Below are positions 1 to 64,000 of a DNA stretch of 64,000 nt, piece by piece. Numbering within the stretch: position 1 is the stretch's first letter; every line of letters begins with the position of its first letter. The notes beneath the pieces were generated by a model that worked only from the letters and a program-made list of their open reading frames with translations, did not search any database and was not told the DNA's origin. Origin of the DNA: an uncultured Planctomycetota bacterium (GTDB taxonomy: Bacteria; Planctomycetota; Planctomycetia; Isosphaerales; Isosphaeraceae); assembly GCA_963845755.1 (NCBI GenBank), contig CAWJTV010000018.1:72704-136703 (forward strand), given 5' to 3'. A program made the position numbers and the translations under genes.

Positions 1-437
1 GCACCCAGGTCGCGTCATCCGACGGCGTGACGATGGCCAGCTCGACCACGAGGTTCGCGGAATCCTCCTCGATCCGGCCTCGGACTCGGACCGATTGCAC
101 GAAGCCGGGAGTCGACGCCGGCCGGACGCCGGGCGCATTGCCACCCACCCCTTGCGCCGCCGGCGCGACCCGCCTGAGTTCCAGGTCGGGGTGGGCGATC
201 CTCTTCAGGAGTGAGTCGAGGTCAGCCGGGCCGGGGAGGATGATATAGATGGGATCGGCCGGTCGACGGACCTCCTCGCCCGGCGTCGACGACGACACCG
301 GGAGCCTGCGCCGCCAGGGCCGGCAGTGCGACCAGCGGGGCCAGGAACAGGCACCCCAGGCTCCCGATCAGTTTGCGGGGGAAATCCAAGGAGCAGCACC
401 TTCTCGAAGTGGCAAAACCTGGTAGAACCAGCCGCAC
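1..437 (-). CDS. 5' part of a probable secreted or membrane protein running off the window edge
   Basis: Signal-peptide-like stretch (LIGSLGCLFLAPLVALPALAAQAPG) in ORF 222..437. A neighbouring frame stays open to position 1, implying a frameshift near 270-290. Confidence 0.35.
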
Positions 438-511
438 CCTCCTCGTCGCCGGCTGTCGTGCTCTCGAGTCGGACGATGGGCACGGATGCGTGCAGACGTC
501 CGTCCGCCCAC

Positions 512-2381
512 CTAGTATCCACTATAACATAACATCGGCGTACAGTACCCTCCACGAGGCGGTTGTCCGGATTGCGACCCGGCATCTCGACAGGCGATCG
601 GGGATGTTTGCTGATACGTCACGCGCGGGATTGTTCCCTTTCGAGATGGCGAGGCACGTGAGGTGAATAGGGCGTGTTGACTTGTTGAAATCGCCCTGTC
701 ACGTCTTCCCCGTTCTGTCGTGATGGGCTCATCCGGATGACCATGGTCAAGCCCGCCCGGCCGCAGCCGTTCCCGGATCGACCGCCAAGGCAGTCCCGGA
801 GGCTCACCCACGGCGTCTGCATCGAACGGAACCACTCGGCGAGGCGCCGAGATGGCTTCGTTTTGCCGGTTTTGATGATCGGCAGTAATGGCAGTGGGTT
901 CGTTTTGCGAGCTCCGATGATTACGGGCCACGCTACCGGAGAGAATGACGAGAATCATCGCGAGCACGACGGTACGGTGAAAGGGTAGCGTGGAACGCGC
1001 GGTCAGCGCAACCTGCGGCGAGGTCGGTTCGTCCTGCCGAGTCGCATGATCGGCCGACGGGGTGGTGGGTTCGTATTGCAGGTTCTCGCGATCGATCGTC
1101 ATGGGCCTCGGATCGACTTCGACCGTGGGGTCGGCGATTCCGCCAGTCACCGCCGGATCGAACTCTCCCGCCTCGGATCCTCGTCCTTCCGCGGTATCCG
1201 CGGTGAAACCCCCGACGGCCTGGGTATCGGCGGGAATCTCACAAAGGCACGACGCAAGATCGTCGCTCGGGCAGGGGGGCGTCCCGTCCCGGGTCGGGGC
1301 GTCGGACTCTGGCTCGTCGGACAAAGGCGGAGCTTCCTCGCTCGACTCGGTTCGTATTCCGCTCCTCGCTCTCGAGCCCGATCGGCGGACTTTGAGGAGG
1401 GTGTCGAGGCTCCGGAATAGCGCTCGGCTGCACGAGAAGTGGTACCGGCGCAGCCGCTCTCCCTCGGTGCTGGTGTCGAACGACAGGAGGGCCGCCTGCC
1501 GGGCCACATCCGCCTCGGCGCGCTGACGATGCTCGGCGGTCAGCGGTTCCAGCCGCGCGATCGCCTGCTCAGCGACGCTCCGCAGCTCCTCGATCGTCGC
1601 CGCCTGGTCCTGCGCCAGTCCCTCGACCAACTGCCGGTCCAGCTTGCGGGCCAGGTACCCGTCGATTTCCGGATGAGGGTTGGCCCGCCGGCGTTCGCAG
1701 TGGTTTTCCCACTCCTCGGCCGTCAGGTTCAGCGGCGGTTTCCCCAGCAGGCGGATCGCCCTGGACTTCTCGATCGACGGCCAGGTCTGGCCCTGGTCGA
1801 GGATCGCGCGGAGCTCGATCCAGCGGTCGAGCATCCACTGGCAGCCGGGACCGGTGGATTCGAGGCGGCGGACGATGGCCCCGGCGTGATCCAGGACGTC
1901 GAGGGGCCGGGAGGTCTGGGACTTGCGGCCCGGGAGCAGGGCTTCGAGGATCTGGCTCTGAAGCTTGAGGCTTCCCGATCCATTGCGATCGCTGAAGAGC
2001 CGACGGCCCAGGGCGGCGGCCTCTTCCTGCTGACGGTTCGCCTCCAGGACCGGCAGCGTTTCGATGATGTGGGAGAGCCGGGCGACCTCGGCGCGATCGG
2101 CCCGATCTAATTTCCAGGAGGACTGCACGGCCTGCTCGACCAGGAACTGCTCGACCTCGTTCTGCGGCTGAAGGTCGCCGACTCCAGGACTCCAGCCGCG
2201 CCTGGAGTACCTCGGGATCCTCGCCGGGCAAGACGAGAGTCCTGGCGGTCATGCCGTGTTTCACGGCATTGAACCGCGAGCGGTTCTTGCCCTCGGGGGT
2301 CCGGGGTCCGGTGCTCTTCTGGGCATTGCGGCGGTTGATCTCGGCCCGATCGGACCTGGGCGGGGTCATGGTGGTGGTCAT
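512..2381 (-). CDS. Hypothetical protein of the 'NRRNAQKSTGPRTPEGK' family, frameshifted near 2175
   Basis: N-terminal motif AEINRRNAQKSTGPRTPEGKNRSRFNAVKHGMTA in ORF 1569..2459 continues in a different frame as ORF 512..2128. Confidence 0.6.
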
Positions 2382-2626
2382 GGTGCTCTGACCCTGGTGT
2401 GGATGCAACGGCAGTCGTCCCCGGGGCGACACCCGTTTGATCGCTTCGGGTGTCGCCACCGCCTCTTACCCTTACGATCCGCACATGCGCGTTCCCAGTT
2501 GCATAAAAATTGTTACATGTCACAGTTTTCCGACGGGGGAGCACGGGGATCATTCATTGCAACGCGATGGTAAGTCCAGGGTTACATCGAAGCGTGGGAG
2601 GTCTGGGAAGGCCTAAAAAAACCGCG

Positions 2627-2962
2627 ATGACAACCGTGCCCCGAGGAACCGGGTCCTGCCGCCTTGAGCTGGGAGAAGGCCCGACCGAACGCCTCGATCT
2701 CAAGGCCCGGTCGCTGGAGCCGATGCGGGAGCTTCGTCAAGCCGAAGAAGCCGTCCGGCCAGCGCGTCAAACGTGCCCGGTCGGTCCAGCCCCAAGATCA
2801 GCCGCGTTCCATCGAGGAACTCCCCCGGCCGCTGATGGCGCACGGCCTCATCACCCGCCTCCCCGATCCCGCGTGGACATCGACGAAGACGACCCGGGCG
2901 ATCCGCCTATCCCCATCGTGGGCGAGCCTTCGTCGGAAGCCATCATCCGGGAGCGGCGCTGA
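2627..2962 (+). pseudogene. Degenerate antitoxin-like gene of a vapBC-type pair
   Basis: Segments LMAHGLITRLPDPA and DIDEDDPGDPPIPIVGEPSSEAIIRERR* lie in different frames. The S-E-x-I-I-x-E-R-R ending directly before a PIN-like start is typical of VapB-type antitoxins. Confidence 0.45.
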
Positions 2963-2963
2963 A

Positions 2964-3121
2964 GCGGCGTTGTCGTATTTCGTCGATCCGAGTGCTCGGA
3001 TCCGACGCGAGGTTCAGGAAATCCGAACCACCTGGGTTCGCGGCAGCACGGCCACGGCCCGTCCAACGTGATCGACATCGCCCGGCACACCGCCGTCGAA
3101 TTCACCGGCCCCGTCGCGTGA
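2964..3121 (+). pseudogene. Truncated PIN-domain (VapC-like) toxin remnant
   Basis: LSYFVDPSARIRREVQEIRTTWVRG...VIDIARHTAVEF resembles a PIN N-terminus (YFxDTSALVKRYxxExGTxWV...ITxVE); frameshifted and stops after about 50 codons. Confidence 0.5.
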
Positions 3122-3204
3122 GGGCGTAAAGGAAAACGCTCACCCCCCTGCGGCGCATCGTCGATTCTCCACCGCTTCGGCCCGCCTCTCGGTGGTCGGC
3201 ATAC

Positions 3205-3472
3205 CGTCGAGGCCGCGACGTTTCCCTCGGACGCCCGATGGCTCAGGGAGTCTTCGAACTCGCCTTCGCCCACTTCGAGAAGACGCCGCTCGCCATGAAC
3301 GAGGATGAGCCGCTTGATCCACTGGAGGTAGGCAACCCTCGTGCGAATGCTGTAATGCAACCTCCAGACAACTTCACGGACCCGGTCGAGCAAGGTGGGC
3401 GTCTTATCTCGTCGCGTTTGGTCTGGATAAACCTTGGAAGGTCTGGTTGCAAATGTGGCCTTTCTCGATCAT
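3205..3472 (-). pseudogene. intI: Truncated integron integrase (N-terminal SAM-like domain only)
   Basis: LLDRVREVVWRLHYSIRTRVAYLQWIKRLILVHGER...LSHRASEGNVAAST matches the IntI N-terminus. Similarity ends at VAAST (3205), no catalytic domain follows, and the likely ATG (3472) is out of frame. Divergent from the attC array. Confidence 0.85.
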
Positions 3473-3475
3473 AAT
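3447..3475 (+). promoter_or_regulatory. Candidate cassette promoter Pc
   Basis: TTGCAA(3447-3452)-17 nt-CATAAT(3470-3475), pointing into the array and overlapping the 5' end of intI. Confidence 0.5.
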
Positions 3476-3499
3476 CAATCCCGTGATCCGTATTATACG

Positions 3500-3553
3500 C
3501 CCATGAGGGCGGGAAAAAAGACGCCCATGCGGGCTTCGAAACAATGGTTAGCC
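3500..3553 (+). other. Candidate attI site (core GTTAGCC at 3547-3553)
   Basis: A GTTRRRY-type core between intI and the first cassette gene, exactly complementary to the GGCTAAC of the first attC. Left boundary approximate. Confidence 0.65.
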
Positions 3554-3583
3554 CGCGCCAGGCGGCAGCAGAGGGGGGCGGAG

Positions 3584-4231
3584 TTGGCGACCTTCACCGG
3601 ATACGACCAGGACCGCATCGTCTTCGAGACGATCGCTGATGAGCGGGCCCCCGGCTTGCTACTCCTGATCCACGGGGCCGTCTTCGCAGGGGCACCTCTC
3701 TACGCCTCGGCACTGTACGGGCTGAAGGGGGCCTCAGCTTGGCTGCTCCTCGTCGTGGGAGTCCTGGCGGGCCTCGCCGAGACCGCCTTCGCCTCGATCG
3801 TGCTGCTCAAATCCGAGTGGCTCGTCATCGACCTGCGGCGGCGGTCCTATACCGGGCATCGCGGGGTCTTGTTCTGGGGCGACAAGTGGTCCGGGCCCAT
3901 CGGCGACTTCCATCATATCCGGCTGAGTGAGGTCCCTCGCGGGCGACATGGCCGTCATCGCCGCCTGGTCGTCGAATGGGTCTGGGCCGAGCCGGGACGC
4001 CCTCCGTTCCGCGTCACCGGCTGGGGCCGCCTCAAGTCCTTCCGTATCACCCGATGTCCGCAGGGGGGTGACGGTCGAGGATTCCTGCGGGATCTCCGCG
4101 CCGTCGCTGAGGATGTGGGCCTCCCGTTGGTCGTCCCGGAGCGATATGTCGATGGCCTCGGCGTCAACGACCGGGAAGTCGACGGCCCGGCTAACAAGGC
4201 GATGCAGCGGACCCGCTGCGCGGGCCGCTGA
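3584..4231 (+). CDS. Cassette 1: two-TM membrane protein
   Basis: TTG start after a G-rich RBS downstream of attI; two hydrophobic segments; reads through attC1. Confidence 0.7.
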   Translation: MATFTGYDQDRIVFETIADERAPGLLLLIHGAVFAGAPLYASALYGLKGASAWLLLVVGVLAGLAETAFASIVLLKSEWLVIDLRRRSYTGHRGVLFWGDKWSGPIGDFHHIRLSEVPRGRHGRHRRLVVEWVWAEPGRPPFRVTGWGRLKSFRITRCPQGGDGRGFLRDLRAVAEDVGLPLVVPERYVDGLGVNDREVDGPANKAMQRTRCAGR

Positions 4232-4247
4232 TCTTGCGTCGTTAGGC
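4189..4247 (+). other. attC site 1
   Basis: GGCTAAC...TGCAGCGGACCCGC/GCGGGCCGCTGA...GTTAGGC. Confidence 0.95.
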
Positions 4248-4264
4248 GGCTTACCGGAGGCACT

Positions 4265-4768
4265 ATGAACTACAAGCAAATAGCCTCGCGTCTCACCGGC
4301 ATCAGTTGTCCCGTCTTCGGCGTTTCGTGGAATCCCCCGGCCACAGAGGTCGATGTCGCCCAGCGAGTCCTTTCGTTTCTCGAAGACCGCCGTGTACTCT
4401 ACAACGAGTACGAGATGGAGTTGCCTGACCATTGCATGATGTCGGTCATCGACATTCGCCGCTTTCTCACTGACGTTCTTGGCCGCCTTCCCAACAAGCA
4501 AGGGCTTCCGGCCCATCTGCGTATGATGCGTGCAGCTTGTCGTCAGTTCCTGGACAAGAATGGCGGCGAACGATTCCGCGATCACCAACCGCACATGTTT
4601 GGTGGCCCGGAGACGTGGGTTTTTGCCAGCGCACTTGGCGATCTCCGAACCACAATCGGGCTACACGTGGGAATCGTCTGCACCATGTATGGCCTTGGCG
4701 TCGAGGGCGACCTTGCGAAGATACTCCCCCCGCTGCCGAATGACGATAACGAGGAGGCCGATGCCTAA
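4265..4768 (+). CDS. Cassette 2: conserved hypothetical protein (DUF6650-like)
   Basis: GGAGG RBS; IASRLTGISCPVFGVSWNPP...FLEDRRVLY motif recalled from this family; stop lies in the attC R'' box. Confidence 0.7.
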   Translation: MNYKQIASRLTGISCPVFGVSWNPPATEVDVAQRVLSFLEDRRVLYNEYEMELPDHCMMSVIDIRRFLTDVLGRLPNKQGLPAHLRMMRAACRQFLDKNGGERFRDHQPHMFGGPETWVFASALGDLRTTIGLHVGIVCTMYGLGVEGDLAKILPPLPNDDNEEADA

Positions 4769-4822
4769 CAGGCGGTTGCAGCGGACCCGCCTGCGGCGGG
4801 CCGCTGAACCTTTTCGTTAGGC
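4763..4822 (+). other. attC site 2
   Basis: GCCTAAC...GTTAGGC with the conserved inner palindrome. Confidence 0.95.
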
Positions 4823-4842
4823 GGCAGTGTGGAGGCGACGCT

Positions 4843-5109
4843 ATGCGGTCGGCCACCCGATCTTCTCTATTCGTGGTCGCGTGGTCGGTCGGGCTGGCCT
4901 CGCGCTACGCGAACCGCGGTGATCCTCAGTGGGCCACGAAGTTGCGGGTGGCGTGCCTGTTCTTCGTCCTCGGAGGAGCCTTGCTCTGGTCGATCCAGAA
5001 GATCTCCAAGCGGCCGTGGCCTTGGTTCGTAGAAGGCATCGCACTACCGTTCGTCGCCGGCGGCTTGATCTACGGGATCGTCGCCGTACGCAACGCGTTC
5101 AGGGGATAG
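4843..5109 (+). CDS. Cassette 3: small membrane protein
   Basis: GGAGG RBS, 88 aa with hydrophobic segments, fills the inter-attC space. Confidence 0.65.
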   Translation: MRSATRSSLFVVAWSVGLASRYANRGDPQWATKLRVACLFFVLGGALLWSIQKISKRPWPWFVEGIALPFVAGGLIYGIVAVRNAFRG

Positions 5110-5113
5110 CTTT

Positions 5114-5171
5114 GTCTAACAATGCGATGCAGCGGACCCGCTGTGCGGGCCGCTGATCTTGGGCGTTAGCC
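5114..5171 (+). other. attC site 3
   Basis: GTCTAAC...GTTAGCC. Confidence 0.95.
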
Positions 5172-5183
5172 AGCGGAGGGCTC

Positions 5184-5466
5184 ATGGCCGACGATCTTGT
5201 GCACCTCCTGCTCGACATCAAGCTCGCCGGCGACGGGTTCGCATCGCCGGACGAGTTTGATCTCCGGGACCGGCTCGTTGAGCGGATCGAGCGACTGGGC
5301 ATCGGTGAGGTCGGCGGCTATGGCTCGGGAGTCGGCGGCATGGACATCTCCGTGCTCGTCGCTGATGAAGCTGAAGGTCGGGGGCGGCTGAGTCGAACTC
5401 ATGCAGGAGGTCGCGCCGGATGCTCGCTTCACCATCGAGGTACTTGCAGACGAGGATGACGGCTAA
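5184..5466 (+). CDS. Cassette 4: small acidic hypothetical protein, probable frameshift near 5390
   Basis: GGAGG RBS; the alternative frame MQEVAPDARFTIEVLADEDDG* stops at the TAA of the attC R'' box. Confidence 0.6.
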
Positions 5467-5521
5467 CGAGGCGATGCAGCGGACCCGCCTGTCGGCGGGC
5501 CGCTGATCTATGGCGTTAGCC
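5461..5521 (+). other. attC site 4
   Basis: GGCTAAC...GTTAGCC. Confidence 0.95.
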
Positions 5522-5531
5522 GGCGTGGGTC

Positions 5532-5861
5532 ATGACACACGATATCGAGGCCGAGTTGACCCTCCTTCCGACCGAGCACGGCGGGCGCCACCTTCCAGTG
5601 TCCTCCGGCTACCGCCCCCAGTTCTATTACAGCGGCCACGACTGGGACGCGGTCCATACATACGTCGATGTCACGGAAGCCCGTCCCGGCGATACCGTCA
5701 CCGTCCGGTTGTCCTTCCTTAGCCCGGAAGCGCACGCGGGCAGGATCTTCGCCGGCATGCCGTTCCTCGTGCGCGAGGGTAATCGGGTCGTCGGATATGG
5801 TCGCGTGACTCGCATCCTTGACTTGGAGGCGGCACATCGACAATCTTCGAAGGAGGGCTAA
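5532..5861 (+). CDS. Cassette 5: stand-alone EF-Tu domain 3-like protein
   Basis: Motifs GGRH, GYRPQFY, PGD and REGNRVVGYG align in order with EF-Tu C-terminal domain motifs GGRH, GYRPQFY, PGD and REGGRTVGAG. Confidence 0.85.
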   Translation: MTHDIEAELTLLPTEHGGRHLPVSSGYRPQFYYSGHDWDAVHTYVDVTEARPGDTVTVRLSFLSPEAHAGRIFAGMPFLVREGNRVVGYGRVTRILDLEAAHRQSSKEG

Positions 5862-5913
5862 CAAAGCGATGCAGCGGACCCGCTGCGCGGGCCGCTGAAT
5901 TTGGGCGTTAGCC
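5856..5913 (+). other. attC site 5
   Basis: GGCTAAC...GTTAGCC. Confidence 0.95.
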
Positions 5914-5938
5914 AGCATTCCGATTGCACGGGGGGGAC

Positions 5939-6302
5939 ATGAGGGCCGATGATGACCCGTACTTCACGGCGACCGACAAGGCCAAGCCGCATCCGCCCCG
6001 CGGCATGGCGCAGCTCGTGGTGCGAATCCCTTGGTGCCTCTCCTGGGTCGCCGTGGCGCTCCTGTCTATGCAGGTGTTCGTCTCGCCGATCATCTACCAG
6101 TCGCGGCTGGCGACCGGGGCCTATATCATGACGGAGATCGGGGCCGGGGCGGCTCGGTGCCATCTCGGCCTTCGGCGTGCTGGCCATCCGACTGGTGCGT
6201 TCAGGAGGCTCGCCCGATCCGTACACGAGGAGACTGGCTTGGTCGATACTGAGGGGCCTGCTGGTTGTCATCCTCATAATGACGGGGCTCGAGGTCGCCT
6301 GA
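5939..6302 (+). CDS. Cassette 6: small membrane protein, probable frameshift near 6150
   Basis: ATG at 5939. A shifted frame gives LGAISAFGVLAIRLV...SILRGLLVVILIMTGLEVA* ending just before the attC. Confidence 0.55.
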
Positions 6303-6312
6303 GGGAGGCCCC

Positions 6313-6372
6313 GGCTAACAAGGCGATGCAGCGGACCCCGCTGCGCGGGGCCGCTGATCTGGGGCGTTAGAC
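6313..6372 (+). other. attC site 6
   Basis: GGCTAAC...GTTAGAC. Confidence 0.95.
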
Positions 6373-6381
6373 GGTGGGGCA

Positions 6382-6717
6382 ATGAGCGTCAGCGACGATC
6401 TTGACCGGTTGTTTCCAGGCCACCGCTCGCCCGAGCGGGTTGCCGATTGGGAGGCGCTCGAGCAGCGCCTTGCCTACGGGCAGTCCGTCACTGGTACGGT
6501 CGTCGTCAAATCCCCGTTCGGGGCGTGGGTCGACCTCGGCGTCGGTTTCCCTGCCCTGCTGGAGATCATCGTCATTGTGGGCCTGACGCCCGAGAAATAT
6601 CGTGCGGGTGACTGGTGCCCTGTCGGTAGCGAAGTCTCGGCGTTTGTCGGTGGATTCCGCGATGACTCTCATCAGATAGGGCTGTGGCAGGTGCCGGTCG
6701 GCCATGGCCGCGTCTAA
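6382..6717 (+). CDS. Cassette 7: stand-alone S1 (OB-fold) domain protein
   Basis: WEALEQRLAYGQSVTGTVVVKSPFGAWVDLGVGFPALL...VGSEVSAFV...QIGL follows the ribosomal protein S1 repeat pattern (G-x-x-V-x-G-x-V...FGAFVDLG...VGDEV...ISL). Confidence 0.75.
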   Translation: MSVSDDLDRLFPGHRSPERVADWEALEQRLAYGQSVTGTVVVKSPFGAWVDLGVGFPALLEIIVIVGLTPEKYRAGDWCPVGSEVSAFVGGFRDDSHQIGLWQVPVGHGRV

Positions 6718-6770
6718 CTCCGCGTTGCAGTGGACCCGCCTGCGGCGGGCCGCTGAACTTTCCGTTAGGC
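6712..6770 (+). other. attC site 7
   Basis: GTCTAAC...GTTAGGC. Confidence 0.95.
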
Positions 6771-6789
6771 TGCGGAGGCGCAGCGGGTT

Positions 6790-7107
6790 GTGGAGTGGCT
6801 CGTGCCATGGCATTCTGTCGCTGATGATCCAGCCTAGGTGGAGGGCATGGTACGTGAGTTACTCCGCGAGCTTGCTGAAGGTCACCCGCTCTACCGCCTC
6901 CCGGTGCGGACGTGGGGTCGCAGGCAGGACCGCGACGACGTGCTGTTCGCCATAGAAGATGGTAGCGGGCGCGTCGCGGTCGTCCATCTGGCGTGGACTT
7001 GGAATCCACCCGATCCTCCGCCCTGGCCATGGACCATGCTGTATCGAAGCTTCGATGCGTGGATCGTCGAGGGTGTGCGCCGCGATTACGACGAGTTGCA
7101 TGCCTAA
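6790..7107 (+). pseudogene. Cassette 8: hypothetical protein with an in-frame TAG at 6835-6837
   Basis: GGAGG RBS and GTG at 6790 give VEWLVPWHSVADDPA*VEGMVRELL..., in frame with ORF 6838..7107, which ends in the R'' box. Confidence 0.6.
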
Positions 7108-7159
7108 CCTGCGGTGGCAGCGGACCCGCTCCGCGGGCCGCCGATCTTGGGCGTGAGGT
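7102..7159 (+). other. attC site 8 (R' mutated to GTGAGGT)
   Basis: GCCTAAC...GCAGCGGACCCGC/GCGGGCCGCCGA...GTGAGGT. Confidence 0.85.
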
Positions 7160-7179
7160 GGCGACAGGAGACACTCGGA

Positions 7180-7208
7180 TTGTGGCTCGCGCGGGCGTGA
7201 TGTACGCT
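7180..7208 (+). promoter_or_regulatory. Candidate cassette-internal promoter (leaderless transcript)
   Basis: TTGTGG-17 nt-TACGCT ending 6 nt before the ATG at 7215; no RBS between them. Confidence 0.4.
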
Positions 7209-7214
7209 GAGTGA

Positions 7215-7509
7215 ATGAGCCCGTCGATTCGAGAGGTCAACCCTGGCGAATTGCGGCTCCCACCGAGTCGGGCCAGCGGGGCCGACCCATGGAAGCTCCA
7301 CCAGCAGATCCGACAATTTGGAGCGTCGAGGAACGGGATGCCCCCGATCCTTGTACGAGGATCCGGACGGCATCTTGGAGATCTCCGACGGGGTCACCCG
7401 CGCCACCCGGATCGCCAAGCTGGCACCAGACCAGACAGTCCCGATCGTGGTGATCGGTCAGTATCGACGAAGCCGGGCAGGCTCCCCTTGCGTGAGGGAC
7501 CGGTTATGA
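7215..7509 (+). CDS. Cassette 9 gene A: ParB/Srx-like small protein, frameshift near 7352
   Basis: Joining frames gives ...GMPPILVYEDPDGILEISDGVTRATRIAKL..., resembling the ParB/Srx core PI-x-V...I-x-DGxxR; overlaps the next gene via ATGA. Confidence 0.55.
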
Positions 7510-7730
7510 GCGAGAGCGATACCCGTGTGGAATTGTTCGCCGCCCTCCAGGAATTGTCCGAGGTCATCCCCGAGATGCGGTCCGGCCAGCTCGTGGCGGC
7601 GGTCGGGGAGCTGTGCGCCGATCTCCACGGGCGCGGCCTCTGGGACGCCGCCGACGGCGAGTTGCTCAAGGCCGTATGGCTGTTCCGCCGCAACTATGAG
7701 GCGGCTCTTACCCCGAGCCGGGACGATACC
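7506..7730 (+). CDS. Cassette 9 gene B: small helical protein, 3' end split by IS110 (continues 9305-9346)
   Basis: MSESDTRVELFAALQELSEVIPEMRSGQLVAAV...; removing the IS restores ...SRDDTVGGSPFSARSLRT* with the stop 1 nt before attC9. Confidence 0.65.
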
Positions 7731-9300
7731 TTCTATGAACCCGCTGAAGTCAAGCCCCCCGACTGATTTTTTCCGGGCGTCCCGCGGGGCGCGGACAGCG
7801 ATCGCTCCGAGTCCGACAGCGTATGTCCTGGCTCCCCGTTTGCGGGGAGCCAGGACACACGCTGTCTCTCGTTCTCCAGACAACGCCGGTGGTCCTGCGA
7901 TCGACACTCTCCTTGTCCTTCTCGAAGAACTCCCGAGACCGCGGCTGGTGGCTTCGTCACGCGCGTCGCGCCTGCCAGGAGGCCGCGACCACCTTCTCTC
8001 CGTGTGGATCCTCACTCAAGGGACCGAGCACCCGTTACTCTGTTCGTCCGCGGACGACTCCGAAGCCAGGTGTGGGGACAAACCCATCTAACTCACGGTC
8101 GGCTGCCGCCGACCAGGCGCTTTCCGCCCCCTCGGGGACCTCGCCCTGCTCCAGGTATCGCCACAGCGCGATCAACAACTTGCGGGCCAGGGCCACAATC
8201 CCCACCTTGCGCCGCCGCGTTGCCCTCGCCGAACCGACGCTGATACCACTGGCTCAAGGCGCTGTGGAGCTGCCAGTGCAGCCAGCCCCAGGCGATCTCC
8301 ACCGCCATCCACCGCAGACGACAGTTCCCCGCCTTGCTGATCCCTTGCTCGCGCTGACCGTCGCCACTGGCGTACGGCGTCGGGGCCAAACCGGCGAGGC
8401 TCGCCAGCTCGCGGCGGTTCTGGATCTGCCGCCAGCCGAAGAACTCGCGGACGAACCGCGTCGCGCTCATCGGACCGATCGCCTTGAGGTTCAGCAGCAG
8501 CCGCGGCTTCTCGACGTCGGCCGTCGCGTCGTCGCGGAACGCTCGCCGCTGGGCGTTCTCCAGGTCGCGCACCTGGCGGTCCACCAGTGTCCATCGCTTG
8601 AACTCGCGGCGGATGCGGGCACTCAGCTCGGCCGGGACCGGCCTGCCGTCCCATTGGCGAAGTTGGCCGAGGCGTTCCGGCAACGGGTCATCGACCACGA
8701 CGTCAAGGCCGAGGTTGGCGAGGAGTCCCTTGATGCGATTGGAGTGCTCGGTGCGCTGGCCCTTGACGGCGATCAGCTCGCGGTGGGGCTGACGGCGGTC
8801 CTCATCGTCGGGGGTGGGGATGCGGACGACGCTCCAGAGCTTGTGCTCGCCGCCGTGATAACGGATCAACATCGTCAGGAGCTTGCCGACGTCGAGCCGA
8901 TCGCTCTTGGCGCGACGCGCGCGGCGGTTGACCTCGATGCTGGCGGCGTCAACGACGAGGTTCGTGACTGCGTGATGTTGGAGATCGCGATGGAGCCAGA
9001 AGCCGTCGCGGCCGGCCTCGTAGCAGGAGACGAGGGGGACATCGCCGGAAAGGGCGAAGCGTTGCCTGGCGAGGAGGATCTCGCGCTGGAGACCTTCGAG
9101 ATCGCGAGCGGGGATGGTGCGGAGCCGCGGCTTCTGGGCCATGGCGGTGGTGAAGGCGAGGTTCAAGGACGTCCAGCCGAGGTCGAAGGCGAGGAAGAGC
9201 GTGTTCGAGGCGGTGGTGGTAGGATGAAGGTCGTGGGTCGCTGACATGGTAAGACTCCGAGGTTGAGAGGGATTTGGTGAAAGACCTCTTCTGAGGAGCT
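7731..9300 (-). mobile_element. IS110-family insertion sequence, copy 1
   Basis: Ends defined by similarity to copy 2; flanked by TACC at 7727-7730 and 9301-9304. Confidence 0.9.
8035..9247 (-). CDS. IS110-family transposase/recombinase, frameshift near 8215
   Basis: DEDD motifs LAFDLG, YEAG and KSDRLD, plus GLAPTPYASG and GISKAGN. The conserved KVGIVALARKLLIALWRY tail is in a shifted frame. 3' end approximate. Confidence 0.9.
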
Positions 9301-9347
9301 TACCGTCGGCGGCTCACCGTTTTCAGCCCGGTCGCTCCGGACATAGT

Positions 9348-9397
9348 ATCTAACCAGGCGATGCAGCGGACCCGGCCCGCTGAGCTTGACGTTAGGC
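9348..9397 (+). other. attC site 9 (short)
   Basis: ATCTAAC...TGCAGCGGACCCGGCCCGCTGA...GTTAGGC. Confidence 0.9.
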
Positions 9398-9408
9398 GGC
9401 TTCGAGCG

Positions 9409-9654
9409 ATGGCTCGTGAAGACGTGAAGCTCGACATCCTGCGGCTGGTCGCCCGCCATGACGGAGAGTGGTTCTGGTATCACATCGATCGCGCACTCAG
9501 CGGCGCTCGCATCGGATGCGTCGGCCCCTTCACGGCCGAGATCGGTGATTTGGAGTCCGCAGGACTGATCGAGACCCGCCCGAACTTCGCGCTTGGCGAT
9601 CAGGGGCGTTACTGGCGAACTGAGGCGGGACGCGCGGCGGTCGCGGACGCCTAA
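9409..9654 (+). CDS. Cassette 10: small winged-helix-like protein
   Basis: 81 aa; LESAGLIE...RYWRTEAGRA resembles a wHTH wing; stop in the R'' box. Confidence 0.6.
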   Translation: MAREDVKLDILRLVARHDGEWFWYHIDRALSGARIGCVGPFTAEIGDLESAGLIETRPNFALGDQGRYWRTEAGRAAVADA

Positions 9655-9746
9655 TCGGCGCGGCAGGGGACCTGAACCGCCACAGCACTTAAGGATGCGA
9701 ACGAACTCATCTCGGTGGCCCCGGACACTGGCCCAAGTGGTCATGC
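9649..9746 (+). other. Degenerate long attC site 10
   Basis: GCCTAAT...GGCAGGGGACC...GCCAC/GTGGC...GTCATGC in the expected position; both core boxes mutated. Confidence 0.55.
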
Positions 9747-9754
9747 GGCTTCCA

Positions 9755-9782
9755 TTGCTGGTCGGTCCGATCGCGGTATAAT
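9755..9782 (+). promoter_or_regulatory. Promoter of the TA cassette
   Basis: TTGCTG-16 nt-TATAAT followed by a GGAGG RBS and ATG at 9799. Confidence 0.65.
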
Positions 9783-9798
9783 GTTGGGGGAGGTGTCC

Positions 9799-10018
9799 AT
9801 GATCCAGACAGTTGAAGCGGTGGTCAACGCGACCGGCCACGTGCGATTGCTCGGCGAAGTGCGAGTCGAACGCGCCCCGTCGGGCTTTGGTGACCGTGCT
9901 CGAAGAGCCGGCCGCTGTACCCGGTGAGGCGGCGCTGCTGGCCGAGGCGGCCTTGGCCGCCGATTGGTCGAGGCCGGAGGAGGATGCCGCGTGGTCGTAC
10001 CTTCAGCCGGCGAAGTAG
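9799..10018 (+). CDS. Cassette 11 antitoxin, frameshift near 9868
   Basis: MIQTVEAVVNATGHVRLL...RRALVTVLEE...LAADWSRPEEDAAWSYLQ; the acidic W-x-x-PEEDxAW tail overlaps the toxin start. Confidence 0.7.
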
Positions 10019-10335
10019 TGCTGGTCCCGTTCCCCTTCTCGGACCTGTCGCAGTCCAAGTTGCGGCCGGCAGTCTGCCTGGCCCCCGCCGGCCGGGGCGA
10101 CTGGGTGCTCTGCCAGATCACGAGTAGTCCCTACGGCGATCCCTCGGCGGTGCCGTTGGACGCAACGGACTTCACCACGGGCGGGCTGCTGGTGGCGAGT
10201 TTCGCCCGGCCGGGTAAGCTCTTCACCGCCAGCGTCGGCCTCATGGTGAAATCGGTCGGCATTCTTTCTCCCGCTGCGCTGGCCCGGGTACTTTCGGTGG
10301 TCGCTGCACTCTTCCAGCCACCTTCGGGGCCCTGA
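9991..10335 (+). CDS. Cassette 11 PemK/MazF-family toxin
   Basis: GEVVLVPFPFSDLSQSKLRPAV...LCQITS motif; GGAGG RBS before the GTG. Confidence 0.9.
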   Translation: MVVPSAGEVVLVPFPFSDLSQSKLRPAVCLAPAGRGDWVLCQITSSPYGDPSAVPLDATDFTTGGLLVASFARPGKLFTASVGLMVKSVGILSPAALARVLSVVAALFQPPSGP

Positions 10336-10336
10336 C

Positions 10337-10395
10337 GCCTAACGAGGCGATCCAGCGGACCCGCTGGCGCGGGCCGCTGATCTTTAACGTTAGGA
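10337..10395 (+). other. attC site 11
   Basis: GCCTAAC...TCCAGCGGACCCGC/GCGGGCCGCTGA...GTTAGGA. Confidence 0.95.
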
Positions 10396-10414
10396 AGCAA
10401 GAAAAGGGGCTGGC

Positions 10415-10750
10415 ATGAAAGCCTTCGTGGTGTCTCTCAACGGCCAACCGTTCGTGACAGCCGGGGTCGGTGATGATGGCGTCCTCGCCACAGGGCTCAG
10501 CTGGGTCGGTGGCTCCCCACCACGTCCCGTCGAGGGCCGGCTAGATTTTCGCGTGGGCGGCGTTGACGGGCGCACTGGGGAGCACATCAATTGGTCGGTC
10601 CCCGAGATCGGCGTTGGCGACGAGATCACGATCAAGGTCATCGAGACGGCTCAGGTGACGCCTGAAGACGAGCGCTACCGCTTCGACGAGTCGAACTGCC
10701 ATATCGGCGTCAGGGGCGAAGAGACCGAGGCGGGAGAAGAGGAGCCTTGA
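10415..10750 (+). CDS. Cassette 12: hypothetical beta-rich protein (no attC of its own)
   Basis: 111 aa ORF directly after attC11; IS110 copy 2 begins 4 nt after its stop. Confidence 0.7.
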   Translation: MKAFVVSLNGQPFVTAGVGDDGVLATGLSWVGGSPPRPVEGRLDFRVGGVDGRTGEHINWSVPEIGVGDEITIKVIETAQVTPEDERYRFDESNCHIGVRGEETEAGEEEP

Positions 10751-10754
10751 GTTC

Positions 10755-12323
10755 TTCTATGAAACCGCTGAAGTCAAGCCCCCCGACTGATTCTTTCCGG
10801 GCGCCCCGCGGGCGCGGACAGCGATCGCTCCGAGTCCGACAGCGTGTGTCCTGGCTCCCCGCAAACGGGGAGCCAGGACACACGCTGTTTCTCGTTCTCC
10901 AGGCAACGCCGGTGGTCCTGCGATCGGCACACTCCTTCCTCTTGCGAAAGAACTCCCGGGACCGCGGCTGGTGGCTTCGTCACGCGCGTCGCGCCTGCCA
11001 GGAGGCCACGACCACCTTCTCTCCGTGTCGGTCCTCATTCCAGGGACCGAGCACCCGTTACTCTGTTCGTCCGCGGACAACTCCGAAGCCAGGTGTGGGG
11101 ACAAACCCATCTAACTCACGGTCGGCTGCCGCCGACCAGGCGCTTTCCGCCCCCTCGGGGACCTCGCCCTGTTCCAGGTATCGCCACAGCGCGATCAATA
11201 ACTTGCGGGCCAGGGCCACAATCTCCACCTTCGCGCCGCGCGTTGCCCTCGCCGAACCGACGCTGATACCACTGGCTCAAGGCGCTGTGGGGCTGCCAGT
11301 GCAGCCAGCCCCAGGCGATCTCCACCGCCATCCACCGCAGACGACAGTTCCCCGCCTTGCTGATCCCTTGCTCGCGCTGACTGTCGCCACAGGCGCACGG
11401 CGTCGAGGCCAAGCCGGCGAGGCTCGCCAGCTCGCGGCGGTTCTGGATCTGCCGCCAGCCGAAGAACTCGCGGACGAACCGCGTCGCGCTCATCGGACCG
11501 ATCGCCTTGAGGTTCAGCAGCAGCCGCAGCTTCTCGACGTCGGCCGTCGCGTCGTCGCGGAAGGCACGCCGCTGGGCGTTCTCCAGGTCGCGCGCCTGGC
11601 GGTCCACCAAAGTCCAGCGGTCGAACTCGCGGCGGATGCGGGCACTCAGCTCGGCCGGGACCGGCCTCCCATCCCATTGGCGAAGTTGGCCGAGGCGTTC
11701 CGGCAACGGGTCATCGGCCTCGACGTCAAGGCCGAGGTTGGCGAGCAGGCCTTTGATGCGATGGGAGTGCTCGGTGCGCTGACCCTTGAGGGCGATCAGC
11801 TCGCGATGGGGCTGGCGGCGATCTCCGTCGTCGGGCGTGGGGATGCAGACGATGCTCCAGAGCTTGTGCTCGCCGCCGTGATAACGGATCAACATCGTCA
11901 GGAGCTTGCCGACGTCGAGCCGATCGCTCTTGGCGCGGCGGGCGCGGCGATTGCCCTCGATGCTGGCGTCGTCGACGACGCAGTTGGTGACGGCGTGGTG
12001 TTGGAGATCGCGATGGAGCCAGAAGCCGTCGCGGCCGGCCTCGTGGCCGGAGAGCACGGGGGCGTCGCCGGGGAGGGCGAAGCGGTCTCGGGCGCAGAGG
12101 ATCTCGCGCTGAAGGGCGTCGAGATCGCGAGCGGGGATGGTGCGGAGCCGCGGCTTCTGGGCCATGGCGGTGGTGAAGGCGAGGTTCCAGGACGTCCAGC
12201 CGAGGTCGAAGGCGAGGTCGAGCGTGTTCGAGGCGGCGGTGGTAGGATGAAGGTCGTGGGTCGCTGACATGGTAAAACTCCGAGGTTGAGAGGGATTTGG
12301 CGAAAGACCTCTTCTGAGGAGGT
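10755..12323 (-). mobile_element. IS110-family insertion sequence, copy 2
   Basis: Similar but not identical to 7731..9300 over its whole length; flanks GTTC and TAGA do not match each other. Confidence 0.9.
11058..12270 (-). CDS. IS110-family transposase/recombinase, frameshift near 11235
   Basis: Same motifs as copy 1, with several substitutions (HEAG, TPCACG). 3' end approximate. Confidence 0.85.
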
Positions 12324-12373
12324 TAGAGCGCCCCACCGTTGGGTGGCACCCACTCGAAGCCTGCTCCCGAAGA

Positions 12374-12412
12374 ACCCCCTGAACCCCCCCTGCGAAGGGG
12401 GGGTTCGGGGGT
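12374..12412. repeat. C-run/G-run palindromic REP-like element
   Basis: ACCCCCTGAACCCCCCCT-GCGA-AGGGGGGGTTCGGGGGT; related to 17224-17308. Confidence 0.7.
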
Positions 12413-12746
12413 GAGTTCGCAGCGCCTCAGGGCGTGCGCAACGCAAGAGTTAAGCGCTCTAGCTGGCGGCCCGCGGAGGTGGCTGCGTGGGCGGGTTGCT
12501 GGTGGAGCTCAACTTCAGGACCATAGTCGAGGTCTTCAAGGCAGCCTGGCGACATGACTTCCCCAATTCCCCGTGAGGTCCCCGGCGCGCAGATGTCATT
12601 GAGGTCGCCTCGCAGCCAATGCCCTCACATCCCCTCTGGGACCGCGAGATCGACGGCCGTTAGTTGTCCCGGGGTTCGACGGTCGTTATTGTAACGGGGA
12701 GAAGTCGCCTCTCACGAAGGGAGGTGACGCTCGAGAGACTGCGAAA

Positions 12747-13151
12747 ATGCATTTGGAGTTTGTCGTAGTCGGTGTTCCCATCTCAAACCAGTCGGCAGGA
12801 ACTGCCGCCCTTCAAGCCTGGCGGACGGCGGTAGAGACCGAAGTAAAGAAGAACTGGACTGGTACTCCACTGACCGGCAGGCTGAAGGCGGTTATCATCA
12901 ACTTTCACACGGGTGATAAGCCATCCCTCGACCTCGACAACATGACGAAACCGATACTGGACGTCATGCAGCAAATCGTCTACGACGATGACCGCCAGGT
13001 TCGGCAGGCCGAACTCACACACGTCCGGATCGACGCGCCGTTCGTCTTCGTCGGGGCCTCGAAACTTATCGTGGCCGCCGTGCAAGCCGGTAATGAGTTT
13101 GTGTACGTGAGAATAGAGGACCCGATCGATCCATTCCCATTACCGACGTGA
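12747..13151 (+). CDS. Cassette 13 gene A: RusA-like endonuclease
   Basis: EFVVVGVPIS N-terminus and DLDNMTKPILDVM...YDDDRQV, matching the RusA motif DxDNxxKxxxD...DD. Confidence 0.8.
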   Translation: MHLEFVVVGVPISNQSAGTAALQAWRTAVETEVKKNWTGTPLTGRLKAVIINFHTGDKPSLDLDNMTKPILDVMQQIVYDDDRQVRQAELTHVRIDAPFVFVGASKLIVAAVQAGNEFVYVRIEDPIDPFPLPT

Positions 13152-13155
13152 TACC

Positions 13156-13839
13156 ATGGATTACGAACAAGAGTTGAATCGTTTGGCAGACATTTATCGA
13201 GGTCACGGCTACGACGTGACCGTCCGGCCTGGCCCGGATCAATTGCCTCCGTTCGCCAGAGATTTCAGGGTGGAAATCCTCGGCCGCCGCGGAGCCGAGG
13301 GTGTGCTCGTTGCAGTCAGGAGAAACCGCGACGAAGTTGCAGCCGACAGCGACATGCAGCGGTATGCTGAGACCACGGGAGCTCAGCCTGGGTGGCGATT
13401 CGATTTCGCCATTCTCGAGTCGGAGCAGCCGAATGCCAGAGAGGTGCGGGGAGCGAAGGAGCTTTCGCAGGACGACATCAACAAGTCACTTGAACAGGCA
13501 CGGGAACTCAGCCGAATGGGCTTCACAGGGTTTGCGGTCGTCGCAGCTTGGGCCACGTTGGAAGCGGCCATGCGGATGCGGCTCCGGGCTCTCGGACAGG
13601 AAGCGGGTTGGGGAAGCATCCCCAGGCAGATGACAAGAGAACTCTATTCCGCAGGCGCGTTATCCCCAGACGAATTCCGTCGAATTGAGAGCGCGTCCCA
13701 GCTCAGGAACCAGATCGTTCACGGCTTCGCGTCGCAGCCCGCTGAGCCAGGCGATTCTGAGGCTGCGATGGTCGAAGTTCTGAGCGGCGTCGCTCATCGC
13801 CTCGTTAATGAATCCCAACCCGCAGCGCAATCCACTTGA
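13156..13839 (+). CDS. Cassette 13 gene B: REase-like (AHJR-like) N-terminus fused to a HEPN-like domain
   Basis: N-terminal LADIYRGHGYDV...VLVAVR...GWRFDF; helical C-terminus AWATLEAAMR...LRNQIVHG with an RxxxxH motif. Confidence 0.65.
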   Translation: MDYEQELNRLADIYRGHGYDVTVRPGPDQLPPFARDFRVEILGRRGAEGVLVAVRRNRDEVAADSDMQRYAETTGAQPGWRFDFAILESEQPNAREVRGAKELSQDDINKSLEQARELSRMGFTGFAVVAAWATLEAAMRMRLRALGQEAGWGSIPRQMTRELYSAGALSPDEFRRIESASQLRNQIVHGFASQPAEPGDSEAAMVEVLSGVAHRLVNESQPAAQST

Positions 13840-13853
13840 GCCGACTACCTATC

Positions 13854-13911
13854 GGCTAACCCGCGGTTGCAGCGGACCCGCTGCGCGGGCCGCTGAACCT
13901 GGGCGTTAGCC
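13854..13911 (+). other. attC site 12
   Basis: GGCTAAC...GTTAGCC. Confidence 0.95.
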
Positions 13912-13928
13912 GGCGGGGGAACGTAATC

Positions 13929-14243
13929 ATGAAAGCGATCTCGTCCGTGCTGCTCATCCTGGCAGTCGCCTGCTCCGGCACGGGGCAAGAGCCGGAGGAC
14001 GGCTACGTCCCGGACGATGGATTCGTCCCAAGCAAGGAAGTTGCTATCAAGATTGCCGTCGCGGTCTGGGAGCCGATCTACGGCGCGGAGAAAATCGCCA
14101 AGGAGAAGCCCTACCGTGCGACCCTGGCCGACGGCGTTTGGACCGTCGAGGGATCGCTATCGAAGGGCAGCAACGGCGGTGTGGCCCTCGCCAGGATCGC
14201 GAAGAAGGACGGCCGCATCCTTCGCGTCACCCACGGCAAGTGA
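13929..14243 (+). CDS. Cassette 14: NTF2-fold immunity protein (YbbC/YhhH-like) with signal peptide
   Basis: GFVPSKEVAIKIAVAVWEPIYG...KPY...WTVEGSL...GGV...IAKKDGRILRVTHGK signature. Confidence 0.8.
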   Translation: MKAISSVLLILAVACSGTGQEPEDGYVPDDGFVPSKEVAIKIAVAVWEPIYGAEKIAKEKPYRATLADGVWTVEGSLSKGSNGGVALARIAKKDGRILRVTHGK

Positions 14244-14272
14244 CTCTGAACCGGGGCGCCATCGAGGGTCGC

Positions 14273-14329
14273 GCCTAGCCTTGCGATGCAGCGGACCCGC
14301 TTTGCGGGCCGCTGAGCTTTGTGTGAGGT
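14273..14329 (+). other. attC site 13 (both core boxes mutated)
   Basis: GCCTAGC...TGCAGCGGACCCGC/GCGGGCCGCTGA...GTGAGGT. Confidence 0.85.
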
Positions 14330-14335
14330 GGCGTA

Positions 14336-14683
14336 GTGAGAGCGTCCACGCGACAACGTGACCATGGACTCCCGCTCGTCCTTCGTTGGTCGCGGGACGT
14401 CCTGGGAGCGTTCGTCACTCTGGTAGCCCTCGTGTTCACGACCCGGAACTGGGGGACGCCAGCGGCGGCAGTCAACTGCGCCCTCGCTGTCGCCGGGGCC
14501 GTCGGGCTCCGGCTGCGATCGTGGCCGGTCCTCGCAGCCTTGTCTGGTGCGTATCTCGGCGCCATCGCGGGGACCTCCATGGGGGACTCGGCGGTAAACG
14601 CGCCGGTTCATGGTCTGTTGCTCGCCATCTGCGGGACGGTTGTGGGATATGGCTTTCAAATGATGGAGCGGGGACCGGCCTAA
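14336..14683 (+). CDS. Cassette 15: small membrane protein
   Basis: Hydrophobic 115 aa ORF ending in the R'' box; start uncertain. Confidence 0.6.
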   Translation: MRASTRQRDHGLPLVLRWSRDVLGAFVTLVALVFTTRNWGTPAAAVNCALAVAGAVGLRLRSWPVLAALSGAYLGAIAGTSMGDSAVNAPVHGLLLAICGTVVGYGFQMMERGPA

Positions 14684-14736
14684 CGAAGCATGGCAGCAGC
14701 CCCACTGCGCGGGGCCGCTGATCCTGGGCGTTAGGC
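14678..14736 (+). other. attC site 14
   Basis: GCCTAAC...GGCAGCAGCCCC/GGGGCCGCTGA...GTTAGGC. Confidence 0.9.
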
Positions 14737-14758
14737 GGCGGAAGGGGAGGGTTTGGGG

Positions 14759-15397
14759 ATGCGTTCGTTCTGGGGCGAGTTCGTTCGCGCGCGTGCCTTC
14801 TGGGTGAGCTACGTCAGCGCGGGGGTGGATTTCGTCGGTTGCGGCAGCCTCCAGGCTGACCAACGGCTGCTCTGGGAGGAGCCGACGTGCGGGGCGACGC
14901 TGATGTTCCGCTTCCCCGACTCCCACCGGCTGCGCCTGGATGTTGCGGCGGGGGAGCATAAGCTGCAACTGCTGCACCCCGACTACGACGAGCCGCAACT
15001 TGTTGGCACGATGGACTGTCACCAGATGAGCGATCTCTTCCGGTGGGACGAGTTCCGGGCGGTCACCCGGCACCTGGCCACGACTTCCGGCCCGACGTCG
15101 GCGCACGAACTGTTGCTGAGTTTCTACGTCGCCGTCACCGAGGATTGTGCGGATGAGCATGCGGTGGTGCTGCGGCGGACCCTGGAAGCGTCGGAGGTAT
15201 TTGCCGTCCCGGAAATCGAGCATATCTTGGCCTATACGCGTCGGGTTGCGGTGCGTCGGGATTTCCGATGGGTCCACACCCCGGGGTTGGGGTGGCTGGC
15301 AGAGGGCCGCGACACCTACTGCATGCGGCACACGCGGGGTGAGCTCGACTTCGATCGGTTCAGCCGGTTCCTGGGAGCGCTGGCCAGCGACGCGTGA
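14759..15397 (+). CDS. Cassette 16: hypothetical protein, possibly immunity-protein-like (Imm19-like, weak)
   Basis: GGAGG RBS and fills the cassette; H...FRWDEF, LLL and W...GW...Y-x-x-R motifs loosely recall Imm19. Confidence 0.55.
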   Translation: MRSFWGEFVRARAFWVSYVSAGVDFVGCGSLQADQRLLWEEPTCGATLMFRFPDSHRLRLDVAAGEHKLQLLHPDYDEPQLVGTMDCHQMSDLFRWDEFRAVTRHLATTSGPTSAHELLLSFYVAVTEDCADEHAVVLRRTLEASEVFAVPEIEHILAYTRRVAVRRDFRWVHTPGLGWLAEGRDTYCMRHTRGELDFDRFSRFLGALASDA

Positions 15398-15491
15398 CCT
15401 GCGCTGCAACGGAACCGGACCGCGGCTGCGGCTTTCTGGTAGAATCGAGGCAGATGCTCGGCGGGCCGGGCTGTTGAGCTTGTTGTTACGC
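15392..15491 (+). other. attC site 15 (long, divergent type)
   Basis: GCGTGAC...TGCAACGGAACCGG...CCGGGCTGTTGA...GTTACGC. Confidence 0.7.
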
Positions 15492-15553
15492 GGCGGCCAA
15501 TCTACCGACAGTGGTGATGTCGCGGGGGACCACGCCTGCAGTCGGGGGCTACT

Positions 15554-15901
15554 ATGCAAGAATTCGGGCCCTACTTCCTTCTTGCCTCAATGCTCGGTTC
15601 GCTCCTCGCTCCTCTCCTCATCGGAATCTTACCGAGGGAGGCAGCCAGGCGTGTGGTGGTATGGGCTCTCCGCATCTTGGTCCCGACCTTCCTCGTAAGT
15701 TTCATCTCGCTCGCGGCACAAGGGGATCGAGGCTTCCTCAGCAACTCGCAATCCGTGCTAACGGGCTCCGTCTTCTTGATCCTGTCCGTAGGCCTCGGCT
15801 ACTTCGTATCATGGCTGCGTCACACATTGTCGAGCCGAGGTATTCAAGGCTCCCGGGGTGGGAAAATCAAGGCGGGACTATTGGACGATGAATTGGCCTG
15901 A
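15554..15901 (+). CDS. Cassette 17: three-TM membrane protein
   Basis: Three hydrophobic segments; stop in the next R''-like box. Confidence 0.65.
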   Translation: MQEFGPYFLLASMLGSLLAPLLIGILPREAARRVVVWALRILVPTFLVSFISLAAQGDRGFLSNSQSVLTGSVFLILSVGLGYFVSWLRHTLSSRGIQGSRGGKIKAGLLDDELA

Positions 15902-15943
15902 CCTGCGGTTGCAGCGGGCCGCTGCAACCTTCACGATTGGAGG
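15896..15943 (+). other. Collapsed or degenerate attC site 16
   Basis: GCCTGAC followed by the hairpin GGTTGCAGCGG-G-CCGCTGCAACC; no clear R' box. Confidence 0.55.
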
Positions 15944-15951
15944 CTCTCTCG

Positions 15952-16215
15952 ATGGTCCGTCAACTCTTCACTGTCGAGGATGTCTTCACGATCCGTCAGC
16001 GTGGCACCATCCTCGTGCCGGGAATCGTGCCCGAGGGCGATGAGTGGTTCCATATCGGCGACGGCTTGTGCCTGCGCCGCCCCGATGGGTCGGAAGTTCG
16101 GACGGCGATCGATGGCATCGACTTCTTCAACGTCAGCGAGCACGGTGCTTACGCGATCGTGGTGCCCTTACCTGCATCCGATGTGCCACTTGGCATCGAG
16201 GTCTGGTCGGCATAG
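15952..16215 (+). CDS. Cassette 18: stand-alone EF-Tu domain 2-like protein
   Basis: GGAGG RBS; FTVEDVFTIRQRGTILV...IGD...TAIDGIDFF aligns with EF-Tu LPIEDVFSISGRGTVVT...VGE...STCTGVEMF. Confidence 0.7.
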   Translation: MVRQLFTVEDVFTIRQRGTILVPGIVPEGDEWFHIGDGLCLRRPDGSEVRTAIDGIDFFNVSEHGAYAIVVPLPASDVPLGIEVWSA

Positions 16216-16221
16216 GCTGGA

Positions 16222-16282
16222 GCCCAACAATTGGTTGCAGCCGACGCGCCTGTCGGCGGGCCGCTGAACCTTCGCGTTAGGC
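16222..16282 (+). other. attC site 17
   Basis: GCCCAAC...TTGCAGCCG...GGGCCGCTGA...GTTAGGC. Confidence 0.9.
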
Positions 16283-16333
16283 GGTGGGAGTCTTGGAGCA
16301 TCCTTGAGGCGCTGGTGTCGATCGAGGGGTCAT

Positions 16334-16876
16334 ATGCCTTCATCCGTCCGCGGCCTGCTGGGGGCTGTCCCCGTCGTGATGATCGGTTGCCTCGCCATCC
16401 GGGGCGCTGCTCTGCCGGCTCCCTGGGTCATCACGACCGCGGCGTTCTTGTTCGGCCTCCCCGCATTACTCAGTCCCTCGGCTCGGCCCGAGTGGCGATC
16501 CGCCTTGATTGCGTTCGCCTGGGCCGGCTCGCTTTACCTCGTGCTGTGCTTCGGCCCCGGCCTCGACCTGTGCGAACTCGAGTACCTCCCCTCCACGGCG
16601 GCACTCAATCGCCTCTTCCCGGTGATATTCACAGAAGGCTATCTCCAAGACCTGGCGGTCGAGCGTGAAGGCTGCACTTGCGACCGATGTGTCACTGATG
16701 TCCGGGACGGCCTCCGTAGCGGATTTCTCCAGGCAGGCCACATCGTCACCGCGTTGCTCGCGGCGGCACTCTCTGGGCTGGCAGCTTGGGCGCTGTCATC
16801 GTATCGTGGGGTGGGCGTACGAAAAGAGGCCCGGCCTAACCCACGGTTGCAGCGGACCCCTGCCGCGGGCCGCTGA
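16334..16876 (+). CDS. Cassette 19: multi-TM membrane protein
   Basis: GAGG RBS, four hydrophobic segments, reads into attC18. Confidence 0.65.
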   Translation: MPSSVRGLLGAVPVVMIGCLAIRGAALPAPWVITTAAFLFGLPALLSPSARPEWRSALIAFAWAGSLYLVLCFGPGLDLCELEYLPSTAALNRLFPVIFTEGYLQDLAVEREGCTCDRCVTDVRDGLRSGFLQAGHIVTALLAAALSGLAAWALSSYRGVGVRKEARPNPRLQRTPAAGR

Positions 16877-16891
16877 CCTCGAGCATTAGGC
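16834..16891 (+). other. attC site 18 (R' ATTAGGC)
   Basis: GCCTAAC...TTGCAGCGGACCC/GGGCCGCTGA...ATTAGGC. Confidence 0.85.
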
Positions 16892-16971
16892 CGACCGTCG
16901 CTGGGCCGTGGTGTTGCGTCCGCCTGACGCCACCGTTACGCTGGGGCCGCGTGAGTCGGTGGGCGACGGCG

Positions 16972-17017
16972 GCCTAACCATCGGGCCAGGCCCAATACCT
17001 TTGAATTAGCGTTAAGA
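16972..17017 (+). other. Possible terminal degenerate attC site 19
   Basis: GCCTAAC...GTTAAGA with little inner pairing. Confidence 0.4.
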
Positions 17018-17043
17018 CTAAGAAAAGTCGAGATTTGCAAATA

Positions 17044-17177
17044 TCTTGTTCCCACGCTCACGCGCGGGAACACGCTTCCTGGACGCTCTGTGTCCCCGCG
17101 GTTTCCTTGCCGCCCCGATGCGAAACCGGCGTGGAGCGTCGAGACGGACAATCCCACGCAGGAGCGTGGGAACGAGA
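17044..17177. repeat. REP/MITE-like palindromic element
   Basis: Terminal inverted repeat TCTTGTTCCCACGCTC / GAGCGTGGGAACGAGA, plus internal GACGCTC/GAGCGTC. Confidence 0.75.
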
Positions 17178-17223
17178 AGTAAGTCCTCGTCTGCCTTCAA
17201 TTTACCACTAATTCAACGCTATT

Positions 17224-17308
17224 GCCCCTAACCCCACCTTCGCAAGGGGGAAACTATGGCGGGATGGCTCGGTCCCTTTCCCCCCATTGCGAAGGGGGTA
17301 GGGGGGGC
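17224..17308. repeat. C-run/G-run palindromic REP-like doublet
   Basis: CCCCACCTTCGCAAGGGGG ... CCCCCCATTGCGAAGGGGG in inverted arrangement. Confidence 0.7.
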
Positions 17309-17467
17309 TTCGGTCGAGGACTCCGAGAGTGTGCAAGCCAGCCGCTAAGCGTTCTCGAACGACCAACTCGCAACTCTCGTTGTGAGCGAATTCCATAGCT
17401 CGGACTATCACTTCGCCCCTGGTGGTTCCATCCTCGTGTTTGGGCCAGAAAGCGATGTCGGAGTTCC

Positions 17468-18900
17468 ATGAAAAAGGTCCGCGAAGCACTTCCTGTCGAC
17501 TTGCGACGGCCCTCTGTCGAAAAACCCTATACCTTTGCGTCGCGCCCTTCGCGGTCTGAACTGATCGCGCGCGGAGAGGCCATGCGGAAACAATGCCCGC
17601 GCAACTCCCACGCCGTCTGGAGTGCGCCGGATGACCGACCGGACCCGGTCCGGCTGGTTGAAGAAGGCAACAGCGGGCGAATTGCTGAACTGATCCCCCT
17701 GCGCCACGGCCGCATGCTGCCGTCGCCGTTCACCTTCTATCGCGGGACGGCGCTCAACATGGCGGTGGACCTGGCCGGCACACCCACCACGGGCTTTCGC
17801 GTGCAGGCTTGCGGCGATGCGCACCTGGGCAACTTCCGCTGCTTTGCCACGCCCGAGCGGCGGGTCATCTTCGACATTCACGACCTGGATGAAACGATTC
17901 CGGCGCCATGGGAGTGGGACATCAAACGCCTGGCCGCCAGCTTTGTCCTCGCATGCCGCACGAACGGCTTCAGCGACACGCTCGCCCGTGATGCCGTGCT
18001 GACCTGCGTCCGCTCGTACCGCGAAGCCATGGCCCTGTTCAGCACGATGCGGGCCCTGGACGTGTGGTATGCCCGATTTGACGCCAAGAAGCTCGTCGCG
18101 GACATCGATGACGCCGACATCCGCGCCGGACTCGAAAGCTCCTGACCAAGGCGAAGAAGGTCTGCATCGTTGAGCACGTTTTCCCCAAGATCGCCGACAA
18201 ATCGGGAGAGACCCCGACAATCAAAGACAACCCGCCGTTCATCTACCACCACCTGGAGCGCGGGGAGGAGGAATTCTACGCTTCGATCGAGGAAGTCTTT
18301 GCTTTCTACCGCGAATCGTTGCCGGACGATCGGCGTGTCCTCCTGGACCGATATGTCCTCAAGGACAAGGCCATCAAGGTCGTGGGGGTCGGCAGCGTCG
18401 GCACGGTTTGCAGCGTCGCTCTCCTGATGGCGGGTGACAAGGACCCCCTCTTCCTCCAGCTCAAGGAAGCGCGCCCTCGGTCCTGGAGGCCTATGCGGGA
18501 CCGAGCGTTTATCCCAACCACGGGCAACGGGTCGTGACGGGGCACCGTCTCATGCAATCGGCGAGCGACATCTTCCTCGGTTGGACGCAGGACAGCAGCG
18601 GCCGGCATTTCTACGTCCGGCAGTTGCGGGACATGAAGCTCAAGTTCCCCGTCGAACACTTCAAGTCGGCCAAGATGGTCATCTTCGCCGAATGGTGTGG
18701 GGGCACGCTGTGCGTGCGCCCACGCCCGTTCCGGTGAACCCGCCTTGATCAGCGGCTATCTCGGCAAAGCCGACACGTTTGATCAAGCGATCACCGCCTT
18801 TGCAGTGACTTATGCCGACCAGGTCGAGCGCGATTACGAAAGCTTCACGAAGGCGGTTCGCGAGGGGAGAATCGAAGCCCGATTGGATGACGTCGTCTGA
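17468..18900 (+). CDS. DUF2252 family protein, three apparent frameshifts
   Basis: LIPLRHGRMLPSPFTFYRGTA, CGDAHLGNF, KVVGVGSVGT, LQLKEA, SASDIFLGW and AHARSG motifs spread over successive frames. Confidence 0.85.
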
Positions 18901-19315
18901 TTCGTGCCGGCCGATGCTCAACGACCCTAATCCCGCGCGGACTTCGGGTCAACGGTGCCGAAAAGGGCGAAGAATGGCAAGCTTGGGGTCAGGCCGCACC
19001 TGGAGCCTCTGGAGGCAGTCCCGAAGGTCCTGAGATGCGGGGAGGAGGCTTGTCAGAGACCCTCGGGCTTGTTATGTAACAGGATCAGACTTCTCGATGT
19101 TGAGCACGGAAAGGACCAAGCGTGACGACAAACCGCGCCGCCGAACCAGGGTCACGCGCCGATGCGGGCGACACGCCGTCGCCCAGTACGCCGTTACACA
19201 CGCGGGCCTTCCGTTTTCTAAAAAAGATTTTCATAATATCCGATACCAAAAATCTCTGTGCACTCGCATACTACCAGTGCGTTCAACAACGAGTACCAGG
19301 GGCTCGAGGGATTGA

Positions 19316-20299
19316 TTGGCATCCCGGAGGACCCGAAAGCGGCGCGAGACGGCCAATGCCATCAGGAAGAAGGCCGAGGTGTGTTCCCGCTCCCTCACGA
19401 TCGGGGACGCGATCCTGTTCGAAAGGATGTTGATCCGGCTGCTACCGGAGGCGTACCTCCGGCGCAAGGCGTCGGGCCTGCGCGAGCGGTTTCGCCGGCT
19501 CATCGAGCCCGAGGAGTATCAGTTCTACCTGGAGAGCGGCCCACCCGACCCCCTCCAGGGGGACCTGGCTCAGCTCCGGACCGACGTTGACGAAGTCCTC
19601 AATAGGATTAATTATATTTATGTCATTTCTCCATTTAAAGAGGAGATGCGCACCCGGATCTCGTCCCGAATCTCCGGCCTTCTCCTGCTGTTCCTGTCAT
19701 CCGTCGGGATCTTCATCTTCTATCGGACTTCGGATCCCAGCACCAGGCTGATCCCCGCCCTGGTTCCCGTCGTGATCGCCGGGGCGATCGGGGGGTTCGT
19801 GAGCGTCCAGCAGCGAATCCAGACGGCGCCCACGGGTGGGGACGCGATCCGCGGGGTCCTCTCGCTCTACGACGGCTGGTTCAGCGTCTACCTCTCCCCG
19901 CTCACGGGGTCGATCTCCGCAACGATCCTCTACTTCTTATTCGTCGGTGAATTCCTGAAAGGGAGTATGTTCCCCGAGATCAACGACCCGGCGGTTGCAG
20001 GCAGGGCGATCGACTTTCAAGCCTTCTTTTCGACCATCGGGCCGAAGAACGGCGTCGAATATGCGAAGCTCATCGTCTGGGCGTTCGTCGCGGGATTTGC
20101 CGAGCGTCTCGTCCCCGACACGTTGAATCGCCTCGTCGAATCGGTCGAGAGCGGCTCGAAGTCGAAGCCGGTGGCGGTGGTCGAGGCGAAGGGTAAAGCC
20201 CCTACAGGCCAGGCCGAGAACGCCGGTCTGCCGAAGAAGGGCAAACCGGAGGTCGTGGGCAACTCGGAGGCTGGAGCCACGGTCACCAAGCCGGTCTGA
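19316..20299 (+). CDS. Multi-pass membrane protein
   Basis: AGAIGGFVS, YLSPLTG and WAFVAGFAERLVPD TM motifs; start uncertain. Confidence 0.7.
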   Translation: MASRRTRKRRETANAIRKKAEVCSRSLTIGDAILFERMLIRLLPEAYLRRKASGLRERFRRLIEPEEYQFYLESGPPDPLQGDLAQLRTDVDEVLNRINYIYVISPFKEEMRTRISSRISGLLLLFLSSVGIFIFYRTSDPSTRLIPALVPVVIAGAIGGFVSVQQRIQTAPTGGDAIRGVLSLYDGWFSVYLSPLTGSISATILYFLFVGEFLKGSMFPEINDPAVAGRAIDFQAFFSTIGPKNGVEYAKLIVWAFVAGFAERLVPDTLNRLVESVESGSKSKPVAVVEAKGKAPTGQAENAGLPKKGKPEVVGNSEAGATVTKPV

Positions 20300-20331
20300 G
20301 AGTCGGTCCCTGAAGCCTCAATTGCCGTCTC

Positions 20332-20397
20332 GTAGGGTGCACTGTGAGCACCGAATTCGGCAAAGTCCGCCGGATCGGTGCTCACAGAGCACCCTAC
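20332..20397. repeat. GTAG-type REP doublet
   Basis: GTAGGGTGCACTGTGAGCACCGA ... TCGGTGCTCACAGAGCACCCTAC (1 mismatch). Confidence 0.8.
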
Positions 20398-20662
20398 AAA
20401 GACCTTCCGAGACAGTCACTGAGTTATCACGTCCGATGAACTCTCGACTGGCCATGCTGGCGCGGCCTTTGCAGGTGACCCGAAATAGGGGACGGGGGGC
20501 CCGGCCATACCTCGAGGACAAGCGACCTCTTCCCTTCATTGCCGCTTCCTACCAGAATACCGGTAGGGCGGTATTCCGCGTGTCGAGGCATCGCGCGGGG
20601 CGAGATGGGGTCGCCCGTCTCGACGTGAGACGATGCTGATGCCGGCCTGGGGGTGGTTGCTG

Positions 20663-21688
20663 ATGGTCGAAACTATGATACCGGCCACCGTCATCGGGAG
20701 CTGGTCGTTACCGGGCTGGTTCGAGAAGTTCATCGAGGACGTCAAGGCGGAGCCGGACCGCTTCGGGCCGTCGGATCGCGAGGAGGCCGTGCGCGACGCG
20801 GTCCGCCTGGCCGTCGACGACCAGCTTCGTGCCGGGCTCGGCCGGATCACCGACGGCGAGATCCAGCGCGTCGACTTCAACCTGGGCTTTTACGAGTATC
20901 TCGGCGGCCTCGAGCCAATTCCGAACGCGCGGCGATGGGGCGCGCCGGCGCACGATCAGCGCGATCGCTATCGATGCGTCGCGCCGCTCTCCGCGCCCGG
21001 CGGCCTGGGCATCGTGGCGGAGTATTGCCGGCTCCGGGAGATTACCTCGGCACCGGTCAAGATGCCCGTCCCCGGGCCGTTCACCCTGGCGGGCTGCATC
21101 GACGGCGGCGCGGTTTACGCCGATCGCGACGCGGTGACCGCCGCGCTGATCCCGATCGTCAATGCCGAGCTCCGGTCGCTCGTCATCGCCGGCGCGGACT
21201 TCATCCAGCTCGATGAACCCAGTTTCGCCTGCCATCCCCACGCCGCCGGGGAATTCCTCGACACGATCGCCCGCACAGTCGAGGGCGTGGTCTCTTACAT
21301 CAGTATGCACATGTGCTTCGGCAACTACCGGGCGCGCGCCGTCGGGCACCGGTCGTACCGGCCGCTGTTCCCCCACCTCGGACGGGTGCCGGTCGATCAA
21401 CTCGCACTCGAGTTCGCCAGCCGGGAGATGGCCGAGATCGAGCTGCTCGCCGAGCTGCCCGAGACGCTCGACGTCGCCGTGGGGCTGGTCGACGTGAAGA
21501 ACACGTGGATCGAGCCCGCGGAGCTGGTCGCCGATCGGCTGCGTACCGTGTTGAAGTATGTTGCTCCGTCGCGGGTCTCGGTCACCCCCGACTGCGGATT
21601 CTCCCAGACCGCGCGGCACGTCGCCGTCGCCAAGGCCAGGGCGATGGTCGAAGGCGTGAACCTGGTGCGGAACGAGCTGAAGTCATGA
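20663..21688 (+). CDS. Cobalamin-independent methionine synthase II-like protein (single catalytic domain)
   Basis: TVIGSW, TDGE, IQLDEP, HMC (HxC Zn ligands), GLVDVK and PDCGF motifs. Confidence 0.85.
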   Translation: MVETMIPATVIGSWSLPGWFEKFIEDVKAEPDRFGPSDREEAVRDAVRLAVDDQLRAGLGRITDGEIQRVDFNLGFYEYLGGLEPIPNARRWGAPAHDQRDRYRCVAPLSAPGGLGIVAEYCRLREITSAPVKMPVPGPFTLAGCIDGGAVYADRDAVTAALIPIVNAELRSLVIAGADFIQLDEPSFACHPHAAGEFLDTIARTVEGVVSYISMHMCFGNYRARAVGHRSYRPLFPHLGRVPVDQLALEFASREMAEIELLAELPETLDVAVGLVDVKNTWIEPAELVADRLRTVLKYVAPSRVSVTPDCGFSQTARHVAVAKARAMVEGVNLVRNELKS

Positions 21689-22530
21689 TCGAGCCGGTCC
21701 GTCGCGGTGCCGAACTGGTCGAGGAGATCGCGGGGACGATCCCCGCTCCGGGGACGCTCAGCGTCTGGTGGCTGGGTCAGAGCGGGTACGTGATCAGGTC
21801 GTGCGAGGGGTTGCTCGCCATCGACCTCTACCTGTCGGAGCACCTGACGAAGAAATACGCGGCCACGAATCGCCCCCATGTCCGGATGACCCGGGCACCT
21901 CTGGGCGGCGGCGACCTGCGCCAGGTCGACCTGGTCCTGGCCAGTCACAAGCATTCCGATCACCTTGATCCGGGGACTTTGCCGGACCTCATGACGGTCA
22001 CGCCGGGCGCGATTCTCGCCCTGCCGGAGGCGATCCGGGATCACGCCATCGGCCTGGGACTGCCTTCCGAGCGAATCGTCGGCCTGGACGCCGGGGGCGA
22101 CTTGGAGCGCGCCGGGTTCCGGGTCCGCGCGATCCCCTCGGCGCACGAGGGACTCGACACCGACGAGTCCGGGCGTCATCTTTACCTGGGATACGCGATC
22201 GAATCCGAAGGATTGAGGCTGTATCACAGCGGAGACAGCCTGGCTTACGAGGGACTGACCGGCCGGCTCGGCCCCGATCGATTCGACGTCCTGTTCTTGC
22301 CGATCAACGGGCGGGACCCGGTGCGCGGGGTCCCCGGCAACATGTCGGCGGCCGAGGCGGTCAACCTGGCCGTCCGGGTCCGTCCTCGCTTCGTCGTGCC
22401 CCATCATTATGACATGTTTACATTCAACACGATCCCCGTCGAGGCGTTCGCGGAGGAGGCCCGCCGGCTCCCGGCCGGGGTCCAGCCGCGGATCCTCCGT
22501 TGCGGGGAGCGTTGGGAGGTCGCGCCGTGA
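21685..22530 (+). CDS. Metallo-beta-lactamase-fold hydrolase (UlaG-like)
   Basis: WWLGQSG, SHKHSDHLD, YHSGDS, LPING and VPHHYDMF; ATGA overlap with the upstream gene. Confidence 0.85.
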   Translation: MIEPVRRGAELVEEIAGTIPAPGTLSVWWLGQSGYVIRSCEGLLAIDLYLSEHLTKKYAATNRPHVRMTRAPLGGGDLRQVDLVLASHKHSDHLDPGTLPDLMTVTPGAILALPEAIRDHAIGLGLPSERIVGLDAGGDLERAGFRVRAIPSAHEGLDTDESGRHLYLGYAIESEGLRLYHSGDSLAYEGLTGRLGPDRFDVLFLPINGRDPVRGVPGNMSAAEAVNLAVRVRPRFVVPHHYDMFTFNTIPVEAFAEEARRLPAGVQPRILRCGERWEVAP

Positions 22531-24065
22531 GCATCACGTTGGGCATCGACATCGGGACCTCGGGGACCAAGACGCTGGCGATTGATGAGACGGGGGCGAT
22601 CCTTGCGTCGGCGACGCTCGAGTATCCCTGCGACCATCCGCGGCCAGGGTGGTCCGAGCAGCAGCCGGAATTCTGGTGGAATGCCACCGTCCAGACGGTG
22701 AAGCAAGTCCTAGGCTCGGGCAAGTTCCGCCCGGAGGACGTGGCCGGGCTCGGGCTGAGCGGGCAGATGCACGGCTCGGTCTTCCTCGACGCGGCGGGTC
22801 GGGTCATCCGCCCGGCCCTGCTGTGGAACGACCAGAGGACAGCGGCCGAATGCCGGGAGATCGAGGAGAAGGCGGGAGGTCGCGAGGCCCTGATCCGCCT
22901 GGTCGCCAACCCGGCCTTGACGGGATTCACCGCGCCCAAGCTGCTGTGGGTCCGCACGCACGAGCCCCGGAATTGGGACCAGGTCCGCCAGGTCTTGTTG
23001 CCGAAGGACTATGTCCGCTACCGGCTGACCGGGACGTATGCCACCGAGGTGAGCGACGCGTCGGGGACGCTGTTGCTCGACGTCGCCAACCGTCGATGGA
23101 GCCGCGAGCTGCTCGGCAAGCTCGAGATCGACCCGGCGCTCTTGCCTCCCTGTTACGAGAGCGCGGAGGTCTCGGCCAGGGTGAGCGAGCTGGGCTCGAT
23201 GGCGACCGGCCTGCCGACCGGGACGCCGGTGGTCGGCGGGGGCGGCGACCAGCCGGCCGGCGCGGTCGGCAACGGGATCGTTCGCCAGGGGGTGGTTTCG
23301 GCGACGATGGGGACGTCGGGCGTCGTCTTCGCGCACGCCGACGAGCTGGGCTTCGACCCGCTGGGCCGGCTCCAGCGCGGCTGCCATGCCGTGCCGGGCG
23401 CCTGGCACGTCATGGGGGTGGTGCTCGCGGCCGGTGGGAGCCTGCAGTGGTTCCGCAACGAGCTGGGCAAGGCCGAGGTCGCGCTGGCCAAGGAGCGGGG
23501 AGAGGACCCTTATTACCTCCTCACCGCCGAGGCCGCGCTCGCGGGTCCCGGTGCGGAAGGCTTGTTCTTCCTCCCTTACATGACCGGCGAACGGACACCG
23601 CACTTCGACCCCGATGCCAAGGCCGCCTGGATCGGGCTGACGGTCCGGCATGGCCGGCCGCACATGATCCGCAGCCTGCTCGAAGGGGCGACCTTCGCCA
23701 TGCGCGATAGCCTGGAGCTGATCCGCGAAATGGGCGTGACGATCGAGCAAGTGCGCGTCTCCGGCGGCGGAGCCCGCAACCCGCTCTGGCGGCAGATCCA
23801 GGCCGATATCTACGGCTGCGACGTTCACACGCTGAATTCGACCGAAGGACCGGCCTTCGGCGTCGCCCTGCTGGCCCAGGTCGGCACCGGCGGGTTTTCC
23901 TCGGTCCCCGAGGCGTGTGATGCCACCATCCGTGCGGTGGACTCCACGACCGTCGATCCTCGCGCCAGGAATTACTACGACCGCGCGTATGCGGTCTATC
24001 GACGGCTCTATCTGGACCTTCGTTCGTCGTTCCGGTCGATCAGTGCGCTGGTCAATGAGTTCTGA
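22527..24065 (+). CDS. xylB: Xylulokinase (FGGY kinase)
   Basis: LGIDIGTSGTK, GLSGQMHG, LLWNDQR, GGGDQ and LPYMTGERTPH; GTGA overlap. Confidence 0.9.
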   Translation: MSITLGIDIGTSGTKTLAIDETGAILASATLEYPCDHPRPGWSEQQPEFWWNATVQTVKQVLGSGKFRPEDVAGLGLSGQMHGSVFLDAAGRVIRPALLWNDQRTAAECREIEEKAGGREALIRLVANPALTGFTAPKLLWVRTHEPRNWDQVRQVLLPKDYVRYRLTGTYATEVSDASGTLLLDVANRRWSRELLGKLEIDPALLPPCYESAEVSARVSELGSMATGLPTGTPVVGGGGDQPAGAVGNGIVRQGVVSATMGTSGVVFAHADELGFDPLGRLQRGCHAVPGAWHVMGVVLAAGGSLQWFRNELGKAEVALAKERGEDPYYLLTAEAALAGPGAEGLFFLPYMTGERTPHFDPDAKAAWIGLTVRHGRPHMIRSLLEGATFAMRDSLELIREMGVTIEQVRVSGGGARNPLWRQIQADIYGCDVHTLNSTEGPAFGVALLAQVGTGGFSSVPEACDATIRAVDSTTVDPRARNYYDRAYAVYRRLYLDLRSSFRSISALVNEF

Positions 24066-24096
24066 AAAAGTGTATGAGCAGCCTGGCAGGCGGTTC

Positions 24097-24161
24097 GTCG
24101 GGTGCTCGGTGAGCACCGATGCGCAAGCGTCGGCCGTTCTGGTGCTCACCGAGCACCCGAC
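24097..24161. repeat. REP doublet, same family as 20332-20397
   Basis: Perfect 21-bp inverted repeat GTCGGGTGCTCGGTGAGCACC. Confidence 0.8.
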
Positions 24162-24206
24162 ATCAAGGCTATCACAACGCGCGACCGACAGTCCGGGAGA
24201 TCTCGC

Positions 24207-26518
24207 TTGGCACGGAAATCCAGACGGACCTCAGCGAAGACGGCGCGGCAGGACGGCGAAGGGAGGGTTCGTGCCACGTCGCCGTCGAGCCCTCCCGACG
24301 CGCCGTCGCCGTCGCCTGCGCCCGAGACCGCAATCCAGAGCGAGCCCGAACGTCCCAGGTGGCGAGCCCGGCTCTGGACCAGTATCGCCGTGATCGGGCT
24401 GCTGACGCTCCATTACGCCCTGGCGGCTCAGAGTCTCCTCCTGGAGAACCCGACGGTCGACGAGGTCGTGCACATGCCGGCCGGCATCAGCTACTGGCAG
24501 AAGGGGACGTTCAAGCTCTATCACCACAACCCGCCGCTGTTCAAGCTGGTCGCCGCGCTGCCGGTCGTGATGGCGCAACCGGAGACCGAACCACTCTACG
24601 GAATGAAGAGTTGGAGGTCCAAAGACCCTTCGGCGATTACGTTCTCGCAAGAGTTCGCCATCATCAACACCCATCGCTATTTCGAGCTCTTCCAGCTCGC
24701 CCGGCTGATGATGCCGTTGTTCTCGATCGTCGGCGGCCTGATCGTGTTCGCGTGGTCGCGGCGACTCTATGGCGCCTGGGCCGGCGTGTTGAGCCTGGCG
24801 CTCTGGGTGTTCTGTCCCAACATCCTCGCCCATGCCCGGCTGGTCACGTCGGATATCTGCTCGACCGCGATGGGGGTCGCGGCGACCTATGTCTTCTGGC
24901 GATTCTTGCAGGCGCCGACCCGCCGCTGGGCGTTCGCGGCGGGCGTCGCGCTGGGAATCGCCCAGTTGAGCAAGTTCAGCATGCTGCTCCTCTACGCGAT
25001 CTGGCCGTTCCTCGGGCTCGTGCGGCTCGGGCTAGTGGTCCCCAGGAGCGAGTGGCGCCGGGCCGTCGTCAAGGGGACGGTCCACGGGTTGGTGATTGTC
25101 GCCTCGAGCATTGTCACGATCGATGTCGGCTATCTCTTCGAGGGGGTGGGGATTCCGCTCGGCAGGTACGAATTCGCCTGCCGCTCCCTGACGCGCCCCG
25201 CGACGCCCGTCGAGATTCGTCTGAGGAGCGAGAACCCGCTGCTCGACACGGCCTGGCAGTTCCGGGTCAATCGATTCCGAGGGACCTGGCTAGGTCGCAT
25301 CCCCGCGCCCTGCCCGAGCACTACCTCCTGGGCTTCGACGAGCAGAAGCTCGAATCCGAGGGGATACCGAGGCGCTTCACCAAGGCCGTCCAGGACGATT
25401 GGATGGCCCGTGCCTCGAGGCAGCCGGCAACCCGGGTCAAGGAAGAACTCCGGGTTCCGGAGGCGCACGATGAGCCGCAGGATGCCTATCCGGTCTATCT
25501 CAACGGTGAGCTGCGCCGGAATGGGTGGTGGTATTATTATCTGCTCACCCTGATTTACAAGGTCCCGGAAGGGACGTGGCTCCTGGTTCTCCTGTCGCTG
25601 GCGGTCCTGGTGCTGGCGAGGCGGTCGCGCACCGAGTGGGCCGACGAGATCGCGCTGGGCACCGTCCCGCTGGTGATCTTCCTCTCGATGAGCCTGCTTA
25701 CGGACATCAACCTGGGCCTGCGCTATGTGCTGCCGATCGCGCCTTACGTGTTCATCGCCGCGGGGAAGGTCGTGCCCTGGTCGATGGGCCTGGCGGGTCG
25801 TTGGCGTTTCGTGATGGGAGCGCTGATCGCCGGGTCGCTGGGCTTGACGATCGCGGCGTCGGTCGCGATCCGCCCGGACTACCTTTCGTATTTCAACTGG
25901 GCTTCGGGCGGCCCGGACCGGGTGCCGGCGCGGCTGATCGACAGCAACCTGGATTGGGGCCAGGACCTGGTCGCGCTCCAGAGATGGTGGAAGGAGACGA
26001 TCCCGGATCAGGAGATTGGTCTGGCGTATTTCGGCCAGATCAACCCGTCGCTCTTCGCGGTGCGCGGCGAGCCGTTCCGATGGTTCCTCCCGCCGGGAGA
26101 GCCGGGCACCATTCGCCCGATGGCCGAGAACCCGAGCCCGATGCTCAAAGGCCCCGAGCCCAGGCTGACACCCGGCTATTATGCCGTCAGCGCGACGGTG
26201 CTCTATGGGCTGCCCTGGCGGTTCTATGACCCGGCGCCGCCCGAAACCGTGCCCGCAGCCTGGGCGATGGCCTGGAATGCCTATCAATTCGGCGCATTCC
26301 AGTATTTTCGCCAATTCACGCCGATCAAACGGATCGGGCACTCGATTTATGTCTATCAACTCAGCGCCGAGGACGTGACGCGCGTGAACGACTCATTCCG
26401 CAAGGCGGCAGACATAGACCTGGGCCATGTCATCATCATGGGTCGGTCCGAAGAAAGAGTCGACTTCGAAATCCCGCTTGCCGTAGCAGGTCTGGAAGAT
26501 CGGCGCCGAACTCGGTGA
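24207..26518 (+). CDS. GT39/ArnT-like membrane glycosyltransferase, frameshift near 25305
   Basis: PTVDEVVH, HNPPLFK, PNILAHARLVTSD, GWWYYY, GLRYVLP and DSNLDWGQDL across two frames. Confidence 0.8.
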
Positions 26519-27325
26519 AGACGGGGTAGCCCCAGTCGCCGCCAGGGATGGGCGATCCGCGGGGCGAGATCCTCGACCGTTCCGTCTGGCCGGAGCACTG
26601 CCCGGGGAAACGTCGAGGATGTCCTGGGGCAGAAGAGGGACGGTGAAGATATGACGCCCGCCGGGCGCGAGCACACGGCGAATTTCGCTCAGTGCGGCCT
26701 CGAGATCGGGGACGTGCTCCAATGTCTCCGAGGTCAGGACGAGATCGAAACTCGCCCCTGGGTACGTCAGCTTGGTCAAGTCCTCCGAGCGGGTTCCCTC
26801 GACGACTCCCGGCGCCAGGTCGGGCTGATAGTCTGAGCCGACAAATCCCGGCAGATGGGCCAGCGGATCGTGCAGTCCCTCGATCCGGTTGATCTCGGCA
26901 ATGCGGAGCCGCCGGATTTCCGCGCACTCGACCCAATCGACGATCGACGGGGCCGGGGCAGGGGGGGTACCGACAGGATACAGGTTCAGCACGACCTGGG
27001 CGATCCGTCGGCATCGGAGATTGGCCCCGCAGTGCGTGCAGTGGCATGACTCCTTTCTCGCGAACGCCTGGGCCTGTCGCGGCGAGATCCCCCAGCGTTC
27101 TTCCAGACGGCGGGGGATGATGCGACGGCGATAAAGCATCGGTCGGAACCGGCCGCAGACTGTGCAGCGCTCGAAGCGACCATGCCCGATGGCGTTCAGC
27201 ATGTCGTAAGCGAGCCAACCGAAGCGATGGGCGGCGTTCCATCCGGACACGAGGAACCACTTCAACCGGCCGGGGACCCGACGTCTCATGGAATCGTGAT
27301 GCTCTTGCGATGGTGTCTGTCTCAC
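26393..27325 (-). CDS. Class I SAM-dependent methyltransferase with a Cys-rich N-terminus
   Basis: CTVC and CTHC pairs, EDLTKLTYPGASFDLVLTSETLEHVPD, RVLAPGG; probable compensating frameshifts near the 3' end. Confidence 0.8.
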   Translation of the reverse strand: MRQTPSQEHHDSMRRRVPGRLKWFLVSGWNAAHRFGWLAYDMLNAIGHGRFERCTVCGRFRPMLYRRRIIPRRLEERWGISPRQAQAFARKESCHCTHCGANLRCRRIAQVVLNLYPVGTPPAPAPSIVDWVECAEIRRLRIAEINRIEGLHDPLAHLPGFVGSDYQPDLAPGVVEGTRSEDLTKLTYPGASFDLVLTSETLEHVPDLEAALSEIRRVLAPGGRHIFTVPLLPQDILDVSPGSAPARRNGRGSRPADRPSLAATGATPSSPSSAPIFQTCYGKRDFEVDSFFGPTHDDDMAQVYVCRLAE

Positions 27326-27329
27326 GTCC

Positions 27330-27665
27330 CTACGAGACGGCGAATTCCATGAGACGTCTCATCTCGATCGGCTTGTACGCCATCACGATCCGTTCTTTGG
27401 GAATGCCGGCCTCGAGCAGATCGGTGACGACTCCGTGCTCGATGCCGTCGCGCTGAATCCAGAACTTGCCATCGATGATGTCGATATGGGCCAAGCACCA
27501 ATGGGCCCTCTCGCGGCCGTCCCAGCCGACGTTGATCAGCGCATAGTGATCGCGAGTCCGATCGAAGAGGGCCTCGGTGTGGAAGTCGCCGTAGGAGTAG
27601 GGGATTTCCGTATACTTGGTCAAGATCGACTCAACGATCGAACGATCGCGCTCTAAGGTATCCAT
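27330..27665 (-). CDS. xisI: XisI family protein
   Basis: FDRTRDHY...GW...HIDIIDGKFWIQRDGIEHG...LLEAGIPKERIV signature. Confidence 0.9.
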   Translation of the reverse strand: MDTLERDRSIVESILTKYTEIPYSYGDFHTEALFDRTRDHYALINVGWDGRERAHWCLAHIDIIDGKFWIQRDGIEHGVVTDLLEAGIPKERIVMAYKPIEMRRLMEFAVS

Positions 27666-28069
27666 CGCGTGATCACCTCAGCTTGGGGCTCGAATCCGAC
27701 GATTCGGAGCGAGTAATCGGTCACGATCAACTGTCCCAGTGGTTCGTCAAAAATGTTGCTCAGAACGTTGTCCGGCACGGCCAGAAAAAGAGTCCGATCT
27801 GGCTCTCTCCGAGCCAGGACTGACCGGTACAAGGCAAACTGGCCAATCGCTCTCTCCAAATCCTCGAGTTCCGATTTCCCGAGGAAGCTTTTGATCTCCA
27901 CGGCAATGCGTCGCTGGTTCTTCTCGGCTGCCAAGAGCAATTCGGCGCCCAGGTCAACGTACATGTCTTTCTTGCCCCATGGCAAGCGGAGGGGATCGTG
28001 CGTGATGACCCAACCGTCTTTGATCAGGGCGTTCTTGACGCAATCGTGATATCGGTCTCTGGCCGACAT
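27653..28069 (-). CDS. xisH: XisH family protein
   Basis: MSARDRYHDCVKNALIKDGWVITHDP...DLGAE...IAVEIKSF...AIGQF signature. Confidence 0.9.
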   Translation of the reverse strand: MSARDRYHDCVKNALIKDGWVITHDPLRLPWGKKDMYVDLGAELLLAAEKNQRRIAVEIKSFLGKSELEDLERAIGQFALYRSVLARREPDRTLFLAVPDNVLSNIFDEPLGQLIVTDYSLRIVGFEPQAEVITRWIP

Positions 28070-28295
28070 CCGGGGAGCCTCCATGACACGACTTGGATGC
28101 AATCGCTTCATTGACTATGATACATGAGTCGAGGATTTACGAGGAGAGGAACTGCCCTGACAATCGAACAACTCCGGGCCGTACATTACCTTACCTTGAC
28201 CCCGGGGCCGTGTTTGATTACGATAATCTCATCGGATCGGCGCAAGTGGAACGAGCGCAAACGTTTGACTCAACGGAACCCCAGGACGACGAACG

Positions 28296-29465
28296 ATGGC
28301 GTACGCGACGACGGTCCCGCGGCACAAGACGCGCGAAGTGGGTGTGGGCGATCATATCGTCGGCGGCGAGCAGCCCATCTGGGTCCAGTCGATGACGACG
28401 ACCAACACCTTCGACGTCGAGGCGACGCTCGACCAGATCCACCGGCTCGAAGAAGCCGGCTGCGAGATCGTCCGCGTCACCATCCCCAAGAAGGAGGACG
28501 TCGACGCCGTCAAGCTGATCCGCGACCGGATCCGCATCCCGCTCATCGCCGACATTCATTACGACTACCGGATGGCCCTGGCCTGCATCGATGCGGTCAC
28601 GCCGTCGGGCCGGCAGGCCGTGGACAAGATCCGGATCAATCCCGGGAATATCGGCGGCGAAGAGCGGTTCAAGGAGGTCGTCCGCAAGGCGCGCGACAAG
28701 GGCATCCCGATGCGGGTCGGGGTCAACTCCGGCAGCCTCGAGAAAGACCTGATCGACAAGTACGGCTTCCCGTGCCCGGAGGCGATGGTCGAGAGCGCCC
28801 TGCGGTACATCGAGATGTCCGAGCGGCTCGGCTATCACTTGATGATCATCAGCCTCAAGGCCAGCCACGTCCCGACGGCCGTGGAATGCTATACCCAGTA
28901 CGCCGCACAGAGCGACTATCCCACGCACGTCGGGATCACCGAGGCCGGCTCGCGCGAGTACGGCACGCTCAAGAGCGCCGCGGGTATTGGCGCGATCGTG
29001 CTCCGCGGGATCGGCGATACGATCCGCGTCTCGCTGCTGGGTGATCCCGTCCCCGAGATCCAGGCCGGGTTCGATATCCTCCGCGCCTGTGACCGACGTG
29101 TCACCAAGCCCGAGGTCGTCGCCTGTCCGACCTGCGGCCGGCTGGATATCGACCTCGAGCGGATCGTCGCCGAGGTCGAGGAGAAGATGAAGAACCTCAA
29201 GAACCCGCTGCGGATCAGCATCCTCGGCTGCCTGGTCAACGGCTTCGGCGAGGCCAAGGAGGCCGACCTGGGCATCGCCGCCGGCTCCGGCAAAGGGATC
29301 ATCTTCAAGCGCGGGGTGCCCATCCGCCACGTCAAGGAACACGAGATGGTCCAGGCCCTCCTCGAGGAAGTCGAGCGGTTCCACGAGGAGACCACGCCGC
29401 TGGCCTCCTACCTCGAAAAAGAAAAGCAGCGCCAGCAGAAGATGGCGCTGCCGGTGTTGTCGTAG
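28296..29465 (+). CDS. ispG: (E)-4-hydroxy-3-methylbut-2-enyl-diphosphate synthase
   Basis: VQSMTTT, IADIHY, RINPGN, RVGVNSGSL, GIGDTIRVSL, ACPTCGR and GCLVNG. Confidence 0.95.
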   Translation: MAYATTVPRHKTREVGVGDHIVGGEQPIWVQSMTTTNTFDVEATLDQIHRLEEAGCEIVRVTIPKKEDVDAVKLIRDRIRIPLIADIHYDYRMALACIDAVTPSGRQAVDKIRINPGNIGGEERFKEVVRKARDKGIPMRVGVNSGSLEKDLIDKYGFPCPEAMVESALRYIEMSERLGYHLMIISLKASHVPTAVECYTQYAAQSDYPTHVGITEAGSREYGTLKSAAGIGAIVLRGIGDTIRVSLLGDPVPEIQAGFDILRACDRRVTKPEVVACPTCGRLDIDLERIVAEVEEKMKNLKNPLRISILGCLVNGFGEAKEADLGIAAGSGKGIIFKRGVPIRHVKEHEMVQALLEEVERFHEETTPLASYLEKEKQRQQKMALPVLS

Positions 29466-29489
29466 TCCGCTCGCCTCAAGGCCCCGACA

Positions 29490-30953
29490 TTAACTCTGCC
29501 GCAGGCCGATCGAGACGCACTTGGTTTCGAGGTAGGCGTCGAGTCCCTCGATGCCCAGCTCGCGGCCCAGGCCCGATTCCTTCATGCCGCCGAAGGGGCA
29601 TTGGGGCGTCGCCGGGACGGGATCGTTGATGCCGATGATCCCCGCCTCGAGTCCTTCGGCCATCCGGGTGGCGACGGTCAGGTCGTTGGTGAAGACATAC
29701 GCCGCCAGGCCGTAGGGGGTGTCATTGGCCGCGGCGATGACATCATCGAGCTTGGAGAAATCCAGCAGCGGCATCACCGGTGCGAAGGGCTCCTCGCTCA
29801 TGAGCTTCATCGAGCCGTTGACCTCACGCAGCACGGTCGGCTCGAACCAGTAACCCTTGTCGAATCGCGACGATCGCCCGCCGCCGGTGAGGATCTTGCC
29901 CCCCTTGCTCCGGGCGTCCTCGACCAGCTCCGCGGTCTTCTCCAATGCCTTGGCCTCGAACATCGGGCCGACCTGTACCCCCGGCTCCAGCCCGTTGCCC
30001 ATTTTCAGGTTGCGCGCCAGCTCGACGGCGACCTCGGTGAACTCGTTGGCGATCTTCTCGTGGACGTAGAACCGCGAGGGCGCGATGCACACCTGGCCGT
30101 TGTTGCGGAACTTGCCGATGACGGCGGCCTGGGCGACCTGCTGGACGTCCGCGTCGGGGAAGACGATCAAGGGCGCGTGGCCGCCCAGCTCCATGCTGAT
30201 CCGCTTCACCTGGTCGGCCGAGCGGCGGATCAGCTCCTTGCCGACCTCCGTCGAGCCCGTGAAGCTGATCTTGCGGACCGCCGGGTGCTCGAAGAACGCG
30301 GCGGCGAGCGGCCGCGACGGGCCGATCACCAGGTTGGCCACGCCCGGCGGCACCCCGGCGTCGGCGAGGCATTCGAACATGTGGATCAGCGTCAATGGCG
30401 TCTGATCGGCGGGTCGACTAACAACCGTACAGCCCGCGGCCAATGCAGGGGCGATCTTGCGGCTGGGCAAGGCGGCCGGGAAGTTCCAGGGCGTGATCGA
30501 GGCGACGACGCCGACAGGATGCTTGATCGCATAATACCGCTTGGCGATGTTGGTCGGCGGGATGATCCGGCCGTAGGTCCGCTTCCCCTCCTCGGCGAAC
30601 CATTCGAAGGTGTCGGCGGCGTGGAGCACCTCCATCTTGGCCTCGGCCAGCGGCTTGCCCTGCTCCAGGGTCAGGCTGCGGGCGATCCGATCGGCACGCT
30701 CGCGCATCAGGTCGGCGGTCCGCTTGAGGACCTTGGCTCGATCGTGGGCCGACACGGCACGCCACGCTGGGAACGCCCGCGCGGCGGCCTCGATCGCCCG
30801 CTCCGCATCCTCCCGCGTCCCGTAGGCCACCTCCGCGACAACCGACTCATCGGCCGGATTGATCACGGCCAGGGTCTTGCCCTGGGGTGAGTCGCACCAC
30901 TTTCCATCGATGTACATCTGTTTCGTCAGCTCGGTCGCAACCGCCGTGGCCAT
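29490..30953 (-). CDS. gabD: NAD(P)-dependent succinate-semialdehyde dehydrogenase-type ALDH
   Basis: ITPWNFP, FTGSTEVG, MELGGHAP, KFRNNGQVC and PFGGMKESGLGRE. Confidence 0.85.
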   Translation of the reverse strand: MATAVATELTKQMYIDGKWCDSPQGKTLAVINPADESVVAEVAYGTREDAERAIEAAARAFPAWRAVSAHDRAKVLKRTADLMRERADRIARSLTLEQGKPLAEAKMEVLHAADTFEWFAEEGKRTYGRIIPPTNIAKRYYAIKHPVGVVASITPWNFPAALPSRKIAPALAAGCTVVSRPADQTPLTLIHMFECLADAGVPPGVANLVIGPSRPLAAAFFEHPAVRKISFTGSTEVGKELIRRSADQVKRISMELGGHAPLIVFPDADVQQVAQAAVIGKFRNNGQVCIAPSRFYVHEKIANEFTEVAVELARNLKMGNGLEPGVQVGPMFEAKALEKTAELVEDARSKGGKILTGGGRSSRFDKGYWFEPTVLREVNGSMKLMSEEPFAPVMPLLDFSKLDDVIAAANDTPYGLAAYVFTNDLTVATRMAEGLEAGIIGINDPVPATPQCPFGGMKESGLGRELGIEGLDAYLETKCVSIGLRQS

Positions 30954-31288
30954 CGCTGTTCCTCCCCGTTGGTCGGCTACTGAGAATCCCGTCGTCAAGA
31001 TAACCGGCGATACCCCGCGACATCAACGGACGCGCCCCGGCACAGCCCAGCCGCACCGGTCCTGCCGCTCCTGCCGAGGCATGGTTCACCCTGCCGAAAT
31101 CTTGCCTCAAACTCCTGTATTTCTCATCTTAACAAGGCTGGGGTAGACACAATCGCACTGTTCCTCATAATCCGTTCAATCGTTCGAGCGATCGTAGCCG
31201 ATAAAGAACGTGAGGGTCCAGGACCGGTCCCCGGGATCGGTCGAATTGGCCCCGGCTTTTTGCTTTTCCTCAGTGGGTGGGTAACGGA

Positions 31289-31861
31289 ATGAAGGGAATC
31301 AGGCGAAGGCCGACGTGGACCATCGGATCGAGCCGGTCCTGGGCTGGCTGGGCCGTGGTCGGCGCGTTGGTCATGGGTGGCATCCGGGCCGAAGCGGCTC
31401 CGATCCGCCACGAGGATCACTCCGAGGCCGACGCGACCGCGCTCAAGGAATGGTCTCGTTACCTGGCGGCCAGTCCGAAGGTCTGGGAGCATGTGCTCCA
31501 TCCGCCCGTAACGCCGGCGGTCGAATCTTCGATCTGGAAGAGCGTCAAGACGGACCCGGGTGGGGCGGATCCGATGGTCCGCTATCTGCTCTGGAAGCAA
31601 GACCTCGATCCGGCGCGATTCGCGCATTTTCATCCCAAGCTCGCCCCGGCCTTGCACAAGATCGCCGAGTCGACCCCGACGGCCCCTCAATTGCTCAACC
31701 CGCCTCCTAGCTCTTCGACCGGGACGACCCTACCCCCGCCGGCGGGGGACACAGGGGGAACCGGGACTTCGCCGGTCCCCGAGCCGAGCACGCTGCTCCT
31801 CGCCGTAGGGATGGCCGGATGGTGCATCTGGCGGGCTCGTCGCAGGCCGGCGAATCCCTAA
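31289..31861 (+). CDS. PEP-CTERM sorting-domain protein
   Basis: Signal peptide and C-terminal PVPEPSTLLLAVGMAGWCIWRARRR. Confidence 0.85.
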   Translation: MKGIRRRPTWTIGSSRSWAGWAVVGALVMGGIRAEAAPIRHEDHSEADATALKEWSRYLAASPKVWEHVLHPPVTPAVESSIWKSVKTDPGGADPMVRYLLWKQDLDPARFAHFHPKLAPALHKIAESTPTAPQLLNPPPSSSTGTTLPPPAGDTGGTGTSPVPEPSTLLLAVGMAGWCIWRARRRPANP

Positions 31862-31888
31862 CGCAGCCTGCGGACACAACCCAAGAGG

Positions 31889-31968
31889 GATTCGAGATTC
31901 GAGATTCCCGATTCCGGATCCAGAAATCGTTCCTTTGGGAATCTCGAATCGGGAACCCAGGAATCCCC
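31889..31968. repeat. Short GATTCGA-type heptamer tracts in inverted arrangement
   Basis: GATTCGA GATTCGA GATTCCC GATTCCG ... GGGAATC TCGAATC GGGAACC. Confidence 0.7.
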
Positions 31969-32218
31969 AGATGCGCGCACGGTGCAGTGTTCGTACGGAG
32001 GGGGGATCCCAGTTCCTGGTGACGCTCATCTCGTTCGACAAGGCTTGCCTTCTGCGTCTTCCCTCGTCGCTACTTCCTCTCTTATGATAGATTGAATCGG
32101 TTGCCGCCAACGAGCGAACCGAACCGAGGCCGGGCGCATCGAAAGAGTGTCGCCTGGCGAGCCCGAGCAATCCTCCACTGACGGATCTCGGCGACCTGTG
32201 CAACGAGGATGGGGACTG

Positions 32219-33814
32219 ATGGACGCAGAAGCGCGCTATTACATCACAACGGCGATCGACTATCCTAACAGCCGTCCGCACATCGGCACCGCGTTCGAGA
32301 AGATCGGCGCCGACGTCCAGGCCCGATTCCGCCGGATGGAAGGCGCCGTGGTCCATTTTCTGATGGGCAACGACGAGAACACCATCAAGGTTCCCCAGCG
32401 CGCCCGCGAGCGCGGCGTCGAACCCAAGACTTATGTCGACGAGATGGCTCGTCAGTTCCAGGACGTCTCGCGCGCACTCGATATCTCCTTCGACGACTTC
32501 ATCCAGACGAGTGAAGAACGTCATCATGCCGGCTGCCGCCAATTCATCCAGGCCGTGTATGATGCCGGTGATATCTACAAAGGAGTCTATGCCGGTCATT
32601 ACTGCACGGGCTGCGAGGCCTTCAAGACGGAGAAGGAAGTGGCGGAGGGAGGCGGGAAGTGTCCCAACCATCCCAACACGCCGCTGACCTGGGTCGAGGA
32701 GGATAACTACTATTTCCGCCTCTCGGCGTACCGCGAACGGTTGCTGGCCCACTATGGGGCCCATCCGGAGTTCATCCAGCCCGAGAGTCGGCGGAATGAG
32801 ATCCTCAGCCTGGTGGAATCGGAGCTGAAGGACGTCGCGATCACTCGCAAGGGATTCACCTGGGGGATCAAGGTCCCGTTCGACCCGGAGCAGACGATCT
32901 ACGTCTGGTTCGACGCGCTTTTGAATTACATCACCGGGGTCGGTTACGGGACCGATGAGGAGCGTTTCCGACGGCTCTGGCCGGCCGACGTGCACGTCAT
33001 CGGCAAGGACATCACCCGGTTCCACTGCGCGCTCTGGCCGGCGATGCTGATGTCAGCCGGCGTACCGTTGCCCCGCATGGTCTTCGGGCATGGCTTCGTC
33101 TACCGGAAGAACGAGGAGACCGGCGAGATCCAGAAGCTGAGCAAGAGCCTGGGGAACGTCGTGGAGCCGATGGAGTTGATCGAGAAGTTCTCGTCGGAGG
33201 GTTTCCGCTACTACTTCATGAGCCAGTGCCCGTTCGGCGGCGACGGCGAGTTTTCCTTCGAACGGTTCGCCGACGTCTACAATAGCGGGCTGGCCAATAA
33301 CCTGGGCAATCTCTATAGCCGCATCCTCACGATGTGCGCGAAGTACTTCGACGGCCGGCTCGACGGTGGCGAACCGGTCGATGTGACCCGATGGAGACGC
33401 GGCCTGGACTTCGAGGGACTCATCGCCGCCGTGCGCACGCTCGTGGGCTCGTTCGAGTACAACGTCGCCTTGCAGCGGATCTGGCTGGAAGTCGTCGATT
33501 CGGCGAATCGTTACATCCAGGAGACCGAGCCCTTCAAGCTGGCCAAGACCGATCTGGAGGCATGCCGCACGGTCCTCGTCAACCTGGCCGACTGGCTGAG
33601 AATCGCCGCGATCCTGATCAAGCCGTTCCTGCCGCGGACCGCGGAGACATTCTACCGCGCCTTTAATTTCGAAGAAATGAAGGCGTGGGAATCCGTCGGA
33701 TATGCCGATGCGCTCCAGCCCCTCCGCCAGTCGGGGCTGCACGTCACCGCGCCGCTGTCGGGCGGCAAGCCGGCGCCGCTGTTCCCCAAGATCGAGGTTC
33801 GACCGGCGCGTTGA
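32219..33814 (+). CDS. metG: Methionyl-tRNA synthetase
   Basis: YYITTAIDYPN, HIGT (HIGH motif), YVWFDALLNY, IGKDI and KLSKS (KMSKS motif). Confidence 0.95.
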   Translation: MDAEARYYITTAIDYPNSRPHIGTAFEKIGADVQARFRRMEGAVVHFLMGNDENTIKVPQRARERGVEPKTYVDEMARQFQDVSRALDISFDDFIQTSEERHHAGCRQFIQAVYDAGDIYKGVYAGHYCTGCEAFKTEKEVAEGGGKCPNHPNTPLTWVEEDNYYFRLSAYRERLLAHYGAHPEFIQPESRRNEILSLVESELKDVAITRKGFTWGIKVPFDPEQTIYVWFDALLNYITGVGYGTDEERFRRLWPADVHVIGKDITRFHCALWPAMLMSAGVPLPRMVFGHGFVYRKNEETGEIQKLSKSLGNVVEPMELIEKFSSEGFRYYFMSQCPFGGDGEFSFERFADVYNSGLANNLGNLYSRILTMCAKYFDGRLDGGEPVDVTRWRRGLDFEGLIAAVRTLVGSFEYNVALQRIWLEVVDSANRYIQETEPFKLAKTDLEACRTVLVNLADWLRIAAILIKPFLPRTAETFYRAFNFEEMKAWESVGYADALQPLRQSGLHVTAPLSGGKPAPLFPKIEVRPAR

Positions 33815-33867
33815 CGCAGGATCTCGGTCCCGATCGATCGCGAGAGCGGGGATGAATCGATTCAGCA

Positions 33868-33918
33868 ATTCGAGATTCGAGATTCAATAGAAAGAGAACT
33901 TCTTTTGAATCGGGAATC
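33868..33918. repeat. GATTCGA-type heptamer hairpin between convergent metG and wecB
   Basis: ATTCGAGATTCGAGATTCAA ... TTGAATCGGGAATC. Confidence 0.55.
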
Positions 33919-33943
33919 TTTCATCCGCTTCTCCGAGGTTTGA

Positions 33944-35093
33944 TCAGCCCGCGGCCTTGAGCGCCTCGGCACCCAGGAATCGACCGACCGCCGACACGAT
34001 CCGTTCCGAAGCCTGGCCGTCTCCGTAGGGGCTCACGCCCCGGGCCATCGCCCGGTAGGCGACCGGATCCGCCAGGAGCCGGCTCGCCTCGGAGACGATC
34101 CGATCGGGCGCGTGTCCGACGAGCCGGGCCACACCCGCGGTGATCGCCTCGGGACGTTCGCTCTCCTCGCGTAATACCAGCACCGGCTTTCCCAGCGCCG
34201 GTGCTTCTTCCTGGACGCCGCCGGAGTCGGTCAGGATCAGCGTGGCCCGCTTCAGGGCGGAGACGAACGGCCCATAGCCCAGCGGCTCGCAGAGCCGCAC
34301 GCGCGGCCGATCCGCCATCGCTTGCTCGACGACCGGCTTGATCGAAGGATTAGGATGGACCGGCCAGAGGAATTGCACGTCGGGGAACCGGTCGTGGAGC
34401 TGATGGATCGCGCGGCAGATCTGGCGGATCGGCTCGCCGAAGCTATCGCGGCGATGCGCCGTGACCAGCACCAGCCGCTTCGTCGGGTCGAGCTCGACCC
34501 CGATCGGGACGTCGCGCCCGGCAGCCAGGAGCAGCGCGTCGATCACCGTATTCCCGGTCACGACGACCTGACTGTCAGCGATCCCCTCGCGCAGGCAGGT
34601 TATCGCGCGCGGATGCGGTCGGCGCGAAGTGGAGGGCGGCCAGGTGGCCGGCCAGGACGCGATTGGCCTCCTCGGGGAACGGCGCGTAGAGCTGGCCGGT
34701 GCGCAATCCGGCCTCGACGTGGCCGAATGGGATCTTGTGATAGAAGCTCGCCAGGGCCGTGGCCAGGACGGTCGTCGTATCGCCCTGGGCGAGCACCATG
34801 TCGGGCTGCTCCCGCGCGATGGCGCCGTGGACCGCCAGCAGCAGCCGGCTGGTCAGCTCGATGAGCGTCTGGTTGGGTCGCATGATGTCGAGGTCGAGGT
34901 CGGGCTGGATCGCGAAGAACGCCAGCATCGGGTCGACCAGCTCGCGATGCTGCGCCGTGAACAAGACCCGGCATCGCGCCCAGGGTGCCGACTGGAAGGC
35001 ATGGATCACCGGGGCCATCTTGATCGCCTCGGGCCGGGTCCCGATCGTGCAGAGGATCGTCTTGATCCCGCCGCTGGGTCTCATGCGGCACAT
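33944..35093 (-). CDS. wecB: UDP-N-acetylglucosamine 2-epimerase, frameshift near 34590
   Basis: GTRPEAIKMAP, QGDTTT, HVEAGLRT, PFPEEANR, TGNTVIDAL and TDSGGVQEEAP. Confidence 0.9.
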
Positions 35094-35114
35094 CCTTTCG
35101 AGTCCGATGGCGGG

Positions 35115-35180
35115 AGTCCCTCGAGAAAAGGGGACAGGCACCTCGACGACTCGGAGCCAGTCCCCTTTTCTCGAGGGACT
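35115..35180. repeat. Palindromic element with a perfect 21-bp inverted repeat
   Basis: AGTCCCTCGAGAAAAGGGGAC ... GTCCCCTTTTCTCGAGGGACT; related copy at 46215-46266. Confidence 0.8.
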
Positions 35181-35189
35181 CGAGAATCG

Positions 35190-36706
35190 TCAACCCGCCA
35201 ATCGCGTCGTGCCACGCCCACGGAGGATCCGGTCGATCGCGATCGCCAGGTCCCGATGGCGCGCCTGCCACGTATTCTCTCGGGCGAACGCCCGACGGCG
35301 ATCGGGCAAGCTCGGCTCTCCGCCCTGCAACTCCGCTTCGATCGCGCCGGCGAATTGCTCGGCGGTGTCGCCCAGCCGGATCAGTCCGTCTGCGGCGATG
35401 GGGACCAGCTCCGGCAGCCCGACCGCCACCACGAGTTTGCCCGTCGCCAGCATCTCGTACACCTTGACCGGGTTGGTCGCCTCGGTCAGCGGCACCCGCT
35501 TGAACGGGATGATGAAGACATCCCAATCGTGGATCAAATTCGGGAGCTCGTCATAAGGCCGCTCGCCCAGGAGCCGGATGTTCGGTACGTCTTCCAGCAG
35601 CCGCACGTCTCCGGCCAGGGTCGAACCGATCAGCTCGAACCGCCAGCCGGGGCGCAGCCCGGCCAGCTCCGCGACCAGTTGGCCGTCGAACCACTCGGCG
35701 ATCGCCCCGTAATAGCCGATCCTTGGCGCATCCGGCCGGCCGGGCGGCCTGGCGGCGCCTCGCACAAAAATGCTCGTACTCGCAGGCGTTGCGGAGCAGG
35801 AGCGAGGCCCGAGCGCGGCGCCGCATACTCTCGAACAGTAACGCGGAGCTGGCGAGTACGAGATCCGCCTCGGCGACCAGCCGGCTCTCGGTTTCGAGGA
35901 TATCCGAGGTGTTATGGAGGAACCCCGCGTGGTCGTCCATGCAGTCGTAGACGATCGGCCAGCCGAACCGCTCGCGGAGCGCTTCCGACAGCGCCGTCCA
36001 GTACGGGTGCTGGGCGACGATGACCGCATCATCCACGCCCAGCTCGACGCGGAGCCGAGCCAGCGCCTCGACCATCCGGTCCCGATCGGTCTCCGCGGGG
36101 AGTGACTGATAAATGTTGGCGGCCGGGTCGCCGGGCAGGGTGATCTCCACGATGTTGGTCGCGATGGATCGCGTCCGCGCGGCGGCACCCCGATGAAATT
36201 GATTGGCGGCGTAGAGGACCAGGTGCCCGTTCTGGGCGAACTGTCGCATCAATTGCTGAGGACGCTGGAACCGAAACCCCCATTCGATCATGGGGAGGCA
36301 GAAGACCGCATGGTTCTCCCGGACAGCCGCCTCGATCCGGAGCGGGCCGGCATCGCCCCGCGCAGGCGCGCGGGATCCTTCGCGGGCCTGCTGGACCAGC
36401 CGCGCGACACGTTTCTTGAGCCGCCGCAGGCCGCGGATGCCCGACCGTGTCAGACGATCGCGGCGCGTTCCGCGAGGGGCCAGCGCGTCTCGGACCTGGC
36501 CCAGGGTCCTCAGCATCGCCCAGCCATCGCTGGTCTGGATCGCGCGGAGCTGGTCCCGCAATTCTCGCGATTCCCGGTCCCTGGCCCGCAATTCGGCTCG
36601 TAGCTGTTCGATCAGTTCCCGATCAAGAGAGGACTCGTGCGCTCGCCTCCCCGGGGGACGGCCGGGCTTCCGTCGTCATCTCAGGAACCGTCAGATCGTC
36701 CGACAT
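35190..36706 (-). CDS. Glycosyltransferase (GT4/TuaH-like), frameshifted
   Basis: FRFQRPQQL, VYDCMDDH, IGYYGAIAEWFD and PVKVYEMLATGK across two frames; start approximate. Confidence 0.8.
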
Positions 36707-37001
36707 CAACGTCCCATCCTGGTCGGATCTCGAGGCGGTCATCGTGACCGAGGGAATCATCGCGGAAGGTTATAAGCGGAGTGGACCGACGGGGCAAGCC
36801 GATTCTGACCGGGTTCGGAAACGCTTCGGGACATCCGGACCCCGAGAAAAGGGCTTCCGCGCGTTTTGCTCCGAATGAGATTCAAGTCCTGCGGACATTC
36901 GACCGAATGAGGGGCGCATGCGGTTTCGGCCATCGTCCGCGATGACCGGGACTTCGGCCTTTCTGCCCAGCCCATCTCTCCTAGATCCCCGTCAACCATA
37001 C

Positions 37002-37059
37002 GTAAATCAGGCGATCCAGCCTGACAGGACCGGACGTCAGGCTGGAAAGCCTGACCGAC
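37002..37059. repeat. REP-like doublet
   Basis: TCAGGCGATCCAGCCTGAC ... GTCAGGCTGGAAAGCCTGA. Confidence 0.7.
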
Positions 37060-37095
37060 TCTCTTGCCGGCGTAGTATCCCGGAGGGGTTGAACC

Positions 37096-37815
37096 ATGAA
37101 ACTGTCTCTCAGGACGAACCGTCTGGTCGCCAGGGTGCTCGGCACCTCGAAATCCAGGATCGGTCCGCGCGTAGGAGGGTCGCGGCGGGTCATCCTCGAG
37201 AACGCGCGATGGTCCGGGACGGAATTCCGGAATTCGCCCTACTATGACATGGCCGAGCCTCACATGGAGGTGCAGTGGAAGCATACGATCTGGCCGCTGA
37301 TTCAGCACGCCGACTTCTCCTGCGTCCTGGACCTGGCCGCCGGTCATGGTCGCAATAGTGCGATGCTTGAAGCGGTGGCGGATCGGATCATCATCGTGGA
37401 CATCACCCAGGAGAACATCGACTACTGTCGCAAACGATTCCAGGGAGATGACCGCTTCACCTTCATCAAGAACGATGGACTCTCTCTCAACGGCGTTGCC
37501 GATGCGAGCGTCTCGCTGGTCTATTCGTTCGATTCCATGGTCCACTTCGACAGCGACGTGATGCGGGAGTACCTCAAGGAATTCCGGCGGGTCTTGAAGC
37601 CGGGCGGTACTGGGTTCATCCACCACTCGAATTACACGGGAGACCCTACCGGCAATTTCACGACGGCTCCGCACTGGCGGAATTTCATGTCCAAGGAACT
37701 GTTCGCCCACTACTGCTATAAGAGCGGCCTCGAAGTGATCGAACAGCACGTCATGGACTGGGAGGTGTCGAGGCTCGATTGTCTCTCGATCTTCCGCAGG
37801 GCCCCTGGGAATTGA
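37096..37815 (+). CDS. Class I SAM-dependent methyltransferase
   Basis: VLDLAAGHGR, YSFDSMVHF and RVLKPGG. Confidence 0.85.
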   Translation: MKLSLRTNRLVARVLGTSKSRIGPRVGGSRRVILENARWSGTEFRNSPYYDMAEPHMEVQWKHTIWPLIQHADFSCVLDLAAGHGRNSAMLEAVADRIIIVDITQENIDYCRKRFQGDDRFTFIKNDGLSLNGVADASVSLVYSFDSMVHFDSDVMREYLKEFRRVLKPGGTGFIHHSNYTGDPTGNFTTAPHWRNFMSKELFAHYCYKSGLEVIEQHVMDWEVSRLDCLSIFRRAPGN

Positions 37816-37914
37816 CTCGATTCGGCTTGACGAAATCGCGTCGATCCGGTCTACCAACGTGTCGCCGGAATACTGGAGGATGCCACCGGACGAGAGTTCC
37901 CCAGGAGCAAGGAC

Positions 37915-40725
37915 GTGATCTCGAGGAATTCCCCTGCCGCGTCGCCCCTACGACGCGAGGCGGCGCGCCCCGATCGAGCAACATCCGCGACTGGGGGGCA
38001 GGCTGCCATCTCGCCCGTTCCCGGCGGCGGAGCGTTGCGGGCGAGATCGATCGTCGCGCGTAAACTCGCAACGCGCCAGCTCGCCCGGCTGGAGTGGCTC
38101 GCCTCGCGCGTGGTGAAGAGGGCACGTCAAGGGCCGCGAATGTTTGCGGTCGCGCTCGGCGGGTTCCTCTCCCGACGGTCGCGACTCCTCTACTCCCGAG
38201 TGAAGCGCGCGATGTTTCTGAAGAGATCCGTCAAGCGGATCTCGGCGCGACCCTGGAGCGGACGCCCAGTTCAATGCCCGTGCGTTCCCGGCCTCGTCAG
38301 CGTCGTCCTGCCCGTCTACAACCAGGCCGATCTCCTCGCCGACTCGATCGAGAGCGTCTTGAATCAGACGTACGGCGATCTCGAGCTGATCGTCGTCAAC
38401 GACGGATCCACCGACGGCGTCGAGCTGGTCCTGTCCCGCTATCTCGATCATCCTCGGGTCCGCGTCTTGAGCCAGGCCAACCAGAAGCTCCCCAAGGCCC
38501 TGAGCAATGGATTCGAATTCGCGCGGGGCGAATACTGGACCTGGACCTCGGCCGACAACCTGATGCATCCCGAACAACTGGCCCGTCAGGTCGAATTCCT
38601 CCGCGGTCATCCCGAGTCCTCATTGGTTTACGCGGACTACCTGGCGATCGACGACCGGGGCGAGCCCCTGGAGGATCCTTCGTTCCGCCCCCAGGATCGC
38701 CCGGATCCCAGATCGCCCGAGATCCACCTGCCCCGCAACCCGTGGCTGATCAATCTCGAACAGGACAATTTTATCGGTCCCTGTTTCCTGTATCGCGCCG
38801 TCGTGGGCCACGCCGTCGGGGAGTACGATCCCAACCTGGGACTGGAGGACTACGACTACTGGATGCGGGTCAATCATGCGTTCGTCATCGCGCACCTCGG
38901 AACGGAAGAGATCCTCTATCGCTACCGCGTGCACGACCGCAGCTTGAGCGCCTGCGCCGCCGAGCTGAAAATCGCCGAGCGGGCCCGCCTGCTGATGGAC
39001 TACGAACGAAGTCGCCAGGATTTCTATCGCCGGCCCTGGACCCTGGTGCTGGATGCCGCGATGCGCGCCCAACTGGCCGGCGCGATTCCCGGGTCCATAC
39101 CGGTCGTCGACTTCGAGACGGCCCCACACTCGCCGGCGCACCCCAGCCTGATGGCCGAGAAGGTCCTCTACCTGATCGACAGCGCGAATCTCGAGGCACT
39201 GGCCGCCGCCGATCGCCCGTCCTCGTGCCGCGTAGCGGCGTGGTTCGAATCCGTAGACGACGCCTATGAGCGTTGGTACGCGGCCGCCGCCTGTGGCGCC
39301 ATGGGCCTCACGAATCAGCCCGAGGTGGCCGAACGGCTGGATCTGCTCGGCGTTCGACGCTTTCGTGGTCGGCTCGGCGCATCCGTCCTGGACCTGGCGC
39401 GGATTCACGCGAACAACCGCGCCTTCTTCGAGCAGACCCGCTCGCCATCGCTTCGAGCCCGTTCCCTGCCGCAACCCCTCCGGACGCCGGAACCCGGTCC
39501 GGTCCTGATTCAGGTCGAGCATTTTGATCGTGGGGGCATGGAGAACATGATCCTCCTGCTGGCCGAAGGGCTGCGCGGCAGGGGCATGGACGTGTCCCTG
39601 CTGGTCCTCGGCCGAGCCGGCCCTGCGGCCGAGCAGGCACGGAGCGTGGGCCTCCGCGTGCTGACCCTTCCCGAAGATCGGCGAGGCCCGGCCTACCGGT
39701 CGCTCCTGCAAGAGCGAGGGATCAAGCTGGTCAACGCCCATTACGCGCCGTTCGGCGCCGCGATCGCCGCCGAGCTGCGAATCCCGTTCGTCCAGGTCGT
39801 GCACAATTCCTACGTCTGGCTCGACGATCGCGCCGTCGCGCAGTACCGCCAGGCCGATCCTCATACGACGGCCTATCTCTGCGTCTCGGCCCAGGTGGCG
39901 CGCTGATGCCGACTGTGCGCTGAGCCTGTCGGCCTCCAAGATGGTCGTCGTCCCCAATGGCATCGATGGACACCGACTGGACGCGGCGCGGTCCTATCCG
40001 CCGGATACGCTTCGGGAGGAGCTGGGCCTCTCTCGAGACGATTTCGTCTTCTTGAACGTCGCCTCGATCCACGCGACGAAGGCGCACAAGGTGCTGGTCC
40101 AGGCCTTCGCGCGCGTCGCGAGCACGCATCCGCGGGCCCGGCTGCTGATCGTCGGCCCGGCCGCTGATGCCGATTACGAGGCTCAGGTCCGCCGCCTGAT
40201 CGGGCGCTTGCACCTGGAGCAACGGGTCATCCTGACCGGCCCGCGCGAGGATGTCGCGCGCTTCTACTGGATGGCCGATGCGTTCGTCCTGCCTTCCTAC
40301 TGGGAGGGATGGAGCCTCGCCCTGAGCGAGGCGGCTTACACTGGCTTGCCCGCGGTCGCCAGCGACGTCGGCTCGCGCGCGAGCTGCTCGGTGCGAGTGG
40401 CGGCCGGCTCATCAAACCCCCGTTCTCATCGATCAATGAGTTGAACTGCGATTCGATCGGCCGGCTCGTCCATGGCGAGGACCCACGGTTCCTCGCCGAG
40501 CTGGCCGAATCCCTCAGCGTGATGATCACCTCGCACCGTCGGAGCACCCCCACCGATTCGAAGAAGCACCTCCTGGACCAGGAACGGATGGTGGACCTCC
40601 ACTTCACGATCCTGAATTGGCTCCTCCACGGCGGGCACGCCAGCGCGGCCCGGGCGTGGAGCCGCACAACGATCCGATCGGAGCCGATCGTTGAGGCGGT
40701 CAACCGCGCACGGGGCGCGGCGTGA
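37915..40725 (+). CDS. GT2 + GT4 fusion glycosyltransferase, frameshifts near 39905 and 40375
   Basis: VSVVLPVYNQ...VNDGSTD and EDYDYW (GT2); GGME, PNGID and FVLPSYWEG (GT4). Confidence 0.8.
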
Positions 40726-40750
40726 GAGGATGTGGAAGAATCGGATGGAA

Positions 40751-40918
40751 GATTCGAGATTCGAGATTCCGGATTCGAGATTCGAGATTCCGGATTCGAG
40801 ATTCCGGATTCGAGATTCCGGATTCGAGATTCGAGATTCGAGATTCGAGATTCCGGATTCGAGATTCGAGATTCGAGATTCCGGATTCGAGATTCGAGAT
40901 TCGAGATTCCGGATTCAA
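40751..40918 (+). repeat. Heptamer tandem array, 24 units
   Basis: Counted directly: 16 GATTCGA, 7 GATTCCG, 1 GATTCAA. Confidence 0.95.
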
Positions 40919-41034
40919 AAATGGAATGCACTGTGCCGACAGGACTTGCGACCATTTGTTATCTTGAATCTCCGATTTCGAATCGATTCTTTCAAAGACT
41001 CTGAGTCGTCCAAGCTTCGGAAGGATCGAATTTC

Positions 41035-44000
41035 ATGGATGAATCGACCCTTGTCCTCGACGAGCTGGGGGCCAGCGACGAGTCGCTCGCGCGGTTGAAT
41101 CACGAGCTCCACGGCGCGAAAGCGGAGCTCACGCGCATCCGAGGCGTCCTGTCCGCCGCCGAGGTGGAGGCCGACCAAGCCGGGCGCCAGTTGGTACGAC
41201 TCCGGGACGACGTGCGGACCTTGATCGGTGAGAATTCCGCGCTTCGCGTCGATAACTCGGTTTTCGTCGAGCAATCGCGGGTCCATGCGAAAATCCAGGA
41301 GCAGATCGTCCAGCTCAGGAATCAGCTCGAGGAGATCCATGGCAGCCGGGCCTGGGCCATGGTCCGAAAGGCCCGCTCGGCCCGGACGCGGTTGATCCGT
41401 GCCGTGACACTGCCCCGGCGATGGAGGGACTGGGTGCGGTCGTTCAAGAGGGCGGCCGTTTTCCGGCAATCGTGCGCGGCCAACCGCGGGCTCTCGGGGC
41501 CTTCGCATCCCGCCATCGCCTCCACACCTGCTGCCACTGGCGAGTTGGCGCCAGCCAACGCCGTTGCGGCCGTCGTACCATTGACGTTCGACGAGTTGCC
41601 CTGGCGGCGGCTCGGCGATTCCCGCGAGCATGGCTCCGTCCTGGGTCGATCTTACCCGATCCTCTTGATCGCGCACGGAGGCGACAGCACACCGGAGCTT
41701 CTCGGCCTGCTCCGGCTCGCCGGCGAGCTCTCGCAGTGCCGCGATTTCGACTGTCGCATCATCCTGGAACATCGCGGCGCGCTGTCGGACGCCTTCGCCC
41801 ACATCGCCCCCACCCTTGAGATCGAAGCACTCCAGGAGCTAGGGTTGGACCTCGGACCGGCGCCAGAGTCGCTGGCCGCCGTGATGCGAAGGTTGACGTG
41901 CCGTGGCGTCGCGGTCGTCAGCACCGCGACCGGCCCCGAGTACTTCACCGCGTTCGCGGATCGCGGCATCGGGATCATCCCCTGGATCGTGGAGCCGGCA
42001 ACGACGAACACTTCCGCGAACGAACTGGTCCGCCTCGCCGTGACACGGACCCTGCGAGGGGGGGTCGCCATCGCACCGGCCGACCTGGAACCCGAGATCG
42101 CGAGGACCCGATGGGGCCTCGCACCCGACCTCATCCAGTTCTTCCCGACGGATCCCGGCGGAGCGACCGATGCGCACGACGCGGCATGGACCCAATTCCG
42201 ACAGCAATTCCTCCGGATCCTCGAGGATCACCACGAGTATCATCCGTCGCGCGACCTCAAGGTCTCGGTGATCGTCCCGAATTACAACCACGAGCGCTAC
42301 CTGGACGAGCGCTTGCGGAGCATCTTCACCCAGACGTATCCGCCCCACGAGATCATCTTCCTCGATGACTGTTCCCACGACGATAGCGTCGCCGTGGCCC
42401 AGCGGTTGGCGGTCGAGTCGCCCGTGCCGTTCCGCCTGGTGCAGAACGAGACCAACAGCGGCAGCACGTTCCGGCAGTGGCTCAAGGGGCTCGACCTGGC
42501 CACGGGGGATCTCGTCTGGATCGCGGAATCCGATGACGCTTGCCAGCCTCAGTTGCTCGAGCGACTGGTCCCGGAGTTCTTCGACCCGGCCGTGACGCTG
42601 GCCTATGTCCAGTCGGCGAGCATCGGCCCGGATGGGCGGATCCTCGCCCCCGACTATCTCGGCTGGAGCGACGACCTGTCCGCCGCGCACTGGCGTCACC
42701 CCTACCGTGTGCCCGGCGACGAGGAAGTGGAGCTCGCACTCAGCCAGAAGAACACGATTCCCAACGCCAGCGCCGTGGTCTTCCGGAGGAAGGCCGAGCT
42801 CGATTGTCGCGCGGAACTCGAGACGAGCCGGCTCGCGGGCGACTGGTTGTTCTACGCGATGCAGATCCGCGGCGGGACGATCGCCTACATCCCCGACGTG
42901 TTGAACTTCCACCGCCACCACGACCACACCGTCCGAACGACCTTCGAGCGGACGACCCAGCCCTTCGTGGAGCAATTGAAGGTGAAGGCCCGGATCTTCG
43001 AAACGTTCCCGGTCTCGCCGAATGCCATCTCGCGCAGCCTGGCCCGTACCATTCAGGATTACCGCTTCCGTCTCGGAGCACTCGGGGCCGGTCGGCCGGC
43101 GTTGACAGGTCAGCCCCAATTCGTGCCCCTGCTGGAGCGCATCGAGGCGACGTTCACGAGCCGTCTCCCGGCGGCGCGTGACCTCCGGATCCTGATGGTC
43201 CTTGCCGACATCGAGGGCGGCCCCGGCCGCGAGGCGGCCATCTCGCTGGCCAACGCATTGGCGCGACGGTTCCGGGTCTTCCTTTGCAACGCCCGTCCCT
43301 GGCTGCTGGACCCCGAGATGGCTGCCCATGTGGATGAGAAGGTCGTCCTGCTCGAGGGGACGCTCGGCATGACGCCGTGGGCCCAGTACGGCGGCCCACG
43401 TCACGGGAGTGAGGCCCATTCGACTGTGGACGACCCGCGCACCGAGGTGATCGCGGAGTTGATCCGCTTCCATCGCATCGATGTCATTCATACGCAAGGC
43501 TGGGAGGCGGTTCGGCTGGTCTCGGCCGTCGCTCCGGAGCCGCGAATCCCCTGGTTCGTCAACCTGCAGGACGGCGAGACCCCGTGGCACGACGCCGACT
43601 TCGGCCGAATCGCGGGCGAGCTCCTGATTCGGGCATCCGCCGAGCCGACCATCGACGAGCCCGCCATGGGCTCGATCGAGAGCCAGACGGAGACTCATGC
43701 CGAGGCGATCGAGGCGATCCGCGGTTTCTCGTCCGGCCCCGGGGCGATCCTCGATACGTCACGTGCGTCGTCCCGGGAGTTGACGCATCTCCGGATCCAC
43801 AGAACGGCCCTCGCCCTGGAAGTCGATCGACTTCAGCGCGCCTTGCGCAACTGCCGGCAGCGCCTGTCCGCGGCCGAGGAGCTGACCTCGGTGTATCTGG
43901 ATCGGACGGCCTCGTTGACATGGCGGATGGTCGAGAAAGTGGCGCGGTCGACTCGCTGGGTCGCACCCCGAGGAAGCCTGCGCCGGCGCACGATTCGTCA

Positions 44001-45279
44001 TATCTTCCACGGCGTCCTGGCGATTTCGCGGCCCAGGCCGCACCGGGCCCCGGCCCATCGACTCGAGCCTTCCGCCCGGCGCTCGGCTTTGGGGCTCAGA
44101 CCGCTCGACACACTCCTTCGAAACGAAACGGGCAAAGCGCTCGGCATCGCCGCGCCCACGACCAACCGGCGCGGGCGGATCCTGGTCATCGATCATGCAA
44201 TTCCCACGCCGGACCGCGACGCCGGGTCGCTGCGCATGAGGGAAATCCTCAAGGCGATCCTGAGGCGTGGACATCATGTCGCGTTCATTCCCGACGACAT
44301 GCTCCTCATGACGCCTTACGCCCAGGATCTGCAGAATCTCGGCGTGGACTTGATCCATCAACCGCGTTATCCATCGGTGACCCATTATCTCGAACGGCAC
44401 GGGAGTGAGTTCGACCTCGTCATCATCTCACGCGCCCCCATCGCTTCGAGGCATCTCGGGGCGGTCAAGTCACTGGCCCCGCAAGCCAGGGTCGTCTTCG
44501 ACACGGTCGACCTCTATTTCCTCCGCGAGTCCCGCGCAGCCGACCTGCTGAAGGACGAGGACTTGCAACGTGCGGCTGCCGTTCGCAAGCGAGAAGAACT
44601 CGACCTGGTGCGGAAGGCCGACGCCACTCTGGTCGTCAGCCCCATCGAGAGAGAGATCCTCAAGAGCGAGTGTCCCGGTATCGACGTTCGGGTTCTCCCG
44701 ACGATCGTGGAACTCCCCGACGACGCGCCGACCCCTCATGAAAATCGCCGGAACGTTGTATTCATCGGCGGGTTCGCACATGCCCCGAACGTGGACGCCG
44801 TCGTCTACTTCGTGGAAGAGATTCTGCCTCGGGTCGTCAAGGCCATGCCCTCGGTCGTCTTTCAGATTGTCGGCTCGAATGTGCCGGCCAGGGTCCGCGA
44901 GCTCTCGGGCCCGAATGTCGAGGTCCTCGGCTATGTTCCCCAGCTCGGGCCGATTCTCGATCGGGCGGTCGCCGCGGTCGCTCCGCTACGGTATGGTGCC
45001 GGGGTCAAAGGCAAGGTGAATCAGAGCATGGCGCACGGCGTGCCCACGGTGGCGACGTCCGTCGCCGCCGAGGGAATGTACCTGGTCCACGAAGACAACG
45101 CGATGATTGCCGACAATCCCGCCGAATTCGCCGACGCCGTCGTTCGGCTCTTCAACTCTCGGGAGCTGTGGGAACGGATCTCCGCCAGCGGGCGACAGAA
45201 CGTGCGCCAGCACTTCTCGGTCGAGGCGGCCACGCAACGAATCGACGAGCTCCTGACCCTGGCCGGTCTCGCACGATAA
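41035..45279 (+). CDS. Large multidomain glycosyltransferase (coiled coils, GT2, GT4)
   Basis: VSVIVPNYNH...LDDCSHD and WIAESDD (GT2); PDRDAGSLR, FIGGFAHAPNVDA and APLRYGAGVKGK (GT4). Confidence 0.9.
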   Translation: MDESTLVLDELGASDESLARLNHELHGAKAELTRIRGVLSAAEVEADQAGRQLVRLRDDVRTLIGENSALRVDNSVFVEQSRVHAKIQEQIVQLRNQLEEIHGSRAWAMVRKARSARTRLIRAVTLPRRWRDWVRSFKRAAVFRQSCAANRGLSGPSHPAIASTPAATGELAPANAVAAVVPLTFDELPWRRLGDSREHGSVLGRSYPILLIAHGGDSTPELLGLLRLAGELSQCRDFDCRIILEHRGALSDAFAHIAPTLEIEALQELGLDLGPAPESLAAVMRRLTCRGVAVVSTATGPEYFTAFADRGIGIIPWIVEPATTNTSANELVRLAVTRTLRGGVAIAPADLEPEIARTRWGLAPDLIQFFPTDPGGATDAHDAAWTQFRQQFLRILEDHHEYHPSRDLKVSVIVPNYNHERYLDERLRSIFTQTYPPHEIIFLDDCSHDDSVAVAQRLAVESPVPFRLVQNETNSGSTFRQWLKGLDLATGDLVWIAESDDACQPQLLERLVPEFFDPAVTLAYVQSASIGPDGRILAPDYLGWSDDLSAAHWRHPYRVPGDEEVELALSQKNTIPNASAVVFRRKAELDCRAELETSRLAGDWLFYAMQIRGGTIAYIPDVLNFHRHHDHTVRTTFERTTQPFVEQLKVKARIFETFPVSPNAISRSLARTIQDYRFRLGALGAGRPALTGQPQFVPLLERIEATFTSRLPAARDLRILMVLADIEGGPGREAAISLANALARRFRVFLCNARPWLLDPEMAAHVDEKVVLLEGTLGMTPWAQYGGPRHGSEAHSTVDDPRTEVIAELIRFHRIDVIHTQGWEAVRLVSAVAPEPRIPWFVNLQDGETPWHDADFGRIAGELLIRASAEPTIDEPAMGSIESQTETHAEAIEAIRGFSSGPGAILDTSRASSRELTHLRIHRTALALEVDRLQRALRNCRQRLSAAEELTSVYLDRTASLTWRMVEKVARSTRWVAPRGSLRRRTIRHIFHGVLAISRPRPHRAPAHRLEPSARRSALGLRPLDTLLRNETGKALGIAAPTTNRRGRILVIDHAIPTPDRDAGSLRMREILKAILRRGHHVAFIPDDMLLMTPYAQDLQNLGVDLIHQPRYPSVTHYLERHGSEFDLVIISRAPIASRHLGAVKSLAPQARVVFDTVDLYFLRESRAADLLKDEDLQRAAAVRKREELDLVRKADATLVVSPIEREILKSECPGIDVRVLPTIVELPDDAPTPHENRRNVVFIGGFAHAPNVDAVVYFVEEILPRVVKAMPSVVFQIVGSNVPARVRELSGPNVEVLGYVPQLGPILDRAVAAVAPLRYGAGVKGKVNQSMAHGVPTVATSVAAEGMYLVHEDNAMIADNPAEFADAVVRLFNSRELWERISASGRQNVRQHFSVEAATQRIDELLTLAGLAR

Positions 45280-45405
45280 GGAGGCATCGTGACCACGCAC
45301 CCGAGTGCGTGGCTCGGACAGGGCGCAGCCCACCAACCTCGGGCGTCAGCCCGATCGGCTGAGGGGATCGCACTGACGTGCGAGGTTGGAGGGTTCCCCG
45401 TCCGA

Positions 45406-46176
45406 TCAGACGCGGTAGACTCTCATGTGCATTCCGCCGAGCGAGATGCGGCAAATGGGCTTGAAGATGAGTTTGTGTTTCGTCCGCTCATAGAATTCGA
45501 AGAACGCCTTTGTCTCGCCGGTTTCCGGGTCGTCTGTCCAGTCATCGAAACAGAGATACGCGCCGTGACTGAGCCGATCTTCGAGAAAGGCCAGGCAATC
45601 CACCGCGGATTGGTACAGGTCGCAATCGACGCGGGCGAAGGCGACTTCGCGAATCGCCTCTTGAATACCAGGATCCGCGAGCGTCTCGGAAAACCAACCT
45701 TTGACCAGGTGTACATGAGGGCGCACGTCCGTCTTAAGCCGCTGCGATACCGCTTCATAAGGGGCCGCGAACTCCCCTTTGTGCCACCATTGCGGATCGT
45801 GAGGTGACAGGTCGGGCAAGCCCTCGAAACTGTCGAGCCCGTAAATGTTGATCTTCAGTCCGAGGTCATCGCAGTAGCCGATCAGTTCGTCGAGGCTGTT
45901 TCCCGTGGCGACTCCGAATTCCACAAGGTCGCCAGGGACCTTCTCGTCCTGGAGGGTTGCCAAGAACTGCTTCCACGCCAGGCTGTCGATCTTCCAGATG
46001 GTCTTCTGCAACTCGGCCGCTTCCGGCGATCCCCAGGGATAAGGGAAGTGAATCCACCTCGGGGGAGGATCGGGCTCGCTGTGGAATGCCTCCCGGTGGA
46101 GGCTGGCGTAGTCGTTCGCTTTTTTGTCGCGACGAAGCATCGTCGAAGATCCGCCGATTCGATGTAGAAACTTCAC
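45406..46176 (-). CDS. TylF/MycF-family sugar O-methyltransferase
   Basis: GDLVEFGV, DSFEGLP, VKGWFSETL, VDCDLYQS and FDDW. Confidence 0.85.
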   Translation of the reverse strand: MKFLHRIGGSSTMLRRDKKANDYASLHREAFHSEPDPPPRWIHFPYPWGSPEAAELQKTIWKIDSLAWKQFLATLQDEKVPGDLVEFGVATGNSLDELIGYCDDLGLKINIYGLDSFEGLPDLSPHDPQWWHKGEFAAPYEAVSQRLKTDVRPHVHLVKGWFSETLADPGIQEAIREVAFARVDCDLYQSAVDCLAFLEDRLSHGAYLCFDDWTDDPETGETKAFFEFYERTKHKLIFKPICRISLGGMHMRVYRV

Positions 46177-46214
46177 GGAGAACCTCCCTGCCTGGTTCGC
46201 CCTCAGAGCCCCTT

Positions 46215-46266
46215 AAAAGAGGGGGGACCGTTCCCTCGAAGACTCGGAGTCAGTCCCCGTTTTCTT
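46215..46266. repeat. Degenerate copy of the 35115-35180 palindrome
   Basis: GGGGAC...CCTCGAAGACTCGGAGTCAGTCCCC. Confidence 0.6.
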
Positions 46267-46721
46267 GGAGACTCTGATCTTGGGCGGGTCGTGTTGGGTT
46301 TCAGAAAAGGTGCCGAGGCATCGTGGCACCCCTGCATTAAACAAAAACCCCAGTTGACGCAAGACAAGATCGACATCCCAAGACGGTGGATCTCCCCGGT
46401 CTGGAGCGCCCATGAACTCGATGATGTGCAGCGCCGGTTCTCCGCTTCCATCTTCTCTTGACACTTACCAGAGAAAGGGCTAATCACAGGCCACGCGTTT
46501 GCCGTCTTCTCGGTCCTCAACCGTTTATTCGATTACGGCGCATCGGTTTCTTTCTCAGAATTGCGCCTCGACTTTCCCAACCGAACGTTGGGTCGAGTCA
46601 CTGGGTCAAGGGCGTGCCATGGGAAGGCCTAGAGCGACGCAATGAAGCAATCCATCCGTGTCCGCCGATTTTCGGGGTGCGAGCAGTTCGATCGCCACGA
46701 CTTTTACGGAAGGACGGTTGC

Positions 46722-47660
46722 ATGCCGACGAGAATCCTCGTGACTGGCGGGGCGGGCTACATCGGATCCGTCCTGGTTCCCATGCTGCTCCAGGAGGGAT
46801 ACGCGGTTCACGTACTCGATTCCTTTCTCTTCAGCCAGACGAGCCTTGCCGACTGCTGCATCGACCCGAATTTCCAGGTGACGCGGGGCGACTGCCGCGA
46901 TCGTGAGACGGTCTCGCGCTTGATGCGGCAAGCGGACGTCATCATCCCTCTTGCTGCGATTGTCGGCGCCCCAGCTTGCAAGAACGATGCAACGGCCGCC
47001 ATCTCGATCAATCGCGAGGCGATCAAGCTCATCCTTTCCCTCCGGTCTCTTCAGCAACGAATCATCTTGCCCAATACCAACAGCGGCTATGGGATCGGTG
47101 AGAAGCAGTCGTTCTGCACCGAAGAGAGTCCTCTCCGGCCAATCAGCCTCTACGGCAAGACCAAGGTCGAGGCCGAACTCGCCGCGCTCGATGCCGGCAA
47201 CGCGGTCACTTTCCGCCTGGCCACCGTTTTTGGAATGTCGCCCCGGATGCGCATCGACCTGCTCGTCAACGACTTCGTCTATCGCGCCGTCCACGATCGC
47301 GCGGTGGTCGTCTTCGAGGGACACGCGAAACGAAACTATATCCACATTCGCGACGTGGCTCGGGCCTTCCTCCATGCCCTGGATCGATTCGACGCGATGA
47401 AGGACCAGGCGTATAACGTCGGCCTGAGTGATGCCAATCTGTCGAAGCTGGAACTCTGCGCCCAGATCCGCAAGCAGATTCCGGGCTTCGTCTGTCTCGA
47501 GTCGCCGATCGGCGAAGATCCGGACAAGCGCGACTATATTGTCTCCAATGCCAAGATCGAGGCCACGGGCTTCTTGCCCCGTTACTCGCTCGGCGACGGG
47601 ATTCAAGAATTGATCAAGGGCTACAGGATTCTGAACAACAACCGCTTCGGGAACGTGTGA
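46722..47660 (+). CDS. NAD-dependent nucleotide-sugar epimerase/dehydratase (extended SDR)
   Basis: ILVTGGAGYIGS, LAAIVG, YGKTK (YxxxK) and RLATVFG. Confidence 0.9.
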   Translation: MPTRILVTGGAGYIGSVLVPMLLQEGYAVHVLDSFLFSQTSLADCCIDPNFQVTRGDCRDRETVSRLMRQADVIIPLAAIVGAPACKNDATAAISINREAIKLILSLRSLQQRIILPNTNSGYGIGEKQSFCTEESPLRPISLYGKTKVEAELAALDAGNAVTFRLATVFGMSPRMRIDLLVNDFVYRAVHDRAVVVFEGHAKRNYIHIRDVARAFLHALDRFDAMKDQAYNVGLSDANLSKLELCAQIRKQIPGFVCLESPIGEDPDKRDYIVSNAKIEATGFLPRYSLGDGIQELIKGYRILNNNRFGNV

Positions 47661-47734
47661 GCCGGACTTTTTGCCGGTTTCTTCGTTTCGATCGATGAGA
47701 GGCGTTCGATCAGTCTTCCTGGACGGAGCGATTC

Positions 47735-49333
47735 ATGAAGCGAAAGCTCTACATCATTAACAACGGGATGAAAGACCTGCGGGGCCACTATTTCGAGACT
47801 TCGGTTTCGATCGCGGAGGCGAGCCGGTCCCTGGGCTTGCATCCCATTCTCGCCGCGCACGTCACATGCCCGAGTGGCATCGTTCCCGACGAGCTGGAGT
47901 TCCACCCCGTCTTCACAACCGATCACTGGATGGCCGAACCGCCTCCACCGCAGTCCGACTTGCTGGGCCTTCGCGGCGAACTGGCACCCCTGGCATCCAA
48001 CTCGATTGAAGACTTGCTGGCAGGCAAGATCGGCTTCGATCAGTACCTCGAGGCACGTTTCCTGCCGGAAGACACCGCGACCGGTTTCGTGCAGCCGGCG
48101 TTCCGATCGGTCGGGAGGCTGATCCCTCCCGCACTGCAAGAGCAGATCCGGCGCGTCACGCGGGCGGTGCTGCCGCCGGCGCTGCAAGAGTTGGGCCCTG
48201 TCCTTGTACGCGTCAGGCGTACGCTCAAGAGCGTGGTCCGACAACTCACCCCTCCGTTCGTCTGGAAGCGTCTTCATGCCCATCGTGCCAGGTCGGTGGA
48301 AGCCGCCATCGAGAAGACGTCGCCACCGTCAACCGGGCCGGCGATGGCGCTGGAGCGAATCGGGAATCGGATCGAATATGGGTATTCCATTCGCTTTCGG
48401 GATGATCTCGAACGATTGCTGAGCTTGACTGGATGCACATCAAATGATCATGTCTATATGCCTACGGCTCACGGTCGCGAATTGTACGCGGTCCTGGATC
48501 TGATCGCGCGCTGGCCGGTCGAGTTACGCCCCACGTTTCATCTCGAATTCCGTCATGCGCTGGCGCTCACCGGGGCTGAGGGCCTGACCGAGGAACACCC
48601 GTATTGCGCAGACCCACCGCGTCTACTTCGAAGCCGCGAGAGCCTTCCCATTCAACAGGTATGTTCATCTTTACACCGACACTGAGGGATTGTCCGAGGA
48701 ATACGAACGGATCTCGGGCTTGGAGTTCGGCGTATTGCCGATTCCCTTTCGATCGCAACTCCTCAGTAGCCGGCCCCGAGAGGCAGGATCGCTGTGCATC
48801 GCCCAGTTCGGGGACGTGCGCGACGAGAAGGGCTTTCACTGGTTGCCCGACCTCATCGACGCCATGATGGATGATTATCTTCGACCGGGACGAGTCCGTT
48901 TCTTGATCCAGGCATCGCTGATTCATCCGGAATATGAACCGAAGAGCCAAGCCGCCCTGGAGCGATTGAAGGGCTATCCCCGGGACTCGGTGCGATTGGT
49001 CGGGCTCGACGGACCGCTGAAACCGGATTCCTACTATCGACTGGTCTCCGAGGCCGATCTCGTCCTCTGCCCCTATGAGGCGATCACGTACCGGAATCGC
49101 AGCTCGGGTACGCTCGCCGAGGCGATCGCGGCGGGAATCCCGACCGTGGTGCCACAGAACTGCTGGCTGTCGAGTCAGCCGCCCCCGGGTAGTGGAAAGA
49201 CCTTCTTCGATCTCGAGTCATTTATCGACGCGGTCCGGTCGATCTGCGACGATTACCCCACCTATCATTCGCGCGCAAGGCCGGCCGGTACTCCTGGCTG
49301 GCCCATCATTCCCCGGAGCGCCTGGTCCGGTTA
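47735..49333 (+). CDS. Glycosyltransferase (GT-B fold), frameshifted
   Basis: GHYFE N-terminus, GDVRDEKGF, LCPY and SSGTLAEAIAAGIP across frames; end approximate. Confidence 0.7.
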
Positions 49334-49413
49334 CTCCTGGGGGAACGGGGTGAGTCCAGCGCCATTGCCGGAAAGGTTGCCTGACCTCTCGCTCTCGGGA
49401 AAGGATTCCACGG

Positions 49414-50589
49414 ATGCGTGTTCTTCACTACTACAACTGGGGGTACTTCGAACCGATTAGTTGCGGCGCGGACGTGGTCGCATCGAATCAGTTGGAGTAC
49501 TTTCACCGTCGTGGCTGGGATGTCGATATCGTGCTGCACGCTCAACCGTGGCGCACTCATCATGCAGACGCGTTCCAGGCGCGATATCCCTGGATCCGAT
49601 CCGTGCAGGTCGTCGATATGCCCTCGGGAGATTTCACGTTCCGTGGCCAGCTTTTCGCTCATCGACGGCTCGCGCGTTCCGAGCTCTACCGGAAACTGGC
49701 GCAGCAGGGACACGATCTCTTCTTGACGAATTATGTGTTCTCGGCGCCGCTGCTCGAGGCATTACCGAGCGGTTGCCTCAAGATTCTGGAGGCGGTCGAT
49801 ATCATGACTCATTCCTTCGCGCTGAACGAGCGGATTCACAATCCTGAACGAGACCCGATGTCGCGGGCTCGCGATCGCTTTACCTGGAATACCGAGCTGG
49901 AGCTTTATCGTCTCTTCGATAGCGTTCTGTTCCTCAACGAGGATGAGAGCCGACTGGTGGCACCTCGGCTTCCCGGACGGACTCACACGGTTCCCTCGAT
50001 GATGCCCTGGGAGAGCCGACCGGATCGGGAAACCGAAACCACCCCGGCGGTGGATGAGACGTTCGACCTGATCTTCGTGGGCAGCGAGGCACACGCGAAC
50101 CTGAGAGCCATCACCTCCTTCTACCGCGAGATCTTCGTGCCCTACTTGCGGAAACTTCAGATCAAGATGGCGGTCGTCGGAAAGGTCTGCGATCGTCTGG
50201 ACTTTTCTGATTGGTACGTGACCAAGCTGGGCGTCATCCCCGGGGATCTTCGGGAGTATTACGAGCGGTCCAAGATCGTCATCGTACCGATCCTCGAAGG
50301 GAGCGGCCTCTCCATCAAGACCATCGAATGCCTGGCAAACGGACGAGCCGTGGCAACGACCCCGGTGGGGGCTCGGGGACTTCGCCACGATCCCGAGGCA
50401 TTCCTCCAGCTCGATATGGCCCGAGATCCGCGGGGCACGGCCGAGGCGATCCTTGATCTCCTGGCCTCCGAGCCGAAACGGCTCCGCATGCAACGCGCAG
50501 CCCGCGACTACTATCGGACCCATTTCGGTGCGGACCGCTATTTTCGCGCCATGGACGAGGTTATGAGCTCGATCGGTATACCCGCCTAG
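49414..50589 (+). CDS. GT4-family glycosyltransferase
   Basis: FVGS...N, VPILEGSGLSIKTIECLANG and TTPVGARG. Confidence 0.85.
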   Translation: MRVLHYYNWGYFEPISCGADVVASNQLEYFHRRGWDVDIVLHAQPWRTHHADAFQARYPWIRSVQVVDMPSGDFTFRGQLFAHRRLARSELYRKLAQQGHDLFLTNYVFSAPLLEALPSGCLKILEAVDIMTHSFALNERIHNPERDPMSRARDRFTWNTELELYRLFDSVLFLNEDESRLVAPRLPGRTHTVPSMMPWESRPDRETETTPAVDETFDLIFVGSEAHANLRAITSFYREIFVPYLRKLQIKMAVVGKVCDRLDFSDWYVTKLGVIPGDLREYYERSKIVIVPILEGSGLSIKTIECLANGRAVATTPVGARGLRHDPEAFLQLDMARDPRGTAEAILDLLASEPKRLRMQRAARDYYRTHFGADRYFRAMDEVMSSIGIPA

Positions 50590-50792
50590 GGTCGAGTCAC
50601 TCGGGAATCGATGGGTGGAACTCCCGGCGTTAGCCGGTCCTTTCCGCCTGAAGGCGGACCTCAACCGATCAAGGGAAGGTTAACCGGTCACGAGTCGCTG
50701 AGTCGTGGGAAGGCGAATTATCGCAAGGACTTGGCCGCGATCAGCGGCGGTTTCTCCAGAGTCCTGGAGATCAGGGGAAAGGGACAATCGCG

Positions 50793-51935
50793 ATGATCCA
50801 ACACCGGCTTCGTCAGTTCGGCGACACGCTCCGACGACTGCTCAAGGTCACCACGCTGGCCGAGCACGAAGCGGTGTTGCAGCGTATCGAGTCGCTCAGT
50901 TCCCAGATGAACGCGCTTCCTCGACTCATCCGGTCCGAAGCGGCTGCCGGTCTCGAGACGACCTTGCAGTCGGCCTGTGAGTTGGAGGAGCGTCTTCGCC
51001 TGATGTTGGACTCCGAACTGGGACGCACCGCGATGACTCAGGAAGCCCGATTCGAAGAGCTCCGAACCAATATTCAAACTTATATCGATATCATCAAAAG
51101 TTGGGACCTGGATCGCTGGAAGATCGCGGAGTATGAGGGCCTCCTGCGCTACCTCCGCAGGCAGGATTATCTGCGTGCGATCCGCGAGGGGAGCCTGGCC
51201 GTACCCCGGCTGGAAACCCAACATCCCGTTGCCGTCTCGTCCAATGATACCAAGTTCCCACGGGGCAGCCGGAACGACAACTCGATCGCTCCTCGCTTTA
51301 ACCGCAAACTCTACGGGTTCCTGGGGAACGATTCCGACCTCCGGGTGCTCGACATCGGCTGCGCGGGGGGTGGGTTCGTCCGCTCGCTGATCGACGACGG
51401 ACATTTCGCCGTGGGGCTCGATGGGAGCGATTACCCACTCTTGAATCAGACCGGAGAGTGGGCTACGATATCATTGCATTTGTTCACATGTGATGTGACG
51501 AAGCCGTTCCGGCTCACGAACAGCGCGACGGGCGAACCGCTGCTGTTCGAGGCCATCACGGCCTGGGAACTGATGGAGCATATCTCCGAGGACAGCCTTG
51601 GCGGTCTGTTCGAGAATCTCGACCGTCACCTGGCCCCCAACGGCTCGCTCCTGTTCTCGGTCGCGACTTTCCTCGATTGGGATCCTCGGACCGGGACCAT
51701 CTGGCACGTCACGGTCAAGCCGCGCGGATGGTGGGAAGAGCTGTTCGCCAAGCAGGGGTTCATCGTGGAGGATCAGCATCCCTTCGGTAAGGACGACTGG
51801 ATTCGCGGTTCCGGCCGATGCCGGGGGGACTGGCACGAAGACGACGGTCTCGGTTTTCATGTGGTCCTGAGAAGGAAGGGTGCCTCGAGGGCGCTCTCCC
51901 AGGGTAAGAGCGAATGGCGAGCGTCCGTGGCATGA
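50793..51935 (+). CDS. SAM-dependent methyltransferase with an N-terminal coiled coil
   Basis: VLDIGCAGGG, AWELMEHI and HLAPNG. Confidence 0.85.
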   Translation: MIQHRLRQFGDTLRRLLKVTTLAEHEAVLQRIESLSSQMNALPRLIRSEAAAGLETTLQSACELEERLRLMLDSELGRTAMTQEARFEELRTNIQTYIDIIKSWDLDRWKIAEYEGLLRYLRRQDYLRAIREGSLAVPRLETQHPVAVSSNDTKFPRGSRNDNSIAPRFNRKLYGFLGNDSDLRVLDIGCAGGGFVRSLIDDGHFAVGLDGSDYPLLNQTGEWATISLHLFTCDVTKPFRLTNSATGEPLLFEAITAWELMEHISEDSLGGLFENLDRHLAPNGSLLFSVATFLDWDPRTGTIWHVTVKPRGWWEELFAKQGFIVEDQHPFGKDDWIRGSGRCRGDWHEDDGLGFHVVLRRKGASRALSQGKSEWRASVA

Positions 51936-52033
51936 TCGGTATTGGTCCCTCAGGCGGCTGAGTCGCAACCCCGAATGACGAAGCCTCCTCGAGCAGGGTG
52001 TGGACTTCTCTTTCCCATGCATTCAGGAGTCGA

Positions 52034-52981
52034 ATGAAGATGGAAATCCTCGTCACCGGAGCGACCGGCTTCGTCGGGACTGGTCTTTCCACATATCTCG
52101 AATCGTTAGGGCACCGGGTCGTTCGCCTCGGCTCCCGGAATTGCGACCTCACCAAGCCCGATTCCTTGCAAGATCTCGCTGACCGTCGCTACGATCAGAT
52201 CTACCATCTCGCGGCCTGGACCCAGGCCGGCGACTTCTGCCTGTACCATCCGGGCGAGCAGTGGATCATCAACCAGCAGATCAACACCAATGTCCTTGCC
52301 TGGTGGCAGCGGCATCAGCCCCAGGCGAAATTGATCACGATGGGAACGAGTTGTGCTTACCCGCCCGACCGCGAGCTCATCGAGGAGAACTATCTCGAGG
52401 GCCAGCCGATCGAGAGCCTCTTCAGCTACGGGATGACGAAGCGGATGCTCTATGCGGGACTGATTGCCCTTCGACGGCAATACGGGCTGCGCTATCTGTA
52501 CCTGATCCCATCGACCTTGTATGGGCCGGAGTACCACATGGACGGGCGACAGATGCACTTCATCTTCGACCTGATTCGCAAGATTCTCCTCGCACGTCGT
52601 GATGGCACTCCCGCGGTGCTCTGGGGCGATGGTCATCAGCGCAGGGAAATCGTCCATCTCGATGATTTCGTGAGGGTGGCGGCCCGGCTGGCGGAGACCG
52701 TCGATGACACGGTCGTCAACATCGGTGCCGGCGAGGAGTTCTCGATCCGCGAATTCGCTAGCACGATCTGCGAGCTGACCGGCTACGATTTTGATCGGAT
52801 CCAGTTCGACACGTCGAGGTACGTGGGGGCCAGGTCCAAGTGTTTGTCCGTGGCGAGACTTCAAGGGCTCATGCCGGACTTAGCGCTCACTCCATTGCGG
52901 CAAGGTCTATCGCAAATGATCCGATGGTTTGAAGACCATTTCAACGCGTGCAACGATCACTCGACTCCGGCGGCCGCATGA
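52034..52981 (+). CDS. GDP-L-fucose synthase-like epimerase/reductase
   Basis: ILVTGATGFVG, GTSCAYP, YGMTK, LYGP and WGDGHQRRE. Confidence 0.85.
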   Translation: MKMEILVTGATGFVGTGLSTYLESLGHRVVRLGSRNCDLTKPDSLQDLADRRYDQIYHLAAWTQAGDFCLYHPGEQWIINQQINTNVLAWWQRHQPQAKLITMGTSCAYPPDRELIEENYLEGQPIESLFSYGMTKRMLYAGLIALRRQYGLRYLYLIPSTLYGPEYHMDGRQMHFIFDLIRKILLARRDGTPAVLWGDGHQRREIVHLDDFVRVAARLAETVDDTVVNIGAGEEFSIREFASTICELTGYDFDRIQFDTSRYVGARSKCLSVARLQGLMPDLALTPLRQGLSQMIRWFEDHFNACNDHSTPAAA

Positions 52982-53417
52982 GGGCGGCCGAGCCCGAATG
53001 ACCTCACAACCTCAGAATGGCTAGTCAGTTGGGTCGGCGCGAATGCCCATCGACCTTGGGCGTTTACGTCGCCCGGCTGACGTCTTGCATTCCTGGGTGT
53101 GGTTGGAGGTCCGCCGTCTACAACACGGGCTGCAACTCAGGTTCAACCCCTGGGGTTCGCCAAATCGCCTCGGATTCCTTCAATCTGTCGATCGGGTTCC
53201 GCCGATTGTTCTTGGGAAGACCACTCGCGCGATGCCGGACATTCGACTTCCTATCCTGTCTGGGACCTTGGCGGCCGGTGAGGTCGTCCTGGGTGCTCGT
53301 TCCGACCAAGGTCAGGAGTGGGTCGGACGGCCGTTGACCGAGTTCTCCAGTCTCGGTGTTCCCGTGTGACATTCGGGGCGATCATTCCCCGAGGAACCTC
53401 TCAGGACGGGCGAGATC

Positions 53418-54446
53418 ATGATTATCACGCAGACGCCGTTACGGATCAGCTTCCTCGGGGGTGGGACGGACTATCCCGAGTATTTTGAGAAGCATGGTGG
53501 GGCGATCCTCGGGACGGCCGTGAACAAATCGGCATTCTTCAGCGTGTCGCGGTTCTACAGCAAGATGTTCGATTATTCGATCCGGATCGCTTACCGCAAG
53601 GTGGAATGCGTCAATTCAATCGATGATCTGGAGCATGCGCCGTTCCGGGAATGCCTCCGCTGGGCCGATATCACCGAGGAAATCGAGGTCAACCACTCGT
53701 CGGAGTTGCCGGCGTTCACCGGCCTCGGTTCATCGTCGTCGTTCGTTGTGGGGCTGTTGAACACGCTTTACGCGTTCCGTCGCCGACTGGTTCCGCGCCT
53801 GGATCTCGCCTACGAGGCGATCGATCTCGAGCGGGGCGTGCTCAAGGAGTCGGTGGGTTGCCAGGATCAGACGCTGGCCGCGGTCGGTGGATTCAACCTG
53901 ATCGAGTTCCGCGGCATGGGCAACTTCGCGATCCATCGCGTCCCGTTCACCCCCAGCCGACTCGAGGCGTTCGAGAATCATCTGCTCGTGTTCTTCACGG
54001 GCATCAAGCGGAAGGCCGAGGAGCTCGCCGCGCGGCAGGTCCGGAACGTCGTCCAGAATCGGCCCTATCTCAAGGAGATGCGCCGGCTCGTCGATGAAGG
54101 GTATGAACTCCTCTCCGGGGGAGGAAGCTTGACCGCCTTCGGCGGATTGTTGCACCGGTCGTGGGAGCTCAAGAGGCAGCTCGATCAGACGATTTCCAAC
54201 GACGTGATCGATGCCATGTATCGGGCGGGGATCGAGGCCGGGGCGCTCGGCGGGAAGCTGCTCGGGGCCGGCGGTGGAGGCTTCTTGCTCTTCTTCGTTC
54301 CTCCCGAGAAACGGGCTGCGGTCGAGCTGCGCCTCGCCGAGTTCCAGCGCGTGGATTTTCGCGTGGACGAACCCGGTTCCCAGATCATTCACTGCGGGGC
54401 CGACACGCGGGTGACCGGGTCGTTTCGGTCCCGGGAGGCCGTATGA
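53418..54446 (+). CDS. hddA: D-glycero-alpha-D-manno-heptose 7-phosphate kinase-like GHMP kinase
   Basis: TPLRISFLGGGTD, GLGSSS, GCQDQ and GGKLLGAGGGGF. Confidence 0.8.
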   Translation: MIITQTPLRISFLGGGTDYPEYFEKHGGAILGTAVNKSAFFSVSRFYSKMFDYSIRIAYRKVECVNSIDDLEHAPFRECLRWADITEEIEVNHSSELPAFTGLGSSSSFVVGLLNTLYAFRRRLVPRLDLAYEAIDLERGVLKESVGCQDQTLAAVGGFNLIEFRGMGNFAIHRVPFTPSRLEAFENHLLVFFTGIKRKAEELAARQVRNVVQNRPYLKEMRRLVDEGYELLSGGGSLTAFGGLLHRSWELKRQLDQTISNDVIDAMYRAGIEAGALGGKLLGAGGGGFLLFFVPPEKRAAVELRLAEFQRVDFRVDEPGSQIIHCGADTRVTGSFRSREAV

Positions 54447-55394
54447 GCCCGCCAGGTTCCCTGGAGGTATGTCCGGTCGTGATCCTGGCCGGAGGGCTGG
54501 GCACGCGGCTACTCCCCGCGGTATCCGACCGCCCGAAAGGGTTGGCACCGATCGGCGATCGACCCTTTCTGGAGATCCAGATCGAACTGCTCCGCGACCA
54601 GGGAGCGCAGGCGATTCGTGATCTGCGTCGGCCACAGGGCCTCGCAGATCCGCGATTGCCTCGGGGACGGGTCCCGTCTGGGGGTCGACATCGAATACTC
54701 GGTCGAGCCGGAGATGCTGCTGGGAACCGGAGGGGCCTTACGCCTCGCGGAGCGGTTCTTTCAGCCCTATGCACTCGTACTCAACGGCGACACGTATCTG
54801 GCTGCGAACTATACGGAGATCCTCCGGCATCATGTCGGAGAACGGGCCGAAGGAAGGCTCGGAGCGACCATGACCCTCGCGCGACTCGAGGAATCCCGGC
54901 GATTCGGGACCGTCCTCCTGGAATCGTCGGGGCGCTATGTGACCGGATTCCACGAAAAAGTCGAGAACCCGCACGACGCGGGCTGGCTCAATGCCGGCGC
55001 CTATGTGATCGAGCGTGAGTTGCTGGCGCGGATCCCTCGGGACATAACCTGCTCGCTCGAGCGAGATGTATTCCCGGCCGCCCTGGCCGATGGGATCCGG
55101 CTCGCGGCCCATCGATCGTCACAGCCCTTCTTCGATATCGGGACCGCGGAGGACTTCCAGCGGTTCCGGCGCCTCTACGACGGATGGCGCCAGCAATTGA
55201 CGCCGGAACCCGGTCGAACGTGCGGGATGATCTCGCCTCGTAACGCGCATCCCACACTTCCCACGATCGGCCGAAGCCCCAACGCGCTAGACGCGACGGA
55301 CGGATATCCCTTTCTTTCGGCCTCGGCGGGGCGCCGGAGTCGCTCTCTCTCGAACCGGCGCGCCGAACGCTCGGCACTCTGGTCGCAATCGTAG
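54443..55394 (+). CDS. Sugar-1-phosphate nucleotidyltransferase (HddC-like), frameshift near 54610
   Basis: ILAGGLGTRL...PK, LGTGGA, VLNGDTY, INAG-like LNAGAY and FDIGT; ATGA overlap with the kinase; 3' end uncertain. Confidence 0.8.
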
Positions 55395-55699
55395 TTGGTT
55401 ATAGCAGCTTCGCAACGTGTTATTTACAAGGATTAACTAACGTATTCTCTCGTGTAACGTTATACTTCGCTATGGTCCGGGATGGCAGATAGGGAGGGAT
55501 TGGACTTTCTGCCTTCCGGCGCCGAGGACCGTGGTCCCTCGCAACGATGTTCGAGGGGCGCTACCGGTTAACGGATTAACGATAGTCGATCTCGGTTATG
55601 GGCCCGCCTCCGGCGCCCGGGATGTCCGGCTCCGCTCGCCCGCGAAGGGGGATATCGGATACTCGGCGAGGAGGGCGATGAGAAGGAGTTCACGGTCTC

Positions 55700-56869
55700 G
55701 TGAATACGCGCGAGGACACCTCACGACGCGGGCCGTCGCCGCGGACTGCGCGGGTCGATCGCCCCACGCCGGTCGGATCCGCCATCGCGGATGCCCGCAA
55801 GACCGTCAAATCGTGGTATCGTGATGTTAAAAGCCGCATTTCGTATAAGTTAGGGATGATTTTATGTTCATCCAGTAATCCACGCGCCTTGCAGCTCGGG
55901 GCGGCCCGTCGGCGGGCGGAACGGCGCCTGGAACGGCGCCTGGAAGCTTGCTTGGTGGAGCAAGAGCTGCTCGAGGCCAAGTTGGCCCTGGCCGAGGAAG
56001 ACCAGCGGCAGCACGAGGCGCTCCGGGGGCGACTGGCGGCGGCTGCCGGGTTTCCCCTTCCCGTTTATGTGCTTTCCGACCTGAGGATCTCCGCCCAGCC
56101 CCGGCTGGGCTCCACCCCCAACCGCGTGTTCGTCTGCTCGATACCCAAGTCGGGCACTTATCTTGTCTCCGAGCTCCTATGTCAACTGGGGTACCAGCCG
56201 ACCCGGCTCCACCTCTGGACCGATGGGCTCTCGGATTATCGATCCGCGACGCTCCGCGAGGCGCGCGAGGAGTATCATCGATTCAGCCTGTCCATGCCGC
56301 TGGCGCGATCCGCGAGCCTCGTGCTCCCGGGCCAGTTCGGCGTCGGGCACCTGGAATGCACCGAGGAGATCCGTCACTGCCTCTCAGAATTTAAGATAAT
56401 ATTTACATATCGTAATATAAAAGATTCTTTTGTATCACATATGCGATTTATGTGTGATACAGGTCGATGCAAGCTCGCTCCCGACGAGTGGAATACCCTG
56501 CCCGAGGGTCCGGAGCGGATGCTGGCCTACATGGAGAGCGAGCCCGGGAGGTCATTCATTCGCCTCTGCCGCCCGATGATCGACTGGGTCAACGCGCCGG
56601 GCGTGTTCCACTTGCCATTCGAGCAACTCTATGGAGATTGGGGCGAGGATTCGCGCCTCGGGTTGATCCGAACCCTTCACGAGTTCCTGGAGATCTCGGA
56701 TGGCTCCGACGGACTTCCTGAACTCCTCCCGTCGATCCTGGGCCGGCCCACCCTCACCTGGTCCGGTCGCCGTACCGAGCGCGATCGGTACTGGGATGAC
56801 GCCGTCCAGGAGCGATTCTGCTCGCTCGGAGGTGATGCGATGAACGCGTCACTGGGTTACGAAGTGTGA
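55700..56869 (+). CDS. Sulfotransferase-domain protein
   Basis: SIPKSGT (5'-PSB loop) and YRNIKDSFVS (3'-PB motif); start uncertain. Confidence 0.75.
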   Translation: MNTREDTSRRGPSPRTARVDRPTPVGSAIADARKTVKSWYRDVKSRISYKLGMILCSSSNPRALQLGAARRRAERRLERRLEACLVEQELLEAKLALAEEDQRQHEALRGRLAAAAGFPLPVYVLSDLRISAQPRLGSTPNRVFVCSIPKSGTYLVSELLCQLGYQPTRLHLWTDGLSDYRSATLREAREEYHRFSLSMPLARSASLVLPGQFGVGHLECTEEIRHCLSEFKIIFTYRNIKDSFVSHMRFMCDTGRCKLAPDEWNTLPEGPERMLAYMESEPGRSFIRLCRPMIDWVNAPGVFHLPFEQLYGDWGEDSRLGLIRTLHEFLEISDGSDGLPELLPSILGRPTLTWSGRRTERDRYWDDAVQERFCSLGGDAMNASLGYEV

Positions 56870-57670
56870 CGGTTGGCGATCTCCGGCAACTTCGACCCGG
56901 AGTGGCTGGGGCTTGATGCCCCGCACCATCGCGCGAATGCCTTCGATGCGGATCGAGCCGTCGGGCTGGATTCTTGGCGTAAATCCTCGCGCGGGTGCAC
57001 CCGCCAACAGCGATCGACGGACGTTCTCCTTGGTGTCGACGGGAGTGCCCCGGTCGAACCACTCGTCGAAATCGAGCGGGTACGTTTCCTCGATCAGCCG
57101 GATCTCCGCCAAGCCCGCCGCGGCGAAGAGGTCGACGATTGCGCCTCCGGTCAAGCTCCGAGTGTGGGTATGGTCGCGTGACCATTCGATGAGCCGGTGA
57201 TTCTCCGCGCGAACCGGGTCGGGGTCCGTCAAGTGGTCGCTGACGACCAGGATGCCACCCGGCCGCAACAAGGCGACCTGCCGCATCACGAAGGCCGATG
57301 GGTCGACGATGTGGTGAAGGACGAAGCGCGACAACGCCCCGTCGAACGGGCCGAGCGCGTCGAGCCGGCCATCGAAGACGGAGACCTGGAGGAAATCGGC
57401 CCGCGAACTGTGAGGTGCACACCGGTTTCGCGCCCGCTCGATCATCTCCCGCGAGAGGTCAACGCCTACCACGCGAAACCCGGCATTCAGCAGTGCGGCG
57501 CTGACCAGGCCCGGCCCGCAGCCGGCGTCGAGCACCGTACCGCCCGCCGGGAGATCGGCCTGGCGGACCAACCGATCGAGCGCGATCGGATCGCTTTGCA
57601 CCGGGGCACGCTCGAAGTGCGGTGCCTGCGAGTCGAAGGCCCGCGCGAGGTTCTGGTCGTGGTCGGTCAT
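56849..57670 (-). CDS. Class I SAM-dependent methyltransferase
   Basis: VLDAGCGPG, GVDLS, FVLHH and LRPGG. Confidence 0.85.
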   Translation of the reverse strand: MTDHDQNLARAFDSQAPHFERAPVQSDPIALDRLVRQADLPAGGTVLDAGCGPGLVSAALLNAGFRVVGVDLSREMIERARNRCAPHSSRADFLQVSVFDGRLDALGPFDGALSRFVLHHIVDPSAFVMRQVALLRPGGILVVSDHLTDPDPVRAENHRLIEWSRDHTHTRSLTGGAIVDLFAAAGLAEIRLIEETYPLDFDEWFDRGTPVDTKENVRRSLLAGAPARGFTPRIQPDGSIRIEGIRAMVRGIKPQPLRVEVAGDRQPSHFVTQ

Positions 57671-57701
57671 TGGTCACTCGTCATTGGTCATTGGTGGCCA
57701 T
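57665..57701. repeat. Short TGGTCAT-type heptamer tract overlapping a start codon
   Basis: GGTCAT TGGTCAC TCGTCAT TGGTCAT TGGTGGC. Confidence 0.6.
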
Positions 57702-57750
57702 GTCCGGAATGCACGGCGAATCGGTGAGGGCAGGGGGCTCATGCGACTGT

Positions 57751-59523
57751 CTACTTCGAGCGGAACACGAACTTGCCTCCGACCATCGTCCACAGGACTT
57801 TGGTTGACGGAAGATCATCCTCGGGACAGGTGAGCGGGTCGCGGTCGACGAGGATCAGATCGGCGAGCTTGCCGGGTTCGATCGAGCCTTTGTCGCATTC
57901 TTCGAAGTGAAGGCGGGCATTGTTGATGGTGTAGAACTGGATGGCCTCGGCGCGCGTCAACCGCTGGTCGATGCTAAGTTGACCTCCGCCTTCGACCTTC
58001 TGGGTCACCGCGATCCAGATACCGAGCCAGGGGTCCCAGGGGTTGGTTGCGGCGATCGGGTCCATCCGGATCATGTGGTCGCTGCCGCCGCCGATCGTGA
58101 CACCGGCGTCGAGCCATTTCCGATAGGGATGGAACCACTCCATGCGACGCGGGCCGAGCACGTTAAGGAGGGTGCGTGCGTCCTTCCAGAGCCAGGCGGG
58201 CTGAAGGTCCGCGGCGACGCCCATCGCGGCGCATCGCTCGAGGTTCCGGGCCGAGGTGAAGTTGGCATGGGTGATCAACCAGCGACGGCCCCGGATCCCG
58301 ACGAGCCGGTCGGCCCGGTCGTAGGCGGTCAGTAACTCGTCCATGCCGGCCTCGCCGGCGCAGTGTGCGGTCATCTGCCAGCCGCGGCGGGCGGCCTCCT
58401 CGGCGATCATCGCCAGGTGATCGGGCGGGATGAAGAGGAGCCCTCGGTAGGCCGGCTCGGTGATCTGATAGGTCGGTCCTGTGCCCCAAGGCTCGCGCAT
58501 ATAGGCCGTGCCGTTGAGCATGCCGCCGTCGAGGAAGACCTTCATCGGTCCGATCCGGACCCAGTAGTCGCCGAATCCCGTCGGGCCATAAGCCTCCCCG
58601 GCCTTGTCGTAATTCGCCAGCTCCTTGAGCTTGGCCACGATAGTTGCGCGGTCGGAGAAGGGGGGAGTGAGGATCCGGGTCGCGTTGATCCGTACGGTCA
58701 GCTCGCCCCGGTCGCGCAGGCCGCGGTAGAGCTGGATCGCCGGCACGCTCGCCCCGCGGTCGGCGATGCTCGTCAAGCCGCGACTGTTGTAGATCCCGAA
58801 CAGTTCCTTGACCCGACCGATGTCCGGCTGCGCATCGTCGCCATAGGCGTCGCCGGGCAGGTCCTTCAGCGCCGAGTAGGCGTTGCGCATCATCCCGGTC
58901 GGCTCGCCGGTCTGCGGGTCCTTGACGATCCGGCCGGCGGGTGGGTCGGGCGTGTCGCGGGTGATCCCCGAGTAGCGGAGGGCCTTCGTATTAACGATCC
59001 CGGCCGGCCCTCCCGAATGCAAGACCATGTGGTCGGGCGCGACGCGGTCCAGCTCCTCCCGGGTCGGGAACCGGCTCTCCTTCAACCGGGTCGGGAACGC
59101 GTAACGTGCGACGATCCACGTCCCCTTGGGCTGAGCTTTCACCCGGTCGGCAAAATACGTCAGCACATCAGCAAGCTTGTCGAACGACGGGATCTCGTGA
59201 TCTTTCTCGCTATGCGCCGCGCCCAGCGGGTGGACGTGGCTGTCATACAGGCCGGGCAGGAGGGCTTTCCCTCCGGCGTCGATGATCCGCGTCGCCGGCC
59301 CGGCCAGGTGGGCGATGTCTGCGTTCGAGCCGGCCGCCAGCACGCGATCCCCGCGGATCGCGACGGCCTCGGCGATGCGGAACTCGCGATCGACGGTGAT
59401 CACCTTGGCATGGCGGAGGATCAGGTCGGCCGAGCGAGGTTCGTCGCCGTTGAGGGCCGGGCCGGCGATCAGGATGACGGTGAGCCAGAGGATGCATCGC
59501 ATGCCGATTCGAGCGTGGCGCAT
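57751..59523 (-). CDS. Secreted amidohydrolase (amidohydrolase_3/YtcJ-like)
   Basis: Signal peptide, PGLYDSHVH, KVFLDG, HCAGE, GGSDH and GSIEPGKLADL. Confidence 0.9.
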   Translation of the reverse strand: MRHARIGMRCILWLTVILIAGPALNGDEPRSADLILRHAKVITVDREFRIAEAVAIRGDRVLAAGSNADIAHLAGPATRIIDAGGKALLPGLYDSHVHPLGAAHSEKDHEIPSFDKLADVLTYFADRVKAQPKGTWIVARYAFPTRLKESRFPTREELDRVAPDHMVLHSGGPAGIVNTKALRYSGITRDTPDPPAGRIVKDPQTGEPTGMMRNAYSALKDLPGDAYGDDAQPDIGRVKELFGIYNSRGLTSIADRGASVPAIQLYRGLRDRGELTVRINATRILTPPFSDRATIVAKLKELANYDKAGEAYGPTGFGDYWVRIGPMKVFLDGGMLNGTAYMREPWGTGPTYQITEPAYRGLLFIPPDHLAMIAEEAARRGWQMTAHCAGEAGMDELLTAYDRADRLVGIRGRRWLITHANFTSARNLERCAAMGVAADLQPAWLWKDARTLLNVLGPRRMEWFHPYRKWLDAGVTIGGGSDHMIRMDPIAATNPWDPWLGIWIAVTQKVEGGGQLSIDQRLTRAEAIQFYTINNARLHFEECDKGSIEPGKLADLILVDRDPLTCPEDDLPSTKVLWTMVGGKFVFRSK

Positions 59524-59740
59524 CAGGGCGATTCCTCCCTACGATAGCCAGTCTACAACTTTTCCCGATTATACCAAACTTCGCCAGGAGATACCGGGCG
59601 GTGGATTGCTCTGCACGCCAGATCATCCTGGTTCCAAGTCCCATGAGCCGATAACCCGGGAACCCGACCTGATGAATCGGGAACCCGAATTCGGAGGGAG
59701 AGAGGTCACTGATCCTTCGTTACGTGTCACAAGTTCGGCG

Positions 59741-60949
59741 TCAAAAGGTCGGCTTTTCCGGCAGGCGGTCGGCGGTGACATCCTCGGCATGCAGGTCGCC
59801 GAAGATGGCCCGGTATGTCTCCGCGCCTTTCTTGCGATACCAGAAGAGGACCTTGCCGGCGTCGCCCAGCTTGACGCCGTCCGGCTTGTAGCCGAATTTG
59901 CCGCTCAACTCGAACTGGAAGAAGCCGACGCTCGAGGCCACGGCCTGGACGCGCTGGACCATCTTGGGATCGTCCGGGCCCGTGGGTTTCTCCTTGGAGA
60001 ACGCTTTCCCGTACGCCTGCCAGTCATCGGGTTTGGCCGGGAAGGAACCGTCGGTGCCCTCGGCGTAGAGCCGAAGCAGGTTCGTGAAGGCTTGCTCGGC
60101 GTTGACGGTCATCTCCGCGAGCTTGCTCACTTTGTAGCCCTGGGGCGGGTCCAGGCGGAACAGGCTGTCATCGAGCTTGGGGTCGATCTGAAAATCGCTG
60201 AGGGTCGCGGTCATGACCTTGTCCTGAAAGGGAGCCGTGATCTCGATGAGCACGGGGACCTTTCGCTCCGGATCGATCCAGATGGTCCAGGACTGGAGGC
60301 CCATGGCGACGCGGAAGCCCTGGGCCGCAACGTTGCCGACCTGCCGGTTGCCGGCGGGCTTCCCCTCTTTCTCGGCCAGCCCGCGCAGGTATTCCATCGC
60401 GTTTCCGCCCTGCTCGCGACGACGGCGTTTCACGTCCTCATCGAGCTTGAAGTCCTGGACCATCGCGGTCTTGGAGGACGTCTCGAGCATGAGGGTCTTC
60501 CCCGCGTTCATGTCCATGACGACGACGGAAGCCGGAGGCCCATCGTTCTCGTTCCGGCTCAGCCCCGGGTCCTTATAGAACTCGCGGCCCGTCATCGGGT
60601 CTTTCTGGCCCGGGATCTGGACGGTGATGCGATAAGACAGCGTGTGGGCGTCGTGGAGTTTCTGGGCCACCTCGGTGAACGTGGCCTCGGCCCGTGGCAC
60701 GAACGCCAGGTACGAGGAGAGTCCGGCAGCCGCCAGCAGTGCGGCGGCGGTGGCTTTCAACAGGGTCAACATGGTTCGTCTCCAGGGGAAAGGGGTGTGG
60801 GCCGGCCGTTCGGCCGCCGTGCGGAGGGCCTGGCGCGTTCGAGCGACGACGTCGGCGCCGGGGCCTTCGGGTATGGGCGCATCCCGGAGCACAGCTTCCG
60901 CGCGGGCGAGTCGGTCGTCCGATTCGGAGTTTGGTGCGGTCGCGGTCAT
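59741..60949 (-). CDS. Probable anti-sigma factor with a TM helix and LolA-like exported domain
   Basis: Overlaps the ECF sigma stop (ATGA); single TM segment; WIDPERKVPV...LDDSLFRLDPPQGY is LolA-like. Confidence 0.65.
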   Translation of the reverse strand: MTATAPNSESDDRLARAEAVLRDAPIPEGPGADVVARTRQALRTAAERPAHTPFPWRRTMLTLLKATAAALLAAAGLSSYLAFVPRAEATFTEVAQKLHDAHTLSYRITVQIPGQKDPMTGREFYKDPGLSRNENDGPPASVVVMDMNAGKTLMLETSSKTAMVQDFKLDEDVKRRRREQGGNAMEYLRGLAEKEGKPAGNRQVGNVAAQGFRVAMGLQSWTIWIDPERKVPVLIEITAPFQDKVMTATLSDFQIDPKLDDSLFRLDPPQGYKVSKLAEMTVNAEQAFTNLLRLYAEGTDGSFPAKPDDWQAYGKAFSKEKPTGPDDPKMVQRVQAVASSVGFFQFELSGKFGYKPDGVKLGDAGKVLFWYRKKGAETYRAIFGDLHAEDVTADRLPEKPTF

Positions 60950-61503
60950 GACAGTTCCTCCCGGCGTGCCGGGCCGGAGTCCGGGATGATCGGTGTCGCC
61001 TGCGAGACCCCAGGCGACCTGGCCAGTCGTTGACGGAGACGCATGCGCGCTCGATGCACGAGCACGCCGACTGAGTCAATCGTCGCGTCCAGATGTTCGG
61101 CGATCTCTCGGTAGCTCCATTCCTCCAGGACGTGGAGGCAGAAGGCCTCCGCCTGCCTGGGAGGGAGTTCGGCGATGGCCTCGCGGAGCTGCGCGGAGAG
61201 CTCAGCGTCCTCGATGGACTTCGAAGGCAACGGCGCAGACCCGCCGAGCGCGTCCCAGTCGGCGACCGGCTCGCACGCACCGTGGCGCAGGCGAGTGCGC
61301 AGTCGATCATCGCCCCGGGCCGCGGCCAACCGCTGGAGCAGAGCACGCCAGTGCCGCACCGGTCCCCGGCGCGCGACCTCCAGGGCGGCGAGGAACGCCT
61401 CCTGGAAGCACTCGTCGGCATCGGCCCGGTTGCCCACGATCCGGTAGGCCGTCCGCCACACGGACGGCCCATCCCGGGTCAGGATCTCGTCCCAGTCCGG
61501 CAT
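60946..61503 (-). CDS. ECF RNA polymerase sigma-70 factor
   Basis: DADECFQEAF (region 2); LPPRQAEAF...SYREIAEHL...HRARMRLR (region 4). Confidence 0.9.
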   Translation of the reverse strand: MPDWDEILTRDGPSVWRTAYRIVGNRADADECFQEAFLAALEVARRGPVRHWRALLQRLAAARGDDRLRTRLRHGACEPVADWDALGGSAPLPSKSIEDAELSAQLREAIAELPPRQAEAFCLHVLEEWSYREIAEHLDATIDSVGVLVHRARMRLRQRLARSPGVSQATPIIPDSGPARREELS

Positions 61504-61575
61504 GCGTCTCCTCCGCTCGGTTGATCCAATGACCAAGTCGTCGGAGGCATGATTTTTCTTACAGCCCGGTCGCAG

Positions 61576-63876
61576 TCAATCTCCCTGGGATTCCGACAGG
61601 ATCTTCCGGTAAGCTTCCCGCGCCACGTCAAAAGCTTTCTTGGCGGCCTCCTTATCGGCGGCGCGGATGGCGCGTTCCTTCTGGGACCAGCACTGATCGA
61701 CGCTCTTGAGGCACCACTCGGCGGACTTCTTCGAAGCCCGGATCGGCTTGTCGTCGACGATGACGAAGACCGGGTTGGTATGAGACGAAGGATAGATCCG
61801 CAGCGCGACCCAGCTCGATTTCTTGATGGGGATGTCGAACGAGACGCCTTCGATGTCGCCGTTGGCCGTGACTTCGGTCCGGGCGATCGATTCCCCATTC
61901 ACGATGACCTCGACGGGCACCTTGCGGGTCGCGTCGATGCGGGCGCGTTCCAGGTCCCAGTAGGGTTTCTGGTCGAGCGGGCGCCTCTGGATCGCGCGGG
62001 CCTCGGCCGAGACGTTCGAGTCGAGATGAGCGGCGACCTGGGCGGTCACTTTCACCGTGCGGGGCGCGTCGAGCTTGAGCTCGCTCCCCTTTTCACCGGG
62101 TGCCGCGTCATCCACGCGAAAATCGATGAGGTGGCTGCGGCCGTCGCCGACGTACGACCGGCCCTGCTTGATCCCCTCACACCACTTGTCGAAATCGAGG
62201 TGGCCGTCCTCGAGCTTGACGTAGACTCGGCCCAGGCCGACGCGATCACCGTAAATGCAAGGGAAGTCGGTCTCGCCGCTCAGCTTGGCCCGATAGCCGC
62301 AATTGAGCGTGTGATACCAGATGTTGAGCTCCCAGGGCGCCGGCGTGTCGACGCTCGAGATGAAGTCAACCGCGTCGTGGACCACGTCAACGATGTACTC
62401 ATTGGCCCCGATGCCGTCGAACGGCGGGATTTCGTAGGACGGCAGCTTGTCGCCCGAGATCTTCAGTCCCCACCCCGAATGCGAGAAGCCGACGACGCCC
62501 CCCTGCGACTTCCCCCACTTGAGAACGGGGAGGTCCCAGCTCGGCCATTCCTCGATCCGGGAGGTGCCTGGATAGTCGTCCTCCTTGAGCCGGAGCAAAC
62601 AGAGATGCCCGGCATGCGACGACGGGAATCCGGAGACCTCGACGTCGTAGCGCATCAAGTATTCCGCGGTCGACAGCGGGTGCACCTTCCCCTGGAAGAA
62701 CTGTTTCTGGGCATACCAGCAAGGCCCCCAGGATAGGACGCAGCCGACATCCAGGTCCTCGCCGAGGATGTGGCGCCACATGTCCTCGGGCTTGACGCCT
62801 TCGGTCGGGCTTTCATAGTGGGCACAGCCCGCGGCGTGCACGTGATGATCGCCCGAGTACCAGTTCATCTTGGCGAGGTTGATCCAGCGCCTCAGGCGGA
62901 AGCTCTCGCGATGCGACCGGCCCTTGGGGACCTCGACCGTCTGCTTGTGGACGAGGTACTCGGGTCCTCGGGTGACCTCGAACTCATAGAGGCCCGGCGG
63001 CAGCGAGACCGTCTCGCCGTTCTGTCGATAGATCTGGGGATGGAAGAAGAAGTCCGGCGCGAGTCGACGGCTGGGCGAGGGATAGACTCGCCCCTGCCGG
63101 TCCCGGATGACGAACGAGGCCATCGTCGGTTCTTCGTCCTCGTCGCGGACCTCGAGCACCACCGTCACGGCCGGGTCGATGGTGAAGAGGATGTCGACAT
63201 CGCTGCGGAAACCCAGGTCCTGCGTCCCCTGGCCGACGTTGAAGCTGACCTTCGCCTCGCGGTGCCCGGCATCCCGGCTGTAGAGCTGGATGATCCGGTA
63301 CTCGAGAGCCAGACCCGAGAGCGGCCGCTTCATCGGCCGGTCATTGAACATGGCTTTATCCATCCAGCGCTGGACGATCTGGGCGGGCTCGATCGATGGT
63401 TTGGGGTCCGGGCGGCCGGTCGACTGTTTGTAGATTCGTTCGGCATTGGGGCTGACGGCCTCCAGCTCCGCCGTGACGCCGGCCTCGTTGTGGACCTTGA
63501 CGAGGAAGACCGACCACCCGTTCTGGACCAGCCGGGGCTGCGCGGGTCCCTGGACGGCCTTGACCCGGCTCTCGGGATTGATCTCGACCCCGATCAAGCA
63601 ATGCCGGTCCAGCACCTGCTGGATGGTCCGGATCGCCGACTCGGCACCGGTCGAGTTGAGGGCTTTCTCAAGCGTCGATCGCTCCTCCCGGCCCAGCGGC
63701 TCGCCGAGCATGTCCAGCGATTCGACCACCCGCTTCACCTGCGCCGAGAGCGGCTGAAACTCGACGTCCACCACCAGGGGGAGCTCGTCGCCCCGGCCGG
63801 CGGCAGTCCATGTTGCTAGACCAACGATCGTGCCGAAGAGACGCCACGTCCAGGACGATCTCAATCTCGCTTGCAT
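61576..63876 (-). CDS. Secreted CehA/McbA-family metallohydrolase
   Basis: Signal peptide, WYSGDHHVH, EVSGFPSSHAGH, FSHSGWG, WYHTLNCG and GETDFPC. Confidence 0.8.
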   Translation of the reverse strand: MQARLRSSWTWRLFGTIVGLATWTAAGRGDELPLVVDVEFQPLSAQVKRVVESLDMLGEPLGREERSTLEKALNSTGAESAIRTIQQVLDRHCLIGVEINPESRVKAVQGPAQPRLVQNGWSVFLVKVHNEAGVTAELEAVSPNAERIYKQSTGRPDPKPSIEPAQIVQRWMDKAMFNDRPMKRPLSGLALEYRIIQLYSRDAGHREAKVSFNVGQGTQDLGFRSDVDILFTIDPAVTVVLEVRDEDEEPTMASFVIRDRQGRVYPSPSRRLAPDFFFHPQIYRQNGETVSLPPGLYEFEVTRGPEYLVHKQTVEVPKGRSHRESFRLRRWINLAKMNWYSGDHHVHAAGCAHYESPTEGVKPEDMWRHILGEDLDVGCVLSWGPCWYAQKQFFQGKVHPLSTAEYLMRYDVEVSGFPSSHAGHLCLLRLKEDDYPGTSRIEEWPSWDLPVLKWGKSQGGVVGFSHSGWGLKISGDKLPSYEIPPFDGIGANEYIVDVVHDAVDFISSVDTPAPWELNIWYHTLNCGYRAKLSGETDFPCIYGDRVGLGRVYVKLEDGHLDFDKWCEGIKQGRSYVGDGRSHLIDFRVDDAAPGEKGSELKLDAPRTVKVTAQVAAHLDSNVSAEARAIQRRPLDQKPYWDLERARIDATRKVPVEVIVNGESIARTEVTANGDIEGVSFDIPIKKSSWVALRIYPSSHTNPVFVIVDDKPIRASKKSAEWCLKSVDQCWSQKERAIRAADKEAAKKAFDVAREAYRKILSESQGD

Positions 63877-64000
63877 GGTCGGGTCCTTGAAGCAGGTGGG
63901 AGGGCGAGGCGACTCGCATTCCCAGGATCGTGGGTGAGAAACATGGTTGGGCCACCGCTCTCAAACTAACCCACGTCGCCGGTCAAAACCACCTTGTGGC

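Follow-up and report, generated by a model that had tools for sequence, protein, structure and literature searches.

Independent attC cassettes encoding EF-Tu domain 3–like, S1-like, and EF-Tu domain 2–like proteins in a planctomycete genome, one a candidate orphan immunity gene

Results

Three single-domain genes in an attC array

The window, the whole 64,000-nucleotide stretch of planctomycete DNA that was analyzed, contains an array of attC sites that follows a truncated intI gene, and three short genes lying within 11 kb of one another in this array each encode a single domain resembling part of EF-Tu or of ribosomal protein S1 (Table 1). The attC-like repeats take the form CTAAC..GCAGCGGACCC..GGGCCGCTGA..GTTAGGC; a strict attC pattern gave nine matches compared with zero expected from 100 shuffles, and about 15 sites were recognized between positions 4191 and 16890 by eye and with looser patterns. 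Only the N-terminal SAM-like domain (residues 2–64) is recognizable in the intI remnant, and the PF00589 catalytic domain was not found on the window's contig. An earlier note on this DNA had described three single-domain cassettes in the order EF-Tu domain 3, EF-Tu domain 2, and S1; their existence, coordinates, and plus strand are all confirmed, but family profiles and a structural model identify the second gene as S1-like and the third as EF-Tu domain 2–like (D2-like), so the last two labels were swapped. It was right that each gene has its own start and a stop at or near an attC: the EF-Tu domain 3–like (D3-like) ORF begins 13 nt past the GTTAGCC of the preceding attC and its TAA stop falls within the CTAAC of the following one, the S1-like ORF is flanked in the same manner, and the D2-like ORF, which has a GGAGG 9 nt 5' of its ATG, is followed by an attC and preceded only by a degenerate hairpin.

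The array also carries a PemK/MazF-type toxin gene with a small ORF ahead of it, two IS110-family transposase copies, and a gene of Imm-NTF2-2, a recognized polymorphic-toxin immunity family. DUF2314, which Zhang et al. 2012 (PMC3482391) list among immunity families, is present in another array of the same genome.

Table 1. Features of the attC array, with positions in the window
Feature	Position	Strand	Basis
intI remnant	2851–3393	−	Phage_int_SAM_4, E 1.9e-10 (Pfam)
attC 5' of D3-like cassette	5463–5521	+	repeat families D5, D6, D11; pattern match; sequence read
D3-like gene, stand-alone, 109 aa; proposed orphan immunity protein	5532–5861	+	Pfam, family profile
attC 3' of D3-like gene	5858–5913	+	repeat families, pattern match, sequence read
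attC 5' of S1-like cassette	6315–6372	+	repeat families, pattern match
S1-like OB domain gene, stand-alone, leading helix, 111 aa	6382–6717	+	family profile vs ribosomal protein S1
attC 3' of S1-like gene	6714–6769	+	repeat families, looser pattern/by eye
IS110-family transposase gene, array insertion	8093–9247	−	Transposase_20, E 1.7e-14; repeat families D4, D10, D14
Small ORF ahead of PemK/MazF-type gene	9715–9927		
PemK/MazF-type toxin cassette gene	9964–10335	+	Pfam PemK_toxin, E 8.4e-7
Second IS110-family transposase copy	11116–12336	−	
Imm-NTF2-2 immunity cassette gene	13929–14243	+	Pfam PF15631, E 2.4e-21
Short degenerate attC-like hairpin 5' of D2-like gene	15897–15945	+	repeat family D15; sequence read
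D2-like beta-barrel gene, stand-alone, 87 aa	15952–16215	+	family profile, AlphaFold, Foldseek
attC 3' of D2-like gene	16225–16284	+	repeats, pattern, sequence read

Each gene belongs to a family of free-standing proteins

The D3-like protein scores 42.9 bits against Pfam GTP_EFTU_D3 (cut-off 27), and a profile of its family aligns with approximately residues 302–402 of EF-Tu in the PDB (E 3e-19), with all 59 PDB matches being EF-Tu chains. It is collinear with EF-Tu domain 3 (PF03143) over the whole domain at about 40% identity, and the family shares with that domain the motif EGGR..P...GYRPQFY...REG.R.VG.G. Unlike full-length EF-Tu, it is free-standing and has neither G domain nor domain 2, and the family differs further in an invariant DWDA motif of its own, a four-residue insertion (SP..HvGr), a Val in place of the Thr of REGGRTVGAG, and in being rare and horizontally mobile; one D3-like cassette adjoins resistance cassettes in a class 1 integron. 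The window's protein matches its own family profile at E 1.3e-53, compared with 3.7e-16 for the tuf product of the same genome, so it is not a recent piece of tuf. All three families are conserved and consist of free-standing proteins of 85–125 aa; the D3-like protein has 139 free-standing relatives, the S1-like protein 69, and the D2-like protein 18 (plus 197 D2-like stretches in metagenomes), which agrees with the earlier description of these as mobile single-domain genes and not tuf or rpsA debris.

The S1-like protein reaches only 14.6 bits against Pfam S1, under the cut-off of 22, but a search with its family profile recovers ribosomal protein S1 (E 1e-17; i-E 1.5e-7 for the top-scoring repeat). 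It aligns to repeats 3 and 4 of S1 (PF00575), including the inter-repeat helix, and differs from S1 in being free-standing, in having LLEI where S1 repeats have GLLH or GLVH, and in an additional conserved DWCP motif. The window's genome has three copies of this gene, each within an attC array, of which one (on contig C41) encodes an identical protein and one (C39) is frameshifted. The D2-like protein has no match in a Pfam search, and its family profile aligns to EF-Tu residues 213–290 at E 0.06. One of five AlphaFold models was confident (pLDDT 88.2, the remaining four 52–60), and the ten top Foldseek matches of that model were all EF-Tu domain 2 (TMq 0.70–0.74, E never below 0.014). The free-standing, sub-threshold D2-like protein is thus predicted to superpose on EF-Tu domain 2 (PF03144), with which it shares a VEDxFxI..RG motif; a copy on contig C34 of the same genome has an in-frame stop.

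The three families do not co-occur

The earlier note had joined the three genes into one candidate system, for which co-occurrence elsewhere was one proposed check. No D2-like or S1-like gene was found near a D3-like gene in 60 loci, with flanks of up to 10 kb per side, and no D3-like or S1-like gene near a D2-like gene in 80 loci. In samples of about 400 further genomes from the phylum, D3-like genes occur in three, S1-like genes in two, and D2-like genes in none, and no genome has two of the three families. The three genes are best explained as independent cassettes that share one array by chance, and not parts of one machine. The proposed link to phage fared no better: PADLOC models gave no match, and viral contigs yielded no S1-like relatives and only two weak D3-like matches, neither convincing.

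Some D3-like genes follow a putative toxin domain with a predicted ADP-ribosyltransferase fold

At locus L059, a 2857-aa Rhs protein (SpvB, TcdB_mid, FG-GAP, RHS repeats) stops 15 nt before a D3-like gene, and at L063 the start of the D3-like gene is overlapped by the ORF of an Rhs C-terminus, with Imm11 upstream. The last ~100 aa of the two Rhs proteins are mutually homologous, and one profile matches both (E 4.6e-31 and 2.5e-21). This C-terminal region is a putative, previously undescribed polymorphic-toxin domain; it has 143 representatives, on Rhs proteins and on delivery proteins of other kinds, and among the matches listed, whose lengths span 84 to 2857 aa, it is C-terminal in nearly all. 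It has no sequence match in Pfam or the PDB, but its fold is confidently predicted (pLDDT 92.5, five of five models above 91), and its structural neighbors are all ADP-ribosyltransferase (ART) enzymes: diphtheria toxin (Z 9.7 and 8.1), RES, ParT, RhsP2, exotoxin A, and the EF-Tu-modifying toxin TreTu (Z 7.3, rmsd 2.5 over 83 residues), where most Z values are below 8, a range that the tool calls common, and an ART fold by itself shows no function. Foldseek with the same model returned Tpt1, TreTu (rank 9), and ExoA, and the model thus gives the toxin domain an ART fold.

A reverse profile search found the toxin domain in three of 391 genomes, and the gene immediately downstream was D3-like in two of the three loci (HMM E 3.5e-6 and 3.1e-4; hhalign probability 88% and 78%); at the third (L165) hhalign gave a probability of 1% and E 0.049. 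The toxin-linked proteins reached in this direction are distant members of the D3-like family. Seen from the D3-like side, the toxin domain is near only two of 60 loci, and most members stand alone or amid unrelated genes; at one locus (L062) a SUKH immunity gene adjoins the D3-like gene. The domain was found in none of five genomes reached through D3-like loci, in a search run without a positive control, nor in the window's genome, which is 88% complete. Adjacency to toxin loci, another proposed check, was seen for a few members of the D3-like family and not for the D2-like family, where 74 neighbors in 28 of the 80 loci included no toxin upstream. An Imm53 gene two genes from an S1-like gene, on one short contig, is the sole toxin or immunity hint for the S1-like family.

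Discussion

We consider there to be an even chance that the array holds three independent cassettes of which the D3-like one is an orphan immunity gene, the cognate partner of the ART-fold toxin domain through mimicry of EF-Tu. Because members of its family occupy the immunity position beside an ART-like toxin, the D3-like gene in the window is probably an immunity gene separated from its toxin. As a copy of EF-Tu domain 3, the immunity protein would bind the toxin instead of EF-Tu, and the bound toxin would be kept away from its target or docking partner. To that extent the earlier proposal of decoys for EF-Tu-engaging toxins survives, indirectly and for the D3-like family. The S1-like and D2-like cassettes encode conserved free-standing domains that might conceivably serve as mimics or immunity proteins too.

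The closest parallel is TreTu/TriTu of the Salmonella Typhimurium Rhs-main locus (PMC9825190; PDB 7zhl, 7zhm), where, as here, a very small ART-fold domain (~110 aa) forms the Rhs C-terminus and the gene immediately 3' encodes a small, all-beta immunity protein. TreTu ADP-ribosylates EF-Tu at Asp21, in domain 1 and not domain 3. The new domain has no sequence similarity to TreTu and no Pfam TreTu_C match, only an Atlas lead at 0.84, and TriTu has no detectable kinship to EF-Tu domain 3, whereas the PDB matches of the D3-like profile are exclusively EF-Tu. Rhs toxins that bind EF-Tu are also reported in two 2025–26 preprints. The orphan immunity proteins of Zhang et al. 2012 (PMC3482391) are likewise small and single-domain, encoded directly 3' of toxin C-terminal domains but found more often alone or in mixed immunity islands with the toxin missing from the same genome. 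The D3-like family is not in that catalogue, as far as its examined text of 300,000 characters goes, in which "EF-Tu," "EFTu," and "elongation factor" have zero occurrences, and its carrier here is an integron cassette.

An unlikely alternative is that these small proteins modulate translation by binding RNA or tRNA, for instance as stress or dormancy factors, through surfaces that descend from EF-Tu and S1, and play no part in conflict. The D3-like family does have EGGR..P...GYRPQFY in common with EF-Tu; LFTVEDxF, which corresponds to EF-Tu PVEDVF, is retained in the D2-like family, as is FGAWVD, a strand characteristic of S1 repeats, in the S1-like family; and most members have no toxin neighbor. 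However, the genes are patchy and rare (zero to three of about 400 other genomes of the phylum), cross phyla, and enter integrons, one of them a plasmid-borne class 1 integron, a mobility that better fits accessory conflict genes than translation factors, and four of five toxin loci connect the toxin domain with the D3-like family.

That the three cassettes jointly form a decoy system, a sink for RNA-phage replicases, for Doc, for CDI or T6SS toxins, or for antibiotics dependent on EF-Tu and S1, we regard as very improbable. Q-beta replicase and several toxins use EF-Tu or S1, all three proteins mimic such host factors, and the genes lie close together in one array where TA and immunity cassettes adjoin them. 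Against this stand the absence of co-occurrence in any locus or second genome and the PADLOC and viral-contig results, and EF-Tu, one of the cell's most abundant proteins, would be the competitor of any sponge made from a cassette that is distal and has no promoter. A decoy for Doc is unsupported because the D3-like family has Val at the REGGRTVGAG Thr, which we take to be Doc's target, and a role against Lit because Lit cleaves EF-Tu domain 1, which is missing from all three proteins.

Equally hard to credit is protection by sequestration of EF-Tu-targeting antibiotics by the D2-like or D3-like proteins. Thiopeptides bind EF-Tu domain 2 and elfamycins bind at the domain 1–3 interface, soil and peat are settings where such antibiotics are made, the relatives come mostly from metagenome contigs whose soil or peat origin is a guess from record names, and there is the D3-like cassette beside resistance cassettes in a class 1 integron; but no biosynthetic or resistance genes were seen among the neighbors in the D3-like and D2-like loci examined, and the elfamycin site requires domain 1 as well. 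Least credible of all are functionless tuf and rpsA fragments caught during cassette formation, which the broken C34 and C39 copies and the remnant integrase would suit, but not complete free-standing ORFs conserved across many phyla with invariant residues unlike those of EF-Tu or S1, nor the far closer match of the D3-like protein to its own family than of tuf.

Returning to the orphan immunity gene, the scarcity of the toxin domain among D3-like loci and genomes, including the window's own, means that the D3-like family could have another main role and act in immunity in some lineages only. If the immunity reading is true, a cell bearing the cassette would survive neighbors that inject the ART-fold toxin.

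The attC array and its cassettes

The integron-type array of the window is built on an attC-like repeat of 55-60 nt on the + strand, CTAAC..GCAGCGGACCC..GGGCCGCTGA..GTTAGGC, of which ~15 copies can be recognised by eye or with looser patterns, and the strict form of this pattern gives 9 matches in the window against 0 in 100 shuffles. Upstream of the array and on the opposite strand lies an integrase remnant in which the N-terminal SAM-like domain alone is recognisable, and a profile search found the catalytic integrase domain PF00589 to be absent from C18, the contig that contains the window, so the array is without a recombinase of its own. It is not a complete integron, which has an intact intI tyrosine recombinase beside the array. 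Four more arrays built on this attC type lie elsewhere in the genome (14.3 Mb, 49 contigs, completeness 88%), on contigs C3, C39, C41 and C47, and an integrase-domain match adjoins the array on C3.

Two IS110-family copies that are ~89-95% alike lie inside the window's array near attC sites, and the C39 array carries more IS110 transposases; among elements of the IS110/IS1111 type, some are known to target attC sites. The arrays on C41 and C47 each contain a gene for a group II intron reverse transcriptase/maturase, the latter split over two frames, and some group IIC introns are likewise known to be associated with attC. Several cassettes of the window's array encode small membrane proteins or proteins of no named family, and one single cassette holds a RusA-like resolvase gene together with that of an AHJR-like nuclease of the restriction-endonuclease fold, an odd pair for one cassette. 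Far outside the integron are ~30 tandem units of 7 nt (GATTCGA/GATTCCG), with short copies of the same array at two other places, and Rfam has no match in the entire window. The earlier note had also described immunity-like and toxin-antitoxin cassettes in the array, and Pfam confirms both, in the form of an Imm-NTF2-2 immunity protein and a PemK/MazF toxin, next to a DUF6650 cassette. At least two recognised immunity families thus occur in the arrays of this genome, Imm-NTF2-2 in the window and DUF2314, the second of which Zhang et al. 2012 (PMC3482391) count among the immunity families.

Coordinates of the array, its cassettes and related features in the window, on other contigs of the same genome (C) and in extracted loci (L)
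Feature	Sequence	Coordinates	Strand	Remarks
Integrase remnant	window	2851-3393	-	SAM-like domain
Integron-type array	window	~3400-16900
D3-like cassette gene	window	5532-5861		EF-Tu domain 3
S1-like cassette gene	window	6382-6717		S1 domain
IS110-family element, copy 1	window	7730-9345	-	transposase ORF 8093-9247
IS110-family element, copy 2	window	10754-12440	-	transposase ORF 11116-12336
RusA-like/AHJR-like cassette	window	12747-13839		gene pair
D2-like cassette gene	window	15952-16215		likely EF-Tu domain 2-like
7-nt tandem array, short copy	window	31888-31927
7-nt tandem array, short copy	window	33850-33885
7-nt tandem array	window	40722-40939
Integrase-domain match	C3	161545-162147		adjoins C3 array
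D2-like gene, second copy	C34	800240-800503		contig end
S1-like gene, frameshifted copy	C39	450217-450547
Reverse transcriptase/maturase	C41	22495-24558		L009 12496-14559
Reverse transcriptase/maturase	C47	10557-12381		L013
D3-like gene	L041	9965-10336		next to DUF1549/DUF1553
Fused D3-like gene	L052	9971-10678		Bacteroidota
D2-like gene	L135	10001-10279		next to DUF1549/DUF1553
D3-like ORF	L167	5884-6312		plasmid NZ_CP026227.1

Identity of the three single-domain proteins

The earlier note had read three cassettes of this array as single domains of EF-Tu and ribosomal protein S1, and all three ORFs are real, with the labels of its domain 2 and S1 cassettes interchanged. The D3-like ORF encodes a stand-alone EF-Tu domain 3 of 109 aa, which matches Pfam PF03143 (GTP_EFTU_D3) at 42.9 bits (gathering cut-off 27) over profile positions 6-105 of 106. 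It is not a whole EF-Tu, which comprises the GTPase domain and domains 2 and 3 in ~394 aa, and the NCBIfam EF-Tu models, whose cut-offs are 449-522 bits, give it 50-52 bits, over positions 304-395 only. A family profile built from 42 relatives matches EF-Tu structures along the entire domain (E 3e-19), and against its family profile the window's protein scores E 1.3e-53, compared with 3.7e-16 for the genome's own tuf.

In the case of the S1-like protein (111 aa), Pfam PF00575 is matched at 14.6 bits, below the gathering cut-off of 22, and over residues 32-56 only. The profile of 38 relatives reaches ribosomal protein S1 at E 1e-17, a single S1 repeat at an i-E of 1.5e-7 over profile positions 19-103, and the isolated S1 domains 5ie8 and 2khi at E 8e-5. 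Its similarity to solved S1 repeats extends over the whole OB domain, and the alignment to S1 takes in the helix that precedes each repeat.

The D2-like protein (87 aa) matches no Pfam family at E up to 1, PF03144 included. The best 20 PDB matches of its family profile all fall on EF-Tu residues 213-290, with E values of 0.06-1.3, and one of five AlphaFold models is confident (pLDDT 88.2). The best ten Foldseek matches of that model are EF-Tu (TMq 0.70-0.74, probability 1.0), at E 0.014 or worse, with none at E <= 0.001. Homology to EF-Tu is supported by the motif LFTVEDxFxI..RG, which it shares with EF-Tu's PVEDVFTITGRG, and this is likely an EF-Tu domain 2-like protein.

Conservation, mobility and decay of the families

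In word-index protein searches, 139 of 143 D3-like, 69 of 80 S1-like and 18 of 20 D2-like candidates were free-standing relatives of similar length, and a metagenome scan added 197 further D2-like stretches. Each family has invariant residues of its own, and the three are families and not debris. Source databases at times name a member as an 'elongation factor Tu' or as a 'ribosomal protein S1'. The claim that these are mobile genes rather than remains of tuf or rpsA holds, given such conserved free-standing relatives with their own invariant residues. Both the D3-like and the S1-like gene lie, as gene cassettes do, between attC sites (R''..L''..L'..R') in the orientation of the array, each with its stop codon in the R'' of the next attC. 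The D2-like gene is followed by a good attC and preceded by only a degenerate hairpin. Three copies of the S1-like cassette are found in the window's genome, all in attC arrays, and of the other two one encodes an identical protein and one, on C39, is frameshifted. The D2-like cassette occurs twice; its second copy, at the end of contig C34, is interrupted at codon 4 by a TAA in frame and is followed by an attC. Some cassette copies, namely this one and the C39 S1-like copy, are decaying.

Outside this genome, a recognisable attC stands beside a minority of D3-like and D2-like relatives. Our detector finds 10 of the 15 known window sites and 3 in 300 background windows, and it was tuned on the attC type of the window's genome and may miss other types. 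It places attC-like sites beside 5/39 stand-alone D3-like loci (1/104 random windows), 3/74 D2-like loci, one of them doubtful (0/77 random windows), and 0/17 of the fused D3-like forms of Bacteroidota. By eye, the planctomycete D3-like copies in genomes G157 and G033 have attC on both sides and that in G383 is not flanked in this way. The fused forms (17 loci, L048-L072, for example L052) carry an extra C-terminal domain of ~130 aa with the conserved pattern ..DFNYWD...FATWH..LTGKIIV and no Pfam match.

D3-like genes occur in at least eight phyla: Planctomycetota, Myxococcota, Acidobacteriota, Chloroflexota, Verrucomicrobiota, Pseudomonadota, Bacteroidota and Bacillota. One intact D3-like ORF, left unannotated, is found on plasmid NZ_CP026227.1 of Aeromonas sp. 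ASNIH7 (IncU, KPC-2), within a class 1 integron with the order intI1, aac(6')-Ib4, LysE-family cassette, D3-like ORF and ISKpn6, and a second Aeromonas plasmid, NZ_CP026123.1, gives the same match, so the spread of the family extends to mobile integrons carried by conjugative plasmids. The matches of the D3-like profile among plasmids are mostly genuine tuf genes, and viral contigs gave two weak D3-like matches, with 32% identity over 62 residues. The S1-like family has no match among plasmids and no relative among viral contigs.

Absence of linkage among the families

The earlier note proposed that the three cassettes form a decoy system against phage replicases, toxins or antibiotics that hijack EF-Tu and S1, and a three-part system finds no support, since neither a D2-like nor an S1-like gene lies near a D3-like gene in any of 60 loci of other genomes (flanks of up to 10 kb on each side, with the window itself as positive control and the partial or weak matches L056, L073 and L074 left out), D2-like loci contain neither of the other two (0/80, 428 kb in total), no genome among ~400 sampled from the phylum besides the window's has two of the families together, and none of the three proteins matches any family of PADLOC-DB 2.0 (5027 models) at E up to 1. 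Among these ~400 genomes the D3-like family was found in 3, the S1-like in 2 and the D2-like in 0. Because the families do not co-occur elsewhere in these loci and genomes, their shared array reflects the large cassette pool of this genome and not a conserved linkage.

The neighbourhoods of the D2-like and S1-like genes also yielded no toxin partner. All-against-all BLAST of the ORFs neighbouring D2-like genes gave clusters only from the gene's own overlapping frames and from near-duplicate contigs, and the 74 neighbours compared with Pfam, from 28 of the 80 loci (those of at least 3.3 kb, minus 12 near-duplicates), are heterogeneous. For the S1-like family the sole hint of a link to conflict is an Imm53 gene two genes away from the S1-like gene on one contig of 1.9 kb. 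Separately, a D2-like gene directly follows a DUF1549/DUF1553 (PSCyt2/PSD1) gene in L135, and in L041 a D3-like gene stands directly after such a gene and before its DUF1501 partner; as such pairs abound in genomes of this kind, both placements may be chance.

An ADP-ribosyltransferase-fold toxin domain upstream of D3-like genes

The neighbourhoods of D3-like genes, for which 140 proteins from the 17 Bacteroidota loci and 106 from 40 other loci were compared with Pfam, are mostly variable, with L059 and L063 as the exceptions. In L059 an Rhs protein of 2857 aa (SpvB, TcdB_mid, FG-GAP and RHS repeats) stops 15 nt before the D3-like gene; behind this gene come an orphan C-terminal piece of an Rhs protein and a DUF6188 gene. 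In L063, where the D3-like gene is one of the fused Bacteroidota forms, an Rhs C-terminal ORF behind an Imm11 gene overlaps the D3-like start. Toxin and immunity genes of rhs loci usually stand in this order. In L062 a SUKH immunity gene lies directly upstream of the D3-like gene.

The last ~100 residues of the L059 and L063 Rhs proteins are homologous (LYRxVSxxE...GK.F...DA..WG...LDGIGPA), with an invariant Arg (in LYR), Glu and Asp (in LDGIGPA). Among 1.84 billion clusters, 143 representatives carry this domain at E up to 1e-3. In nearly all the proteins listed, whose lengths run from 84 to 2857 aa, it is C-terminal, a placement like that of the toxin domains of polymorphic toxins. Pfam gives no family common to more than 1 of 36 members, a PDB sequence search gives nothing below E 0.045, and the Atlas leads, Tox-ART-HYD1 (0.88) and TreTu_C (0.84), are both under the tool's line of 0.9. 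The structural model has a pLDDT of 92.5, and in a wide structure search independent of Foldseek, nearly all of 50 rows are chains of the ADP-ribosyltransferase (ART) superfamily (Z 9.7 to 5.1), among them diphtheria toxin (Z 9.7 and 8.1), RES toxin, ParT, RhsP2, exotoxin A, TreTu (Z 7.3), TreX, PARPs and DarT, and Foldseek gives the same ART families. The toxin domain, as modelled, has an ART fold.

In a reverse test the toxin profile found three loci among 391 genomes of the phylum, none of them chosen for a D3-like gene, and in all three a gene of ~100 aa comes immediately after the toxin domain. Those of L164 and L166 match the D3-like profile (HMM E 3.5e-6 and 3.1e-4; hhalign probability 88% and 78%). 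That of L165, whose toxin ORF has a weak pretoxin-HINT match, has the EGGR..P motif, with an hhalign probability of 1% and E 0.049. A D3-like gene thus occupies the immunity position, directly downstream of the toxin domain and on the same strand, at four of the five toxin loci (L059, L063, L164 and L166), and two of these four were found without bias. A complex prediction for the toxin domain and the D3-like protein scored 0.13 without controls, the mark being 0.32; the tool rates this as no answer, and it counts neither way.

Readings of the D3-like family

On the simplest reading, the D3-like proteins form the cognate immunity family of this mini-ART toxin and act as decoys for a toxin engaging EF-Tu, and we give this about an even chance. 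The toxin would engage EF-Tu and would be blocked by the mimic, as suggested by the immunity protein being a copy of EF-Tu domain 3. The window's D3-like gene, which has no toxin domain upstream, would be an orphan copy, because the toxin domain has no match in its genome at 88% completeness; orphan immunity genes are common (Zhang et al. 2012, PMC3482391). For this cassette the earlier idea of a decoy for EF-Tu-engaging toxins, which it had extended to all three, is a fair description, and the adjacency to toxin loci that it had proposed to look for was found for the D3-like family and in none of the 28 D2-like loci compared with Pfam. The toxin domain is nearby in only 2 of the 60 D3-like loci and has a match in 0 of 5 genomes reached through such loci, so the main role of the family could be a different one.

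TreTu, a structural neighbour of the toxin domain, ADP-ribosylates EF-Tu on Asp21, which lies in domain 1 and not in domain 3, and the immunity protein that goes with it is a beta-lid (PMC9825190). Rhs toxins that bind EF-Tu are reported in two preprints. Pairs of a polymorphic-toxin C-terminal domain and an immunity gene directly behind it are a well-known kind, of which the members described here are new as far as our searches reach. We deem the toxin domain and its D3-like partner new because the toxin domain has no Pfam family, because neither EF-Tu nor elongation factors are mentioned in the text examined of the Zhang et al. 2012 catalogue (PMC3482391), and because the literature searched, which covered few subscription journals and no supplements, describes no EF-Tu-like immunity protein and no EF-Tu-domain cassettes. 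On integron cassettes and polymorphic-toxin immunity together, that literature yielded one paper, on immunity arrays of Vibrio cholerae.

A broader reading, which we consider unlikely, is that integron arrays stock immunity genes that mimic toxin targets. The D3-like protein would then neutralise mini-ART toxins in the guise of EF-Tu domain 3, and the mini-ART family would therefore attack or dock on that domain. The D2-like protein would use the same trick against toxins that engage EF-Tu domain 2, and the S1-like protein against those that engage ribosomal protein S1. Were this so, free-standing domains of host proteins would point to the targets of uncharacterised toxins.

Returning to the reading of the D3-like family as mini-ART immunity, it would, if true, give a new toxin-immunity pair, a mini-ART C-terminal domain and a copy of EF-Tu domain 3, that is absent from the catalogue text of Zhang et al. 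examined, and if that immunity derives from the toxin's target it would clearly exemplify immunity through mimicry of the target. As a pair the two are small, widespread and unnamed, and the D2-like and S1-like families are themselves large, conserved and unnamed. The target of an unstudied toxin could then be guessed cheaply from the ancestry of its immunity gene, and chromosomal integrons, together with at least one clinical class 1 integron, would circulate orphan immunity genes of interbacterial warfare.
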